A DNA stretch of 64,000 nt, from NCBI GenBank assembly GCA_021613535.1, contig CP075497.1, positions 12,710,001 through 12,774,000 of the forward strand, read 5' to 3'. The stretch comes from Adineta vaga. Its lineage: Eukaryota; Animalia; Rotifera. The translations under genes and the position numbers were made by a program. Positions 1 through 64,000 of this stretch are shown here, one piece after another; position 1 is the first letter of the stretch; each line of letters starts with the position of its first letter. The notes below the pieces were generated by a model that worked only from the letters and a program-made list of their open reading frames with translations, had not been told where the DNA came from and did not search any database.

Positions 1-728
1 TTTCTGGTCATATTATACAATAAAACCTGTGAATGGTATTTTTTAGTGACTATGCTGCTTCTTTGGACAAGTAAAGTTGTTCGTATTAACTGGTAAATCA
101 AGAGAAATAGTGAAATCGAATCTAGGAAAAAAATTTCCATGTAATGCCTTATTAACAGGTTCATCGTTCTTTGCGAAGATCGGGTCATAGAAAACACCAT
201 TCTTCGAACGTCCAGGCTTACTTACCTGCTAATTCATCACTATCTCCCAACGAATTCTCCTCGTACTTCCAATTGTTGTTATCCCCCTATCATTTATTCC
301 CATTACGCTCCATATTGCGCTCATCACATTTCAACTCAGCACTGAATATACTATACAAACGAGATATGTATTCCATTCCAATTCGCAGCATGCTAAACAT
401 CCAGAAATGAGCGACATGCGTACGAGCACATCATGGAATATGCGAACATAGTGTTACACTCTCATTACTCAGCTTCAATATATCTATTATTCTACTTCGT
501 GGCAGTGCTCTATCAACCATAAATAACATAATCATATTCCTAAGACCATCTTCTCATTCTCCTACAATATCCAACAGCAAAAAGACCTCACTCCCATTGT
601 CCGCCTTTGAAAATAAAGCTTCAGCCAACAGCTCTAAGTCAACCCAACAACTACCAAAACTCACGGATCATTATGAACGCAACTTATTCCAAAAGAACCT
701 TCATTTCTAACAAATATACGCAACGCTC

Positions 729-3700
729 TCACACAGAATCACAACTCTTACTTTGTTTCGGCAATTTGGTTGTTCCATGTGGAGCAGCAGTAGCTTTAGA
801 TGGATGAGCAGCCTTGGTGGTTCCTTGTGGAGCACCTGTGGCTTTCGATGGTTCTGCAGACTTGGTGGTTCCAGCTGGTTTGGGTTGTTTGCTTGATTTC
901 TTTTCATCACTTTCACTCGAAGCCTTGCCACCCTTTGTTGGTTGACCAGATTTGGTTGTTCCATGTGGAGCAGCAGTAGCTTTAGATGGTTGAGCAGCTT
1001 TGGTTGTTCCTTGTGGAGCACCTGTGGCTTTCGATGGTTCTGCAGCCTTGGTGGTTCCAGCTGGTTTGGGTTGTTTGCTCGATTTCTTTTCATCACTTTC
1101 ACTCGAAGCTTTACCACCCTTTGTTGGTTGACCAGATTTGGTTGTTCCATGTGGAGCAGCAGTAGCTTTAGATGGTTGAGCAGCTTTGGTGGTTCCTTGT
1201 GGAGCACCTGTGGCTTTCGATGGTTCTGCAGCCTTGGTGGTTCCAGCTGGTTTCGGTTGTTTGCTCGATTTCTTTTCATCACTTTCACTCGAAGCCTTGC
1301 CACCCTTTGTTGGTTGACCAGATTTGGTTGTTCCATGTGGAGCACCTGTGGCTTTCGATGGTTCTGCAGCCTTGGTGGTTCCAGCTGGTTTGGGTTGTTT
1401 GCTCGATTTCTTTTCATCACTTTCACTCGAAGCTTTACCACCCTTTGTTGGTTGACCAGATTTGGTTGTTCCATGAGGAGCAGCTGTAGCTTTAGATGGT
1501 TGAGCAGCTTTGGTTGTTCCTTGTGGAGCACCTGTGGCTTTCGATGGTTGACCAGCTTTGGTGGTTCCAGCAGGTTTGGGCTGTTTGCTTGACTTGTTTT
1601 CATCACTTTCACTCGAAGCTTTACCACCCTTTGTTGGTTGACCAGATTTGGTTGTTCCATGTGGAGCAGCAGTAGCTTTAGATGGTTGAGCAGCTTTGGT
1701 TGTTCCTTGTGGAGCACCTGTGGCTTTCGATGGTTCTGCAGCCTTGGTGGTTCCAGCTGGTTTGGGTTGTTTGCTTGATTTCTTTTCATCACTTTCACTC
1801 GCAGCTTTACCACCCTTTGTTGGTTGACCAGATTTGGTTGTTCCATGTGGAGCAGCAGTAGCTTTAGATGGTTGAGCAGCTTTGGTGGTTCCTTGTGGAG
1901 CACCTGTGGCTTTCGATGGTTCTGCAGCCTTGGTGGTTCCAGCTGGTTTGGGTTGTTTGCTTGATTTCTTTTCATCACTTTCACTTGAAGCCTTGCCACC
2001 CTTTGTTGGTTGACCAGATTTGGTTGTTCCATGTGGAGCAGCAGTAGCTTTAGATGGTTGAGCAGCTTTGGTGGTTCCTTGTGGAGCACCTGTGGCTTTC
2101 GATGGTTCTGCAGCCTTGGTGGTTCCAGCTGGTTTGGGTTGTTTGCTTGATTTCTTTTCATCACTTTCACTTGAAGCCTTGCCACCCTTTGTTGGTTGAC
2201 CAGATTTGGTTGTTCCATGAGGAGCAGCTGTAGCTTTAGATGGTTGAGCAGCTTTGGTTGTTCCTTGTGGAGCACCTGTGGCTTTCGATGGTTGACCAGC
2301 TTTGGTGGTTCCAGCAGGTTTGGGCTGTTTGCTTGACTTGTTTTCATCACTTTCACTCGAAGCTTTACCACCCTTTGTTGGTTGACCAGATTTGGTTGTT
2401 CCATGAGGAGCAGCAGTAGCTTTAGAAGGTTGAGCAGCTTTGGTGGTTCCTTGTGGAGCACCTGTGGCTTTCGATGGTTCTGCAGCCTTGGTGGTTCCAG
2501 CTGGTTTGGGTTGTTTGCTCGATTTCTTTTCATCACTTTCACTTGAAGCCTTGCCACCCTTTGTTGGTTGACCAGATTTGGTTGTTCCATGTGGAGCACC
2601 TGTGGCTTTCGATGGTTCTGCAGCCTTGGTGGTTCCAGCTGGTTTGGGTTGTTTGCTTGATTTCTTTTCATCACTTTCACTCGAAGCCTTGCCACCCTTT
2701 GTTGGTTGACCAGATTTGGTTGTTCCATGTGGAGCAGCAGTAGCTTTAGATGGTTGAGCAGCTTTGGTGGTTCCTTGTGGAGCACCTGTGGCTTTCGATG
2801 GTTCTGCAGCCTTGGTGGTTCCAGCTGGTTTGGGTTGTTTGCTTGATTTCTTTTCATCACTTTCACTTGAAGCCTTGCCACCCTTTGTTGGTTGACCAGA
2901 TTTGGTTGTTCCATGTGGAGCAGCAGTAGCTTTAGATGGTTGAGCAGCTTTGGTGGTTCCTTGTGGAGCACCTGTGGCTTTCGATGGTTCTGCAGCCTTG
3001 GTGGTTCCAGCTGGTTTCGGTTGTTTGCTCGATTTCTTTTCATCACTTTCACTCGAAGCCTTGCCACCCTTTGTTGGTTGACCAGATTTGGTTGTTCCAT
3101 GTGGAGCACCTGTGGCTTTCGATGGTTCTGCAGCCTTGGTGGTTCCAGCTGGTTTGGGTTGTTTGCTTGATTTCTTTTCATCACTTTCACTTGAAGCCTT
3201 GCCACCCTTTGTTGGTTGACCAGATTTGGTTGTTCCATGTGGAGCAGCAGTAGCTTTAGATGGTTGAGCAGCTGTCGTCGTAACAGGTTTTTGTGATGCT
3301 TTAGCACCAGTTGTCTTCTTTTCGTCGCTCTCTGAGCTTGAGCTAGAGTCATCTTCATCGGGTTGATTTTCATTGGTGACTGTGTCGTGCAAGTCCTTGT
3401 CCTTGCATGTGTCTTTCAATGAGTCGATCACTTGTTTTTGTTGGGCTTTACCGCATGGAAGTTTGTAGTGGAATTCGGTTGCCTTCTTGTCACCAGCGGT
3501 CTTCACGATTTGAACTTTATCGGTGAATTTGACACCGAGTTTGTTGAGACGGCCATGGAGAAGGTTAGTGAGGGTACCACCGACATTGCCGCATCGAGAT
3601 GGTTTACGGGCGAAACGTGTTGCATGACATCCACCGACACGGATGACACCTGTAACTGTGTTCTCGTCTTGAGCTTGAACTTTGTGGTCTTTGTCGCAAT

Positions 3701-6700
3701 CGACTGTGGCGGGTTTGCTTGGTTTGAGTGTCTTGCCTGATTTAGAGGTGACTTTCTTTGTTGGAGCAGCAGATGCTGGTTTCTGTGTTGGGGCAGCAGA
3801 TGCTGGTTTCTGTGAAGCCTTAGCACCAGTTGTCTTCTTTTCGTCGCTCTCTGAGCTTGAGCTAGAGTCATCTTCATCTGGTTGATTTTCATTGGTGACT
3901 GTATCGTGCAAGTCCTTGTCCTTGCATGTGTCTTTCAATGAGTCGATCACTTGTTTTTGTTGGGCTTTACCACATGGAAGTTTATAGTGGAATTCAGTTG
4001 CTTTCTTGTCACCAGCTGTCTTCACGATTTGTACTTTATCGGTGAATTTGACACCGAGTTTGTTGAGACGGCCATGGAGAAGGTTAGTGAGGGTACCACC
4101 GACATTGCCGCATCGAGATGGTTTACGAGCGAAACGTGTTGCATGACATCCACCGACACGGATGACACCTGTAACTGTGTTCTCGTCTTGAGCTTGAACT
4201 TTGTGGTCTTTGTCGCAATCGACTGTGGCGGGTTTGCTTGGTTTGAGTGTCTTGCCTGATTTCGATGTGACTTTCTTGGTTGGAGCGGCTGTTGCTGGTT
4301 TCTGTGTTGGAGCAGCAGATGCTGGTTTCTGTGTTGGAGCAGCAGATGCTGGTTTCTGTGTTGGGGCAGCAGATGCTGGTTTCTGTGAAGCCTTAGCACC
4401 AGTTGTCTTCTTTTCGTCGCTCTCTGAGCTTGAGCTAGAGTCATCTTCATCTGGTTGATTTTCATTGGTGACTGTATCGTGCAAGTCCTTGTCCTTGCAT
4501 GTGTCTTTCAATGAGTCGATCACTTGTTTTTGTTGGGCTTTGCCGCATGGAAGTTTGTAGTGGAATTCAGTTGCCTTCTTGTCACCAGCTGTCTTCACGA
4601 TTTGAACTTTGTCGGTGAATTTGACACCGAGTTTGTTGAGACGGCCATGGAGAAGGTTGGTGAGGGTACCACCGACATTACCGCATCGAGATGGTTTACG
4701 AGCGAAACGTGTTGCATGACATCCACCGACACGGATGACACCTGTGACTGTGTTGTCGTCTTGAGCTTGAACTTTGTGGTCTTTGTCGCAATCAACTGTG
4801 GCAGGTTTGCTTGGTTTGAGTGTCTTGCCTGATTTCGATGTGACTTTCTTTGTTGGAGCAGCAGTTGCTGGTTTAGCTGTGTTGGAGCAGCAGATGCTGG
4901 TGTTGGGCAGCAGATGCTGGTTTCTGCTTTTTGTGAAGCCTTAGCACCAGTTGTCTTCTTTTCGTCGCTCTCTGAGCTTGAGCTAGAGTCATCTTCATCT
5001 GGTTGATTTTCATTGGTGACTGTATCGTGCAAGTCCTTGTCCTTGCATGTGTCTTTCAATGAGTCGATCACTTGTTTTTGTTGGGCTTTGCCGCATGGAA
5101 GTTTGTAGTGGAATTCAGTTGCCTTCTTGTCACCAGCTGTCTTCACGATTTGAACTTTGTCGGTGAATTTGACACCGAGTTTGTTTAGACGGCCGTGGAG
5201 AAGATTGGTGAGGGTACCACCGACATTACCGCATCGAGATGGTTTACGAGCGAAACGTGTTGCATGACATCCACCGACACGGATGACACCTGTAACTGTG
5301 TTGTCGTCTTGAGCTTGAACATTATGATCTTTGTCGCAATCAACTGTGGCAGGTTTGCTTGGTTTGAGTGTCTTGCCTGATTTTGATGTAACAGCCTTGG
5401 TTGGAGCAGCTGTTGCTGGTTTGGCTGTTGTTGGAGCAGCGGTAGCTGGAGCAGCTGTGGCTGCTTTTTGTGTAGCCTTAGCACCAGTTGTCTTCTTTTC
5501 ATCACTCTCAGAGCTTGAGCTAGAGTCATCTTCATCTGGTTGATTTTCATTGGTGACTGTATCGTGCAAGTCCTTGTCCTTGCATGTGTCTTTCAATGAG
5601 TCGATCACTTGTTTTTGTTGGGCTTTGCCGCATGGAAGTTTGTAGTGGAATTCAGTTGCTTCTTGTCACCAGCTGTCTTCACGATTTGAACTTTGTCGGT
5701 GAATTTGACACCGAGTTTGTTGAGACGGCCGTGGAGAAGATTGGTGAGGGTACCACCGACATTACCGCATCGAGATGGTTTACGAGCGAAACGGGTTGCA
5801 TGACATCCACCGACACGAATGACACCTGTGACTGTGTCGTCTTGAGCTTGAACTTTATGATCTTTGTCGCAATCAACTGTGGCAGGTTTGCTTGGTTTGA
5901 GTGTCTTGCCTGATTTCGATGTGACTTTCTTTGTTGGAGCAGCAGTTGCTGGTTTAGCGGTTGTTGGAGCAGCGGTTGCTGGAGCAGCTGTGGCTGCTTT
6001 TTGTGTAGCCTTAGCACCAGTTGTCTTCTTTTCGTCACTCTCAGAGCTTGAGCTAGAGTCATCTTCATCTGGTTGATTTTCATTGGTGACTGTATCGTGC
6101 AAGTCCTTGTCCTTGCATGTGTCTTTCAATGAGTCGATCACTTGTTTTTGTTGGGCTTTGCCGCATGGAAGTTTGTAGTGGAATTCAGTTGCCTTCTTGT
6201 CACCAGCTGTCTTCACGATTTGAACTTTGTCGGTGAATTTGACACCGAGTTTGTTTAGACGGCCGTGGAGAAGATTGGTGAGGGTACCACCGACATTACC
6301 GCATCGAGATGGTTTACGAGCGAAACGTGTTGCATGACATCCACCGACACGGATGACACCTGTGACTGTGCTGTCGTCTTGAGCTTGAACTTTGTGGTCT
6401 TTGTCGCAGTCGACTGTGGCAGGTTTGCTTGGTTTGAGTGTCTTGCCTGATTTCGATGTGACTTTCTTTGTTGGAGCAGCAGTTGCTGGTTTTTGTGTTG
6501 CCGCAGCAGTTGCTGGAGCAGCTGTGGCTGCTTTTTGTGTAGCCTTAGCACCAGTTGTCTTCTTTTCATCACTCTCAGAGCTTGAGCTAGAGTCATCTTC
6601 ATCGGGTTGATTTTCATTGGTGACTGTATCGTGCAAGTCCTTGTCCTTGCATGTGTCTTTCAATGAGTCGATCACTTGTTTTTGTTGGGCTTTGCCGCAT

Positions 6701-9700
6701 GGAAGTTTGTAGTGGAATTCAGTTGCCTTCTTGTCACCAGCTGTCTTCACGATTTGAACTTTGTCGGTGAATTTGACACCGAGTTTGTTTAGACGGCCGT
6801 GGAGAAGATTGGTGAGGGTACCACCGACATTACCGCATCGAGATGGTTTACGAGCGAAACGTGTTGCATGACATCCACCGACACGGATGACACCTGTGAC
6901 TGTGTTGTCGTCTTGAGCTTGAACTTTGTGGTCTTTGTCGCAATCGACTGTGGCAGGTTTGCTTGGTTTGAGTGTCTTGCCTGATTTCGATGTGACTTTC
7001 TTTGTTGGAGCAGCAGTTGCTGGTTTCTGAGTGGCTGGTTTTTGTGTTGGTGCAGCTGTGGCTGCTTTTTGTGTAGCCTTAGCACCAGTTGTCTTCTTTT
7101 CATCACTCTCAGAGCTTGAGCTAGAGTCATCTTCATCTGGTTGATTTTCATTGGTGACTGTATCGTGCAAGTCCTTGTCCTTGCATGTGTCTTTCAATGA
7201 GTCGATCACTTGTTTTTGTTGGGCTTTGCCGCATGGAAGTTTGTAGTGGAATTCAGTTGCCTTCTTGTCACCAGCTGTCTTCACGATTTGAACTTTGTCG
7301 GTGAATTTGACACCGAGTTTGTTTAGACGGCCGTGGAGAAGATTGGTGAGGGTACCACCGACATTACCGCATCGAGATGGTTTACGAGCGAAACGTGTTG
7401 CATGACATCCACCGACACGGATGACACCTGTGACTGTGCTGTCGTCTTGAGCTTGAACTTTGTGGTCTTTGTCGCAGTCGACTGTGGCAGGTTTGCTTGG
7501 TTTGAGTGTCTTGCCTGATTTCGATGTGACTTTCTTTGTTGGAGCAGCAGTTGCTGGTTTAGCGGTTGTTGGAGCAGCGGTTGCTGGAGCAGCTGTGGCT
7601 GCTTTTTGTGTAGCCTTAGCACCAGTTGTCTTCTTTTCATCACTCTCAGAGCTTGAGCTAGAGTCATCTTCATCTGGTTGATTTTCATTGGTGACTGTAT
7701 CGTGCAAGTCCTTGTCCTTGCATGTGTCTTTCAATGAGTCGATCACTTGTTTTTGTTGGGCTTTGCCGCATGGAAGTTTGTAGTGGAATTCAGTTGCCTT
7801 CTTGTCACCAGCTGTCTTCACGATTTGAACTTTGTCGGTGAATTTGACACCGAGTTTGTTGAGACGGCCATGGAGAAGGTTGGTGAGGGTACCACCGACA
7901 TTGCCGCATCGAGATGGTTTACGAGCGAAACGTGTTGCATGACAGCCACCGACACGAATGACACCTGTGACTGTGTTATCGTCTTGCGATTGGACTTTGT
8001 GGTCTTTGTCGCAATCAACTGTGGCAGGTTTGCTTGGTTTGAGTGTCTTGCCTGATTTTGATGTAACAGCCTTGGTTGGAGCAGCTGTTGCGGGTTTCTG
8101 TGTTGGTGCAGCTGTTGCTGGTTTGGCTGTTGTTGGAGCAGCGGTTGCTGGAGCAGCTGTGGCTGCTTTTTGTGTAGCCTTAGCACCAGTTGTCTTCTTT
8201 TCATCACTCTCAGAGCTTGAACTAGAGTCATCTTCATCGGGTTGATTTTCCTTGGTGCATGTATCGTGCAAGTCCTTGTCCTTGCATGTGTCTTTCAATG
8301 AGTCGATCACTTGTTTTTGTTGGGCTTTACCACATGGAAGTTTGTAGTGGAATTCAGTTGCTTTCTTGTCACCAGCTGTCTTCACGATTTGAACTTTGTC
8401 GGTGAATTTGACACCGAGTTTGTTGAGACGGCCTTGGAGAAGGTTGGTGAGGGTACCACCGACATTGCCGCATCGAGATGGTTTACGAGCGAAACGTGTT
8501 GCATGACAGCCACCGACACGAATGACACCTGTGACTGTGTTATCGTCTTGCGATTGGACTTTGTGGTCTTTGTCGCAATCAACTGTGGCAGGTTTGCTTG
8601 GTTTGAGTGTCTTGCCTGATTTCGATGTGACTGCCTTGGTTGGAGCTGCAGTTGCTGGTTTGGCTGTTGTTGGAGCAGCGGTTGCTGGTTTGGCGGTTGT
8701 TGCAGCGGCAGTTGCTGGTTTGGCGGTTGTTGCAGCGGCAGTTGCTGGTTTGGCGGTTGTTGCAGCAGCAGTTGCTGGTTTAGCTGTTGAGGCTGCAGTG
8801 TTTCCGGGTTTTCCGGATGCACGTGTGGTTTCTTCGGAACTACTGCTGTCGCTGTCATCATCATCGTCGCGTTTGAGCGACTCTTTTTCAATGGTTTTCT
8901 TCACCTAAAGGGAAGTTTATTGAGGAATTATTTCGTCGTGAGAGAATAAAGTTTTTTTTTGGAAGTTATGTTATGTATAAAATTTGCCGTGGTATAGGTC
9001 AAATTTGTTTTTTTTAAGCTTGAATGAGCAGAGACTGTTAGTCTGGTGTTGAATTCGTTTGTTTTGCTGTCTTGTTTTTGTTCTGTTAACGTGTGAAAGT
9101 AGAGTGGGATGATATGCTAGATTTTTTTCTCACAGTTTTCGTTTAATGTCATGTCGGTTTAGGTAGAATTCAGCGTGAAAATGCTTGTTGTGCGGAAAAA
9201 GGTATCCATGTACTTTACTGTGGTTTTGCGTTAGGAAGGGTGCCTAGTGCTGTGGAATGGGTGGCACGATTGAGATCAACAGATGATCGCTTCGTGGTTT
9301 ATACTAGTTTTGATTAGACATTCTATAGCACGATCGCTTTCAGTTTCGAAAGGTGTCGTCACTTATGTTTGTTAATCAATCGTGCTGTCGTTTTCACATT
9401 AACATATTCACGAAATAGTAGGAAAAAGACTACGAAGTTATGAAAGGTTTGCGAAAGTTTACCGCTTACGTGATCGTTCGGTTCCCTTACGCACCTTTCG
9501 TTTGCGGCGCAGTTTCTTTTGTAAAATTTTGTTTTTACGAACCTCATTCGGTCGATCACTATATAAGTATGCCAAAGCGAGACTTTTCTTCCGGCGTGTA
9601 ATTGTTATAATTATTCTTTTGCCGAACGGGTGCATGTAAATGAAAGTTTTAGTAAACTAGCCGTGTCGTAGGGTCGAAAGACACAGTGTAGTTGTATTTT

Positions 9701-12700
9701 TCGATGATTTTCTCACTGCACTGTTGTCAATTGAATAGAGAAAGTTCTAAAAGCGAGAGCGGTTTTAGCGTTGGAAACGTTCTCTTCTGAGGTCAGGTAT
9801 AGTTCTAGAGTACCCAAACTCTTTCTAATATAAGCAGGATGATGCTCCGTAAACAAGGGCGTCCAGTGTCAGATCACGTGATTAAATGTAAGTGTCAGAT
9901 AAAGAATGTTGAGGTAGAGCTAAATATTGAGATTCAGTTTAGTAGCGTTTGTACAAATTCTGCCGATAGAGATGCGTTCATACAGCGAGAAGATTTTTTG
10001 ACATAACAAAAATAACTAGTGATTTGATTCTTAAAACTGAGAAGATGTCTTTGCTATGGGTAATCAGTTTAACATGGGATACGAGCGTAATTTCGTAACG
10101 CCTTTTTATCAGGAAAATATGATGTTTCATGAAAACTTAATATTTGGAAAGCTTTTGAACTTATGGAAGACATGAGCAATGTTGCCCAATGCGTGATGGA
10201 CAAGAATGAACTATTCCGAACACGAAAACGGTACGTATATAAGTACAACCGAAATGATACACTGATACTAGTACTTCGAATATTCTGCTCGTTTTTTATA
10301 GCAAGTTCAAACTGTTCTTTGGGAAACTGAAATATGCATTATCAGCTGTGATCTGTTCGGAAGATATGAATGTCACACGACGATTCATCAAAAAACTCAA
10401 AACAGGAAATTACATAAATCTGAAAAGCTTACGTCTTTCCTATTATAGAATCTTTGTCATGTACATCATCAAATTACCGATTTCTTCGGAGTTTGATGAC
10501 TATTCTGCTTGATTACACTCATAATGTTTCAATCTAGTATTATAAACTCTGAGTTTCCAGCTAGTTAAATACTTCTGACAGAAGATCTACGATGGATCTG
10601 CTTTTGCCTGAAATAGGCGATTTAGAATTCATTATTCTTACCTCGTCATCTTTACATGTTTTCTTCAAAGCTGCTTTTGCTTTTGATTGTTCTGCTTTTG
10701 GTACATTAACAGTGTACGAAAATACAGTGTGTGTTTTGTTTCCAGTAAGAACTTTTACACTACATGGATAATTAACCTTTGTACCATGGAGCTGTTGGAA
10801 GTAGTTTCGAAGTTGTGTACAAACAGTTGATGAAAGAGCAGCAAGACGTGTTGCATTGTTAGCAAATCGTTTTTCGCAAGGACAATCTTGAACAACAATT
10901 TTACCAGTTAATGTCTGATCTTGTTCTTCAATATCATCGTCATCGCAATTCTTGACTTGAACTGTGCGTGTGGTTGCTGGTGGTCTCTTTGTTACACCGG
11001 CTTGAGTAGGTTTCTTTGTAGCTAGAAAATCAATGAAATTATAATTATTTAAACTGTAGTCTTTGTTTGGACAGAAACCTATGTAAGATCATATCTCTTC
11101 CTGAAAAGTGTGTTTTTACTTTCCATAGTGAAAACATAAGAAACTAGGAGATCTATGCGAGATACCTCAGTTACTGGTCGATATCTCATTATAGAGGGTG
11201 GGCTCTCAGTTAATTGGTGACAAGAAATTTAAATATTTCAATTATCTGTAAAAACTCACCGAGTAAAAACTATTATAAGTATTACAGATTAACTTAAAGG
11301 TTTTGTCACAAGAGAAACATTAGTGAACAGAAATACAAGTTAGTGAACTCGACGGAAAAACGTTTTCATGCATTTTTAGACGCTCTGAGATGGATTGATG
11401 TGTGTGAATGGAGACCAAACATTTAGCATTTGGTCACGATCAGGCCCATTCTCAAAATGCGCAACGTATTTCACTTGTTGTGTTCGAGATTCATTTAACA
11501 AAACCTTTCTACAAAAGTAGGTTGATCGTGAATTTAACCCACTGGCCTCTCAGATCCCATTCTTTCATACTAACTGGTCACTTTCTCAGGAAATATTCCT
11601 AAAAATATTTAGAACCAAAACAAGCTTGCAGATACTCATCAGCCGAACCACTCAATAAACCCATGGTATTCAACATTAAATTCTGAACCATACCCGAAAA
11701 GGTCTCAAAAAGTAAACCAAGGTCTATAGATATTAATTCAAACACTGCATTACTCATGAAAAATTTCACCTTATTTAACACTTAGCACGATCGAAAATTT
11801 TACACTTCTTATTAAACATTTTTTCATGGTATACTTTCTACACATATCATAAACTGAAGTACGTAAAATAATCAAATCGATATTCACCAACTAACTTTGG
11901 ATCGCTATAAATGGCAACATAATTTCTATTTAATCTTAAAACTTCTGAAGACAGTGAAACTTTAGAAAACTTACTTGTCTTCACTGTAGTTTTGGCTGTT
12001 GTTGGTTTTTCGGTAGGTTTGGCTGTCGTGGCCTTTTCCGTAGCAGCAGCCGTGGCTGCCTTTTGTGTAGCCTTAGCACCAGTTGTCTTCTTTTCATCAC
12101 TCTCAGAGCTTGAGCTAGAGTCATCTTCATCGGGTTGATTTTCCTTGGTGCATGTATCGTGCAAGTCCTTGTCCTTGCATGTGTCTTTCAATGAGTCGAT
12201 CACTTGTTTTTGTTGGGCTTTACCACATGGAAGTTTATAGTGGAATTCAGTTGCTTTCTTGTCACCAGCTGTCTTCACGATTTGAACTTTGTCGGTGAAT
12301 TTGACACCGAGTTTGTTGAGACGGCCTTGGAGAAGGTTGGTGAGGGTACCACCGACATTGCCGCATCGGGATGGTTTACGAGCGAAACGTGTTGCATGAC
12401 AGCCACCGACACGAATGACACCTGTGACTGTGTTATCGTCTTGCGATTGGACTTTGTGGTCTTTGTCGCAATCAACTGTGGCAGGTTTGCTTGGTTTGAG
12501 TGTCTTGCCTGATTTCGATGTAACAGCCTTGGTTGGAGCAGCTGTTGCGGGTTTCTGTGTTGGTGCAGCTGTTGCTGGTTTGGCTGTTGTTGGAGCAGCG
12601 GTTGCTGGAGCAGCTGTGGCTGCACCAGTTGTCTTCCATCACTCTCAGAGCTTGAACTAGAGTCATCTTCATCGGGTTGATTCTCCTTGGTGCATGTATC

Positions 12701-15357
12701 GTGTAAGTCCTTGTCCTTGCATGTGTCTTTCAATGAGTCGATCACTTGTTTTTGTTGGGCTTTGCCGCATGGAAGTTTGTAGTGGAATTCAGTTGCCTTC
12801 TTGTCACCAGCTGTCTTCACGATTTGAACTTTGTCGGTGAATTTGACACCGAGTTTGTTGAGACGGCCTTGGAGAAGGTTGGTGAGGGTACCACCGACAT
12901 TACCGCATCGAGATGGTTTACGAGCGAAACGTGTTGCATGGCATCCACCGACACGGATGACACCTGTGACTGTGTTATCGTCTTGTGTTTGAACTTTGTG
13001 GTCTTTGTCGCAATCAACTGTGGCAGGTTTGCTTGGTTTGAGTGTCTTGCCTGATTTCGATGTGACTGCCTTGGTTGGAGCTGCAGTTGCTGCTTTGGCT
13101 GTTGTTGGAGCAGCCGTAGCTGGAGCAGCTGTGGCTGCTTTTTGTGTAGCCTTAGCACCAGTTGTCTTCTTTTCATCACTCTCAGAGCTTGAACTAGAGT
13201 CATCTTCATCGGGTTGATTTTCCTTGGTGCATGTATCGTGCAAGTCCTTGTCCTTGCATGTGTCTTTCAATGAGTCGATCACTTGTTTTTGTTGGGCTTT
13301 ACCACATGGAAGTTTATAGTGGAATTCAGTTGCTTTCTTGTCACCAGCTGTCTTCACGATTTGAACTTTGTCGGTGAATTTGACACCGAGTTTGTTGAGA
13401 CGGCCTTGGAGAAGGTTGGTGAGGGTACCACCGACATTGCCGCATCGGGATGGTTTACGAGCGAAACGTGTTGCATGACAGCCACCGACACGAATGACAC
13501 CTGTGACTGTGTTATCGTCTTGCGATTGGACTTTGTGGTCTTTGTCGCAATCAACTGTGGCAGGTTTGCTTGGTTTGAGTGTCTTGCCTGATTTCGATGT
13601 AACAGCCTTGGTTGGAGCTGCAGTTGCTGGTTTGGCTGTTGTTGGAGCCGCCGTCGCTGGTTTGGCGGTTGTTGGTTTTTCTGTTGGTGCAGCCGTTGCT
13701 TTTTGTGTTGCTACAGGTTTCACTGGAGCACCTGTTGCTTCTTCCGAGCTGCTACTATCACTATCATCATCACCATCACGTTTAATTGATTCTTTTTCAA
13801 TGGTTTTTTTTACCTGAATTGAAACATGATATTAAAAAATTATTAATTTTTTGTTTCTTATCATTCGAAGTCAATTTAGAATTCATTATTCTTACCTCGT
13901 CATCTTTGCATGTTTTCTTCAAAGCTACTTTTGCTTTTGATTGTTCTGCTTTTGGTACATTAACAGTGTACGAAAATACAGTATGTGTTTTGTTTCCAGT
14001 AAGAACTTTTACACTACATGGATAATTAACCTTTGTACTATAAAGCTGTTGGAAGTAGTTTCGAAGTTGTGTACAAACAGTTGATGAAAGAGCAGCAAGA
14101 CGTGTTGCATTGTTAGTAAATCGTTTTTCGCAAGGACAGTCTTGAACAACAATTTTACCGGTTAATGTCTGATCTTTTTCTTCAATATCATCGTCATCGC
14201 AGTTCTTAACTTGAACTGTACGTTTGGTAGCTGGAGCTTTCTTCGGTGCACCAGTTTTGGTTGTTTTACCTTGAGCTAAATAATAAAAAGTGGAATAAAA
14301 CAGTTCATGAATGTACTTGAGTAAAGAGAAATCGGAATCTTTTCTGAAAAAAATCGATTGATTGAAATTTTTTGTGTGAAAATTTTATTTTGTATGACAT
14401 ATATCATTGCCCTTTATTGTCTTGGAATGAATCTCTTCGTTCTGATTGGGAAATGGAAATGGTAGTATTCAGTACTAACTTGTTTTAACTGTTGTTGGAG
14501 CAGCAGTTTGTTTTGTAGTGATGACAACTTTTTCGGTTGTTCTTGGTGCTTCTTTTTGAGTAACTTTGGGTGCTTGTGTTGTTGTTGTTGTTGGTTTGGG
14601 TGCTTGTGTTGTTGTTGTTGTTGGTTTTGGTGCTTGTGTTGTTGTTGTTGTTGTTGTTGGTTTTGGTGCTTGTGTTGTTGTTGTTGATGGTTTTTGTGTT
14701 GAAGCTTTAGCTAAAAAGAAGAAATCTGATATAGTGAAAAGAGTTTTTTTGTAATAAAAATAAAGTTCGAGTATAGAAGAAGATTTAAGTAATTAATTTT
14801 GATGATAAATTGAAAATTAAAAATCTTGAGAAATGAAATAAAATTCACTAACTTTGTTCTGTTGTTTGTTTTTTAGCTTGAGTTGTTTGAACATTAACAG
14901 CTGATTTTTGAATTGTTTTTTTTACATCATCCTGTTTCACACATGTATTCAAAACAGTTTTAGCTGTTTCAGGATTTTTCGCTGCTGTACATTCATAATC
15001 CAAAGCAAGCATTCCATCGCCTAGATCTCTGACACCAGTAACACTAACTTTTGAAGCAGAATTCTTTGAATCATCAGCTTGAACTTTTTGAGTTAATGTT
15101 TTTGATAAAGAATCTTTCGATTGGGAAAGAGAATCTTTATCACAATTAGCGATAACCATTGTACCTCTTAAATTTTCACCTTTATTAACAACCATATGAG
15201 CATTAACTTCTGCTGTTTTTACAGAAGTGGCTTTGAAAGAAGAGAAAAGAAATTAAATAAAGTTAAAGAATAAGATAAAATTATTACTTGCAAATGAACA
15301 TGTTGGGATTTGGAGAAAAGCAATTGCAGATAAAAGAACGAAGAATGTCGTTTTCAT
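729..15357 (-). CDS. Giant secreted modular mucin-/adhesive-like protein (about 3,800 aa in window, 7 exons, 3 apparent frameshift sites, probably continues past window start)
   Basis: ATG at 15357 gives signal peptide MKTTFFVLLSAIAFLQIPTCSFA. GT-AG exons in consistent phase: 15357-15288, 15230-14853, 14710-14480, 14275-13896, 13813-11975, 11021-10642, 8904-752. These join ORFs 14848..15195, 12275..13723, 11847..12278, 5605..8904, 4595..5608 and 729..4598. A phase-1 A|GTAAG donor at 751, like those ending the other linker exons, precedes the nominal stop at 729. Confidence 0.85.
760..3270 (-). repeat. Coding tandem array of 14 units (186-bp/62-aa and 138-bp/46-aa variants), HGTTKSGQPTKGGKASSESDEKKSSKQPKPAGTTKAAEPSKATGAP[QGTTKAAQPSKATAAP]
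   Basis: Near-identical units read directly in ORF 729..4598 and in the DNA. Confidence 0.95.
3290..8640 (-). repeat. Coding tandem array of 10 copies (about 520-570 bp period) of Cys-containing module A plus acidic Ser patch and T/A/P/K linker
   Basis: Repeated PSKPATVDCDKDHKVQ...GGCHATRFARKPSRCGNVGG...HYKLPCGKAQQKQVIDSLKDTCKDKDLHDT followed by QPDEDDSSSSSESDEKK. Confidence 0.95.
10642..11021 (-). repeat. Duplicated exon encoding module B (paralog at 13896..14275)
   Basis: Both 380-bp exons encode ...VQVKNCDDDDIEE-DQTLTGKIVVQDCPCEKRF...KKTCKDDE with near-identical DNA and the same GTAAGAATAATGAATTCTAAAT donor flank. Confidence 0.9.
12050..13640 (-). repeat. Second coding array: 3 more copies of module A (LLQGRL/DTCTKE variant)
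   Basis: ORFs 12275..13723 and 11847..12278; these copies share diagnostic variants with the first copy of the 8904 exon. Confidence 0.93.
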
Positions 15358-16004
15358 TTTGTTTATTCAATGTAAACGACAATACTTTTGGAGTAAAAAC
15401 TGTGAAATGATATCAAATGAAATATTCGCGAGAATTTATATAGATTATGATTTTTAAATGATTTTTCTCGAATATGTTTTTCATCTTAATGATTATTCCT
15501 TATGTTACGTTTGAATTGTATCAGATGGTTTTGATATCTTTTTTTTCTTAATGTTATTCAATTAAATCTTTCTTTTTTTTTCTTTGTTTTTTTTCATAAT
15601 AATCAAATTTATTTTCTTTTTTGTTCATTTCTTCTTTATCCGCCTACAAGAAAACAAGATTCCAAACTAATGATGAGATTATTTTATTTTATTTTTCAAA
15701 ATCCAAACTTTCAGTTCGTTAAAAATCAAATCAAATGAAAATCTTGTTTTATTCTTTAAGTGCAATAACGAAGGAAAAAAATGATCATAATTTCGTCATA
15801 GATATTTTTTCATAAAAGAAATAAAAGAGCAGATGTTTAAATCGTATTGAAATTAATAAAAAAGAAAAATCTGTTACATATTTTCTTTAGAAAATCATTT
15901 GATCTTTTTTTTTGTTTTTTTTTACTTTTTATGATTAAATCAGATTGATATAATTGTATTTTCTTTTTTCGATATTTATTTGAAATTTCAAAAGAAAAAG
16001 AAAA

Positions 16005-16653
16005 TTAATTTTTATGAACAAAAGATTTCGCTTTTCTTGATCGTCGATTTAAAAGTGTTTCTTCATCTATATCTCCAATAATGACAAATGATTCTTCAGT
16101 TATTTCATCGAGAAATGAAGAAAATTGATGAAAAACATTAACATTTTTCTCATTGATTTCATCATTTGAATATAGATCATTTGTATTAATTTGTTGATAA
16201 TCATCATAAGTTACTGGTTGAGATAAACTTTCAGATTCGAATGGAATTTCATTTGAACCTTTTAATTCATTAATTAATCTTGAGAAGAAATTATGATTTT
16301 CTTTGATAAATTTCATTGATGGATCATTGAAGGAATTTGAATTTTCATTATCATAAAATTTAAGATTATTTTCTTCTTTAATTTTATTTAATTGATTTTG
16401 ATTTTGTTCTATTTCAATTGAATTTGTTTCAACATGTGGAAATTGAAAATGTTCTCCATTAGGTAAATCATTATCTGATGCATATTTTTTTTCTTTTCCT
16501 TTTTTATTTGGTGTTATACTCTTGAAAAGAAAAATGATATTTTACTTAAGATATCGTTGAAAAAGAAAAACTTACTGTCCAAAATTCTGCTTCATCATCA
16601 GTAATCCAAGCTAATGTTTGAGCTTGTTTTTTATCTTTTTTTCGATGTGACAT
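16005..16653 (-). CDS. Hypothetical protein, 2 exons (about 200 aa, N/E/K-rich)
   Basis: ATG 16653 MSHRKKDKKQAQTLAWITDDEAEFWT, GTAAG intron, exon from 16520 in frame with ORF 16005..16316; no recognised motif. Confidence 0.5.
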
Positions 16654-16874
16654 ATCTGTTTTGTTTTCTAAATGAATCGATCAGCAAGTTTGCCTTGTCC
16701 TCTTACCTTTTTTTTCTTATCAAATCATTCAGTCGAATCGAATCGAATCGAATGTTTTTTATTCGTTGGTTTTTCATTAAGAATAATGAAAAGGAAAGAA
16801 AATGATTAATTATTAATCATACTTTTTTATCTTTAGACAAATGACGTCGTTTGTTTCACTGAGTTTTATTTTGA

Positions 16875-18886
16875 TTAAATTTCATTATTTAAAAGATGTT
16901 CATTTTCATTATTTTCTAAGGAAAGATTTCGTTGTTTTTTATGAAAAAAGAAGCAAAGAAATGAAATGAAAGAAAAAGATATGAATTTAATGAGAAGAAT
17001 TGTTAAAAAGAAAAGAAATGAAAATTGTTTTTCATCATAAATTAAACATGAAGTTTTCTCTTGAAAATATGATTTTGACCAATATAAACATTGTTTATCA
17101 ATTAAAATTCCAAATAAAATCGGTGTTGGAATTTGTGAAATAATTTTTAATAAACTATTTTGTAATGCTAATCCAATTGATTGAATTGATTCATCTAATA
17201 TTCTCAAAATTATCATTAATTGTGGTGTTGCCATTAATGTTTCAAAATAAATAACAAAAAATAATAATACAAACAATAAAATTAATTCCAAATTACAATT
17301 ATTTTTACATAAACCTTTTTCAACTTCTGTTCCATTTAATAAACATTGACAATTTAGAAATGACTTTTCAAAAAAGAAAAAAAAAGTTTGATTAAAAAGA
17401 AAGAAAGAAAACTTACAGTTTGATTTTTATCTGTACAACCAGCATAACATGGTGAAAGATAATTAAGTTGATTATGATAACAAACAGGTTCATAAATCAT
17501 TGATGAACAATGACACATTTGAGAACATGTTGTATCAAATGAATATGGAATATTTGTTGGACATTTTATAAATAATATTATTAATAAACTTATTAATGTT
17601 ATTAAACATGATATAAAAATTAATTTCATACAACCATTGATTGATAAATTTAATCGACGAATTAAATATCCACCAGATATTGTTCCTAAAATTGCTGATG
17701 GAACAAGAATTAAACCGGTTAATATACTTGAATAAGATGAAGATAAATTATAAACTGTTTCAATATATTTTATTAAATATGTGGTAAATAATACAACTAA
17801 AATCTAAATGAAAATTTTCAGTTTTTTCTTTCTTTCTTTCTTTCTTTAATTTTATTATTTACATTTTCAATTGAATTGATTATTGATATTGTTATATAAG
17901 GAAGATTTCGAAAGAGATTTAATAATATTTTTAAAAAATCTAAATATTTTCAAATAGAAAAAAAAAAAGAAAAGAAAAGAAAAGGAAAAAAACAAACCTT
18001 TAAAATGAATTGTTGAATTTATTTGTTGATTTGACGAGAATTGATTTAAATGAGATGGAAATGTAAATAAAAGAATTGAAAATAAAAATAAAAAAGAAGA
18101 TGAAATGATAAATCCAGCCCACCATCTTCCAATCCATCGTGGATCATTTGAATTTATATTTAATAAATGAATATCATCAGATATATTTATCCATTTAGAT
18201 AAAAAATAAGAAGCCATTAGAAAACCAATAGCTGGTCCTAATGCAACCATTCCATATAATATACCTTCAAAGAAATTTAATTAAACAAAAAGAAAAAAAG
18301 AAAGATTTTTACTTGTATAAATTGATTGATCTTCTTTTTTTAAATGATCTGTTAAATATGTTATTCCTATTGTATAAAATGGACTTGTACCAATTGACAT
18401 GATTATCATTGATAAAATAATTAAATAATATGAATAAGAAAAAGAATTTGAATGAAAATTCATTTCATTTGTTTGATTTAAATAACAAAATGAATCAATT
18501 GTTGAATTTATGGAATTATATTTATATCCATAAATAAAATAAGGAATTATAAAGATGAAATTTCCTAATGAAAATAAAAATGAACCAAATGAAAGAAGTT
18601 TTGCACGATTATATTTTGTACCAAAATATGAAAATAATGGAATTGATATAATTGATATAATATCATATGAACTTAAAATAATTCCAATTAATTCTGTTGA
18701 ATAACCATAATAATTTTCTATAGATGATATTATTGAACTTAAATAAGCTGATGTTATCATTGATTGAAATAAAATTATTAAACATAATAAAATAAAATAA
18801 GAAGTTATTGTATGAAATTTGTTTTTATTCTCATTTTCATTTTGATTAATAATAATATCAATATTATCAGACTCAGACTCAGACAT
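16875..18886 (-). CDS. Organic anion transporting polypeptide (OATP/SLCO family, MFS) with Kazal-like loop
   Basis: Motifs GIILSSYDI, GITYLTDH, ALGPAIGF, DPRWIGRWWAGF, CHCSSMIYEPVC...YLSPCYAGC, IPTPILFGILIDKQCLYW across ORFs 18281..18952, 17867..18250, 17354..17629, 16875..17291. Confidence 0.93.
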
Positions 18887-19007
18887 GTTTTGAACGTGTA
18901 CGTACAGATAAAGAATATAATAATAGATCTCTCTTTCTCTTAGATTGACCAATGAAATTCATTTCCGTATTTTACCATTTCTTTATTTTATTTTAATAAA
19001 AATAAAA

Positions 19008-21883
19008 TTATTTTCTTAAAGCAAATAGAATTGCTGCAATTATAAAAAATCCTAAACTCCATCCTATTGTTACAACAAAACCGAACCAAACTTCATAATA
19101 AAAAAAAGACCAGCCTAAATAAAAACGAATTTTATTCGAAAAGAATCTCTATTTAAACAAACCTCTTGTTGCAATACATCGAATAGCTTCAACTGAATGA
19201 GTTATTGGAGTTAATTTACTTATAAAACGCATAACTGGTGGCATTCCTTCTACTGGCCAAAGAATTCCTTCAAAAAAAGAATGAACTTAAAAAAAAGAAA
19301 AGAAAATGAAATACAAATTTTCCAAACCTGAACTTAATAACATTGGAAAAACACTTCCCATTGCTACTTCCATAACTTGCATTTCATGTTCACAAATTGC
19401 TGAAATCAATAAACCATAATTCATTCCACAAATTCCTTGAAGAAAAATCAATGTCATTGATAAAATTAATGACCCACGAAATTCCACCTGAACACGAAAA
19501 AAAAAGAACAATCGCAAAATGAAAATTCGAAAAAAGAAAATCGTTCAAACTTGAAAAATAAAATGAGCAAAAATAATTAAAAGAATAACTTGAATAACTT
19601 GAATAAAAAATTTGACAACAATATGAGCGAACATAATTTCAATTGTTGTTACACCAGCAATTGTACTTCTTTCTAAAAGACCTTCTTTTTTTTCAATAAC
19701 AAATATTAATGCTGTTAAACCAATTGCTAAAAAAAATATTATAGATAACATCATTCCTGGAGCAGCAAAATTTAGAAATTTAGGTTGTAATGTTCCATAA
19801 ATTGGATTTTCTATTATAACAGGTGGATTTACTATTGATGGATCAATTCCATGATCTTTTAAAAATTCTTTTAAAAACATTTCTGTTCCATTAAATATCA
19901 CATTTTGCATTACAAATGCTATTTGTTGATCTAAATATCAAATATATATATATATATATATTTAATTGATAAGTCTATTTGAAAATATCTTTTACTTGTC
20001 ATATCAAGATATAAATGTATTGATGATTCTTTTAATGTTAATGGATCAGTTTGAAATCCTAGAAATCTTTTGAAAAGAAATGAAATTATTTGATTTAAAA
20101 AACAAATTCATTCGAACTTATTATTAACAGCTTGAGTAAAATTTAAATGAATTTCTGCTAAACCCCAATGATGACCTTGTTTTACTGAATTTATTCCTTC
20201 ATTAAAATCATTAAAAGATTTCTAAAGAAAAGAATTTTGTTCTTTTATAAAACAATAAAAAAAAAATAAATACAAAATGAATTTGATTCGAATTAATTTG
20301 ATTTAATAATTCTACACTTAAATTTCCTGTTGGATAATTATTTAATGATTCATTATTAAAAAGTGCCATAGGAATATTTGTTGGATCACCTAAAATCAAT
20401 TTTTCTTTCTTTTCTCATTGAAATCGATATTAACTTACGTCCAATACAAAGACAAAATAATGAAACTTGAAGAACAGGAATTAAAAATTGAAAAAATAAA
20501 AATCTTTTTTGTTTTTGAAGAAAAAAAAATATAAAGAATTTTTGTAAAATCAAATGAATTTATTTACCCAATATTTGTTTTAATAACTGTTAAATCTTTG
20601 ATAATTAATGCAAAGATTTTATGAAAATGTGGAAAGACAAAATAATCCATGAAGACTTTTGATGATTTTCGAATATCTTTGAAAATAAAAAGATGAATGA
20701 AATAAAAAAGAAAAACAAAGAAACCTTTTGTTTGATTTATATTCGAATTGATTTGATTAATTGGATTTGATACGGTTGTTGTTATTGAAAGATTTTCATT
20801 TTCAATTCGATTTTGATCATTAAAACATAAATGAAGAAAAACATTTTCTAAAGTCTGGAAACGAAATTTAATTTGATGAAAATAGAAAAACAAACATTTT
20901 GATTATATTGAGTTAAAAGATTTAATGGATCATCTTCAGCTAACATTCTTCCACTTCTCATTAAACCAACCTTAAATAAATTTAATAAATTATTTTTTCT
21001 TTTGTTTTTCAAAAATAAATTAATTAACTTGATTAGCTTTTCTTGCTTCTTCAATATAATGAGTTGTTATTAAAATTGTTGTTTGACTTGTTTGACAAAT
21101 ATTTATTAAATGATTCCAAATTCTAATTAAAAATAAATAGAATATAAGAATGAATTTTTCAATCGAACTTTTCTCTTAATAAAGGATCAACACCAACAGT
21201 TGGTTCATCAAGTATTAATAATTTTGGTTGTTGAAGTAAAGCACATGCTAAAGAAACACGACGTTGTTGTCCACCACTTTCATATAGATGAAGAAGAAGA
21301 AGATTATTTGAATTTTAAAGAAAGAAAAGAAAAACCTTAATTGAGAAATTTTTCTTGTTTTCGAAGGTAAATCAAGAAAATGAATAAGAAATTGTTCTCT
21401 TAATGAAATTTCATTGGATTTCATATTATGAAGACGACCAAAATGAAAAATCATTTCCGAAATAGAGAAATTTTTATAAAGTGCATTTTCTTGTGGCATA
21501 TAACCAACTGCACGACCAGGTATTTCACTTCCTGAACTACCAGGTACTTTTCCAAAAACAAAGATTTCACCCGAATTTAATTCTAAACGACCAACAATAC
21601 ATCGTAATAATGTTGTTTTTCCACAACCACTTGGTCCTAATAAACCATATCTAAAAAGAAAAGAAATACTTTATTTCAATAAATTAATTCTAATTCAATT
21701 TTACATAATTCCTGTTGCAACATTAAGATTTATATCATGTAAAACACGTGTTGATTTCCAAAAATGTCCATAATTTTTACATCCATTTTGAACATTAACA
21801 GCTAATTCTTTTGATTCATTCTTTAATCGAAAAAAAAACGGATATTTCGTATTTTGTTTTTTTTTATCTCTTACCATTTTCAT
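19008..21883 (-). CDS. ABC half-transporter, NBD followed by ABC-2 type TMD (ABCH / ABCG20-23-like)
   Basis: Walker [20 protein letters not shown] (about 21590-21650), signature [10 protein letters not shown], Walker [16 protein letters not shown] motifs FAAPGMM...[10 protein letters not shown] and [10 protein letters not shown]; many short introns. Confidence 0.9.
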
Positions 21884-22373
21884 TTTGTTACCTTCTTACC
21901 TTATTTTGAAAGTTAAATAAAACGAAAAAGATATTCATATCTTCATAAGTACTTTGTCCTTTAAAATAAAATAGATTAAACCAATGTTAAAGAATTCTTT
22001 CTTCCTAGTTTAAAATTTCAATATCAAATTATCGTTAAAGTACGCATTTTTCCATTGTTCTCGATCATCGACGTCATCGAATGTTAAATGATCATTAAAA
22101 AAATCTGTTCCAAACATTTTCTTTTCAATTGAAAATTCGATTAATAGATTAATTGATAAGCATTGAAAAAGAATCAAATCGATTTGCACTGATATCAACC
22201 TTTTTTTGCTCGTAATAATTCATTTGACATTTGAATTTAAGAACATAATTCTATTGACATGTAGTGACATCTTTCATTGAAAAATGTTCTATTCGTTTTA
22301 TTTGATAATTAACATAACAATAAGATAAAGAAATGTTTAATAAATGAATCAGTATTGAAAATAAAAGAATAAG

Positions 22374-22904
22374 ATGGATGATATTACGATTGAAGATGAA
22401 TTCGATTCTGATGAACAAATTTTATCTCAATCAGAAGAGAAAACAAATTTTCTTTTAGTCAATTATCAATGGATAATTGTATTTAGTTTTTTTGTTTTGG
22501 TTGTCATTTATTTTTTGAAAAGACGAACTCCTCGAAGAGAAAATCGTATATCAAGAGGTGAATTTCTAAAAGAAAAAAAGATGAAATAAAAGAAATCTTA
22601 TTTAGATGAAACAATCAATCGATATGAACAAATGGAACAAATTAGAGAACGACAACAAAAACAATATGAACAAGAAAGTTTACGTCGTTTAGAAGAAAAA
22701 CAAAAGGTTTTTTCTTTTTCTTTTATCTTTTAAAATAAAATTTCTTTTTAGAAAATTGAAGCATCAAAAACAATGAATGATAAACCATTAAAATATCGTT
22801 CAAATGATCATAATCCATTAACTGGTCAATCAAATAATTCAAAGAATGATTCATGTTCATGGCGTCCTTCATCTCGACGAAGACCACAAGGTGGATGAGG
22901 TTAA
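22374..22904 (+). CDS. SELENOS: Selenoprotein S (SelS/VIMP) with in-frame UGA (Sec) at 22896-22898
   Basis: Three exons (introns about 22558-22605 and 22707-22751). Single TM helix, coiled coil, then C-terminus HNPLTG...SCSWRPSSRRRPQGG-U-G-stop, matching the SelS pattern YNPLSG...CSWRPGRRGPSSGGUG. Confidence 0.92.
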
Positions 22905-22944
22905 TTTTGATCTCATTTGAGATATAAAGTTTTCTTTTCCCTTT

Positions 22945-23025
22945 TTTTTCTCGTTCTTTTATGATTTTAACAATGGAAACATTTTATTCAAATGACATTG
23001 TTTAATTGATTGGAGAAAAAAACGG
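22945..23025 (+). promoter_or_regulatory. Type II SECIS element in SELENOS 3' UTR
   Basis: ATGA at 22961, 12 nt spacer, AAA at 22977, stem AACAATG/CATTGTT, apical minihelix CATTT/AAATG, GA at 23008, lower helix TTTTTTCTC/GAGAAAAAA. Confidence 0.88.
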
Positions 23026-23225
23026 AATTTTTTTTGTTTTAAATTTCTAAATGAATAAGAAAAGAAATGAAATTTGTTTTTTTTTTTAATAAAGAAAGAA
23101 AACGAAGCTCAATAATAGATCTTTGTAAAGAGATCATTCATATCCTTTTCCGTTATTGATTTATTAATATTATTGAATATAAATATTGAGATGATCAGTT
23201 TTTTTTCTTTCGAATAAGAAAACAA

Positions 23226-24418
23226 ATGTTTTATAAAGGAATATTTTGGTTATTATTTATATGTTTATTAACAATAATTGGAAATATTCTTGTTATTTTA
23301 TCAGTTTATCGTGAAAGATCACTTCATAATGCAACATATTATTATATTGTTTCATTATCTATAGCTGATTTATGTGTTGGAATTATTGTTATTCCATTAA
23401 CAATATTATTTGAAATCAATACAATAAATCCAACAAAATCATATTGTAATCTTTGGCATATAAGTGATGTTTGTGCATCAACAGCATCAATTTTAGCATT
23501 ATGTATTATATCAATTGATCGTTATAAAGGAATTCGTTCACCAATAACATATTCTCAATCATTTTTACGAAAACATTCATCAATTGTAATTGGATTCATA
23601 TGGTTTTGTTCGGCATTAATTTCAATTCCATTTGTTATTTTTCTTGGACAAAAATCTTCTTTAAAAGATCGTTCAATTCAACGATGTGAATTTCCATCTG
23701 ATCCAATCTTTGTATTAATATCATCATCAATATCATTTTATATTCCATTAATAATAATGGTTTTTGTTTATGGAAAGATTTTAATATTTTCACGTAAACA
23801 AATTCAAGCATTTCGTCAAGGTTATAAACAAACAAAGATTATTGATGGAATTTCTCAAACAACTTTATTTCTTTCATCATTTCATTTAAAAAAACTTCCA
23901 ATAAGAAACGATTCCAATGAACAAATTATATTAAGAATTCATAAAGGAAAATATAAACAAACTTATTTAGAAAATGATTCATCACGTCATCGTACATCGT
24001 CTTTATCTTTGTTATTTTTACAACGTATAAGAAATGCACGAAGAAATCGAAGTTGGTCAAGATTTTCTCATGAACATAAAGCAGCTAAAGTTTTAGGAAT
24101 TGTTATGGGTGTTTTTATTGCTTGTTGGTTGCCTTTCTTTCTTTTTCATTCATTGACTTCGATTTTTAATTTACAAATTTCATCAAAATTTCAACAAGAA
24201 CTTTTTCAATTATTTACTTATCTTGGTTATACAAATTCAGCTGTAAGTTTTTCATTTTTCTTTTATCTTCTCATTCTTTCTTTTTCTTTTAGTTAAATTT
24301 TTTTGTTTATGTTTTAACATCAAAAGAATTTCGTTTAGCTTTTATTAAACTTCTTTGTCCTCGTCATTATATTCAACGTTCTTTAATTAAACATTATCAT
24401 CATCAAACTCATGTATAA
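23226..24418 (+). CDS. Aminergic class A GPCR, invertebrate dopamine (Dop1R2/INDR)- or octopamine-receptor-like
   Basis: GN in TM1, SLSIADL, WHISDVCASTASILALCIISIDRY (Asp3.32, DRY), TM5 SSSISFYIP, LRIHKG, EHKAAKVLGIVMGVFIACWLPFF; intron 24243-24292 restores TM7/helix 8. Confidence 0.9.
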
Positions 24419-24458
24419 AAATTTTCATTTCGTATAGAAACAAATAGAATTCAAATGA

Positions 24459-24795
24459 TGTTAGCGTCAGCTGTTGTTATTTTATGATGCTAACTACGTG
24501 TTATGTCTTTTCTACATATAAATGTATTGTCCTCTTGACTATCATATACTCTCGATGACTTATCTCTTTTTCTTTATTACGTTGCTAGATTTAGTTTTGT
24601 CTAGACTCGATCTTTTCTTTGGTTACATAGAGAGTTTATTTTTCTCTCTTTTTTTATTACACACTCGCTTCTTTTTTTAAATAAACGAACATTATCCTAA
24701 ATTATATTGATCTTCATCACCTCGAGCTACAGTTGGTAGATTCTCTATTGTTAGACTTCAAGTCATTACATTCATCCTCAAGCATGAGACTTACA
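24459..24795. mobile_element. Solo LTR (337 bp, TG...CA) with 5-bp target-site duplication AATGA
   Basis: AATGA|TGTTAG at 24454-24464 and CTTACA|AATGA at 24790-24800; internal TATAAAT and AATAAA on the + strand. Confidence 0.75.
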
Positions 24796-25000
24796 AATGA
24801 CAATTGTCATATGAATCAAAGAGAGAGACAGAGAGATTTTTAAAAATTGTAACTAGAATAATTAAAGATTAAATATGAATGAATATAAACATCTTAGAGA
24901 AATAAATAATTGATTGAAAAAATAGATTTTTTTTGTAACGAATTTCTTTTTTAATATGAAAACAAAAAATAGAAATTTATATCAAAAAGATACAATTTTG

Positions 25001-26103
25001 TCAATTATTTCGAGGAAAAAACAACGATGTAACAAATTCAAATGCACCAAAATAAATTAAACCACCAATTGAGATCCACATTGTTCGAGGTAATACTCCA
25101 CTATATAAACTATAGAAAACAACATTTAAATTATTATTTCAATAGAAAAAGAAAAGAACGAACGCAGTAAATCCTTCATTTCGAATAATATTTTTCATAA
25201 TTTTTAAAGAATGAGAAGCTGCATCAGCATCTGAATGCTAAAAACAAAACAGATTAAATCTTTTATAAAAAAGAAGGAATATTTACATGAGCTAACATAA
25301 TTCTTGTTTTTGCCACATCTAAAATTGAAATTTATCTTTATTGAAAAAGAGAAAGGAAGTAACCAAACCAAGTGGCGTTGTCAGAGAAGCAGCAATTCCA
25401 CCTGCAAGTGATCCACAAAGAGCTCCTTGCCATGGATAAACAGAATGACCTTGAATTTCACTCCAAGTTCTCTGTAAGAAAGAGAAATTCTTTTTCTTTT
25501 TAACATAAAGAAAAAAAAGATAAAAACAAACTTTAAAATATTCCCATAATGGAAATTGTATTACTGAAAATGGAATTTCTCTTGAAACAGTTGCTAAATA
25601 TCCTCGATAAAGACCAAAAAAACCCTAAAAACTAAAGAATTATTTGATTTAAAAAGATCCAATCAAAAGATTCAACTTCATTTTGTATTGTTGATCGTGC
25701 AATTGTTGATAAACGTAAATTTCGATCAATTTGCGCTCTTTGTTTAATAACTTCAACTGGAACACGTATTAAACAAGCTGACTAAAACCAAAACGAAGAT
25801 TTCATTTGTATAAAATATAAAATCAATTACAATTTCTCCAAATATTGCCGCTAACATATGAGTTTTCCATTGAGATTCAAAATGAAGAAATTGTTTGGTT
25901 AAATTATATGAAGTAAAAAAAAGAGCCGATGATGGACCACTACCAATTAATACTGAACCAACACCAGAATATAAAGATGAAAATAAAAATTTTCGATTTA
26001 AATTTTTCTTTTGTTGAAGACGAGTTTTAATTGTATCAATTGGATATAATGATAAATCAACAGAACAACCAGCGATTGATCCAGCCTTTAAAGAAATATT
26101 CAT
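25001..26103 (-). CDS. SLC25A26: Mitochondrial S-adenosylmethionine carrier (SLC25A26/PET8-like)
   Basis: [96 protein letters not shown]-like. Confidence 0.88.
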
Positions 26104-26295
26104 TCTTCTTTTTTAAAGATATAATTATAAGGAAAAACAAACCACTAATGAATGTTCGATTAATCTAATAAAATCAGTTTCTTTCATTTTCAATTCTTTA
26201 TCTACAAAAAAAGAAAAATATATTTTCATTGATCTTTTTTTTCTAAAATATTTATTTTTTCATAAAAAATAAAATAAATTGTTCTTTTTTTATAT

Positions 26296-27541
26296 TTATT
26301 TTGAATTTGTTGATAATAATTGAGGAAGAATTTGTGCGGCTGGACCATGAAAATGATAACTAAATAAAAACAGAACGAAATAAAGATTTTCTTTAAAGAA
26401 AAACAAACGTTGCAATTGAAGTCGATGGAGTTGTTTCAATATTAATTTCAACAACAGGTATATTTCTTTCAGCAAATACTGATGCATAACCAGCAGCTGG
26501 ATAAACAACAGATGATGTTCCAATCTTTTAAATAGAAAACATATTAAATAAAAAGAAAAAGAAAAGAAAAGAAACTTACAACTAAGAATAAATCGCATAG
26601 TTGAATTTCTTTTTCAATTTTTTGTAAAACATCCGACCAAATTTGTTCACCAAACCAAACAATATGAGGACGAAGTAATCCATGACATTTTCGACAACGT
26701 GGAAGATCTTTTTCATCAATATCATCTTTATTATCAACATCAGATGATCTTTTAAATAAATAAATTTTAAATTTTGTTTTCTTTAACTAAAAAAATGATT
26801 TTTACTCTCGATTTCTTAATGATTCACAAATTGGACTTGAATTATTTTCTTCAATAAATGAACACGAAGTACAACGAACCATAAAGAGATTTCCTTGAAA
26901 AGAAAGTTCATTGCATCAATTTCAAATTAAACTGAATATCTCACCATGCATTTCAATTAAATTCTTTGTTCCAGCACGACGATGAAGACCTTATTTTTCC
27001 GAAAAAATGAAATGAAATTATAAAAAGAAGAAATAAATAGTTACCATCAACATTTTGAGTAATAACATGAAATCTTTTCCCTTCTTTTTCAAATCTTTTT
27101 TCAGCTTCTGCTAAAGCAAAATGTGCCTGAAAAACAAAACGATATGGTTTTAGTTTTAAAAATGAAAATTAATTTTGACTTTATTTGGTTCTTTTGTTCG
27201 AACAATTTCTCTTCGATAATGATAAAATTCCCAAACAAGAGATGGTGAACGTGAAAATGCTGTTGGAGTTGCTAAATCCTTTGAAAATATTCTTTTAAGA
27301 AGCATTTATTCTGAAGAAAATCAACTGAACTGTAGCTCGATATTGTCTCCAAAGTCCTCCTGCACCACGAAATGTTGGAACACCTGATTCAGCCGATATT
27401 CCTGCACCGGTTAAAACAAGAACGGATCGAGCATTGGCGATTAAACGACGAAATTCAACGATTTTTGCACCGGTCTAAACATAAATTTATTTTATGTTAT
27501 TTTTAAAGAAATCTTTTTCTTCTACTCACTGTTGAGGCCAT
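26296..27541 (-). CDS. SIRT5: NAD-dependent deacylase sirtuin, class III (SIRT5)
   Basis: [32 protein letters not shown] (Tyr/Arg succinyl-specificity pair), ITQNVDGLH, EMHG, CxxC...Cxx[18 protein letters not shown]; multi-exon. Confidence 0.93.
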
Positions 27542-29142
27542 TCTCGTCTCGTTTATTCGGTTTTTTTATCTAAAAGAATTCTTCGACATATTGATTATAA
27601 CCTTTAAGAAGAAAAAAATCGATATTTCAAAAAGGTTATTTCCAATTTTGAAATCTTTTTCTTTGATTTTCATAATTTTAAATAAATTAACTCAATCTTT
27701 CTTAAGAAATATTTTTAAAAAAAGTAAAGATTTGTTAATTTATTTCATCTTACTTATTTTTAGAAGTACAAAATAAATCATTGGTTCATTTTTTAATCAA
27801 TAGAAAAACGAGAAAGAATCACCTCTTCCTTCTCCTTTCGTTTCAATCATCTATCGACACACAGTCCTTTTCTGACAATTCTATCAATCCATATAACCAC
27901 AGTGTCACCCATAAACGACCCAGGATCATTCTGTCCAAAAGAAATTTTTTGGGTATAGAATCGATTATTGTTCATTACTTTTTAATCTTTTTTCCTGTGA
28001 ATCTAGTATTTAGTGTATTTCAACAGATAACTTAGATGATGGAATAGGGACAGTGGTTAAACGTAGTTTCGATAAAGGATAGTTCATAGGGTTTAATTGC
28101 GATATGCAAAAATTTTCGTCTTTCACACTGTTTTATTTTGCAGTCTTCTTATTATGGATTGCGGTCTATACAAATTGAATCACTTATTTTTGTTCATTTT
28201 GCTTTTGTTTACTGAGTTTTAGCAAACTACATTATCTTAATGAGTTCGCGATAATATGTGCATATAATATACGGTTGCAATCGATACTACTTCAGAGAGT
28301 ATATAATGAATTTTATATCAAATGAAAGCCCGTCAAAAGTGGAATCTATTAATACTAAATAGTTAGGATTATACGAACTTTTTCATATCTAGCTGAATCA
28401 ATTTTTATCAGCTTCATCCACTAGTTTGGTGTATACAGTTGAGATATCTGTAACTCCGTACTCGAAAAACGTTTTTGCTTTAAATATTTTGCACTATGTT
28501 GAAACGGCTCAAGAACCTAATAAATAAAATGGAATTCATATGTTGTAACAGAGAAATCGATGCTCTATCTAACCAAATGAAAAAAGAAACTTTTTGAAAG
28601 TTTACTGAAAGAAAGTAGACTAAGGAAAATGACCAAAAATAAGTGAACTAACTTATATATTGGAAATATTCAACAGAATTCATTCGAACGACTGCTAATG
28701 ATAATATTCACGAGATCGTAAAGATTCGAATGTAATATCACATATTAATTTCTTTTTTTTTGAGCAGTGAAATTGAAACATATTTACTGTATTAACAACT
28801 CATCTGTGTTTTAGTATTTAGATTTACATATGAACTGATTTTTAATAATCGTCAATATCTTGAGGGTGAATACTTTTCTCGCCGTTAACAGAAATATCAT
28901 GGTTTGTCGATTGATGTAGACAAAAGGAAATGAAGAGAATCAAAGCAACTTCAATGAGTCAGGACGAATAAGTTTCGTTAATTGCTGTCTATTTTACGCA
29001 AACGTTACGCTTGATTAATTGCTTAGATAAATCTATATTCAAAACAACCAATTTTGACAAGAATTACATAATTCGAATTCGAATATAAATGCACATTCAG
29101 CTATTTGATATCATTTCGTAGTTTTATTTTGTTATATTATAA

Positions 29143-30159
29143 TTATCTAGTAAAATAATGATAAAAAGAAAGAATTCTTTGATAAAATAAATGACGAAAC
29201 AATTGACTCGACAAAACTGAAACATAAAACGATGTTGAAAAACTAAAAAAATATAATGAACCACCAAGTTGAATTGAAAATCCAATTAAAACGAAATCAT
29301 TTGGATTAATATTTCCATTTGTAAATGCATTATGAATAATAAAATAAGTATAGGAGACAAAACGTAAAAGTGATAAAACAATACTCAGAATAACTTGAAT
29401 TAGAATGATCTTCAATCAAAAACAAATTTATTTATTAAAATCAAAAAAGTTTTTCTTTACTTTAAAAAGTTTCATTTCTAAACGTGCTTTTTTCCGATGA
29501 TTTTGTGGAAGTTGTCTTCGAATCATTAAACTTCTGATTTGTTCTTGAGATTTTTTCAGAGATAAAATTGTTAAAAATGTAAATATAAACATAAGAATAT
29601 GTGGTAAAAAGATGATTAAAATAATAAAATATAATGAAAATATAAATATATAAATATTTTGTGGAATTATTTGACAAGTATTATTATAAATATCATGATA
29701 AATTAATATATGAATTGATAAAAGACTTATTAATAAAAAAACAATAATTGAGAATATTTTCGCAATTTTTTGTTGAGATAACCAATGAATTTGAATATTA
29801 TTTGATCTAGAAATATATCGATCGAATGTTGTTAAAACCATATAATATGATGATAATGAGGGAAATATTATCACGACATAATAACGAATTTTACAAAATA
29901 TTCGAGATTTATTAAATAAATTATATGAAAATCGATCAATTGTTAAACGAACAATAACACAAAATAAAATTGTGATTAATTGAAATATTGTTACTAATAA
30001 TAAATAAAATATTGATGAAGATTTACCTAATTTTTTATTTGTTAATAATATTAAATTACAAATATTACCAATTGTACCAAATATTAATGTTATTATATCA
30101 ATACAAAATGTTAATTCGGAACTTATTTTTGTTAAAATTATTGAATAACTATTATTCAT
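29143..30159 (-). CDS. Orphan rhodopsin-like GPCR, 2 exons
   Basis: FGTIGNICNLI (TM1 GN), FCKIRYY, LTTFDRY, seven hydrophobic segments, terminal FYVSVLSSQLFR; ORFs 29428..30189 and 29143..29415. Confidence 0.8.
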
Positions 30160-30645
30160 GATAATCTTTGTTAAAAAGATAATTTTCAACTTTTTCTTTT
30201 GTTAAAAAAACTTGGAAATATTTTAATTAATTTTCTTTTTCATGAAAATATTTCTTTACTATGTTTATATCAAAACGGAAATTAGATTTGCTTTTAACAA
30301 TTTACTTCTGGATATTTTAATTAAAAATTATCATCAATAGTTTATTCATTTTTATTGAACAAATAGCAAAAAAGGTCAAGAATTGGAGGAAGAAACATTT
30401 TATCTGATATATTTCTTTTTTTTTTCAGGAACATGACCGAGTGACCGAGTGCATCTGCTCTTCTTGAACGAATAGAAAATAGAAGAGAAAGAGAATGAGA
30501 GACAGTTGCTTCCATTATCATTTACTGATTTCTTTCTTCATAGTCGAACATATAGAATAGAAATTCCCATTTTTGTAAGTAGAAAAATTTTATACGAAAG
30601 AAATATTTAATTGTTGAATTTTGTTTTTATGTAGAAGAAATCTTA

Positions 30646-30852
30646 ATGGAAGCAATTAAAGCTGGAATTGAAAAAGTCAAAGAAGCTGTTGATAATAAAA
30701 AAGCTGATGAGAAATTAGAAAAAGCAAATGATCCAAATGTAAAACCAAGTGAACGATTGGATGCTGCTTTTGAAGCAGATAAAGCTGCAGCAAAAGCTGC
30801 TGAACATCATGCCAAGGCTGAAGAACATAAAGCAAAACATACACATAGTTAA
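30646..30852 (+). CDS. Small hydrophilic helical protein resembling fungal glucose-repressible Grg1/Ccg-1
   Basis: 68 aa, A/K/E-rich, no Cys or Trp; MEAIK...ANDPNVKPSERLDAA...HHAKAEEHK follows the Grg1 pattern (M-T-KNA...AKDSN...TRL-AA...KHDAKAE-HK) as recalled; AATAAA downstream. Confidence 0.6.
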   Translation: MEAIKAGIEKVKEAVDNKKADEKLEKANDPNVKPSERLDAAFEADKAAAKAAEHHAKAEEHKAKHTHS

Positions 30853-31691
30853 ATATAGACAATTACATTTATCATTTATGTTCAGTCAGTTTCTTTTTAT
30901 TCAATAAAATTAATCAAGCTCTATTACACATGTCTTTTCATAATTGTATTTTAAATCCAACAATTTCTAATTGAAAAGGTTAGAAATTTCTCAGAAAAAA
31001 TTGAAACTCTTCCTATTCGAAAGACTTCTACCATAAATCACAGAGACGACTGTTTCCACACTGAAATATTTAATCTTGGTAATGGTGAATCGCTTGAAAA
31101 GTATGTTTATGATCAGATTGAAACATAAATTTTAAAATCAACTCACTTACATGAAGTTCATTCGATTTACCACCTGATAATCAATGATTTGAAACATCTT
31201 TTTTCAGTACGTTTTATTTCATCAACAATTAAAATATTTATCCTAATTGATATAATTTAAAACGATATACATACGGTAATCTGATTGTATTTGACTTATT
31301 ATTTATTAACAAATCAAACTGGAAATGATCAAAATATTCCTTTTTACCATGGTATACAGATAGGACATTTATTGAAGCTATTTGTCATTCACACGCATCA
31401 TATCGACTTAAATTCGAGTTTAGCCCATAGTTTTTAGGTAACGAACAACTTTGATGATGAACTCATTCCTTTCTGCTCGTATTCATTATTTTGAAACTTT
31501 AAAAAAAGTATTGAAAGATCTGTTGATGAAAACAGTTCATGTACAAAACTAAAACATTTCAAATAGCGAGTCTCACTATTATATTTGATCACTATTTAAT
31601 ATATATATATATATATATAGAAAAAGATCTTTTTCAATAGTTATAATGAACTATAATTTATTCTTTTTATTTGATAAAAAGAAGAAGAAGA

Positions 31692-32822
31692 TTAAAATAA
31701 TCCAACATAATAAGGCCATGTAGCAATTCCACACATATTCTTATTTCGTCTAATTTTAAGATAGCCATTATCACCCCATGTTGATCCCCATGAATTTTTT
31801 ACTTTCCAATAATCAATACCATTTTCAGTACCATAACCAACAATAACTAAAGCATGATTCATATTTCTATGAGTTGGACAACCCGGTACATCGAAAATTC
31901 CCGATGCATAATGATCAAATTTATTTGAAACTTCTCTTAAAATCGTATCATTTCCTTCACGTAGACCGCAATTGAAAGAAAAATAAATAGGACCACGTGC
32001 AAAAAGAACTTGTTTCATATATGATTCATCTTCAGTTGGTAATTGTTCATATTGAAGTGGATATTTCTTATTAACAGAAAGAAGGGCACCATTTAATTTT
32101 TGACATTTATCTTGTTGTTTTCCATCACTAGTTGATGGATAATCTTTTTCTAAATTAAGTCGAAAACCATTATCACGAATATAATTAAATGTATCAGTAA
32201 AACTTCCACCTTCACAACCATTTGCATATGAACAATCAATTAATTCTTGTGGACTTAATGGACCTGATTGATTATAAATTTGTGCATAGGTCTTTTCTAA
32301 AGCACCAACCATAGCAAAAGCATAACATGAACCACAATGACGTTGATTTTTCACGGGTGTTACAGCGAATGGAACTCGATTTTGATTTGTCCAATCATAA
32401 AAATCAGGTAATTGAATATGTTGACGTGATTGAATTGGTTGATTTCGATTAACTGGTTCATTATTAATCTTTGTACGTAATTGATCACGTTCATGATCAG
32501 TCCAATCACTTAGTTCATTAATTTTTAATTTAAACGTACTGGATGGATTTTGATTATGTTGAAGAACATATTTTAAATTTGATTTAAATATTTGAATACG
32601 TTGAGATTTTTTAAAATCAACTTTTTTATTGAAATGTTCTTTTCGATATTGAATTTGAAAATATTCATAAAGACGATTTAATAGAATTGAATCATTTTCA
32701 ATTAAATCAATTGGATTTTGTTCATGTTTTAATATTGAATCAATATAATCTTGAACATTGATTAAACAATTGAATGTTCCAATTGAAGAAAATAAAAGGA
32801 AAAGAAGTATTTCGTATTTCAT
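31692..32822 (-). CDS. Papain-family (C1A) cysteine protease, cathepsin L-like, intronless
   Basis: Signal peptide, I29-type prodomain (RIQIFKSNL, INELSDWT), QRHCGSCYAF, GCEGG, NHALVIVGYG, YWKVKNSWG. Confidence 0.95.
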   Translation of the reverse strand: MKYEILLFLLFSSIGTFNCLINVQDYIDSILKHEQNPIDLIENDSILLNRLYEYFQIQYRKEHFNKKVDFKKSQRIQIFKSNLKYVLQHNQNPSSTFKLKINELSDWTDHERDQLRTKINNEPVNRNQPIQSRQHIQLPDFYDWTNQNRVPFAVTPVKNQRHCGSCYAFAMVGALEKTYAQIYNQSGPLSPQELIDCSYANGCEGGSFTDTFNYIRDNGFRLNLEKDYPSTSDGKQQDKCQKLNGALLSVNKKYPLQYEQLPTEDESYMKQVLFARGPIYFSFNCGLREGNDTILREVSNKFDHYASGIFDVPGCPTHRNMNHALVIVGYGTENGIDYWKVKNSWGSTWGDNGYLKIRRNKNMCGIATWPYYVGLF

Positions 32823-32990
32823 TCTTTTTCTTCTTTTTAATAAGAAAAGCAATTTTATTATCAATTATCAAATATTTTTATACGTCGTTTGTTTTTTTTT
32901 TCATCTGTGAAATTTTCTCATGAGAAAATAACAGATCAAAGTTTATTAAAGATAAGAAATAAACTGAGAAAACCCTTGAAAAAGAAAAAT

Positions 32991-34745
32991 TTATTGTTTT
33001 TGAGCAATAATTCGAATTCCACCAACATGTTTTCCATTGAAAAGTTTAACAATCGATTGATAAAAAGAATGTAAACGTTGATAAATATCTTCTCCATGAA
33101 TTTCAATTAAATTCATTTGATTTTTTTCAAATAAATCTAAACGTTCTTTTGTATAATTTCTCCAATCTTCTGATAAATCAACAGTTTTAAGTATGACAAA
33201 GCCTGATTGAATTAAATGATCTTTATATTGATCAATTGTTGGTAAATATTTACAAAAAACATCATGTTCTAAAATTTGTGATTCTTCATTAGTTAAATTT
33301 TCAATTCGAATAAAATCTTCACAATAAAAATATCCATTTGTTTTCAATAAACGAAATGATTTTTTCATTAAATTAATTCGATCAAATTCATTAAAATGTA
33401 AAATTGTAATCCAACTAAAAATTCCTTGATAAAAATTTTCTTGTAAATGTTGACTAACATTAAGAAAATCTCCTGCAATATGATGAATTTTATTTGATAA
33501 ATTACAACGATCAGTTAATTCATTTGCAAATTGTGATAAATCATTTTGTAATTCAATAGCTAATATATTTAAATGATATTTTCCAGCTAAATAACGAGAA
33601 CAGCCACCTAAATTGGAACCTATTTGAATAATCCATTTGGATGAATTTTGATTTTCATCAAGAAAATTTAATTCTTTCATTGATAAATCTAAAACTTCAA
33701 TTCCATGATAATGATTTTGATCAAATGAAAGTAAATCTTTATATGAAATTGAACCTTTTGCTAAACCGTTTGCACGTAAACTATTTCGTAATGAAATTAA
33801 TAATTCAGGTTTATTATAAAGACGCATTGATTTAATATCAACAATTAATTTTGCAATTCGTGTATCAAGAAAACGAATTGGATCAATTTGTTTAAAATTT
33901 TCATTTAAAATTTGTGCTGTTTTAAGTGAATCAATTGTGATTTCAATCGTTGATTCAGCAATTGAATTCTTTCCAATAATATTAACTTTATCAAACCAAG
34001 ATTTTGCATCATTTTCATTTAAATGAAATTTTTCAGAAATTCTTTTAATTGATTTTAATGAATTTTGTTGAAATGAAAGACAAGATTTTTCTAACGCTTT
34101 AAACATATTTTCTAAATGAATTAAATTTTCTCCAATAAATTTTTCTTTCGATGCAATTAGAAAACAAGGCCATGGTGTTATAATTTCACCAATACGACGA
34201 ATTTCTCCTTTATCGTAAAAAGGTTTTTGCATAAAATATTCCCAAAGAAAAGCAGATGATGTTTTATCATTAACTGATTTTCTTAAATTTTCAAAATTAT
34301 CATTAATTAAAAATTCAATCTCATTTTGTTTCCATCCATATTGATTTGCCAGAACACAACTCATTAAATGAGAACCACTTTGATATCTACTAATACCAAA
34401 TATTTCACCTTTTAAATCTTCAATTGAATTAAAATTTGAATTTGATCCAGTTGAAACTGACCAGATTAATGGTGATTGAACATATGTACCAATTAATCGT
34501 ATATCAGATCCTTTACAAATTTCATTAATTAAACCTTCAGTTAATGCAACAATAACATCAACTTCATCAGATTTTAATTTATTTAACATTGCACCAGTAC
34601 CTTCTTTAACCGAATGCCATTTTATATCAATTCCTTCTTTTAAAAACAGTTCTTCTTCTAAACCAATAATCCATGGTTCATTGAAATGTTCAGGTACACC
34701 AGCTACGCGTATTGTGGGATTGTTATTCACTTTTGTTTCATCCAT
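32991..34745 (-). CDS. Fusion of NMT1/THI5-like (PBP2) substrate-binding domain and class I SAM-dependent methyltransferase (sarcosine/dimethylglycine MT-like), intronless
   Basis: N-half IRVAGVPEHFNEPW, GTGAM, DVIVALTEG, GISRYQSGSHLMS, FLWEYFMQKPF, ITPWPCF. C-half FDQNHYHG, IQIGSNLGGCSRYLA, IAGDFL, LLKTNGYFYCED, DLSEDW. Confidence 0.85.
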   Translation of the reverse strand: MDETKVNNNPTIRVAGVPEHFNEPWIIGLEEELFLKEGIDIKWHSVKEGTGAMLNKLKSDEVDVIVALTEGLINEICKGSDIRLIGTYVQSPLIWSVSTGSNSNFNSIEDLKGEIFGISRYQSGSHLMSCVLANQYGWKQNEIEFLINDNFENLRKSVNDKTSSAFLWEYFMQKPFYDKGEIRRIGEIITPWPCFLIASKEKFIGENLIHLENMFKALEKSCLSFQQNSLKSIKRISEKFHLNENDAKSWFDKVNIIGKNSIAESTIEITIDSLKTAQILNENFKQIDPIRFLDTRIAKLIVDIKSMRLYNKPELLISLRNSLRANGLAKGSISYKDLLSFDQNHYHGIEVLDLSMKELNFLDENQNSSKWIIQIGSNLGGCSRYLAGKYHLNILAIELQNDLSQFANELTDRCNLSNKIHHIAGDFLNVSQHLQENFYQGIFSWITILHFNEFDRINLMKKSFRLLKTNGYFYCEDFIRIENLTNEESQILEHDVFCKYLPTIDQYKDHLIQSGFVILKTVDLSEDWRNYTKERLDLFEKNQMNLIEIHGEDIYQRLHSFYQSIVKLFNGKHVGGIRIIAQKQ

Positions 34746-34969
34746 CTTATTTCTTTATCATTCTTCTTTCATCGATACTCATTTATATATATATATTCTT
34801 CCTTTTTTTCTTTCTTATTCGAACATATCGTTACGCTTGAATGAATTTGTTATTTATGTCTATAGATGAATATCATATGAATAAAATCGCTTTCGTGTCT
34901 ATTTGATAATCTGATGAAAATAGAGAAAGATAAGAATAAGAATAAATTTATTCCTTTTTAAAACATATT

Positions 34970-35467
34970 TTAATTAACAGCAATATAAAGAATAGTTAAT
35001 GTTGATCGTCCAATTGGATGTCTACCACCTAGCATTGCTTTTTGTGCTGGATCTAATTCCCATGAAGCATTCATTTGAATATTTTGAGCAGTTTGTTGAT
35101 AGGTAAATCGAACTCCACGATGTCTTTGATTAATTTCTTCAACAGCTTTCATTCCTGCTTGTGTTTTTAAATTTAAACGCATTGGACGTTCAGATGTATT
35201 ATATGCTTTACTTAGACCAACTTGACTATGTGCAGCACATTTATTTATATAATTAATTGCATTTTGATATTCTTCTACAGTCATTTTACCTTTTAACCAA
35301 CTTGGATCAAGAAGAGAATTGGGATTAAAAAAACCATTTGCGCCTTCAACTTTGATAATTCCACCATTCATTAGTTCAGCCATTGGTAAATGAGGTGTTA
35401 ATTTACCTATTTCTGATTCAGCTTCTTCAGCTGAATATGTTGTTAATAAACCAACTGCACAACCCAT
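34970..35467 (-). CDS. Hypothetical protein with N-terminal MGC acylation motif, possibly Erf4/Golgin-A7-like
   Basis: Clean 165-aa ORF; MGCAV N-terminus; LKGKMTVEEYQNAINYIN resembles the Erf4/GOLGA7 core. Confidence 0.55.
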   Translation of the reverse strand: MGCAVGLLTTYSAEEAESEIGKLTPHLPMAELMNGGIIKVEGANGFFNPNSLLDPSWLKGKMTVEEYQNAINYINKCAAHSQVGLSKAYNTSERPMRLNLKTQAGMKAVEEINQRHRGVRFTYQQTAQNIQMNASWELDPAQKAMLGGRHPIGRSTLTILYIAVN

Positions 35468-36320
35468 TTAAAAAAAATTATTTTTCTTATAAAATAATTT
35501 CTAAAAACTTTCACTAGTTTTTATAGCATGTATTTAATATTTCTCTGACGTTTACATTTTCTTCCAATAATAAGAGAAGAACAGTGAAAAAAATCTGTTG
35601 TCAACGTAACGTGTCGATTCCTTTTATTGTTCTACGTCACACTTTGACGTATTTCTTTCCACTCTTTAAGAACAATCATATTAATTCAAACAGTCTAAGT
35701 TGTTTTCGTACGTCAATGATTAGAAAAAGAAAAGGAATTTTTGAAATGTACTCAGAAGTCTTTGACATAAATACTAACATGAAATACTTTCCAAATGTAT
35801 GCCATTTTACCTGAATATTTCATAGAGAAATAACATTCCTAACTTTGTTTTACATAAATCATAGTTAATAAGAATATCAAAAGACAAACATTTTTAATTA
35901 ATTGTAATAATAGGAAAGATTCGATGATTTTAATTCATGTCTTAATGATCTTTTATCTCTTTAAAAAGAAAAATGGATAGATCATATCTTTGACTGTTAT
36001 GTAAAAGACTAATTTTCAAATAAAAAAAATTAAGAATATTGTTTTCACCGATTTATTAAGCTTATCAGTATTTTTTGTAGTGATCATGATCATATGATAA
36101 TAAATAGAAAATAAAGTACAGAAAAATCACTTGAGATATTTAATATTCAACTGGTTCCTAAAAATGAAAAAATTCTTGTTCTTTATTTATCTATACGAAA
36201 ATACCTATGTGAAATCAACAAATCTGCCAAACAATTCTAAAATTGAATGAGTGAATTGATTTTTATCTATGTATTCTTTTAATGTATCACCAAATTTGTT
36301 TCATAAATACATAAACATTT

Positions 36321-36423
36321 CACAGCGTTGACCAAGACGACGATTCCGGCCGGAATACTGCTTCTATGAAATCCTCGGAAGTCCACGGAACTTCCCGTTT
36401 CTGAGCCGAACGGTTCGACCTGA
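36321..36423. mobile_element. Degraded MITE remnant related to the CCCAGGTCGA-terminated element at 47056
   Basis: GC-rich island; left end CACAGCGTTGACCAAGACG and right end GTTCGACCTGA resemble the 47056/47288 termini. Confidence 0.35.
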
Positions 36424-36991
36424 ATGTTCTTCATGAAATTTTTAGTTTGGTTTGGAGTTGCATACCCCCAGAGTTGCCAATCTCTGATTGTGTAAGAAAA
36501 TGATTCATTTTTTGTGGTAGTTATTATATCAGGGTCGAGTTGTTCTTTACTACTCAATTCTTTGATTTCTTAATAAAATCAATCGATTCGATTTATCTGA
36601 TAAAATATTCTATGTTAAAGACAGACAGATATAAATGTATTGACATATTTTTCAATAGTAATATACATTGTAGAAAAACGACATATGTATTTTTTTCTGA
36701 TTTTTATTGCATTGATTGAGGCGACAAAAACAAACTATTCACAAGTAAACGAAAAGATTAGAATTAAGTTTTCTTTCCGATACTTTAATTCTCAAACTGA
36801 ATATTATCTTTCTTCTAAGTAACTGGTTGAAAACAAAAAAGAATCTGTTAATGTGGGTGTTCGATATATTTATCTTTTGATAATCAAGTTTCTTTTTTTC
36901 TTCTGTGTGAATAATAACCAACTGATATTTTGATTATATTTATCTGACTGATTGAAAAGTTTTACATGAAAAAAATAAATCTAAAAGAATA

Positions 36992-38448
36992 ATGCTGAAA
37001 CTTTTATTAATTCTCTCGTTAATAATAAACATAAATTCATTGAAAATTGATGAATATATATCTTCAGTAGAAGTTTTAATTCAAGATGAAAAATTTCTTG
37101 AAGAATATACAAAATGGTCATTAAAATTATTTTCAACAGAAGATTATATTTATGGTAAACAGAATCAACAATTTCCATGTGAAATTAATTCAAAAAGACA
37201 AATCAATAATTCACTAACAGTTCATACACTTCGTCCAAATGATATTCAATGTGTTGGAGCTATTGGAGATAGTTTAACAGCTGGATTAGGTGCGCATGCT
37301 TTAACACCTGTGGGATTATTTACTGAAAATCGAGGTAAATTTAATATGATATATATATATAGAAAATAACTTTGATGATTGAAGGTGTTTCATGGTCAAT
37401 TGGTGGTGATTATTCATTTAAACAATTAGTTACATTACCAAATATTCTTCGTCAATATAATCCTCAATTAAAAGGTTTTTCAACAAAACAATCATTAATT
37501 TTTGGAAAAGGACAAAATTCCTCACATAATGCTCTTAATGTTGGTAAGTTTATCGTTTTTCTTAATGTTAACTATTCTATTTCGAGAAAGAAAAATTTTA
37601 TTAAGCAAAATCCGGTGATCGATCTTATCATATGATTGATCAAATAAAAATTCTTCATAAAAGATTAATATCAAATGAATATTGTCATATAAATGATGAT
37701 TGGAAAATGATAACATTTTTTATTGGAGTAAGTTGAGATCGAAATCAATTGATTTGATTTGAATTATTTGATTATAGGGAAATGATTTATGTATATTTTG
37801 TGAAGATCTAAATAAACATTCTCCATTAAATTTTACACATTACGTTGAAGAAACATTGGATTATCTTCATGCAAATTTTCCTCGTACATTCGTTAATCTT
37901 GTTCTTGTTCTTGATGTACGTAATGTTGAAAAATTAAATGCTGGTGGAACTGTTTGTAAATTACTTCATAATCGAACATGTCCATGTGCTGCTTTTCCTT
38001 CTGATGATGATCGAAGAACATTAAGTGAATGGATTCCATTATATCATAAATATATTGTGGATTTAATTAATACGGGAAAATATGATACACGAGATGATTT
38101 TACTGTTGTTATTCAACCGTTTATGGCACACACGCAAATTCCTTTAGTTGATGGAGAAATTGATTATAGTTTTTTTGCTCCAGATTGTTTTCATTTTAGT
38201 GGTTTGTCTAGTTATTTCTAAAGTCTGTTTGATACTTATTTCATATATTTGTAGGTAAAGGACATTCACGTGCTTCATTATCATTATGGAATAATATGCT
38301 TGAACAAGTTGGAGAAAAGAAATGGGAATGGCATCAAGGTGAAACATTGGAATGTCCAACTGAAGAAAGACCTTATTTTGCTACAAGATTAAATTCTCAT
38401 CAATCATTCGAAAAAATTCCTTTAATTAAATCAAAAGGAATTTCATAA
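36992..38448 (+). CDS. Secreted phospholipase B1-like GDSL lipase, copy 1 (5 exons)
   Basis: Signal peptide, [69 protein letters not shown]. Confidence 0.92.
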
Positions 38449-38851
38449 ATTCTTTTAATAAACTTTATTTCAGTTTTGAAAATAAAATCTTCTTTTCCTG
38501 TCTGATATTCGATTAAATAATCATTTTTATTGATGAAAATATCAAATGGAATCACAAATCTTACCATGAAATTTCCCGTTTAAAAAAAAGAATGACATTG
38601 AAAAACTCAAGGAGAAAAAAAGAGTGCCATTCGATGATTTTGTTTTATGTCTTAATATTCTTAGTTTTAATTATTAGATATATAAATAAATAATTATTAT
38701 TCAAGTCGAAAAAATCAAGAATAACTTGTTTTTCATTCATTTCTTTTTATTTGATTTCTGAAGAAATAGAGAAGAAAAATGCAGAAAATGATTAAATATT
38801 ATAACATAATGAAAGAGAAATAAATAAATGTCGAACAAAAGTAAACGAACT

Positions 38852-40065
38852 TTAAGTTCGACAATGCCCAAGTGGTTTCTAAAAGAGAAAAAAAATCTTC
38901 TTCTTTACAAATCTTAGCGAGAAAAAATATCTATGAAACTTACAAATCCACCAAGCATTTTCGAAATGGAAGCAGATAATTGATCTTTATCGATATTTTC
39001 CTGTATTGAATCTCCAAAGACATTACGTATGTATGTTAATATTTCATACAGTTGCTCTTCATGAACCTTAAGATCGTATAATAATCTTATCTTGGTATTT
39101 GTAATATCAACTAAAAATAAAGAAAAGAAATCAAGATTTTCTTTTTGTAGAAAATTTTACTTGGTCGAACAGAACAATATTCTTTGAGAAAATGTTCTAT
39201 TCTTGTGGCAGTTGCAATATTATATTCAAGACGTTCTTCACTATTCAATTGATTAATTTCCAACGATGACCAACTATCATATGGACCACTGGAAAACGAT
39301 TCATCTTCTGGAAGAAAAAACAATAAACTAAATATTTATTATTCAAAGCTTAGAATATTTACTTCGTTTTGATTTGGATTGATGTTTGATCTAGATGAAA
39401 AATAATTCTTTGAATAAATCAGATTAATATGTATAACTGACTGTTCACCATGATAAGATCTTTTCTTTTTTGTTGGATTTTCGTTTATATCTGATGAAGA
39501 TGAGAAAGTATTTTCATTTCCTAAAAAAAGTTAATAAAATGATCGTTTCCATTGAATATGTTTGTTTCTTATTTCTATTTACCAATTGATAATTGATGTT
39601 CTCTATTCAAAGCAATTGATTTCATTTGTTTAATAAAACGTTCGATATTGACTTGAAATGCCGATCGAATCTTTTTTGTCTCCTCATCGAATAAATATTT
39701 TTGACTTTCAATACTCAACAATTTTTTATCCTTTTCGATAACAGCAATAATATCAACACTAATCAGACAATGAGCCGAATCAATATCAATTTCTCCTAGA
39801 AATCGGCTCATCTTTTCTCCATGTACTTCTTTAACCAATTGAAGAAATTCGATACGACCGCGTGCATAATAAATCTTTCTAAGTAAAGGAGAAAACTTCT
39901 TCTTTCTAAAATAGAATCAACAATTCTATACGTATTTTCTGTCCAAAATGTTAACAAAACATCATAATATACATACGCTGCGCATTGTGAGATTGATGTC
40001 ATTTTGTTCATATTAATAAGTCCAACAATGTTTGTTTTCGAATGGAAATCAAATGAATTCTTCAA
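38852..40065 (-). pseudogene. Multi-exon hypothetical gene with an apparent frameshift near 39810-39850
   Basis: Overlapping ORFs 39808..40065 and 39575..39838 in different frames, followed by small GT-AG-bounded exons (includes ORF 39111..39323); no recognised domain or clear start. Confidence 0.4.
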
Positions 40066-40843
40066 AGATATTGTTCACTTATATATGTAACCTTTCTTTC
40101 ATTCAATCGAAAGAAGAGAATTGGCCGAATGATATTGACCAAGATGAAAATAATTATAGATGACACTCGAGTATGTTTGACATATACGAAGGAAAATCTT
40201 TCTGTAAGAATATTGTGTTCTTTTTAGAGTTTATAATAGAATCGATAAATATTCATGTAATTACTTTTTAATGAAAATATTTATTTCAATAAATCGAAAT
40301 ATAATAAAAATATTTCATATATGTGTTTGCTTTTATCTCTTTTTTTTAAACCTTCCTCCTAAAAAAATCGAAATCTTTTCAGATAAGTCTATAGGTGAAT
40401 ATTATCAAACCTGGAGAAGAAGAATCAATAGGGTTTTGAGGTTAATTCTCTTCGAAAAAGTGGATATTAGATTAGACGGTGGTTTTACCAACGTATTTCC
40501 AGCATTGCTCTACCTGAGTACGAAATAAACCCAAATCTTATTTTTGACAGAGCGTCAAAAACTACAGGTCTTATGAAAGTCATTTTTTGATGAAGTTGTT
40601 CTATTATTATACCGAAAAGCGTTTTCGTAATTTGTGTTCTATTTTTTTTGGAATGTTTTGAGTGTCTTAATTTGTCAACTATTTTTTTCCCTTACCATAG
40701 AAGATTTTATTCCAAAAAAAGAGCCTCATAGATCCTGTATCTTGAGATGCTCTTTCTAACAAAAGAAAATCTATATAATCGATGAGAATTCAAAGAGAAA
40801 TCTGGCGGGCAAAATATATCATTCTTTTACCCTTGTTCAATAT

Positions 40844-41357
40844 CAGTGTGAAGCTAGCACCACGAAACTATGAGTTTTGTAAAAACGAATTCCCGTCGAT
40901 AAAAATGAGTCTATTCGACGCAGAATTTAATTCTGAGTCGAATGGTGACATTTTTATTCACGGGAAAACGATAGAAAAAACTTTTCTTTGATCTATATTT
41001 GTCTTCTACACATGTATATGCATCATTATACGACATTCGGCACGCAATTTCTCTGCACAGAATGAATTCCCGTCCATGAAAAAGTGTGTGTTTGACGCAG
41101 AATTTGATTCTGCATCGAATGGCGCTACTTTCATTCACGGGAAAACGATGAGGACGAAGCTTACCTCGATTTTTATTTTCCTCTCATACTTACATATATA
41201 AAAGAAAAACTCGAATAAAATTTGTCCATTCGTTTTCCCGTGAATGAAAGCAGCGCCATTCGACTCAGAATCAAATTCTGCATCGAATAGACTCATTTCT
41301 ATCGACGGGAATTCGTCTTCAAAAAACTCTTAGTTTCGTGGTGCTAGCTTCACACTG
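40844..41357. mobile_element. MITE, 514 bp, with about 130-bp terminal inverted repeats (CAGTGTGAAGCTAGCACCACGAAACTA...), flanked by AT on both sides
   Basis: Left CAGTGTGAAGCTAGCACCACGAAACTA versus right TAGTTTCGTGGTGCTAGCTTCACACTG; internal extra copy of the GAATTCCCGTC...TTCACGGGAAAACGAT subrepeat; second family member at 59829. Confidence 0.9.
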
Positions 41358-41359
41358 AT

Positions 41360-43034
41360 AATTAAGTTTTCTTTCCGATACTTTAATTCTCAAACTGAAT
41401 ATTATCTTTCTTCTAAGTAACTGGTTGAAAACAAAAAAGAATCTGTTAATGTGGGTGTTCGATATATTTATCTTTTGATAATCAAGTTTCTTTTTTACTT
41501 CTGTGTGAATAATAACCAACTGATATTTTGATTATATTTATCTGATTGATTGAAAAGTTTTACATAAAAAAAATAAATCTAAAAGAAAAATGCTGAAATT
41601 TTTATTAATTCTCTCGTTGATAATAAACATAAATTCATTGAAAATTGATGAATATATATCTTCAGTAGAAGTTTTAATTCAAGATGAAAAATTTCTTGAA
41701 GAATATACAAAATGGTCATTAAAATTATTTTCAACAGAAGATTATATTTATGGTAAACAGAATCAACAATTTCCATGTGAAATTAATTCAAAAAGACAAA
41801 TCAATAATTCACTAACAGTTCATACACTTCGTCCAAATGATATTCAATGTGTTGGAGCTATTGGAGATAGTTTAACAGCTGGATTAGGTGCGCATGCTTT
41901 AACACCTGTGGGATTATTTACTGAAAATCGAGGTAAATTTAATATGATATATATATATAGAAAATAACTTTGATAATTGAAGGTGTTTCATGGTCAATTG
42001 GTGGTGATTATTCATTTAAACAATTAGTTACATTACCAAATATTCTTCGTCAATATAATCCTCAATTAAAAGGTTTTTCAACAAAACAGTCATTAATTTT
42101 TGGAAAAGGACAAAACTCCTCACATAATGCTCTTAATGTTGGTAAGTTTATCGTTTTTCTTAATGTTAACTATTCTATTTCGAAAAAGAAAAATTTTATT
42201 AAGCAAAATCCGGTGATCGATCTTATCATATGATTGATCAAATAAAAATTCTTCATGAAAGATTAATATCAAATGAATATTGTCATATAAATGATGATTG
42301 GAAAATGATAACATTTTTTATTGGAGTAAGTTGAGATCGAAATCAATTGATTTGATTTGAATTATTTGATTATAGGGAAATGATTTATGTATATTTTGTG
42401 AAGATTTAAATAAACATTCTCCATTAAATTTTACACATTACGTTGAAGAAACATTGGATTATCTTCATGCAAATTTTCCTCGTACATTTGTTAATCTTGT
42501 TCTTGTTCTTGATGTACGTAATGTTGAGAAATTAAATGCTGGTGGAACTGTTTGTAAATTACTTCATAATCGAACATGTCCATGTGCTGCTTTTCCTTCT
42601 GATGATGATCGAAGAACATTAAGTGAATGGATTCCATTATATCATAAATATATTGTGGATTTAATTAATACGGGAAAATATGATACACGAGATGATTTTA
42701 CTGTTGTTATTCAACCGTTTATGGCACACACGCAAATTCCTTTAGTTGATGGAGAAATTGATTATAGTTTTTTTGCTCCAGATTGTTTTCATTTTAGTGG
42801 TTTGTCTAGTTATTTCTAAAGTCTGTTTGATACTTATTTCATATATTTGTAGGTAAAGGACATTCACGTGCTTCATTATCATTATGGAATAATATGCTTG
42901 AACAAGTTGGAGAAAAGAAATGGGAATGGCATCAAGGTGAAACATTGGAATGTCCAACTGAAGAAAGACCTTATTTTGCTACAAGATTAAATTCTCATCA
43001 ATCATTCGAAAAAATTCCTTTAAATAAATCAAAA
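41360..43034 (+). repeat. Near-identical direct duplication of 36762..38436 (offset 4598 bp)
   Basis: Promoter, exons and introns are the same apart from scattered substitutions. Confidence 0.95.
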
Positions 43035-43043
43035 AAGATTTAA
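41590..43043 (+). CDS. Secreted phospholipase B1-like GDSL lipase, copy 2
   Basis: Same motifs and exon structure as copy 1; visible protein differences are L4F and the last few residues. Confidence 0.92.
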
Positions 43044-43544
43044 AACGTCGCTTTTTTCTTTTCAATTTACTTCAATAAAAAGAAATTTCTACTATTCAAT
43101 TTCGAATCTTACTAAGATTGACTTCAGATTAATTTAAACGTTGTTTAATAATAGAACAGTTACCTTATTATCGAAAAATACAGATTTATAATGAGAAATG
43201 TATTCTTTAGAATACTTTGATGAATAATCGCAAATAACGGAGTATTGTTTTTCTTCTCCGCATTTTCTATGAAAACGAAATTGTTTATTTGTATATTTAT
43301 ATCTATATGAGAAGAAAAAAATAACATTCCTAGCATAATCAACCTACCTATAGGTCATTTTTTCGGTGAGAAACCGAATTTTATTTTCGAATGAATACCT
43401 GGAAAGCTATCTTGTAATTATAATGATAAAAGCAGTGGAGCACGAAAAATATCTTCAATGAAGAAATAAAACTATATAATATTGAGATACAAATCAAGTA
43501 TTCAATTCTTTTTATAGCATATAAATCGATCATTTGTGTGTACA

Positions 43545-44099
43545 ATGGCAAACGATAAAGCAAAAGTTGATGAAAAAATAAACATGCACGATGTAGCTGC
43601 TGATTGGTTCTTTCAACAATATTATCATAGTGAAACACGGCCATATCATACACTTTACCATGATTATACGAAAACATTAATGAATTTAGCCGGAGCTGAT
43701 GGTGTATTAGCTGACAAAGAACGTCAATGGATCTTAGGTAATCTAGCAGCAAAAGGTGGCGATGAAAAAATGTACAATTTTTTCAAAACATATATGCCAA
43801 GTAAAGAGGATCTTGAGAAAATAATCAAAGAAAAACCAGGATTTACTGAAGTCGTATCTCGATCAACTATTTTCGACGCATTCATAGCTGCTTCCGCTGA
43901 CAATGAATTACACAAAGACGAACGAGATGCTATCTATCGATTGGGGCATACCATGGGCTTAGAAGATACACTTTTACAACAAATTGAAGATATGGCTGCT
44001 CGAGAAAAATCTCATCGACTTCAAGTTCTTAATCTTGTGTTTCCACAAGGTTTACAACATGCATGTGATACAGCCATTGTGGATTATAAGAATAATTAA
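43545..44099 (+). CDS. TerB/DjlA-N-like helical protein (bacterial-type), intronless
   Basis: Duplicated TerB motifs LMNLAGADGVLADKERQWI and AFIAASADNELHKDERDAIYRLGHTMGL. Confidence 0.75.
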   Translation: MANDKAKVDEKINMHDVAADWFFQQYYHSETRPYHTLYHDYTKTLMNLAGADGVLADKERQWILGNLAAKGGDEKMYNFFKTYMPSKEDLEKIIKEKPGFTEVVSRSTIFDAFIAASADNELHKDERDAIYRLGHTMGLEDTLLQQIEDMAAREKSHRLQVLNLVFPQGLQHACDTAIVDYKNN

Positions 44100-44351
44100 A
44101 CATCGTTTGTCAGAAAATAAAATACGAATATTATAGAAATTGTTCACTAACAGTATTAACTATTTAACTTTTATTGATCTTATATAATACTATTTGATGA
44201 ATTGTTCTCTGACGAAAGTCTTATGATACTGAGCATATTCAGAGGTCGAAAGTTTGACTCCAATAACATAAGTTGAATCTCATAGAATCATATTGCGTGT
44301 TTTCAATTGAAAATGAATTCAGATTTAAAAAAATAAAAGATTTATTTAAAT

Positions 44352-45449
44352 TTAAAAGAAAGTTTTTTCTTCTTGATCTTGTTTTTGAATATTTTCATGC
44401 GTTCGATTAAAAATCGGTTCATGAATAAAACCATTTCGATGATAATGAGTTAATGATGATATGTACGGAATTAATTTTTCATACGAAAATTTAAAATCTT
44501 GTTGAACTTGATTCCTTTCGTGGAAAATTTCATTCGAAGTTTTTTCAATCCATTTGGAAGTTATTTCGAAAAAATGAATTCCTGATTGATAATGATTTTC
44601 TTTTGCTTGAATTTTTCCTTGATAATCTTGATGAATTTTGACTAACATTTCTTTTTCTTGATCATTTGGTGAAATATAATTAAAATCAGGATAATTTCCA
44701 TTTAATCTTTTCGGTAAATAATTCCTATCAATAAATTGATTTAAATCATCAAGATTTTTAATAAAATGAATTTTTTGTTGAACAACTGGATCTAACCAAG
44801 ATTTAATTAAATACCAACAACTATTAAATAACCAAGGAGCATTAACAATCAAAGCTAAACCAAGTGATTCAGGATAATAATTTTGAAGAAGATTAATGAG
44901 AAATTTAACATGTTGATAATCCATATTTTTCATTGAAAATCCATCCATATCGAAAAGAACAGTTACAGATTCATTGGGATATTTTAATAATTTTCTTCCA
45001 ATTTCCATTGAAAGAATTGTTAATTTTTCTGTTGATTCAGATGGAAATTGTCCTTTAATATGATCTTTAACTGAAACATAATTAATTGGTCGACCAAATT
45101 TATCTGAACAAATAAAAAATGTTTTTCCAGATAAAATTTCTTCATATTCAATTTGATTTTCACCATGGAAAAGAATATTTTGAATATCGATTTCAATTCT
45201 CCATTGAATTGTTTGAATTAATTGTTCTAAAGCTAATTGAATATTCCATTTTCTTGCTCTTAAAAATCGTAATAAAATCACATCAGGATTATCTAATCCA
45301 AATAAATAAAATAATTCTTTTTTCATATTTTCATTTTCTTCTTTATTAATATATTCCAAAAGAATTTTCCAAAATTCTTTTAAATTTTCTTTTTGATTTT
45401 TATCAAGATTATCTAAATCAATATAAAATATTTCTTTATCAAATTTCAT
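44352..45449 (-). CDS. CRAL-TRIO/Sec14 lipid-transfer protein, fungal Csr1-like, intronless
   Basis: DNPDVILLRFLRARKWN, FDMDGFSMKNMDY..VKFLI..LQNYYPESLG, NAPWLF..W..IKSWLDPVVQQKIHF. Confidence 0.9.
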   Translation of the reverse strand: MKFDKEIFYIDLDNLDKNQKENLKEFWKILLEYINKEENENMKKELFYLFGLDNPDVILLRFLRARKWNIQLALEQLIQTIQWRIEIDIQNILFHGENQIEYEEILSGKTFFICSDKFGRPINYVSVKDHIKGQFPSESTEKLTILSMEIGRKLLKYPNESVTVLFDMDGFSMKNMDYQHVKFLINLLQNYYPESLGLALIVNAPWLFNSCWYLIKSWLDPVVQQKIHFIKNLDDLNQFIDRNYLPKRLNGNYPDFNYISPNDQEKEMLVKIHQDYQGKIQAKENHYQSGIHFFEITSKWIEKTSNEIFHERNQVQQDFKFSYEKLIPYISSLTHYHRNGFIHEPIFNRTHENIQKQDQEEKTFF

Positions 45450-46789
45450 TTCAATTCTTCTTACTAATATGTCCCGGATCATTAGCTGTCATGTTGTTTT
45501 ATGAATAACAAATAATCAGATGGATTTTTGTTTATAGTTTTACCTTATAGACATGTGATTTGGTATAACCTTGACGAAAAGAAAAACAACGTCATATTAT
45601 TTCTCATTTGTATTTATAATCAAACAAAAGAAAAAAAATGTCTATATATTTCGTTCTTTTTTTTATTAATGAATATTTTTTGAAATCGAATAAAAAATGA
45701 AGAAATCTTTAGAAAAAATTAATCCAATCGTATATATTAATGTTTATGAATTTCCATTTATAAACTAAATTTTACTCATTATGGTAACGGAATGTAAAAA
45801 TCTTTTTTTTTATTTCAATTCTTTTATTATTCATTTTTCATAGTCATAGCTAAAATCATATATTTTAACATCTTTTTTGAAATACATGATTTAAATGGTT
45901 TGTTTTCTTTAAATTAAATGATTGGATTTTGTTTTTGATTGAAACGATAAATTCCGAAGAAATTCAAATGATTATGAATTATTGTTCATTAAACATTAGC
46001 TTGCCAACATTCAAATGAGGACGTGGACATATCATGTATCTTTTCTTACCCATATATCCTCAACACAATGAGATATCTTATTTGATAGTTCGTGACATGT
46101 ATCTAGAAATGGATCTATCGTAATATTCTTGATAGAATTGAAATGAAAGCTTACCACTATTCCAACAAATACAAGGGCCATCACTATAAGCAGACGAAAA
46201 GACGATAGAGATAGACCAGCAAAAAATGATAGATGCACGCATTTTTAAATAATATTCACGAGTCATCTATCATGAAACTAATGAGATACTTAATTATGTT
46301 ACGATTGTTTCAATACTTTCACAGAAATCGATTTTCTAATTTCAGTTCTCTACTATCACATCTTAAGTGAGAAAATCAATTAACATTTAGCTTTTATATT
46401 TTATTCATCGATAAAAAATTCAATTTCTTTTCATTTTTCATTCGAATATTTATTATAAAAATTAAAAAACGAATATTAATTAGTAATGAAAAAATCTTTA
46501 TTAATTACAGACGAATATAATGAACCATATTTTAAATATACATAGATGTCTTATATTAATCGATATATAAATTTACTATTTGAAGAGGGCGAAAAACGAA
46601 TCTGATTATTTTTATTGGCAATGAGTACACGATCATTGAATTTTATCTATTTATTGTTTTAAGAAAATTCAAAGCAAAATGATGTCTTCAGCTCAGGACA
46701 AAATGATGAACTTAATGATCTTACTATGGATTTGATTCTAAATGTAACTAAGAAATTTGAATTCTTTCATATCTCTGTTCTTGATCTTG

Positions 46790-47055
46790 ATTATTTAGAG
46801 TTGGCAGAATAAGTGAAGAATTTCTACGAGAAATACCATTTTTTGAAGCATGTAATGACGAGGACATTAAAACACTTGCTGAACAATTAGAAATAAAAAA
46901 ATATTATCAAGATGAATTGATTCTACGTGAAAATCAAATTAGCAATTTTTTCTATATAGTTTTAGAAGATAAAAATAAATAGAATGTTTTTTCGATTGAT
47001 AAACGATTTACGTTTTAGGTCAAGCCAATTGTTACATCGAATCTGGTGGATCAAA
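46790..47055 (+). pseudogene. Cyclic-nucleotide-binding-domain remnant (PKA regulatory-subunit-like), interrupted by a MITE
   Basis: Reads EEFLREIPFFEACNDEDIKTLAEQLEIKKYYQDELILRENQISNFFYIVLE. The expected GT donor is absent (GAAGAT). Next exon GQANCYIESGGS stops at the MITE at 47056. Confidence 0.55.
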
Positions 47056-47288
47056 CCCACGTCGAACAATACGATCCGTATATGGCTAATTATAGTATAA
47101 AAACGGACCGTATACTATGGCTGTAATAACGGGCGCAGTAATATGGTCCGTTTTGAATCTGTACATAGCCGAAAAGTAACAGTTTTGAAGGAGAATACAG
47201 TCGGTTTTCGAGGCCCTAAAGGTGCCGTTTTATCACAATTTACGTTCCGAAAACCCATTGCAAACGGCTCCGTTTTGATCGACCTGGG
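47056..47288. mobile_element. MITE with CCC termini (CACTA/EnSpm-like non-autonomous), 233 bp
   Basis: Left CCCACGTCGAACAATACG versus reverse complement of right end CCCAGGTCGATCAAAACG; no perfect TSD. Confidence 0.65.
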
Positions 47289-48000
47289 TATCTTCTTCAT
47301 TGAACGAGAACATTACTACAGTAATGGAAGACAAGATTAATACAGGTGAAAAACCAGTTACATTAATAAAAGAGACATAATCTAGATTCACTGTATTTTT
47401 CCTCGCAAATTAATCTAATCGATTGTAGTCTTTGCATAGAAGGGGATATTTAACATTTATTCGAACCTAGGGTTAGCCAGCTCTTGCGAATGTACGCTTC
47501 ACACTAATCGAATCTTAGATCGGTACCTGAAGAGAACGGTGGATATTAGATTCTTAAAGAGAATAACTTACCGATAATTTTGCGACCAATTTGTATAGCT
47601 TTCCTAGCTTCATTGAATTCGCCCAGATGATATAATGACTAACTACACAGACAAAATACAATCGGATGTTAAAATTTTCCAAAGAAACACTTTATCACTT
47701 ACCACCGAGAAGGTTCATTCCAGCCGTCGGAACGGCGTCTTATATCGTCTTTCTGTTTTGTAGATATTGTGTGAAATTGATCCACTTCTTTTTCTGAAAA
47801 TAAAAAGAAAACAAAATTAATATGTATTTTCATATGATAAGTCATGAGACATTACTTACACCTTATTTTCAGAATCTGTCATTCTTATCTCGAGCAAGAT
47901 TGATTAAAAAAGATTAAAAATATCATTCATTGTCGTTACTAAATTCTGTGATAAGTCAGATCGTTAGTGACTATAATCACACGAGAGTAACAATAGATGA

Positions 48001-48376
48001 CAGTGGTGCAACCAGGATCTTTAGACCAATGGGCAAACGTCTATTGCTTAAGAAAAAGATAATGGGCAAACTTTTTATCGATGGACCGAAAATGTTTTTC
48101 TTATTAATGTGCGAAAAACGCTCAAAGAACACAAACGTAGTGAAACGAGATAAAGTTCTTCTAATAAAAACTGTATTATACAGAGAGCTCAGGCTTAAGT
48201 TGAATATGGTTATTGACATATTTTTATTTTTTGCAACATTTATACTTCAAGTCAAATATCAAAATCAAGACGAAAAAAATATACCTGCTATCTAACTGAT
48301 AAACCGATATATCGATTTTAAAAAGTAAAATTTGAATGGCCAATTACCAACTTGCCTCCCCCTGGTTGCGCCACTG
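48001..48376. mobile_element. hAT-type MITE, 376 bp, with 8-bp TSD ATAGATGA
   Basis: TIRs CAGTGGTGCAACCAGG / CCTGGTTGCGCCACTG; ATAGATGA at 47993-48000 and 48377-48384. Confidence 0.92.
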
Positions 48377-48399
48377 ATAGATGACAATAACATATGTTT

Positions 48400-48960
48400 G
48401 TAACTTAGAAAAAAGAATTTTATTTCTTTTAAAACTTTTCGTCATATAAAACCGTTAATGTTATCAGGATAAAAAATAACAGTAAATATTTCATTTCGGT
48501 ACTTGTGTAATTTTTATTGAAATTATTGTTGATTTTTAATATTTATTTCAATTCTCAATTCAATTGTTTAAATAAATTGTTCTAAAACTGAATGATATAA
48601 CCATTTTTTTACTCTTTAAAATCCGAATACAATAACATGTTGAGATTATCTAATTCTGATAATTCTTTTTTCGAATTTCTCTTTATCAAAATTTTAATTT
48701 CTCCAACTAATATGTCCAAGATTATTGACTATCATTTTGTTTTATGAATAAAGAAAAAAAATAAAAGATATTTCATCACATTGATCATTTTAACTTAGAC
48801 ATGTGATTTGATATAACCTTGACGAAAACAAAAACAAAATAATATTTTTTCATAGTCATTCTATAATCAATCAAAAGAAGAAAAAAAAATATTTCGATTT
48901 TCTATTAAAAACTTCTGAAAATCTTTTATGTATTAAATCAAAAATGAGGAAATCTTTGAT
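48400..48960 (-). pseudogene. Decayed copy of the 5' part and upstream region of the CRAL-TRIO gene
   Basis: 48545-48670 aligns by eye with 45190-45325 (ATTTCAATTCTC.ATT.AATTGTTT.AAT.AATTGTTCTAAA...GATTATCTAAT); 48706-48960 aligns with 45463-45710; indels and stops present. Confidence 0.7.
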
Positions 48961-49162
48961 TTAAAATCTCATCTTTAATTGACAAGAAAAATATCTTCAA
49001 AGAAATATATTTCTTTCGCTGATTATGAATAAAGCATGACGATATTTTCTTTCGTTTTATTAGTAATTATAGTCAAAAACATGTTTATATAGATACAGAA
49101 TCGAAGTCATAATGTCGATAACATGTATAGAAGAGAAACATAACTGAGATTTTATTTATCAA

Positions 49163-50253
49163 ATGTTTTCTAACGAAATAAAACATTCAAATAAAACATA
49201 TAGAATTCAAGGTGAATTATATACTGTACTTGATCAATTAGGTTATGGAACATATGGATCTGTTTGGACATCTATTACAGAAAACGGTATGAATAATAAT
49301 AAAAATATTAAATCTGATTGAATTACTTTAGGTGAATATGTTGCTATTAAAATATTTGATTTTAATCGTTCAAGTAATCGTATTAGTTTAAATGAACGTC
49401 TGAATTCTTTTCGAACCGAAATTAAAATGGCTAATAGAATGCGTAATGAAACTGAACATGTTGTAACAATATATGGATATGAATTGAATTCAAAATATAG
49501 TCTAGGTTTTATAGTTATGGAATTAGCAGATGAATTATTAATAGATAGAGTTAGAAATCTTCATCGAATACATTCGAGATCAAAAGTGTTAGATTATGAA
49601 GATTATATTTCATCGAAAGATCGACAAATAATATGGATTCAATTAGTTAATATTATTCTTGCACTTCATCGGTATGGTGTAGTAAGTTAAAATAACTATA
49701 AACAATATCTAGAATTCTTTCTCATATTGAACTGCATTGTAGTATAATAGTTAGGGGAAGAAGATATTGATAAATTTAATAATCTAGGTTCATCGTGATC
49801 TAAAACCGGCTAATTTATTATTTTTCGGACCAATCCTAAAAGTTATTGATTTCGGTACAGCACAAGACGAACGCGCAGGGTAAGTTTTATATTTTCTTTC
49901 AATTATTATATATTCTTTGTCTTATTTTATATAGATACAATGGACATCAAAGAATAGGTGGCTCTCGTCCTTATAGTGCACCAGAATGTTTTTCAGGTCG
50001 AATACCTATTACATCAAAAGCTGATATATGGTCAGCAGGTGCTATCTTATATTTTATGACATATGGGAAACGACCTGTATATGAAACTACAAAACCACCA
50101 AATGGTGTTCCACCAACTCGTTCTCATCATGTTCAAGATGTTCTTCATCATTGTCTTCAACGAAACCCAAATCGACGACCAGATCATCAATGGCTTGTCG
50201 AGCATCCTTTAACGAAAACGAAATCTCCTTTTAGCTTTTTAAAATGGATATAA
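49163..50253 (+). CDS. Ser/Thr protein kinase, divergent Mps1/TTK-like, 4 exons
   Basis: LGYGTYGSVW, VAIK, VHRDLKPANLL, IDFG, YSAPE, KADIWSAGAILYFMTYGKRP. Confidence 0.88.
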
Positions 50254-50316
50254 AAAGAAAATAAATGATTATATTTTCAATATTTTTTATTTTGAAATAA
50301 TAATGAAAAAGAAAAA

Positions 50317-52379
50317 TTAATTGTCTGATTGTAAATGTTGAATTCTTTCTCTGTTTAATCGATCACGTTCTATAATACTATCTGTTATTAAATCAATATC
50401 TTTAAGTGGAATAAATTTTGTTTTGTTAACATATTTGTAAATAAAAAACATTAAAACGATTACGGGTAAAATAACATAACCAGATAGAAATGTTTGAACA
50501 TTAAATGCTGTTTTTGTACATGTCGAATTTCCAGTTTCAAATAGAAATCGATCAAATTTATATGTAGAAAAATTTTCTTCTTCAGCTAAATGTGTACAAT
50601 TATATTTTACTGTGGAAAATGCTGAATAACCTTGTCCAAAAACACAAATTAAAATAAGTAACGAAGCTAGAAATGGTCCAACTGGAAAGAACAAAGCTTT
50701 ATAAACTAAATCATTTAATGAATAACCTTGTAAAATATATGCACGACGAAATCTCCAATGTGATATAGCAATACCAAACCAAGCAATAAAACCCATAACA
50801 CTTGTCATATTAACTAACCAAATATAAATAACTTGATTTCCAACAAATGATAAACCAAATAAAGCTGTTGCTAAAATTGTTGTTAACATTAAACAATAAA
50901 TTGGTATTCCACCTTTTGTTAAATGACGAAATATTTTTGGTGCTTTTCCTTCATTAGCTAATGTCCAAAATATTCTTGTACATAAATAAAGACCTGAATT
51001 ACCAGCTGATAAAATCGTTGTTAAAATGACAACATTCATAATATGATCAGCACCGGGAATACCTGAACGACTAAATACTAATGTAAATGGTGACACAGCT
51101 ATACTATCAACACCATTGATTTTACTTAAATGTTCATCATTATATGGAATAATTAAACCCATAATAAAAATAGCACCAACAAAAAATAAAATAATACGCC
51201 AAATAGTTCCATTCATTGCACGTGGAACATCTTTTTTAGGATTGGAACTTTCACCAGCAGCTATTCCAACTGCTTCTGTTCCCTAAAATTTATATTTTAT
51301 TTAAAGAAAATAGAAATCTCTTTTCTTCTTACTTGAAAAGCAAAACCAGAAATAATCGATGTTGTAATGACTCCTGAAACACCACCAACAAAAGGTGCAC
51401 CTTCTATTTTCCAATTTTCAAAACCAATTGTTTTTCTTGGTTTTCCAATTGCACCTGCATCAACTAAAACGCCAACAAGTAAAAAGATAAGTACAGTTAC
51501 AACTTTGATCATTGCAAACCAATATTCTGCTTCGCCATAACCTTTAACTGTAAATGCATTTAATAAAAACATAACTAACATTCCTAATATTGACCAAATT
51601 ATTGAAGGAAAATGTGGTAACCAATATTGAACAATAAGACCAGCAGCAACTAATTCACCTGCAATTGTTGTTACCCAAGAAAAATAATAATTATATGCTA
51701 AAGCAAATCCAAATGCTTCATCAACAAAACGACTTCCAAATGTATTAAATGAACCACTGATTGGATATTGTGTTGCTAATTCAGCTAAGAGAAAAAAAAG
51801 AAAGATAAATTCATTTGTACAAATATAGATAAAACTAAACACGAACCTAAACTAGTCATAACAAAATAAACCATAACAGATATAATTAAATAAGAGATTA
51901 GAGAACCAGCAGGTCCAGCAGATGCTAATGCTTGTCCTGATGCTAAAAATAATCCAGTTCCAATAGTTCCACCTAATGCAATCATTATCATATGTCGTTC
52001 TTGTAAATTTCGATGTAAATCTTTTTTATCTCCTTCAATTAAATTGTTCGTATCAGAATATTCATTTGCATAGGGATTATCCGCATCGTCATTTAATGAA
52101 TTTTTTCGTAAAAAATTTGGAATTAACTTTTGAAGAAAAGTTTTCTAAAATAAAACGAAATTATTAATTAAAAAAAACGTTTATTATTATTACTTGAGAC
52201 GATCTTTTAGTTAATTGAGTTTCATTTATGAATGTACTATCATCATTTGTAGGTAATCCCGATATGACACTAATCTTAAAAGAAAAATGATAAATCAATT
52301 AAAAGATTTTATTTTTTTTGTAACTTACTGGAATTCCATTTGTACTTAAACTAGTGGTTAATTGAGAATTTGTTTTCAT
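50317..52379 (-). CDS. Amino acid permease, APC superfamily (LysP / yeast AAP type), with introns
   Basis: LQERHMIMIALGGTIGTGLFLASG, ELATQYPISGSF...RFVDEAFGFA, YGEAEYWFAMIKV, FAFQGTEAVGIAAGESSNP, SPFTLVF, LSAGNSGLY, HWRFRRAY. Confidence 0.93.
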
Positions 52380-52838
52380 CTTTTACTTGTTTTAAAGATT
52401 ACGAAGTGAAAAAAGAGATATTTCAATTTCTTCTCTTATCGTTTACTCGGATGATGCATCATTTTCTTTTATCTTTTTTCTTGTTTCTTTTCTCATAATA
52501 TGGACTTTGATTATCAACAATAAAAAACAAAACAATATGACCAAACAATTCTTAAATGTACTTTCGTCTACTCAATAATATTAAAGTTAATCCCTACTTT
52601 CATAGCATCGAAAATTATTTCGGTTTTTTCAAATTCAATTTATTCGATACCGATGTGTTTAAGTTTGAAACAGTGATAGGATAGATATGCATCGTGCTAG
52701 TATTCATTTTGATCAACAATGATTCTTTCATTATAACTTTACTATTAATTAATGAAGAGATTTTAATCTTGGGAATAATAGTGTTCAGACAAGAGCTAGT
52801 CTGAGTTTGCCCAAAACTGTGCTGCTAAGTGTAATGTA

Positions 52839-52960
52839 CAAAGGAGGAAAAGTGAGACTTCTACTTCGAAATACTTCCTGTACTTCACTCTTATCTACTT
52901 CGTTAAACGAAGTACCATAGTGAAGTATTTCATTCCAGAAGTCTCACTTTTTCCCCCTTG
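52839..52960. mobile_element. Small Tc1/mariner-type MITE (122 bp) with TA target-site duplication
   Basis: TA|CAAAGGAGGAAAAGTGAGACTTCT ... AGAAGTCTCACTTTTTCCCCCTTG|TA; internal TACTTC/GAAGTA repeats. Confidence 0.75.
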
Positions 52961-53176
52961 TATAAAGTCCATCGCAGCATAAAATATAATGTTAAATTTG
53001 TTGGTAAAACAATCGATTGTAATCTAGCGACATCCAACGAAATATCAATTGATTGTATTTTTTCGTTTCTCTTAAAAAACGAAAAAAAAAATATCATCCG
53101 ATATATTTGCATAGTTATTTTAGATTACTTTTTTCCGATGAAAACCTTATATTATTGAAAATGAAATTTGAAGATA

Positions 53177-54424
53177 ATGAGTTACGTTGACAATAATGAT
53201 ATTATTGATATAGCGATTATTGGTGGTGGAATAAGTGGTTTAGTAACTGCATTATATTTATCTCGTTTAAATATTAGAATTCGTTTATATGAACAATCAG
53301 AACATATTGATACAGTTGGTTTTGGTTTAAATCTTCAACCATATTGTGTAAAATGTCTTTATGAACTTGGTTTAGAAAATCAATTAAATGATGTTGGAAT
53401 TAAAACAAAAAAAGCTTTATTTTATTCTCGTCATGGTCAATTTATATTTGAAGATCTTCGTGGTTTAGATGGTGGTTATTCATATCCAATGTATTCAATA
53501 CATCGTGGATATTTACATCAAATATTATTTTATCAATTACAAAAACTAGGTGATGAATTTATCATTCAACTTTCACATAAATTAATTGAATTTAATAATA
53601 AATCAAATCATATTGAAATTCAATTTTTAAATACAAAAACAAATCAAAGAAAATTAATTCAAACAAAATTATTAATTGGTGCTGATGGAATTAATTCATT
53701 AGTTAGAAAATTCTTTTATCCAAATGAAGGTTTACCCGTTTGGAAAGGTCTTCAAATTTGGCGTGGAATAACACATGTTGAAAAAACTTATTTAGATGAA
53801 AAAACAATGATTTGTATGGGTAATCCAGATACAAAATATTTTATTATGTATCCAATAAGTAATAATCTTATTAATTGGGCTTGTGTTTTAAGAATTCAAG
53901 AAAATAATCACAATATATCTTTATCAACAAATAGTATTGATTGGAATAATAAAGGTTTTTATCAAGATTTTCTTTCCTTAATTAAAGAAATGAAACTTGA
54001 TTTTATTGATATTAAACAATTAATTAAATCATCAATAAATATAAATCAATTTCCAATAACAGATCGTGAACAAATTCCTCGATGGACATTTAATTGTGTT
54101 ACTTTAGTTGGTGATGCAGCACATCCAATGTATCCAAATGGAGGAAATGGAGCATCACAAGCAATATTAGATGCTCAACAATTATATTATTCTCTTTTAA
54201 AATATGGAATTACTAATCAAGCACTTGAAGATTATGAAAATATTCGACGTCCATTAACAGATCAAATTGTTCTTTTAGCACGACAATATGGTCCTGATGA
54301 AATTCTTCGATTGATTGATGATCGTTCACCTAATGAATTTGAAAATTTATCTGATATTATTTCATCAGATGAAATTCAATCAATCTATGAAAATTATCGA
54401 AAAAGAACTGGAGCGAAAAAATAA
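53177..54424 (+). CDS. Group A FAD-dependent monooxygenase (PhzS/salicylate-hydroxylase-like, bacterial type), intronless
   Basis: IAIIGGGISGL, GLNLQP, YSIHRGYLH, LIGADGINSLVR, VTLVGDAAHPMYPNGGNGASQAILDA. Confidence 0.93.
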   Translation: MSYVDNNDIIDIAIIGGGISGLVTALYLSRLNIRIRLYEQSEHIDTVGFGLNLQPYCVKCLYELGLENQLNDVGIKTKKALFYSRHGQFIFEDLRGLDGGYSYPMYSIHRGYLHQILFYQLQKLGDEFIIQLSHKLIEFNNKSNHIEIQFLNTKTNQRKLIQTKLLIGADGINSLVRKFFYPNEGLPVWKGLQIWRGITHVEKTYLDEKTMICMGNPDTKYFIMYPISNNLINWACVLRIQENNHNISLSTNSIDWNNKGFYQDFLSLIKEMKLDFIDIKQLIKSSININQFPITDREQIPRWTFNCVTLVGDAAHPMYPNGGNGASQAILDAQQLYYSLLKYGITNQALEDYENIRRPLTDQIVLLARQYGPDEILRLIDDRSPNEFENLSDIISSDEIQSIYENYRKRTGAKK

Positions 54425-54457
54425 TTTTCTTCTTTTTCAAAAATAAAAAAAGAGTAA

Positions 54458-54529
54458 TGCCTCCACGCAGGATCGAACTACGGACCTCCAGTTTACAAGA
54501 CTGGCGCTCTACCACTGAGCTATAGAGGC
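54458..54529 (-). tRNA. tRNA-Thr (TGT)
   Basis: GCCTCTATAGCTCAGTGGTAGAGCGCCAGTCTTGTAAACTGGAGGTCCGTAGTTCGATCCTGCGTGGAGGCA folds into a cloverleaf; A and B boxes present; T-run Pol III terminator just downstream. Confidence 0.96.
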
Positions 54530-54566
54530 ATATTGACCTTAGATGAATTTGTTTTAGAAAATATTT

Positions 54567-55820
54567 TTATTTTAATTGAAATAAAACACATTCAACAGCA
54601 ATTCCCGGTCCAAATGAAAGACCAACAACATATTTATAACGATTATAATCTTTTGGAAAACTAATATTTTTCTCATTTGGTTTAATTTTCGAATATTTCC
54701 ATCGAATAAAATGTTCCAAAACAACAATATTACTTGATCCACTAAGATTTCCATAATTATACATAACATACCATGATGCACATAATTGTTCATCATCTAA
54801 ATTTAAACAATCTTTTATTCCACGAATAATTTTTGGTCCACCTGTATGAACAACAAATTGACAATGATAAATATTAATATCATATTGTTTTAATAAATTT
54901 GATACAAAATTTGGAAGAAAATTAAAAACAGCATAAGGTAATTGTTTATCTAAATAAAGATGAATACTTGAATCATTAAATTCTTTTAAACAACCTAATT
55001 CTAATGTATTTGGTATAATTGATGAACGATGATCAAGAATTTGACAATAAATTCCATTAGATAATGTTTGTTTTTGTGAAAATATTGCTGCACCAGATGA
55101 ATCACGAAAAAGTGCTGAAATAATAACATTTGATTTATCAATTGATTGTTTTGATTGAAATGATGTTAATTGATTTCCCAATGCTGATCGAATATCAGAT
55201 ACAATTAATAAAACAATATTTTTATCTGATTCTAATGTTATATTATGACATAAACCAATTAAACGAAAACCAGTTAAACATCCCATTGATTCAACATTTA
55301 ATCGTTTAATATTTGAATTTAATTGAAGTTCTTTAACAAGATAAATATCCATTGATGGTGCTGCAATTGTTCCTGTCATTGTTCCAAAAATAATATGTGT
55401 TATATCATTTGTATTTAAATGAAAACAATTTTCAATTGCATTTCTTGCTGATTGACAAGATATATTTAATAAAGTCTTTTTAACATAATTTGTATATTCT
55501 TCACGTTTCATTCTTCGAAATAAATCATTTTCATTTAAATTTACATGACTTTTTTCAATCATTGATGCTTGAAATACTCGATTAATAAAATCCAAATCTT
55601 TTGAAAGTAAATTTTCTTCTCCACCACAATAATTTTCTATAAACATTTGTTTCATTTGATTTTGTGAATAAGAATTTAATGGAAATGAACATGATAAACC
55701 ATTAATATAAACTTTTCTTTTATAAATGAATTTCTTTTTTATTAATTGATAAATTCGATATAATAATGATGATGTTCCAATTGTTATTGCTAAATAAAAA
55801 AACATTTTTTCATTTTTCAT
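54567..55820 (-). CDS. Type III polyketide synthase (chalcone/alkylresorcinol synthase family), intronless, with hydrophobic N-terminal segment
   Basis: Catalytic Cys (VESMGCLTG), His (VVHTGGPKI) and Asn (YGNLSGSS); DITHII, SALFRDSSGA, GLSFGPGIAVE. Confidence 0.92.
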   Translation of the reverse strand: MKNEKMFFYLAITIGTSSLLYRIYQLIKKKFIYKRKVYINGLSCSFPLNSYSQNQMKQMFIENYCGGEENLLSKDLDFINRVFQASMIEKSHVNLNENDLFRRMKREEYTNYVKKTLLNISCQSARNAIENCFHLNTNDITHIIFGTMTGTIAAPSMDIYLVKELQLNSNIKRLNVESMGCLTGFRLIGLCHNITLESDKNIVLLIVSDIRSALGNQLTSFQSKQSIDKSNVIISALFRDSSGAAIFSQKQTLSNGIYCQILDHRSSIIPNTLELGCLKEFNDSSIHLYLDKQLPYAVFNFLPNFVSNLLKQYDINIYHCQFVVHTGGPKIIRGIKDCLNLDDEQLCASWYVMYNYGNLSGSSNIVVLEHFIRWKYSKIKPNEKNISFPKDYNRYKYVVGLSFGPGIAVECVLFQLK

Positions 55821-56136
55821 TTTTCTATTTTAATAAAAGTCAATTTTTGTTTTTATATTAATGACAAATATCAATGTCAGTGATGATAATCTTGTTTTTA
55901 ATAGAAAATGCTTTATCATTATTAAATAACAAATTTAGTTTTGAGAATATTTTGACAAAAACACGATTTTTGAAACCTACGCAATAAGATAAGAAATATC
56001 AATATTTTCTTTTAAATTCTATTGTCATGAAAAACAAAATAAATTGAAAAATATGAAAAAAAAAAGAAAAGAATTCTTTGTTTAACTATTCATTCATTGT
56101 TTTTAAGTAAAAGAAAATTTTGGTTGAGTTAAAGAA

Positions 56137-56520
56137 ATGAATGAAACTCTTGAAGAAAAATATGATGATAAACAAATCAAGAAAATAATTAGTGAAATTA
56201 TTGAATTAACAATTGGTTATCAATCTTATCAAGCAACAAAAATGAATCAATGGACATCAAATATTGTTGAAATGATTTTAGATTCAATTATACAATTAAA
56301 TAATAAATATAAATATATTATTCAATGTGTTATTATGCAAAAAAAGAATTCAGCTCTTCATACAACAAGTTCATGTTTTTGGGATTATGATGAAGATTAT
56401 TCATCAACATTTCAGTAAGATTTGAGTTTTTTCTTTTAGAAGGTTTTTATTTGATTTAATTTTAGTTGGGAAAATCAATCAATGTATGCTGTTGTATCAG
56501 TTTTTGCTTTAAAGATTTAA
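56137..56520 (+). CDS. Dynein light chain, Tctex-1 family
   Basis: YKYIIQCVIMQKKNSALHTTSSCFWD..D, then after an intron WENQSMYAVVSVFAL. Confidence 0.9.
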
Positions 56521-56716
56521 CTTTTTTTCGAACAAAGATAAGATTTCTTGATTTGAATCAAATTCAAGGTTTTATTCAAAGTATCAATTAACACGATTCA
56601 AATTGAAATTCAATCCTTTTTTTTTCTTTTTTTGATAAGATAAATAAAATAAATATAAAAATCAAGCATCGATTCATTTTCTTTGTTTACAAACAAAAAA
56701 CGTTCTTTATTCAATC

Positions 56717-57304
56717 ATGTTGAAAATTATTGGAATTTTTTTCTTCTTTTTTCTTCTCAATTCGTCTGAATGTGTTAATCGAACATATTTAATAAAAAAA
56801 GATTTAATTAGTGGTCTGAAAGGTGGAGAATTTACAATTTATGATGCTGAAGGAAAGAAAGCTTTATATCGAATGGAATCAAAATTAGGTGCTCTTCATC
56901 ATGTTCGATTATTTGAAGGTTTAACAAAAAAAAATCCAATTGGTTTATTAAAATCAAAAATAAGTGTAGTTTTATATAAAGGTAATATTGCGATTTTAAA
57001 TAAAAAATCTAATCAATGGAATAATGGAACACTTAATCAAAATTATAAAATTGTTGGAAATAAATTTGTATTAAATTTTAATTCAAATGATATTGTCATG
57101 GAAGGTAAAGCAGCATCATTTGATACAACATTTATTGATCAATCAACAAAAGAAATTTTAGCAAAATTTCGTAAGAGAATTTCGTCATTATTTTGGAAGA
57201 ATAAATATGATTTACAAGTTTTATCAAATAAATTTCCGGATGAAGTTTATTTCTTGGCTGTTGCTGCAAGAGATCATACCAATAAAAAAATTCATTCTGG
57301 TTAA
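56717..57304 (+). CDS. LURP-one-related / tubby C-terminal-like protein with signal peptide
   Basis: Hydrophobic leader; YLIKKD, FTIYDAEGK.ALYRM, ILAKFRKR..LFW.NKYDLQV, terminal helix YFLAVAARD. Confidence 0.65.
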   Translation: MLKIIGIFFFFFLLNSSECVNRTYLIKKDLISGLKGGEFTIYDAEGKKALYRMESKLGALHHVRLFEGLTKKNPIGLLKSKISVVLYKGNIAILNKKSNQWNNGTLNQNYKIVGNKFVLNFNSNDIVMEGKAASFDTTFIDQSTKEILAKFRKRISSLFWKNKYDLQVLSNKFPDEVYFLAVAARDHTNKKIHSG

Positions 57305-58659
57305 TATTTTAATCCTTTTGTTTTTCTTCGTCAAATTATTTAGTGTGTAGAAAATATTTTTCTTGATTCAAGTTTTTTTTCTTTGATTAGAATAAAATTT
57401 ATCTTATTTAAATAGAGAAGAATATAAAATCTACATTTCTTGATCATGCATTTTTCGTATAATTTATTAATGATCTATTTCTCTTTCATTTCAAGAAAAA
57501 AAATCAAACAATGTCAATTATTGTTACAGAATTTCCTCATTGTCTTGAAATGATTCTAATAGAGAGGTTTATTTTCATTAGTTACACTTTCTTGAACATC
57601 AAAGATATGATTTTGATTACAGAAGACAATTTCATTTACTTGGTAATACTTACTGGCAGCACATTTAATGAGAAGACTCGAATTACAATTATAAACCATT
57701 TGAGGAATCATGATAATGAATTTTATTAATTAAATTATCATTTTAAAGCTTAACATATATTCAGATTATTCCTAGTAATAGATTTCTTGAATCTTTATAT
57801 TCATATATGTTTAAAATGGTTAAATAGATGTGCTATCGAATATGTATTTTTTCTTATTCTTTCATTTCAGTTGGTTTTTCCAAAGTTACACACGTGTTTG
57901 TTATAATAAAGGAGCATAGAGTCAATTGATATTAAAAGAAATGACTCAGCAAATGGCCTGACTCGCTCATCTCTGGAAAAGTTGTACAATCCATCTAATT
58001 TTATAATAAATCATCAATTTCTTTCCATTCATCCATGTCATTCAATTCACTCAGCTCAGCTACGACCGAAGAAGATGTTATCTGTGACTATGTGCAAGAC
58101 CCACACCATCGCTATCTACACTGTCGAGTTCTCCGATGGTACCCTTACAACGACGAAAAATAGCGACACAACAGCCGTAGTGATCAATTCACCAATATCG
58201 AAATAAAGACTTTCTGTTTGTTTCTTCTGATTACCTCTAAAACAAAATCAAAACATATTACCTGAAATACAAATCAAGCAAGGACGAAACTCGTCATAAG
58301 TAGCTTAGGAATATTAAAAGCTTTTCACAAACTCACCCATAACTACACACCACACTCGCTTAAAAACTTCCACAAAGTTTCGTAATAACGAAATAAAATA
58401 ATCGACTGAACGTCTTATTATTCATGTTGAAATAGATTTTCATTAATCATAGATATTGTTTTTTACAAGGAACTTTATCCGAAGTTTTATATTCTCTGAT
58501 AACATTATATAGAATGTTATTAATTCAAAAAATCAAGATTTGTTTTTCATGATTAAATAATGAGAAGAAAAATAATAAATTGTGGTATTAAATAGTTATC
58601 TAGAAGTTTTTCTGTTGAAAGAAGAAAAATCTAGTTCAAATATTTGAAAGCGAAATGTT

Positions 58660-59445
58660 TTATTTAATAAAAAATGTTGTAATAGCACCAGCTAAATTAA
58701 GAACCAGTGCGATAATAGCCAAAATACAAGAAATACCCATCTTTCCACCAAGTTTATTGTTTTCTACAACCACACTGATTGCAATAGAAACACCAATAAT
58801 TCCACAAATAAGAGTTGCAATGGCGAGACCTTTTGCCAATAGAAAAATTTTCTTTTTTAAATCTTCATTAATACATAGAATCGATAAAATCGATGCAACA
58901 GATAATGGTGATAAAATACAACAAATAGTTATAAATGCACGCATTGACATTGTTTTATCATCCACTTTCGATGGTAAATTTCTACAAATGTTCGTACTTC
59001 CTTCCAACCGACATATTTTCCACAGTCCATATGTATATTTAAATGATTCGGCGGTAGATCCCGTTAACCTAAGTAAATAAATCATTTCATTATCGATATC
59101 TTTTTAATGAAACAGGTGGCAAATTCGGTGAGATAGTCGAAAAATGGTTTAATAATTCTCTATAAAGTAAATGCTTCTTTTATATAAAAATGAATATTTT
59201 AATCTTAACTTTAAGATCTCTTAAGAAATATTTAAACAAAAAATCTAATCACGATGAATCATAATGTCGATTGAACTATCAAATGAAAGAAATTAATAGA
59301 AATAATTATCTCTAGATTTGATTATTTAGTGAAAAGAAAGATTTACAAACCATATTGGTAGAGGATTTGCCGTGATGTATAAGACAGCTGTGACAGCTAA
59401 TAAACCAGTTGCAGTATATAATAGTAGTCGATTTTGAACAGTCAT
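58660..59445 (-). CDS. Claudin/PMP22/EMP-like tetraspan membrane protein, 2 exons
   Basis: TM1 MTVQNRLLLYTATGLLAVTAVLYITANPLPIW, then W-GLW-C-C signature YGLWKICRLEGSTNIC and three more TM helices. Confidence 0.8.
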
Positions 59446-59828
59446 TTGAATTGATTTGTTTGAATAAAATAATTCTATGAAATAAAATTCATAAAGTAAA
59501 CAATAATCTTTATACAGTCCAGAGATGAACAAAACAACAAAAAGTCGTCCCGTCTCGCCTAAGATATCTTGAGAGAATATACATCTATAGCAAATTCCTA
59601 TGCGCACTATTTTATTCTATGAGATCAAAATGTATAATTCAAATACTTGAATATAATTTCAAAATTGAAAGTTTTTAATTATTAAGGAGATTTAATGAAT
59701 ATTGGTATTCACTTATTAATAACAACAAAACGAGCAGAACTATGCAGCTTCTTTCAATTGAAGTGAATTAAAGATGCTTATGATCTCCGAATCAAACTTA
59801 TTTCAATTCAAAAAAAATTCTTTCGAAT

Positions 59829-60003
59829 CAGTGTGAAGCTAGCACCATGTAACTAAGAATTTCGTGAAAACGAATTCCCGTCGATAAAACCGAGTCTATT
59901 CGACACAGAATTTAATTCTGAGTCGAATGATGATATTTTTATTCATGGGAAAACGATAGAAAAAAGTTTTCCTTGATCTTTATTTGTCTTCTATACATGT
60001 ATA
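59829..60003. mobile_element. Left arm of a second CAGTGTGAAGCTAGC-family MITE, interrupted by the EnSpm element
   Basis: Colinear with 40844..41018 up to CATGTATA, where similarity stops abruptly at CCCATG. Confidence 0.88.
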
Positions 60004-60423
60004 CCCATGTGCTACGAACCGCATAAAAACCGCCGGTTAACCGGCGGTAGACCGATCGTAGAACTGAAGAGTATACCGCCTAAAAACCGCCGGTTTTCCG
60101 CGGTTTTTGCCGGTTTCTCGCGGTTAACCGCCGGTTTTTTTCTCTTAAATTGCTTATTTCTACGGCTTCCTTATCGAGAACTTTTTACGCATATTGTGGT
60201 TCCATTGTATTTTATTTTCAGTTTTCATGATCACATAAGAGAAATTACACATGTCCAGAAAGAAGTTTCGTAAAAAAAATTTACAAAAAATAGATTTATC
60301 ACATTTCACAAATTACACATAACAAAAAAGTGACACGTTTTCGCATTTGTACAATTAGTTATAGTTTAAAAAACACCAGGTGAAATATAAACAAGAAAAA
60401 ACTGATGCATTCGAATAAAAAAC

Positions 60424-62448
60424 TCACGCATCAATTACATGACTTGTAACTACAGGTTTTTTGTCTTTCTTCCAATTTCTTCGTTTGTTTAATATAGCTT
60501 CATGAATATTTGGCCATTCGATTGCTAATTTTGCTGTTGTAAGTCGAAATTTGACTCTTACAGCTTCTAAATAAAAATAAGAGGAAAATATTGACCTCTG
60601 TAAAATATTATTTGAAAATTTCTTTAATTTTCTATTCAGAAACTTGTCTAAAAGGATATTCCGTATCATATATGACAAGTTGATACATTAAATTTACTAA
60701 AACCTTCAAAATGTCTGCTCAATTTCTCCTACGTATTATTCTTCTGTCTATCATGTTGAAGAATGACTGCAACGTACCTTTAATGAACAAGTAACTTGGA
60801 TGTGAGAGGAGTTCATTTTTCTTTGTCAAAGGATCAAGTTCAAGCAGTTCATCTTCAGAAAATAGTTCATCCACTAATTTCAACGCAAATAAGTTTTTTT
60901 TCATCGGATCACCATGAATATGTAAAGCATCAAAATTTGTTTCACCACCATCAGTTGAATACGGCTAAATTATAGAAATATCTGATAATCCAAGAAACAA
61001 GAAAAAATACCTTACCAACTCTGAAGGATATAAATTTCCATCATCATCTGTTCGAGCACCTTCCATAGGATTAATTTCTTCTTCAATATCAACATAAATC
61101 TACAATCAACAAAAATGTAGTGAGACATATCATTATGTTTATAAATACTTACTTTATTTTTCAATAAAACTTTCTTTATTTTTTTCTGATTTTCTAGAAT
61201 AAGTTTTTGTGTGGCTTCATGTCGTTGATGTTGTGTCAGCAATTGTTCAAACATTCGTCGATTATACTGACCATCAATTTCTCCTTGTTTTAATTTAATC
61301 AAAACCTTCTTTTGAAATGAAGATGAATATTCGTCACCATGTTTTTCATCATCATCTGATTCAACGTCAACATTCTCTTTGTTATTTTTCTTGCATCGTT
61401 TTGTTGAGATCGAAACTCCCTAAAACAAATGTGAAATCAATCGACTGTGTTCTGCGGCATCTATTACATTCAATAAGAATATACTAATCACACCTCAACT
61501 CTCTTTTCCTATAGAGAAAATTTGTGAACTATCTCTACAAAATTGAATAGTTTAAAAGCGATTCCCTACCAAACCTAACACTAACATTCCTTTCTCACCT
61601 CACATATGAAGAATATACATGAAAGCTGACAACTACCATTACTTATTGTGGCATTTGGGATAAAATAAAACTCATTCTATAATTTTTATCTTGCCAGAAC
61701 ATCAAACCATGAATATGTCGTCTGAATTAATATAGAATTTCATATTTTCTATATAAAATTGTATGTATTTATTTGAATTTTGTCGCGCTCAAGAAGTTTA
61801 GTTGGCTTACCGATGAAACTCCCTTGAAAGCTCGTTTAACACTTGGACTTAGTGCTGATGGTAGTAGAGGTACTGGTACTTCTTCATATTCATCGGATTC
61901 ATTATTTTTATCATCAGTAACAGTAATATCTGGTTGTTGGAAATCGAGTATATGTTTGTCCAACAAATCATTGAGATGATCCACTGAAAGAAAATAAATA
62001 TCAACGAAAAACAAAATATTGTATAGCTAGTTGAAATTTTTGTGAGAACTGAATGCAAATAAAACGAAATATTGTTACCTGATACAGACGACGACGATTG
62101 CAATGGTTTGTTGAGCTCATGTTTTGATTGAATAACACGATGACCTTCAAAAGAATACAGATACGCTAAATTAGAAGTATAAATATTACCTGCAGTTGAA
62201 TTTGATTGTTGTGATTGAACGATTGCCGTCGATGAACCTAAATATAAAAACTCATATGTCAGATGCTTTATTAAATTAGATAACACTGTACATACTATCA
62301 ACTGTTGAAGACGATTTTGTAACAGAAGATAATGATGAAGATTGACTTGCAGCAAGAAGACACGGAAACACACGACTAGCCATGTTAGTTGTAAAGAAAA
62401 TTTTCTTTTTGGTGGTGCTAACAGATGATGAAGACATGTTGACAAAAT
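60424..62448 (-). CDS. Transposon accessory protein, Ser-rich with coiled coil and C-terminal BEN-like domain (multi-exon)
   Basis: Spliced exons from ORFs 62276..62461, 61769..62014, 61012..61302, 60719..60904, 60424..60678; NLFALKLVDELFSEDELL...LDP...IK-AV..KF...EWPNIHEAILNKRRNWKK fits the BEN pattern. Confidence 0.6.
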
Positions 62449-62492
62449 CTGAAAAAGTCAAATGAGTTAAACTTTAGTTTCCATCAAAATAA

Positions 62493-64000
62493 TTAATCAT
62501 GTTCAAAATCATTTCGAATTTCTGTCAAGCAAAAGTAATCTTTAACTGGTATTGAAATGCATTTATGTCTTATTCTAGACATCGGAAGTATATCAAAGAC
62601 GTTAGTTTTTGTTTGCATAGAATATAAGCGATCAATTAATACAGGAATTTGACCAGTATCAGGATCACGAATCTTGAGAATTGACGATAGACGATTAGAT
62701 GGTGCAACTTCTTGATAATGTTTGACTAATACAAAATAATTACTATTAATTTCAATGAATATAATACAATCGCCATAAAGAATATGATCTTCAACATCAT
62801 GTTTATACGAAATGATGTGACTAACACATTTGAACGATTTATCATACAGCACAGAATGAAATGTAATAAATGGACGTTTAAATCGTTTGTAATATTTGAC
62901 CACGTGTGATCCGGAAAATGCCACAAGTTTCGAACGAAATTGATCAAGTAGAGAATTTCCGAGTAAAATCTCATCAACACCAGCTGATTCGTGAACAGGA
63001 ACTACTGATTGATCAATAATAGAAGCCATATCTGTCCAATAGCCGATCTGAGAAGCTAAATTACGTGTACCATGAGTTTTGTTTTTTGTGTAACGAATAC
63101 ATGACTCGAATGCAAATGCTGATGTAAACGACAATCCACCATGATGACGAACTTGCTCTGCCAAATGAAGATGCGCATGTAAACTATACAATTCTATTGT
63201 TGAACCATAAATGAGCGACGAAGATCGACAATAAAAATTGAGTAATTTTTCAGCTAAGTCAATTTCAGATTCATTTTCAGGCGCATGAAGAAGTTTAATT
63301 GCAGATGCATAAACCGCGAAATGAAAAAGAAATGAAGCAGGTATAATATCAATTAGAATTGGAAGACCAATATATAAAACAAATAAGCGGCCGTGTTTGG
63401 CTTTCCAATGAATCACTTCTTTTATAGAAAAGTCAAAACGAACCTTTATATCATGTGGTAAACGTTGAATTGACAATCGGCGATCAACTGATGTATCATC
63501 AAAAGTTTGTGGAAACGATTGCCACCGTTTAATAAGCATTTTAATGTGGTTCAAGCACACCAGATGCATGTAATCATATAAAACACATATTGGGTAGTAT
63601 AGAATTGAGAGTAGTGGTGAAAAGCCACGTACACCATTCACTAAAACTTCATTTTTTGTTCTTTCATTCTTCATACCAGCTAATTGAGCATCACGTAAGA
63701 ATTCATCATGTGTTCGTGGTTTATTATTATTATTTTGATCATATGGATACAGCATAGTACGAGAATGAAAGCTATACTGACCTAAAATTAAGTAAAACTA
63801 TTAGAGGCAATACTTAACGAAAGAGATTAACAAGAAAAAACTCTCAACAAATATAAACTTAAAATATAACCTTACCATGAGCCATACACCACGTACAAGC
63901 ATGATTTCCATTAAAATTGATTGTTTTAAAAAACAATGATTTTGCTGGTAGATCCGCAATAAAACCTTGAATTTGAATACAAAAATGATATTCTTGATTG
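62493..64000 (-). CDS. EnSpm/CACTA transposase (5' end outside window; intron 63782-63875)
   Basis: GFIADLPAK...FNGNHACTWC, YDYMHLVCL, WKAKHGRLFVLY, HAHLHLAEQVRHHGGLSFTSAFAFESC. Confidence 0.88.

Follow-up and report, generated by a model that had tools for sequence, protein, structure and literature searches.

The minus strand of the window, the whole 64,000-nucleotide stretch of Adineta vaga DNA analysed here, carries near its left end what is probably a single very large gene, and an intact one, which would extend over about 24 kb, starting at position 15357 and ending about 8.5 kb beyond the left edge of the window, and encode about 5,000 aa. Its product is best read as a lineage-specific, secreted, MUC16-like mucin, which on balance we expect to form a hydrated cohesive layer. 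From its N-terminus the protein would consist of a signal peptide, 16 folded modules that are found only in bdelloids, more than 2,000 aa of Lys-rich and acidic-Ser repeats, and a C-terminal SEA-like domain without a membrane anchor. The gene is a candidate for a component of bdelloid mucus, coat or glue, and its modules define a clade-restricted domain family with N, B and A types and a fourth type in Rotaria. The SEA-like C-terminal domain is a second domain, common to at least five mucin-like genes of the A. vaga genome, and the modules may be a case of SEA-like domains that have evolved beyond recognition by sequence.

Exon structure and domain organisation

All exons lie on the minus strand, and the gene is opened by the ATG at 15357. 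Exon 1 (15288..15357), read from the sequence, contains this ATG and the signal peptide MKTTFFVLLSAIAFLQIPTCSFA, which has 23 aa, and ends in a phase-1 donor. Exon 2 (14853..15230; protein reference window:14854-15228:-) encodes the N module, and exon 3 (14480..14710) encodes a Thr-rich PTS (mucin-type) linker with TTTTTQAPKP repeats, which has no Pfam match. The first B module, B1, is encoded by exon 4 (13896..14275) and is 90% identical to B2, which is encoded by exon 6 (10642..11021); B and A modules share 32% identity (E ~4e-5). Exon 5 (11975..13813), which begins with an acidic VKKTIEKES..DDDSDSSSSEE patch followed by A01-A03 and their linkers, has a frame break near 12637 and ends in a phase-1 donor at 11975/11974. 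The first part of exon 7 (3402..8904) encodes another acidic patch and then A04-A13 with Thr/Ala/Pro/Lys linkers and DEDDSSSSSESDE patches, and its frame is broken near 5660 and at 4925-4870. The second part (752..3401) encodes fourteen Lys/Ala/Thr/Ser/Gly/Pro repeat units of 46 or 62 aa and has a phase-1 donor at its end. These exons were used one by one for database searches and folding.

The introns are GT-AG and their phases are compatible, as read directly from the exon borders. The GC content of the coding DNA is 43-48% vs 22-32% in the rest of the window (16 kb onward), and ORFs of 1099 and 1403 aa are found in the window with non-coding flanks at 22-32% GC. The neighbouring genes are of animal type. 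The sequence-only reading had joined the ORF fragments into one spliced gene with a signal peptide, closing at 729. The leader and the GT-AG introns bear out the spliced gene; three of the ORF splits turned out to be indels, and an end at 729 is unlikely.

The motif scan counts one N, two B and thirteen A modules, exactly as had been proposed, and the strand motif, the hairpin with its Tyr and the LKxTCKD ending described for them are present in the modules. Each module has Thr-rich and Thr/Ala/Pro linkers on both sides, which refers to linker composition only, their O-glycosylation being a prediction. The DEDDSSSSSESDE patch follows all 13 A modules. Six Cys residues are found in each of A01-A04 and five in each of A05-A13. 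Among 95 A-type modules taken from all species, none lacks the first or the fifth Cys, and 18 have the five-Cys pattern in which only the last Cys is missing. On these counts an unpaired thiol per module is plausible, the second Cys being the one predicted to be free.

The Thr/Ala/Pro/Lys linkers and acidic patches reported earlier were found again, and so was the repeat tail, which had been put at about 830 aa and measures about 836 aa. It is composed of K (17%), A (16%), T (14%), S (13.5%), G (11%) and P (11%) and contains 30 S-x-E motifs, with an ASSESDEKK patch in every unit. Having a signal peptide and long Pro/Thr/Ser-rich tandem repeats, the protein belongs to the mucins in the broad sense. 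The VWD, C8, TIL and cystine-knot domains of gel-forming mucins were not detected by Pfam in the exons scanned.

Several Pfam models gave scores on these low-complexity regions and were rejected. The matches of Pyr_redox, AcylCoA_dehyd_C, DUF6935 and COG2p_C to the long ORFs are sums of weak repeats or fall below the cut-off. The 116 bits obtained for DUF5568 (PF17724) are the sum of 11 low-complexity stretches, and a single 62-aa unit scores 19.2 bits vs a cut-off of 32.4. The DUF6496 match on the Lys/Ser/Thr repeat is likewise a low-complexity sum.

Continuation of the gene left of the window

Exon 7 ends at 752 in the donor CAA A/GTAAGA, whose GT occupies 751-750 and which agrees with the other phase-1 donors of the gene. 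An in-frame stop at 729-731 lies 7 codons beyond this donor and is relevant only if the transcript is unspliced there. Because a consensus phase-1 donor is located just before the stop, the gene very likely runs on past 729, to the left of the window.

The left flank was examined over 16 kb beyond the window. The donor at 752 is followed by a putative intron of 2.8 kb, which contains a plus-strand reverse-transcriptase fragment, and beyond it there is a minus-strand array of about 33 alternating repeat exons, all of phase 1-1, in which the pattern recurs about every 340 bp. It comprises about 17 long exons of 66 aa (SKRPEDSSSSDSDENNQGSRKPRPSGVTKGTKAPGATKATKATPKATGKPSNGTAAPQKSTHAAGT) and 16 short ones of 13 aa (TKAAPQGTKGPKP); two of the long exons carry indels. 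The array ends, on the same strand, in an acidic poly-Ser/basic exon (..KPTRKTQVTKRRTGHVVR), and the C-terminal domain is encoded by a minus-strand exon of 119 aa about 8 kb left of the window (L021:6563-6919). The last minus-strand mini-exon of the left flank encodes LERVFKHQQHY and a stop. The transcript would thus be spliced from 752 over the 2.8-kb intron.

Related loci of other bdelloids support a single gene. In Rotaria, the proteins P0068 and P0069 combine in one chain a module, KRRTGH/..GHI.R and a C-terminal domain that is 70% identical to the A. vaga copy. In Rotaria sp. Silwood1 one strand carries, within 5.5 kb and in this order, N, PTS and A, a fourth-type module, the basic exon and the C-terminal domain. 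The orthologue of Adineta steineri lies in a syntenic region, where ABC and OATP genes precede it just as they do in the window, and its leader MMQTTFFVLFCAITVVQLPTNSFAG, which is the same signal peptide, is followed by N-B-B-A. A genome search places the N, B and A modules of A. vaga at this locus only.

It is quite unlikely that two or more genes are present, of which the first, with the module array, would stop at 729 and the downstream repeats and C-terminal domain would be independent. Such a split would fit the in-frame stop 7 codons beyond the putative donor, the 2.8 kb between the two arrays with a reverse-transcriptase fragment inside, and the annotation of the Rotaria and A. steineri loci as several gene calls. 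However, the donor at 752 resembles the other phase-1 donors of the gene and the downstream exons are all of phase 1-1. A signal-peptide start exon was not seen in the 2.8-kb gap, and the module family occupies this locus alone in A. vaga. The module and the C-terminal domain are fused in the Rotaria proteins, and the compact Silwood1 locus covers everything from the N module to the C-terminal domain, which also argues for one gene.

Frame breaks in the tandem copies

Polishing of nanopore assemblies is least reliable in near-identical tandem repeats. The alignment of the 13 A units locates the frame breaks of the window: the linker after A02 has a 4-nt deletion and an in-frame 18-nt deletion near 12637, A09 has a 1-nt deletion near 5660, and the linker after A10 has three small indels at 4925-4870. 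Five frame-breaking indels are thus present in the window, and two more occur in the long exons of the downstream array. Tiny introns are ruled out as the cause of the breaks, which are indels of 1-4 nt relative to sister copies.

The A copies are under strong coding constraint. In the 12 unbroken A cores the variable sites are distributed over the codon positions as 2/2/36 and pN/pS is 0.076, and inside groups of A copies downstream of the breaks pN/pS is 0.10 and 0.03. In view of this constraint in all A copies, the breaks are probably errors of the nanopore-based assembly.

If the breaks are real, the protein terminates after A02. A recently inactivated gene, whose product would be SP-N-PTS-B1-A01-A02 with an out-of-frame tail, or which would have none, is considered improbable. 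It would account for all seven indels relative to the sister copies, a 4-nt deletion is atypical of a homopolymer miscall, and no second gene copy for comparison exists in the genome (100.8-Mb assembly, 6 contigs). On the other hand, about 3,700 codons are free of in-frame stops, pN/pS remains at 0.03-0.10 in the copies past the breaks, and orthologues are intact, such as P0001, an uninterrupted protein of 1546 aa with nine modules. All breaks are moreover confined to tandem copies that are 93-97% identical, the weakest spot for short-read polishing of a nanopore assembly, and the AV20 assembly of A. vaga was made from ONT reads with NextDenovo and polished with HyPo (PMC8494291). The reference assembly therefore probably has indel errors at this locus, and the gene models of the family are fragmented in several bdelloid genomes.

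Predicted fold of the modules and of the C-terminal domain

Module A was modelled by AF2 on a 47-sequence alignment, with a pLDDT of 83.6 and a pTM of 0.71, as a two-layer alpha/beta sandwich. It is composed of strands 25-31 and 34-42, a long helix (53-73), strands 83-89 and 93-101, a helix (104-117) and one more helix. AF2 predicts the same beta-beta-alpha-beta-beta-alpha order for the C-terminal domain (pLDDT 75.8). The strand order of SEA domains is beta-alpha-beta-beta-alpha-beta, and the models would correspond to this SEA or ferredoxin-like sandwich with its last strand shifted to the front.

When module A was compared by VIA with 48,161 chains, SEA or SEA-like MAD domains were found at ranks 1-3, 9, 12 and 13 with Z of 6.2-7.0, values of around 7 lying in the range that the tool calls common. 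Among the top 13 are protocadherin-15 MAD12 (Z 7.0), MUC16 SEA 1ivz (Z 6.9, rmsd 3.0 over 94 residues), the protease SEA 2e7v (Z 6.3), TMPRSS6 SEA and MUC16 SEA 8gkl. For the C-terminal domain the SEA structure 2e7v is the best VIA match (Z 7.1, where Z < 8 is common by the tool's own scale) and also the top Foldseek match (E 9e-3, probability 1.0, TM 0.54). A language-model search with the B module placed the SEA cluster at rank 2 with a score of 0.84, which is taken as a lead only.

Foldseek against the PDB gave nothing below 1e-3 for module A, the ESM Atlas shape search with the module returned generic ferredoxin/ACT-like rows with TM <= 0.52, and the language-model search gave no usable match for module A. 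Pfam SEA (PF01390) does not match A, B, N or the C-terminal domain at E <= 1, and no SEA chain was found by profile searches of PDB sequences. Many SEA domains, although not all, have a G/S(V/I)VV autoproteolysis motif in a beta-hairpin. This motif is absent here, the hairpins being TAGDKKATEF in A, TGNKTHTVF in B and STDKKNNLIV in the C-terminal domain.

For both models, SEA or SEA-like domains rank with the best matches by structure, which supports a SEA-like reading at the level of the predicted fold only; three weak pointers agree and none of them is decisive. The SEA-like fold suggested by the sequence-only reading thus has tentative support at fold level (VIA Z 6.2-7.1, in the common range; Foldseek TM 0.54) and does not extend to the Pfam SEA model, the cleavage motif or the strand order. 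The profile-profile comparison between the module and the C-terminal domain, for which alignments without shared sequences were used, is not significant (probability 2.7%), so common ancestry of the two is not demonstrable.

Relatives in bdelloid rotifers

The A, B and N modules and the C-terminal domain have no match in Pfam, and searches of PDB sequences with the module, both single-sequence and profile, were blank. A profile search of 1.84 billion protein representatives yielded 73 relatives at E <= 1e-3. All those with a species name are from bdelloids (Adineta steineri, Rotaria spp. and Didymodactylos carnosus) and all are annotated as 'unnamed protein product'. The module had been described as unnamed, and no characterised family was matched in Pfam, the PDB or the 1.84 billion representatives. 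The A. vaga gene model itself, which would appear as a match of about 100%, was not found in the protein collections, where the best matches are 55-67% identical.

Species differ in how many modules they have and in how these are ordered: P0005 reads N-PTS-A-B-A-B-A and P0007 reads N-B-B-A. N modules come first in P0005, P0007 and P0002, which are proteins of Rotaria and A. steineri, and a fourth module type occurs in Rotaria. The acidic Ser patch after the modules is usually kept (P0001-P0003, P0005-P0007), with a TDSDSCSSESDE variant in P0004.

The C-terminal domain is found at four other A. vaga loci, on contigs C1, C5 and C3 (two loci), where it is 36-47% identical to the one described here. 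The four paralogous genes share this domain and lack N, B and A modules. In each of them PTS or low-complexity repeats are followed by an acidic Ser/Asp exon, a basic ..R(V/I)R(I/V).. exon end and the C-terminal domain. Because repeats, acidic exon and domain recur together at these loci, the C-terminal domain is a marker of a small mucin-like gene family.

Comparison with known systems and proposed function

MUC16 (CA125) consists of tandem SEA units with PTS linkers. Like MUC16 and other SEA mucins, the rotifer protein is very large and extracellular, and many alpha/beta modules of about 110-130 aa, which contain Cys residues, alternate with Pro/Thr/Ser-rich linkers; both the module and the C-terminal domain have MUC16 SEA structures (1ivz, 8gkl, 7sa9) among their best matches by structure. 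Unlike MUC16, it has no transmembrane anchor or G/SVVV motif, and it has additional acidic poly-Ser patches and Lys-rich blocks. Sequence similarity between the two is absent, with Pfam SEA unmatched and PDB sequence searches blank, and the predicted beta-beta-alpha-beta-beta-alpha order differs from that of SEA. The MAD12/MAD28 domains of protocadherin-15 and cadherin-23, which are extracellular and have a SEA-like ferredoxin-type fold, are top VIA matches of the module (6c10, Z 7.0; 6bxz, Z 6.9; 8tri, Z 5.8), but they are single-copy, membrane-adjacent domains of cadherins and have no sequence relation to it. The sandcastle-worm protein Pc3 with its Lys-rich partners and the caddisfly H-fibroin are secreted and have acidic Ser runs with S-x-E and Lys-rich blocks, a likeness that is based on composition and general knowledge. 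They lack folded repeat modules, and several of them are separate, oppositely charged proteins.

A MUC16-like secreted mucin could work as follows. The protein would be secreted through its leader, and the disulfide-stabilised modules would form rigid beads separated by extended glycosylated linkers, the Thr/Ala/Pro/Lys stretches between modules resembling O-glycosylated mucin stalks. The Ser-x-Glu patches would be phosphorylated in the secretory pathway, the Lys-rich and phospho-acidic blocks would bind each other and surfaces electrostatically, and further cross-linking through disulfides may come from the unpaired Cys that 9 of the 13 A modules would have. In this way a cohesive, hydrated material would arise, be it mucus, coat or glue. 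O-glycosylation, Ser phosphorylation, electrostatic self-association and disulfide cross-linking are each suggested by residue composition and motifs. S-x-E is the consensus of the secretory kinase Fam20C, and phosphorylation of these motifs appears feasible because the genome encodes Fam20C-type kinase domains, at C6:9.82 Mb and C3:6.71 Mb.

A more specific role as the temporary-adhesion glue of the pedal (foot) glands, with phosphoserine patches and Lys-rich blocks coacervating in the manner of sandcastle-worm cement and caddisfly silk, had been proposed in the sequence-only reading and is possible but rather unlikely. The block polyampholyte with conserved S-x-E-rich acidic patches, the kinases just mentioned and the leader without a membrane anchor would all suit it, and the family is restricted to bdelloids, which, from general knowledge, creep with foot secretions. 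However, any mucin-like coat has the same composition. Lectin, vWD and EGF domains and Tyr/DOPA chemistry are typical of many characterised adhesive proteins and are absent here. Molecular work on rotifer adhesives or mucus was not found in literature searches, and a search for Adineta mucins or SEA domains gave nothing relevant among the top results. It is doubtful that the protein is the main structural part of a foot-gland glue or desiccation coat, that is, a phospho-polyampholyte cement on a bdelloid-invented, strand-permuted SEA-like fold expanded by tandem duplication; if it were, the gene would provide the first molecular handle on rotifer adhesion. Least probable is a membrane-held glycocalyx mucin, tethered as in MUC1 and MUC16 by the C-terminal SEA-like domain. 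A SEA-like domain after long PTS repeats is, from general knowledge, the usual tethered layout, but the G/SVVV cleavage motif is absent and the protein has no transmembrane helix or GPI-type tail, its LERVFKHQQHY ending with the stop being kept in Rotaria.

Genes with the SEA-like C-terminal domain

Four more A. vaga genes, at C1:11789877-11790200, C5:3437184-3437522, C3:1418761-1419105 and C3:3300979-3301281 of the genome (G000), terminate in the same SEA-like C-terminal domain as the window's gene, and each of them carries PTS or low-complexity repeats, along with an acidic Ser/Asp exon, ahead of this domain. These five genes form a small bdelloid mucin-like family. In Rotaria sp. Silwood1 the counterpart of the window's gene is compact, covering 5.5 kb (CAJNZB010000228.1; L042:6717-12208); it consists of N, PTS+A, one further module and the C-terminal domain, and is divided into two gene calls in the public annotation.

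Introns of the window's gene

The introns flanking B1 have about 80-200 bp, while their B2-flanking counterparts are far longer, with 0.95 kb before the module (window 11974-11022, minus strand) and 1.7 kb after it (window 10564-8905, minus strand), which suggests that insertions into the latter postdate the duplication of the B+A block. The proposed 2.8-kb intron that would separate the module array from the downstream repeat exons contains a reverse-transcriptase fragment (RFADDIDLI). This fragment is on the plus strand, opposite to the gene, at a distance of about 0.5-1.4 kb from the left edge of the window, outside it (5575-6531 of the left flank, L022; G000:C6:12708575-12709531).

Other loci

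Fam20C-type secretory kinase domains (Pfam PF06702, score above cut-off) are found at two A. vaga loci, G000:C6:9818742-9819630 and G000:C3:6708866-6709554, which are probably an ohnologue pair. In the window, a secreted GDSL-type lipase-like gene (GDSLTAG) is present as two near-identical plus-strand copies, 4,598 bp apart (36992-38221 and 41590-42819), the product of a recent tandem duplication. An intact 420-aa ORF at window 62493-63755, minus strand, has the look of a transposase-derived protein.

What the first reader, a model, noticed from the sequence alone, without database searches (positions are those of the whole stretch)
53177..55820. Candidate mini biosynthetic cluster in an animal genome: type III PKS and flavin monooxygenase converging on a tRNA gene
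Seen: two intact, intronless genes with host-like AT-rich codons lie tail-to-tail, 142 bp apart, with tRNA-Thr between them. The PKS keeps its Cys-His-Asn triad and the monooxygenase keeps all three FAD motifs. Established: type III PKSs are typical of plants, fungi and bacteria rather than animals. In Streptomyces srsABC a type III PKS makes alkylresorcinols that a flavoprotein hydroxylase modifies. Inference: this pair may make hydroxylated phenolic lipids or pyrones (membrane stabilisers, antioxidants or antimicrobials) in a microinvertebrate. The convergent layout argues against a directly inherited operon, so the two genes may have been brought together in the host.
Basis: partly seen in the sequence, partly recalled or inferred. 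Interest (0 to 1): 0.85.

Follow-up and report, generated by a model that had tools for sequence, protein, structure and literature searches.

The report
Rotifer type III PKS beside monooxygenase
A bdelloid rotifer (Adineta) carries an intact, apparently transcribed plant/microbe-type polyketide synthase that all sampled bdelloids share. The bacterial-type flavin monooxygenase beside it came from a different donor and is its neighbour only in two close species, so a two-gene pathway is possible but unsupported.

Summary
Window 53177-54424 (+) encodes a 415-aa PhzS-like FAD monooxygenase. Window 54567-55820 (-) encodes a 417-aa type III PKS with its Cys-His-Asn triad. They lie tail-to-tail, 142 bp apart, with tRNA-Thr(UGU) at 54457-54530 (-) between them.

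The genome is a six-chromosome Adineta assembly, most probably A. vaga. Both genes are intronless, as AT-rich as the host, and under purifying selection. Contigs of three presumed RNA studies cover them.

The cluster interpretation is only weakly supported.
- The PKS is an old bdelloid gene, found in Adineta, Rotaria, Didymodactylos and about 40 bdelloid-like metagenome sequences. Its nearest outside relatives are microbial eukaryotes.
- The monooxygenase belongs to a separate, bacterial-derived bdelloid family.
- The old synteny frame is LOR – PKS – tRNA-Thr – variable slot – amino-acid permease.
- The monooxygenase touches the PKS only in A. vaga and A. ricciae.
- In A. steineri the PKS is intact, while the orthologous monooxygenase sits on another contig and carries stop codons.
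- The Rotaria species and three metagenome contigs have the PKS without it.

Best reading: two independently acquired genes, juxtaposed recently. I put coupling of the two enzymes at about 0.2. I found no paper describing the PKS family, which carries an N-terminal membrane-anchor-like helix.

The parts
53177..54424 (+). Intronless gene for a 415-aa group A FAD-dependent aromatic monooxygenase, PhzS-like (PRK07538 subfamily), of bacterial ancestry
   Evidence: PDB best hit is PhzS (2rgj/3c96) at 5.5e-62 over residues 8-374. The bdelloid family is sister to bacterial homologues. dN/dS against A. ricciae is 0.29.
54457..54530 (-). Nuclear tRNA-Thr(UGU) gene followed by a T-run, on the same strand as the PKS and just downstream of it. 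It is an old syntenic landmark.
   Evidence: ARAGORN. The sequence is identical downstream of the PKS in A. ricciae, A. steineri and metagenome contig L039. At least 10 copies exist in the genome.
54567..55820 (-). Intronless gene for a 417-aa type III polyketide synthase with an N-terminal hydrophobic helix plus basic cluster (putative membrane anchor, residues about 3-35)
   Evidence: PDB best hit is Steely1 (2h84) at 1e-27. The AF2 model has pLDDT 88.5, helix 3-31 and TM 0.74-0.77 to type III PKSs. N-terminal analysis is. dN/dS is 0.36.
56137..56418 (+). Tctex-1 dynein light-chain exon, a host (metazoan) neighbour upstream of the PKS. Syntenic in A. ricciae.
   Evidence: Pfam Tctex-1 at 2e-21; tblastn 78% identity in L001/L002.
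56717..57304 (+). LOR (LURP-one-related)-like gene. It neighbours the PKS in A. ricciae, A. steineri, L037-L039 and L058.
   Evidence: The Pfam LOR match in the window copy is weak.
50317..51991 (-). Amino-acid permease gene, intron-split and seen as three ORFs. It is head-to-head with the FMO. The FMO also neighbours this gene in contigs L029 and L030, and L039 has it 7 kb from the PKS.
   Evidence: Pfam AA_permease at 1.8e-49; ORFs.

Best explanation
This is a bdelloid rotifer (Adineta, most probably A. vaga) chromosome-6 locus, about 1.1 Mb from the chromosome end. It holds two independently acquired, domesticated foreign genes that became immediate neighbours only recently.

(1) The type III PKS was acquired once, before the sampled bdelloids diverged, from a microbial-eukaryote-like lineage. 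It is kept under purifying selection and carries an N-terminal signal-anchor-like helix. By inference it sits on an internal membrane with its catalytic domain in the cytosol. There it would condense a fatty-acyl-CoA starter with malonyl-CoA, through its Cys-His-Asn triad, into an alkylpyrone, alkylresorcinol or acylphloroglucinol-type phenolic lipid.

(2) The FMO belongs to a bacterial-derived, PhzS-like family of NAD(P)H/FAD aromatic hydroxylases that duplicated within bdelloids. By inference it hydroxylates, possibly with decarboxylation, a small aromatic substrate. That substrate could be endogenous or a microbial xenobiotic.

The ancestral order is LOR – PKS – tRNA-Thr – variable slot – amino-acid permease. 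In the A. vaga/A. ricciae lineage, loss of the intervening gene(s) and an inversion left the FMO abutting the tRNA, giving the convergent pair.

Shown: gene identities, intactness, phylogenetic placement, synteny pattern and the decayed second copy. Inferred: substrates, membrane location, and that the two enzymes need not work together.
For: Identity and integrity.

Host genome:
- The assembly has 6 contigs and 100.8 Mb, and the window is C6:12.71-12.77 Mb of 13.89 Mb.
- The flanks are metazoan genes (Tctex-1, an intron-split permease, a kinase, CRAL-TRIO).
- The best named hits are A. ricciae at 81-82%.

The PKS is old in bdelloids: a 44-row clade (SH-aLRT 99) includes Adineta, Rotaria and Didymodactylos. 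Its sister rows are unnamed eukaryote contigs (L057 carries F-box and WD40 fragments), followed by Plasmodiophora, a chytrid and Phalansterium.

The FMO has a separate origin: a bdelloid family of 31 rows (SH-aLRT 100) is sister to bacterial enzymes at 38-42% identity.

Synteny:
- A. ricciae has the same layout as the window.
- A. steineri has LOR … PKS, then tRNA-Thr 1.4 kb downstream, then a methyltransferase, with no FMO.
- The A. steineri FMO orthologue is on another contig, with two aligned nonsense codons and a lost GxGxxG start.
- Rotaria and Didymodactylos have the PKS without the FMO.
- L039 reads LOR – PKS – PARP/Ank – tRNA-Thr – Gpr1/YaaH – FkbM methyltransferase – permease.
- L058 reads LOR – PKS – PARP/Macro.
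- L029 and L030 read FMO then permease, with the FMO in the opposite orientation to A. vaga.

Selection: dN/dS is 0.36 for the PKS and 0.29 for the FMO against A. ricciae.

Transcription: contigs of three small, presumed-RNA studies cover 53192-55791 but not the flanks, which the DNA run does cover.

Membrane anchor: an N-terminal hydrophobic stretch followed by a basic cluster is conserved across the bdelloid clade and in a related GC-rich eukaryotic clade. The model shows a helix at 3-31.

Fatty-acyl bias: the closest solved relatives are Steely1, alkyldiketide-CoA synthase, CylI and Pks18/Pks11. Relatives are named alkylresorcinol/alkylpyrone synthase by JGI.
Against: - The adjacency is very tight (142 bp). 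It survived about 18-19% protein divergence between A. vaga and A. ricciae, even though synteny breaks immediately beyond the FMO (AAP in A. vaga, a PARP/VIT/VWA gene in A. ricciae). Selection for linkage could produce that pattern.
- Type III PKS plus flavin hydroxylase is a recurrent functional pairing. Examples are srsABC-type operons (PMC13730376) and PKS-FMO fusion or adjacent genes in a distant PKS clade (P0107/L033, P0112, L045).
- The FMO lies in the same LOR-to-permease neighbourhood in at least two other bdelloid-like contigs, so looser linkage may be older than I can show.
- The RNA status of the runs is a guess by the tool, so expression is not proven.
- Substrate inferences rest on distant homology (23% identity to Steely1).
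Confidence: 0.6

Rival explanations
1. This is a genuine two-gene pathway assembled in the host. In the A. vaga/A. ricciae lineage the PhzS-like FMO was recruited next to the PKS and hydroxylates (or decarboxylatively hydroxylates) its resorcinol, resorcylic-acid or pyrone product. The result would be a hydroxyquinol- or quinone-type phenolic lipid, analogous to SrsA/SrsC.
For: - The convergent pair, 142 bp apart, is conserved in both A. vaga and A. ricciae, with a synteny break just outside it.
- Both genes are under purifying selection.
- Both are covered by the same presumed-RNA contig sets.
- PKS + FAD_binding_3 fusions or adjacent pairs occur in related PKS lineages.
- There is a srsABC precedent.
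- PhzS chemistry acts on an aromatic carboxylate.
Against: - The PKS is retained intact where this FMO is absent, unlinked or pseudogenised: A. steineri, Rotaria, L039 and L058.
- The two genes have different donors.
- The FMO domains of the fusion proteins are only 22-25% identical to this FMO, so they are a different subfamily.
- A convergent layout shares no promoter.
- No methyltransferase, ligase or exporter lies nearby.
Confidence: 0.2
2. One or both genes are functionless relics on the way to decay, as happened to the second genomic copy.
For: - The duplicated (ohnologous) segment LOR-Tctex-PKS on C3:459.6-461.5 kb is shattered by deletions and stops.
- Only a 142-bp FMO fragment survives, at C4:526.35 kb.
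- The A. steineri FMO orthologue is a pseudogene.
- dN/dS of 0.29-0.39 is not very low.
Against: - Both window ORFs are full length with all catalytic and cofactor motifs.
- dN/dS is well below 1.
- The PKS is intact in every named bdelloid genus sampled.
- Presumed transcript contigs cover both genes.
Confidence: 0.07
3. The pair comes from contaminating microbial DNA, or the assembly is chimeric at the tRNA.
For: Both genes are intronless and have non-metazoan relatives. The multi-copy tRNA breaks short-read contigs at this site (depth spike).
Against: - The locus lies inside a 13.9-Mb chromosome, between metazoan, intron-containing genes.
- GC matches the host.
- Half-depth alternative bases occur in the DNA run.
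- A 2186-bp contig bridges FMO, tRNA and PKS in another run.
- The same layout appears in two independent A. ricciae assemblies.
Confidence: 0.01

Closest known systems
Steely1 (StlA) C-terminal type III PKS domain of Dictyostelium discoideum (PDB 2h84) and fatty-acyl-primed type III PKSs (alkylresorcinol/alkylpyrone synthases such as SrsA, ArsB/C, Pks18, Pks11, CylI)
   Same: - Chal_sti_synt N and C domains, the Cys-His-Asn triad and an SFGPG loop.
- Thiolase fold, with TM 0.74-0.77.
- Steely1 is the best solved sequence match, at 1e-27.
   Different: - Only about 23% identical to Steely1.
- A stand-alone protein, not fused to a type I FAS/PKS.
- Carries an N-terminal hydrophobic anchor-like helix.
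- Encoded in an animal genome.
- The product is unknown.
PhzS of Pseudomonas aeruginosa (PDB 2rgj/3c96), the flavin monooxygenase that converts 5-methyl-PCA to pyocyanin; NCBIfam PRK07538 subfamily
   Same: Full-length match at 5.5e-62, with the same FAD motifs and the same single-component group A architecture. It scores above the curated PRK07538 cutoff.
   Different: - No phenazine pathway is evident here.
- The nearest bacterial relatives are uncharacterised 'flavin-dependent oxidoreductases' of Bacillales and others, at 38-42% identity.
- The family has duplicated inside bdelloids.
srsABC-type alkylresorcinol operons of Streptomyces and other bacteria (type III PKS + O-methyltransferase + flavoprotein hydroxylase)
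   Same: A type III PKS lies next to a FAD-dependent aromatic hydroxylase. This gives a plausible scheme of phenolic-lipid scaffold plus hydroxylation (PMC13730376).
   Different: - Not an operon: the genes are convergent, with a Pol III tRNA gene between them.
- No methyltransferase is present.
- The two genes have different phylogenetic sources.
- Linkage is confined to two species.
- Orthology of the FMO with SrsC was not tested.
Horizontally acquired NRPS/PKS clusters of bdelloid rotifers (Nowell et al. 2024, PMC11258130) and the HGT-candidate chalcone/stilbene-synthase-like gene of the ctenophore Mnemiopsis (PMC6005172)
   Same: These are foreign biosynthetic genes domesticated in an animal genome, located toward chromosome ends in A. 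vaga.
   Different: - The published bdelloid inventory covers modular, phosphopantetheine-dependent synthetases.
- Its main text does not contain 'type III' or 'chalcone'.
- I found no listing of this locus. Supplementary Data 9 (file 12), which holds the Av13/Av20 cluster re-annotation, was cut when stored, so a listing cannot be excluded.
- This enzyme is a small ACP-independent type III PKS.

Membership tests
Type III polyketide synthase (chalcone/stilbene synthase superfamily) | Chal_sti_synt_N and Chal_sti_synt_C domains above Pfam gathering scores | tested here: met
   45.1 and 57.5 bits against a cutoff of 27
Type III polyketide synthase (chalcone/stilbene synthase superfamily) | Catalytic Cys-His-Asn triad | tested here: met
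   C181, H325 and N358 are invariant in 20 bdelloid-type sequences. They lie in the MGCL, HTGG and GN(L/M)S motifs aligned with Steely1.
Type III polyketide synthase (chalcone/stilbene synthase superfamily) | Thiolase-type alpha-beta-alpha-beta-alpha fold resembling solved type III PKSs | tested here: met
   The AF2 model has pLDDT 88.5. All of the top 50 Foldseek hits listed are type III PKSs, with E about 1e-31 to 1e-32 and TM 0.72-0.77.
Type III polyketide synthase (chalcone/stilbene synthase superfamily) | Iterative decarboxylative condensation of malonyl-CoA on a CoA-linked starter; homodimer | not testable with these tools
   Needs an enzyme assay. No complex prediction was run.
Group A flavoprotein monooxygenase, PhzS-like (NCBIfam PRK07538) | Whole-protein score above the curated cutoff | tested here: met
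   414.7 bits against a cutoff of 400, covering residues 14-417 of the 418-aa ORF
Group A flavoprotein monooxygenase, PhzS-like (NCBIfam PRK07538) | GxGxxG dinucleotide fold, DG motif and GD motif for FAD/NAD(P)H | tested here: met
   GGGISG, GADGINS and GDAAHPMYP are present and aligned to PhzS.
Group A flavoprotein monooxygenase, PhzS-like (NCBIfam PRK07538) | Substrate (phenazine carboxylate) and hydroxylative decarboxylation | not testable with these tools
   Only homology is available. No phenazine genes were seen in the window.
srsABC-like type III PKS biosynthetic gene cluster | PKS and tailoring genes co-transcribed or co-oriented, including a methyltransferase | tested here: not met
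   The genes are convergent with a tRNA gene between them. No methyltransferase lies within about 10 kb.
srsABC-like type III PKS biosynthetic gene cluster | Linkage of PKS and hydroxylase conserved across relatives that keep the PKS | tested here: not met
   Linked only in A. vaga and A. ricciae. Unlinked or absent in A. steineri, three Rotaria species, Didymodactylos, L034-L039 and L058.
srsABC-like type III PKS biosynthetic gene cluster | Co-expression of the genes | tested here: inconclusive
   Presumed-RNA contigs cover both genes in 3 studies. However, contigs give no levels or strand, and the RNA status is only guessed.
Horizontally acquired gene in a bdelloid rotifer | Nearest non-bdelloid relatives are non-metazoan, and the gene is physically embedded among host genes | tested here: met
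   PKS: protists, a chytrid and unnamed eukaryotes. FMO: bacteria. No other animal appears among the named hits. The flanks are Tctex-1 and an intron-split permease.

The most novel reading that the evidence does not exclude
Bdelloid rotifers have kept, since before their radiation, a membrane-anchored type III polyketide synthase that makes phenolic lipids in an animal. In the A. vaga/A. ricciae lineage it has been joined by a bacterial PhzS-like hydroxylase. That would be a two-gene pathway built de novo inside an animal genome from genes of two different donor domains.
Probability: 0.15. Interest if true: 0.75.

Novelty: new member of a known kind. Interest (0 to 1): 0.45.

Why it matters
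Type III PKSs are hardly known from animals. I found no paper on the bdelloid family; database records only auto-name these proteins 'chalcone synthase'. The gene is retained across all sampled bdelloid genera, carries a probable membrane anchor and is under purifying selection. That points to a small-molecule (phenolic lipid or pyrone) chemistry in these desiccation- and pathogen-challenged animals, outside the published NRPS/PKS inventory.

The locus also shows how apparent biosynthetic clusters can arise in HGT-rich bdelloid regions. Here, turnover of genes in a slot next to a tRNA gene produced the adjacency, which cautions against reading adjacency alone as a pathway.

Tried and rejected
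- **Bacterial promoter and terminator scan.** It gave fewer hits than shuffled sequence and is irrelevant for a eukaryote.
- **Rosetta-stone argument.** PKS-FAD_binding_3 fusions exist (P0107/L033, P0112, L045). Their FMO domains are only 22-25% identical to this FMO and sit in a distant PKS clade. They are an analogy, not orthologous evidence.
- **Wider cluster.** I looked for one in the window. The neighbours are a permease, kinase, CRAL-TRIO, Tctex-1 and LOR. No ligase, methyltransferase, P450 or exporter is present.
- **Neighbours of other species.** I searched the window for homologues of the L039 and A. steineri neighbours (PARP/Macro, Ank, Gpr1, FkbM, a methyltransferase, an epimerase) and of the A. 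ricciae PARP/VIT/VWA gene. None was found.
- **ESM Atlas feature search.** It returned only generic type III PKS clusters and no finer placement.
- **Nowell et al. 2024.** The main text has no 'type III', 'chalcone' or 'monooxygenase'. A coordinate search in the held supplements found nothing relevant, but some files, including Supplementary Data 9 (file 12) with the cluster re-annotation, were cut when stored.
- **AVAG|g61989.t1.** It carries Steely-derived GO terms in the abiotic-stress HGT table. I could not show that it is this gene, so it counts only as a lead.
- **Not attempted.**
  - No complex prediction, because I do not claim that the proteins bind.
  - Active-site cavity residues were not mapped to product type, because no reference CHS sequence was available by reference.
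Full report
**1. Observation**

- An ORF runs from the ATG at 53177 to 54424 on the + strand and encodes 415 aa.
- An ORF at 54567-55820 on the - strand encodes 417 aa.
- The two face each other tail to tail across 142 bp.
- ARAGORN finds a single tRNA in the 64-kb window, tRNA-Thr(UGU) at 54457-54530 (-), inside that gap.
- The + strand protein matches Pfam FAD_binding_3 (4.5e-24). It exceeds the curated cutoff of NCBIfam PRK07538 (414.7 against 400 bits).
- Its best solved relative is the pyocyanin enzyme PhzS (2rgj/3c96, 5.5e-62, residues 8-374). The GGGISG, GADGINS and GDAAH motifs are aligned.
- The - strand protein matches both chalcone/stilbene-synthase domains.
- C181, H325 and N358 are invariant in an alignment of 20 relatives.
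- Its best solved relative is the type III domain of Dictyostelium Steely1 (2h84, 1.1e-27).
- An AlphaFold model (pLDDT 88.5) superposes on type III PKS structures at TM 0.72-0.77.
- Local GC (25-26%) equals that of the surrounding DNA.

**2. Whose genome**

The assembly has six contigs totalling 100.8 Mb. The window is C6:12,710,001-12,774,000 of a 13.89-Mb contig.

The best named hits for both proteins are Adineta ricciae (81-82% identity), then A. steineri, Rotaria species and Didymodactylos. Earlier notes of this scan call the genome A. vaga.

The neighbours are ordinary animal genes: a Tctex-1 dynein light chain, an intron-split amino-acid permease, a kinase fragment and a CRAL-TRIO protein.

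So this is an animal chromosome, not a contaminant. Three further lines support that:
- A DNA run shows half-depth alternative bases.
- A 2186-bp contig from another run bridges FMO, tRNA and PKS.
- Two A. ricciae assemblies show the same arrangement.

**3. Origins**

In a tree of 112 PKS homologues, the bdelloid-type sequences form one clade of 44 rows (SH-aLRT 99) that includes Didymodactylos.
- Their closest outgroup is a handful of unnamed eukaryotic contigs. One of them, L057, also carries F-box and WD40 fragments.
- Next comes a group with Plasmodiophora, the chytrid Irineochytrium, the amoebozoan Phalansterium and many metatranscriptome sequences.

The FMO tells a different story. A bdelloid family of 31 rows (SH-aLRT 100), split into two subclades, is sister to bacterial 'flavin-dependent oxidoreductases' at 38-42% identity. 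These come from Paenibacillus, Cohnella, Ureibacillus, Variibacter and Panacibacter.

The two genes therefore entered separately, from different kinds of donor. Both trees are quick LG+G4 searches rooted at the midpoint. The direction of transfer is inferred from the absence of other animals among the named hits.

**4.

| Genome or contig | Arrangement |
|---|---|
| A. ricciae | LOR(-) Tctex(-) PKS(+) tRNA-Thr(+) FMO(-), as in the window; then a PARP/VIT/VWA gene that the window lacks |
| A. steineri | LOR … PKS (intact, 421 aa), tRNA-Thr 1.4 kb downstream, then a SAM methyltransferase; no FMO |
| A. steineri FMO orthologue (63% identity) | On another contig, beside a P450; two nonsense codons at aligned positions and no GxGxxG start, so a pseudogene in that assembly |
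| Rotaria sp. Silwood1, R. sordida, Didymodactylos | PKS without the FMO (the Didymodactylos contig L009 is only 4.8 kb, with about 2.1 kb downstream of the PKS). The named Rotaria FMOs fall in the other subclade. |
| Metagenome contig L039 | LOR(-) PKS(+) PARP/Macro + ankyrin(-) tRNA-Thr(+) Gpr1/YaaH(-) FkbM methyltransferase(-) permease(+) |
| L058 (PKS sister to the A. vaga/A. ricciae pair) | LOR, PKS, PARP/Macro |
| L029 (same sample as L058) and L030 | FMO directly upstream of the permease, in the orientation opposite to A. vaga |

The tRNA gene is identical in all four taxa where it was found, and it is followed by a T-run. At least 10 copies exist in the genome.

The old frame is therefore LOR – PKS – tRNA-Thr – variable slot – permease. 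The 142-bp PKS/FMO convergence is a derived state of the A. vaga/A. ricciae lineage.

**5. Second copy**

Bdelloids are known to be degenerate tetraploids (background knowledge). The duplicated segment survives on C3:459.6-461.5 kb as a shattered LOR-Tctex-PKS relic. Its similarity to the window ends inside the tRNA.

Only a 142-bp FMO fragment exists elsewhere, at C4:526.35 kb. So the window holds the only intact PKS of the haploid assembly.

**6. Function**

Both genes are constrained:

| Comparison | dN/dS |
|---|---|
| PKS, A. vaga against A. ricciae | 0.36 |
| FMO, A. vaga against A. ricciae | 0.29 |
| PKS, A. vaga against A. steineri | 0.39 |
| Neighbouring LOR gene | 0.20 |

Contigs from three small assemblies, which the tool guesses to be RNA, cover 53192-55791. 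That is the two genes and the short spacer, but not the upstream flanks, which the DNA run does cover. This fits transcription of both genes with overlapping 3' ends. It is not proof, and it gives no expression levels.

The PKS begins with a hydrophobic stretch followed by a cluster of basic residues.
- The feature is conserved throughout the bdelloid clade, with a Kyte-Doolittle maximum of 1.0-2.5.
- It is also present in a related GC-rich eukaryotic clade.
- It is absent from the 350-aa clade and from the fusion clade.
- The model shows it as a helix at residues 3-31.

From this I infer a membrane-anchored enzyme with its catalytic domain in the cytosol.

The solved relatives that score best are fatty-acyl-primed enzymes: Steely1, alkyldiketide-CoA synthase, CylI and Pks18/Pks11. 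JGI names relatives 'alkylresorcinol/alkylpyrone synthase'. I therefore favour a phenolic-lipid or pyrone product. This is inference from distant homology.

The FMO most likely hydroxylates a small aromatic compound. PhzS hydroxylates 5-methylphenazine-1-carboxylate (PMC7916356).

**7. Is it a cluster?**

For:
- Very tight linkage is kept in two species, with a synteny break just beyond it.
- The srsABC operons are a precedent: SrsA makes alkylresorcinols and alkylpyrones, and SrsC hydroxylates them (PMC13730376).
- PKS-FAD_binding_3 fusions or adjacent pairs occur in a distant PKS clade (L033, P0112, L045).

Against:
- The FMO domains of those fusions are only 22-25% identical to this FMO.
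- The donors differ.
- The PKS is kept wherever this FMO is missing or broken.
- No further pathway genes are nearby.
- The genes share no promoter.

I put functional coupling at about 0.2 and independent roles at about 0.6.

**8. Literature**

Searches of the held library found no paper describing a bdelloid type III PKS.
- Nowell et al. 2024 inventory modular NRP/PKS genes. Their main text contains neither 'type III' nor 'chalcone'.
- Their abiotic-stress table lists AVAG|g61989.t1 with Steely-derived GO terms. I could not tie that model to this locus.
- A chalcone/stilbene-synthase-like HGT candidate has been listed for the ctenophore Mnemiopsis (PMC6005172).

**9. Verdict**

The notable item is the PKS family itself: old, conserved, anchor-bearing and, as far as I could find, undescribed. 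The 'mini cluster' is most likely a recent juxtaposition in a fast-turning slot beside a tRNA gene.

Noticed in passing
G000:C3:459600-461470 (loci L025/L027): A decayed duplicate of the LOR-Tctex-PKS segment, in opposite orientation, with deletions and stop codons. DNA similarity to the window (80-93%) stops inside the tRNA-Thr gene. It is probably the 'type III PKS relic' noted elsewhere in this scan.
   Followed up: partly
G000:C4:526352-526501 (locus L026 9358-9502): An isolated 142-bp fragment, 86% identical to the 5' part of the FMO gene (aa 11-58), on a different chromosome from the PKS relic.
   Followed up: no
L033:1502-4173; L045:323-2455; protein P0112: Unidentified, GC-richer eukaryote-like contigs encode a type III PKS fused to, or directly followed by, a FAD_binding_3 monooxygenase. 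In L033 the FMO half continues after a gap of about 65 bp, probably an intron. This is an independent PKS-hydroxylase association in a distant PKS clade.
   Followed up: partly
L032:9611-10789 (A. steineri CAJNON010000012): The orthologue of the window's FMO has two in-frame stops at aligned codons and lacks the GxGxxG start. It is annotated as a 273-aa fragment and sits beside a cytochrome P450 gene.
   Followed up: partly
L039:11256-16788; L003:11266-15506; L001:13575-20756: The slot downstream of the PKS and tRNA-Thr holds different genes in different bdelloids. L039 has PARP/Macro + ankyrin, Gpr1/Fun34/YaaH and an FkbM methyltransferase. A. steineri has a SAM methyltransferase. A. ricciae has a PARP/VIT/VWA giant gene. 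The region turns over quickly.
   Followed up: partly
window 43536-44099 (+): An ORF of 187 aa with weak TerB/DUF533 (tellurite-resistance-like) matches, at 7e-07 and just under the Pfam cutoff. TerB and DUF533 are mainly bacterial families (my own knowledge), so it may be another foreign-derived gene.
   Followed up: no
window 1-14000: GC is 43-48% with strong negative AT skew, against about 25% in the rest of the window.
   Followed up: no
window 54444: All four runs laid carry one extra A in the homopolymer just after the tRNA, relative to the assembly. It is either a 1-bp assembly error or a fixed difference in a T/A run.
   Followed up: no
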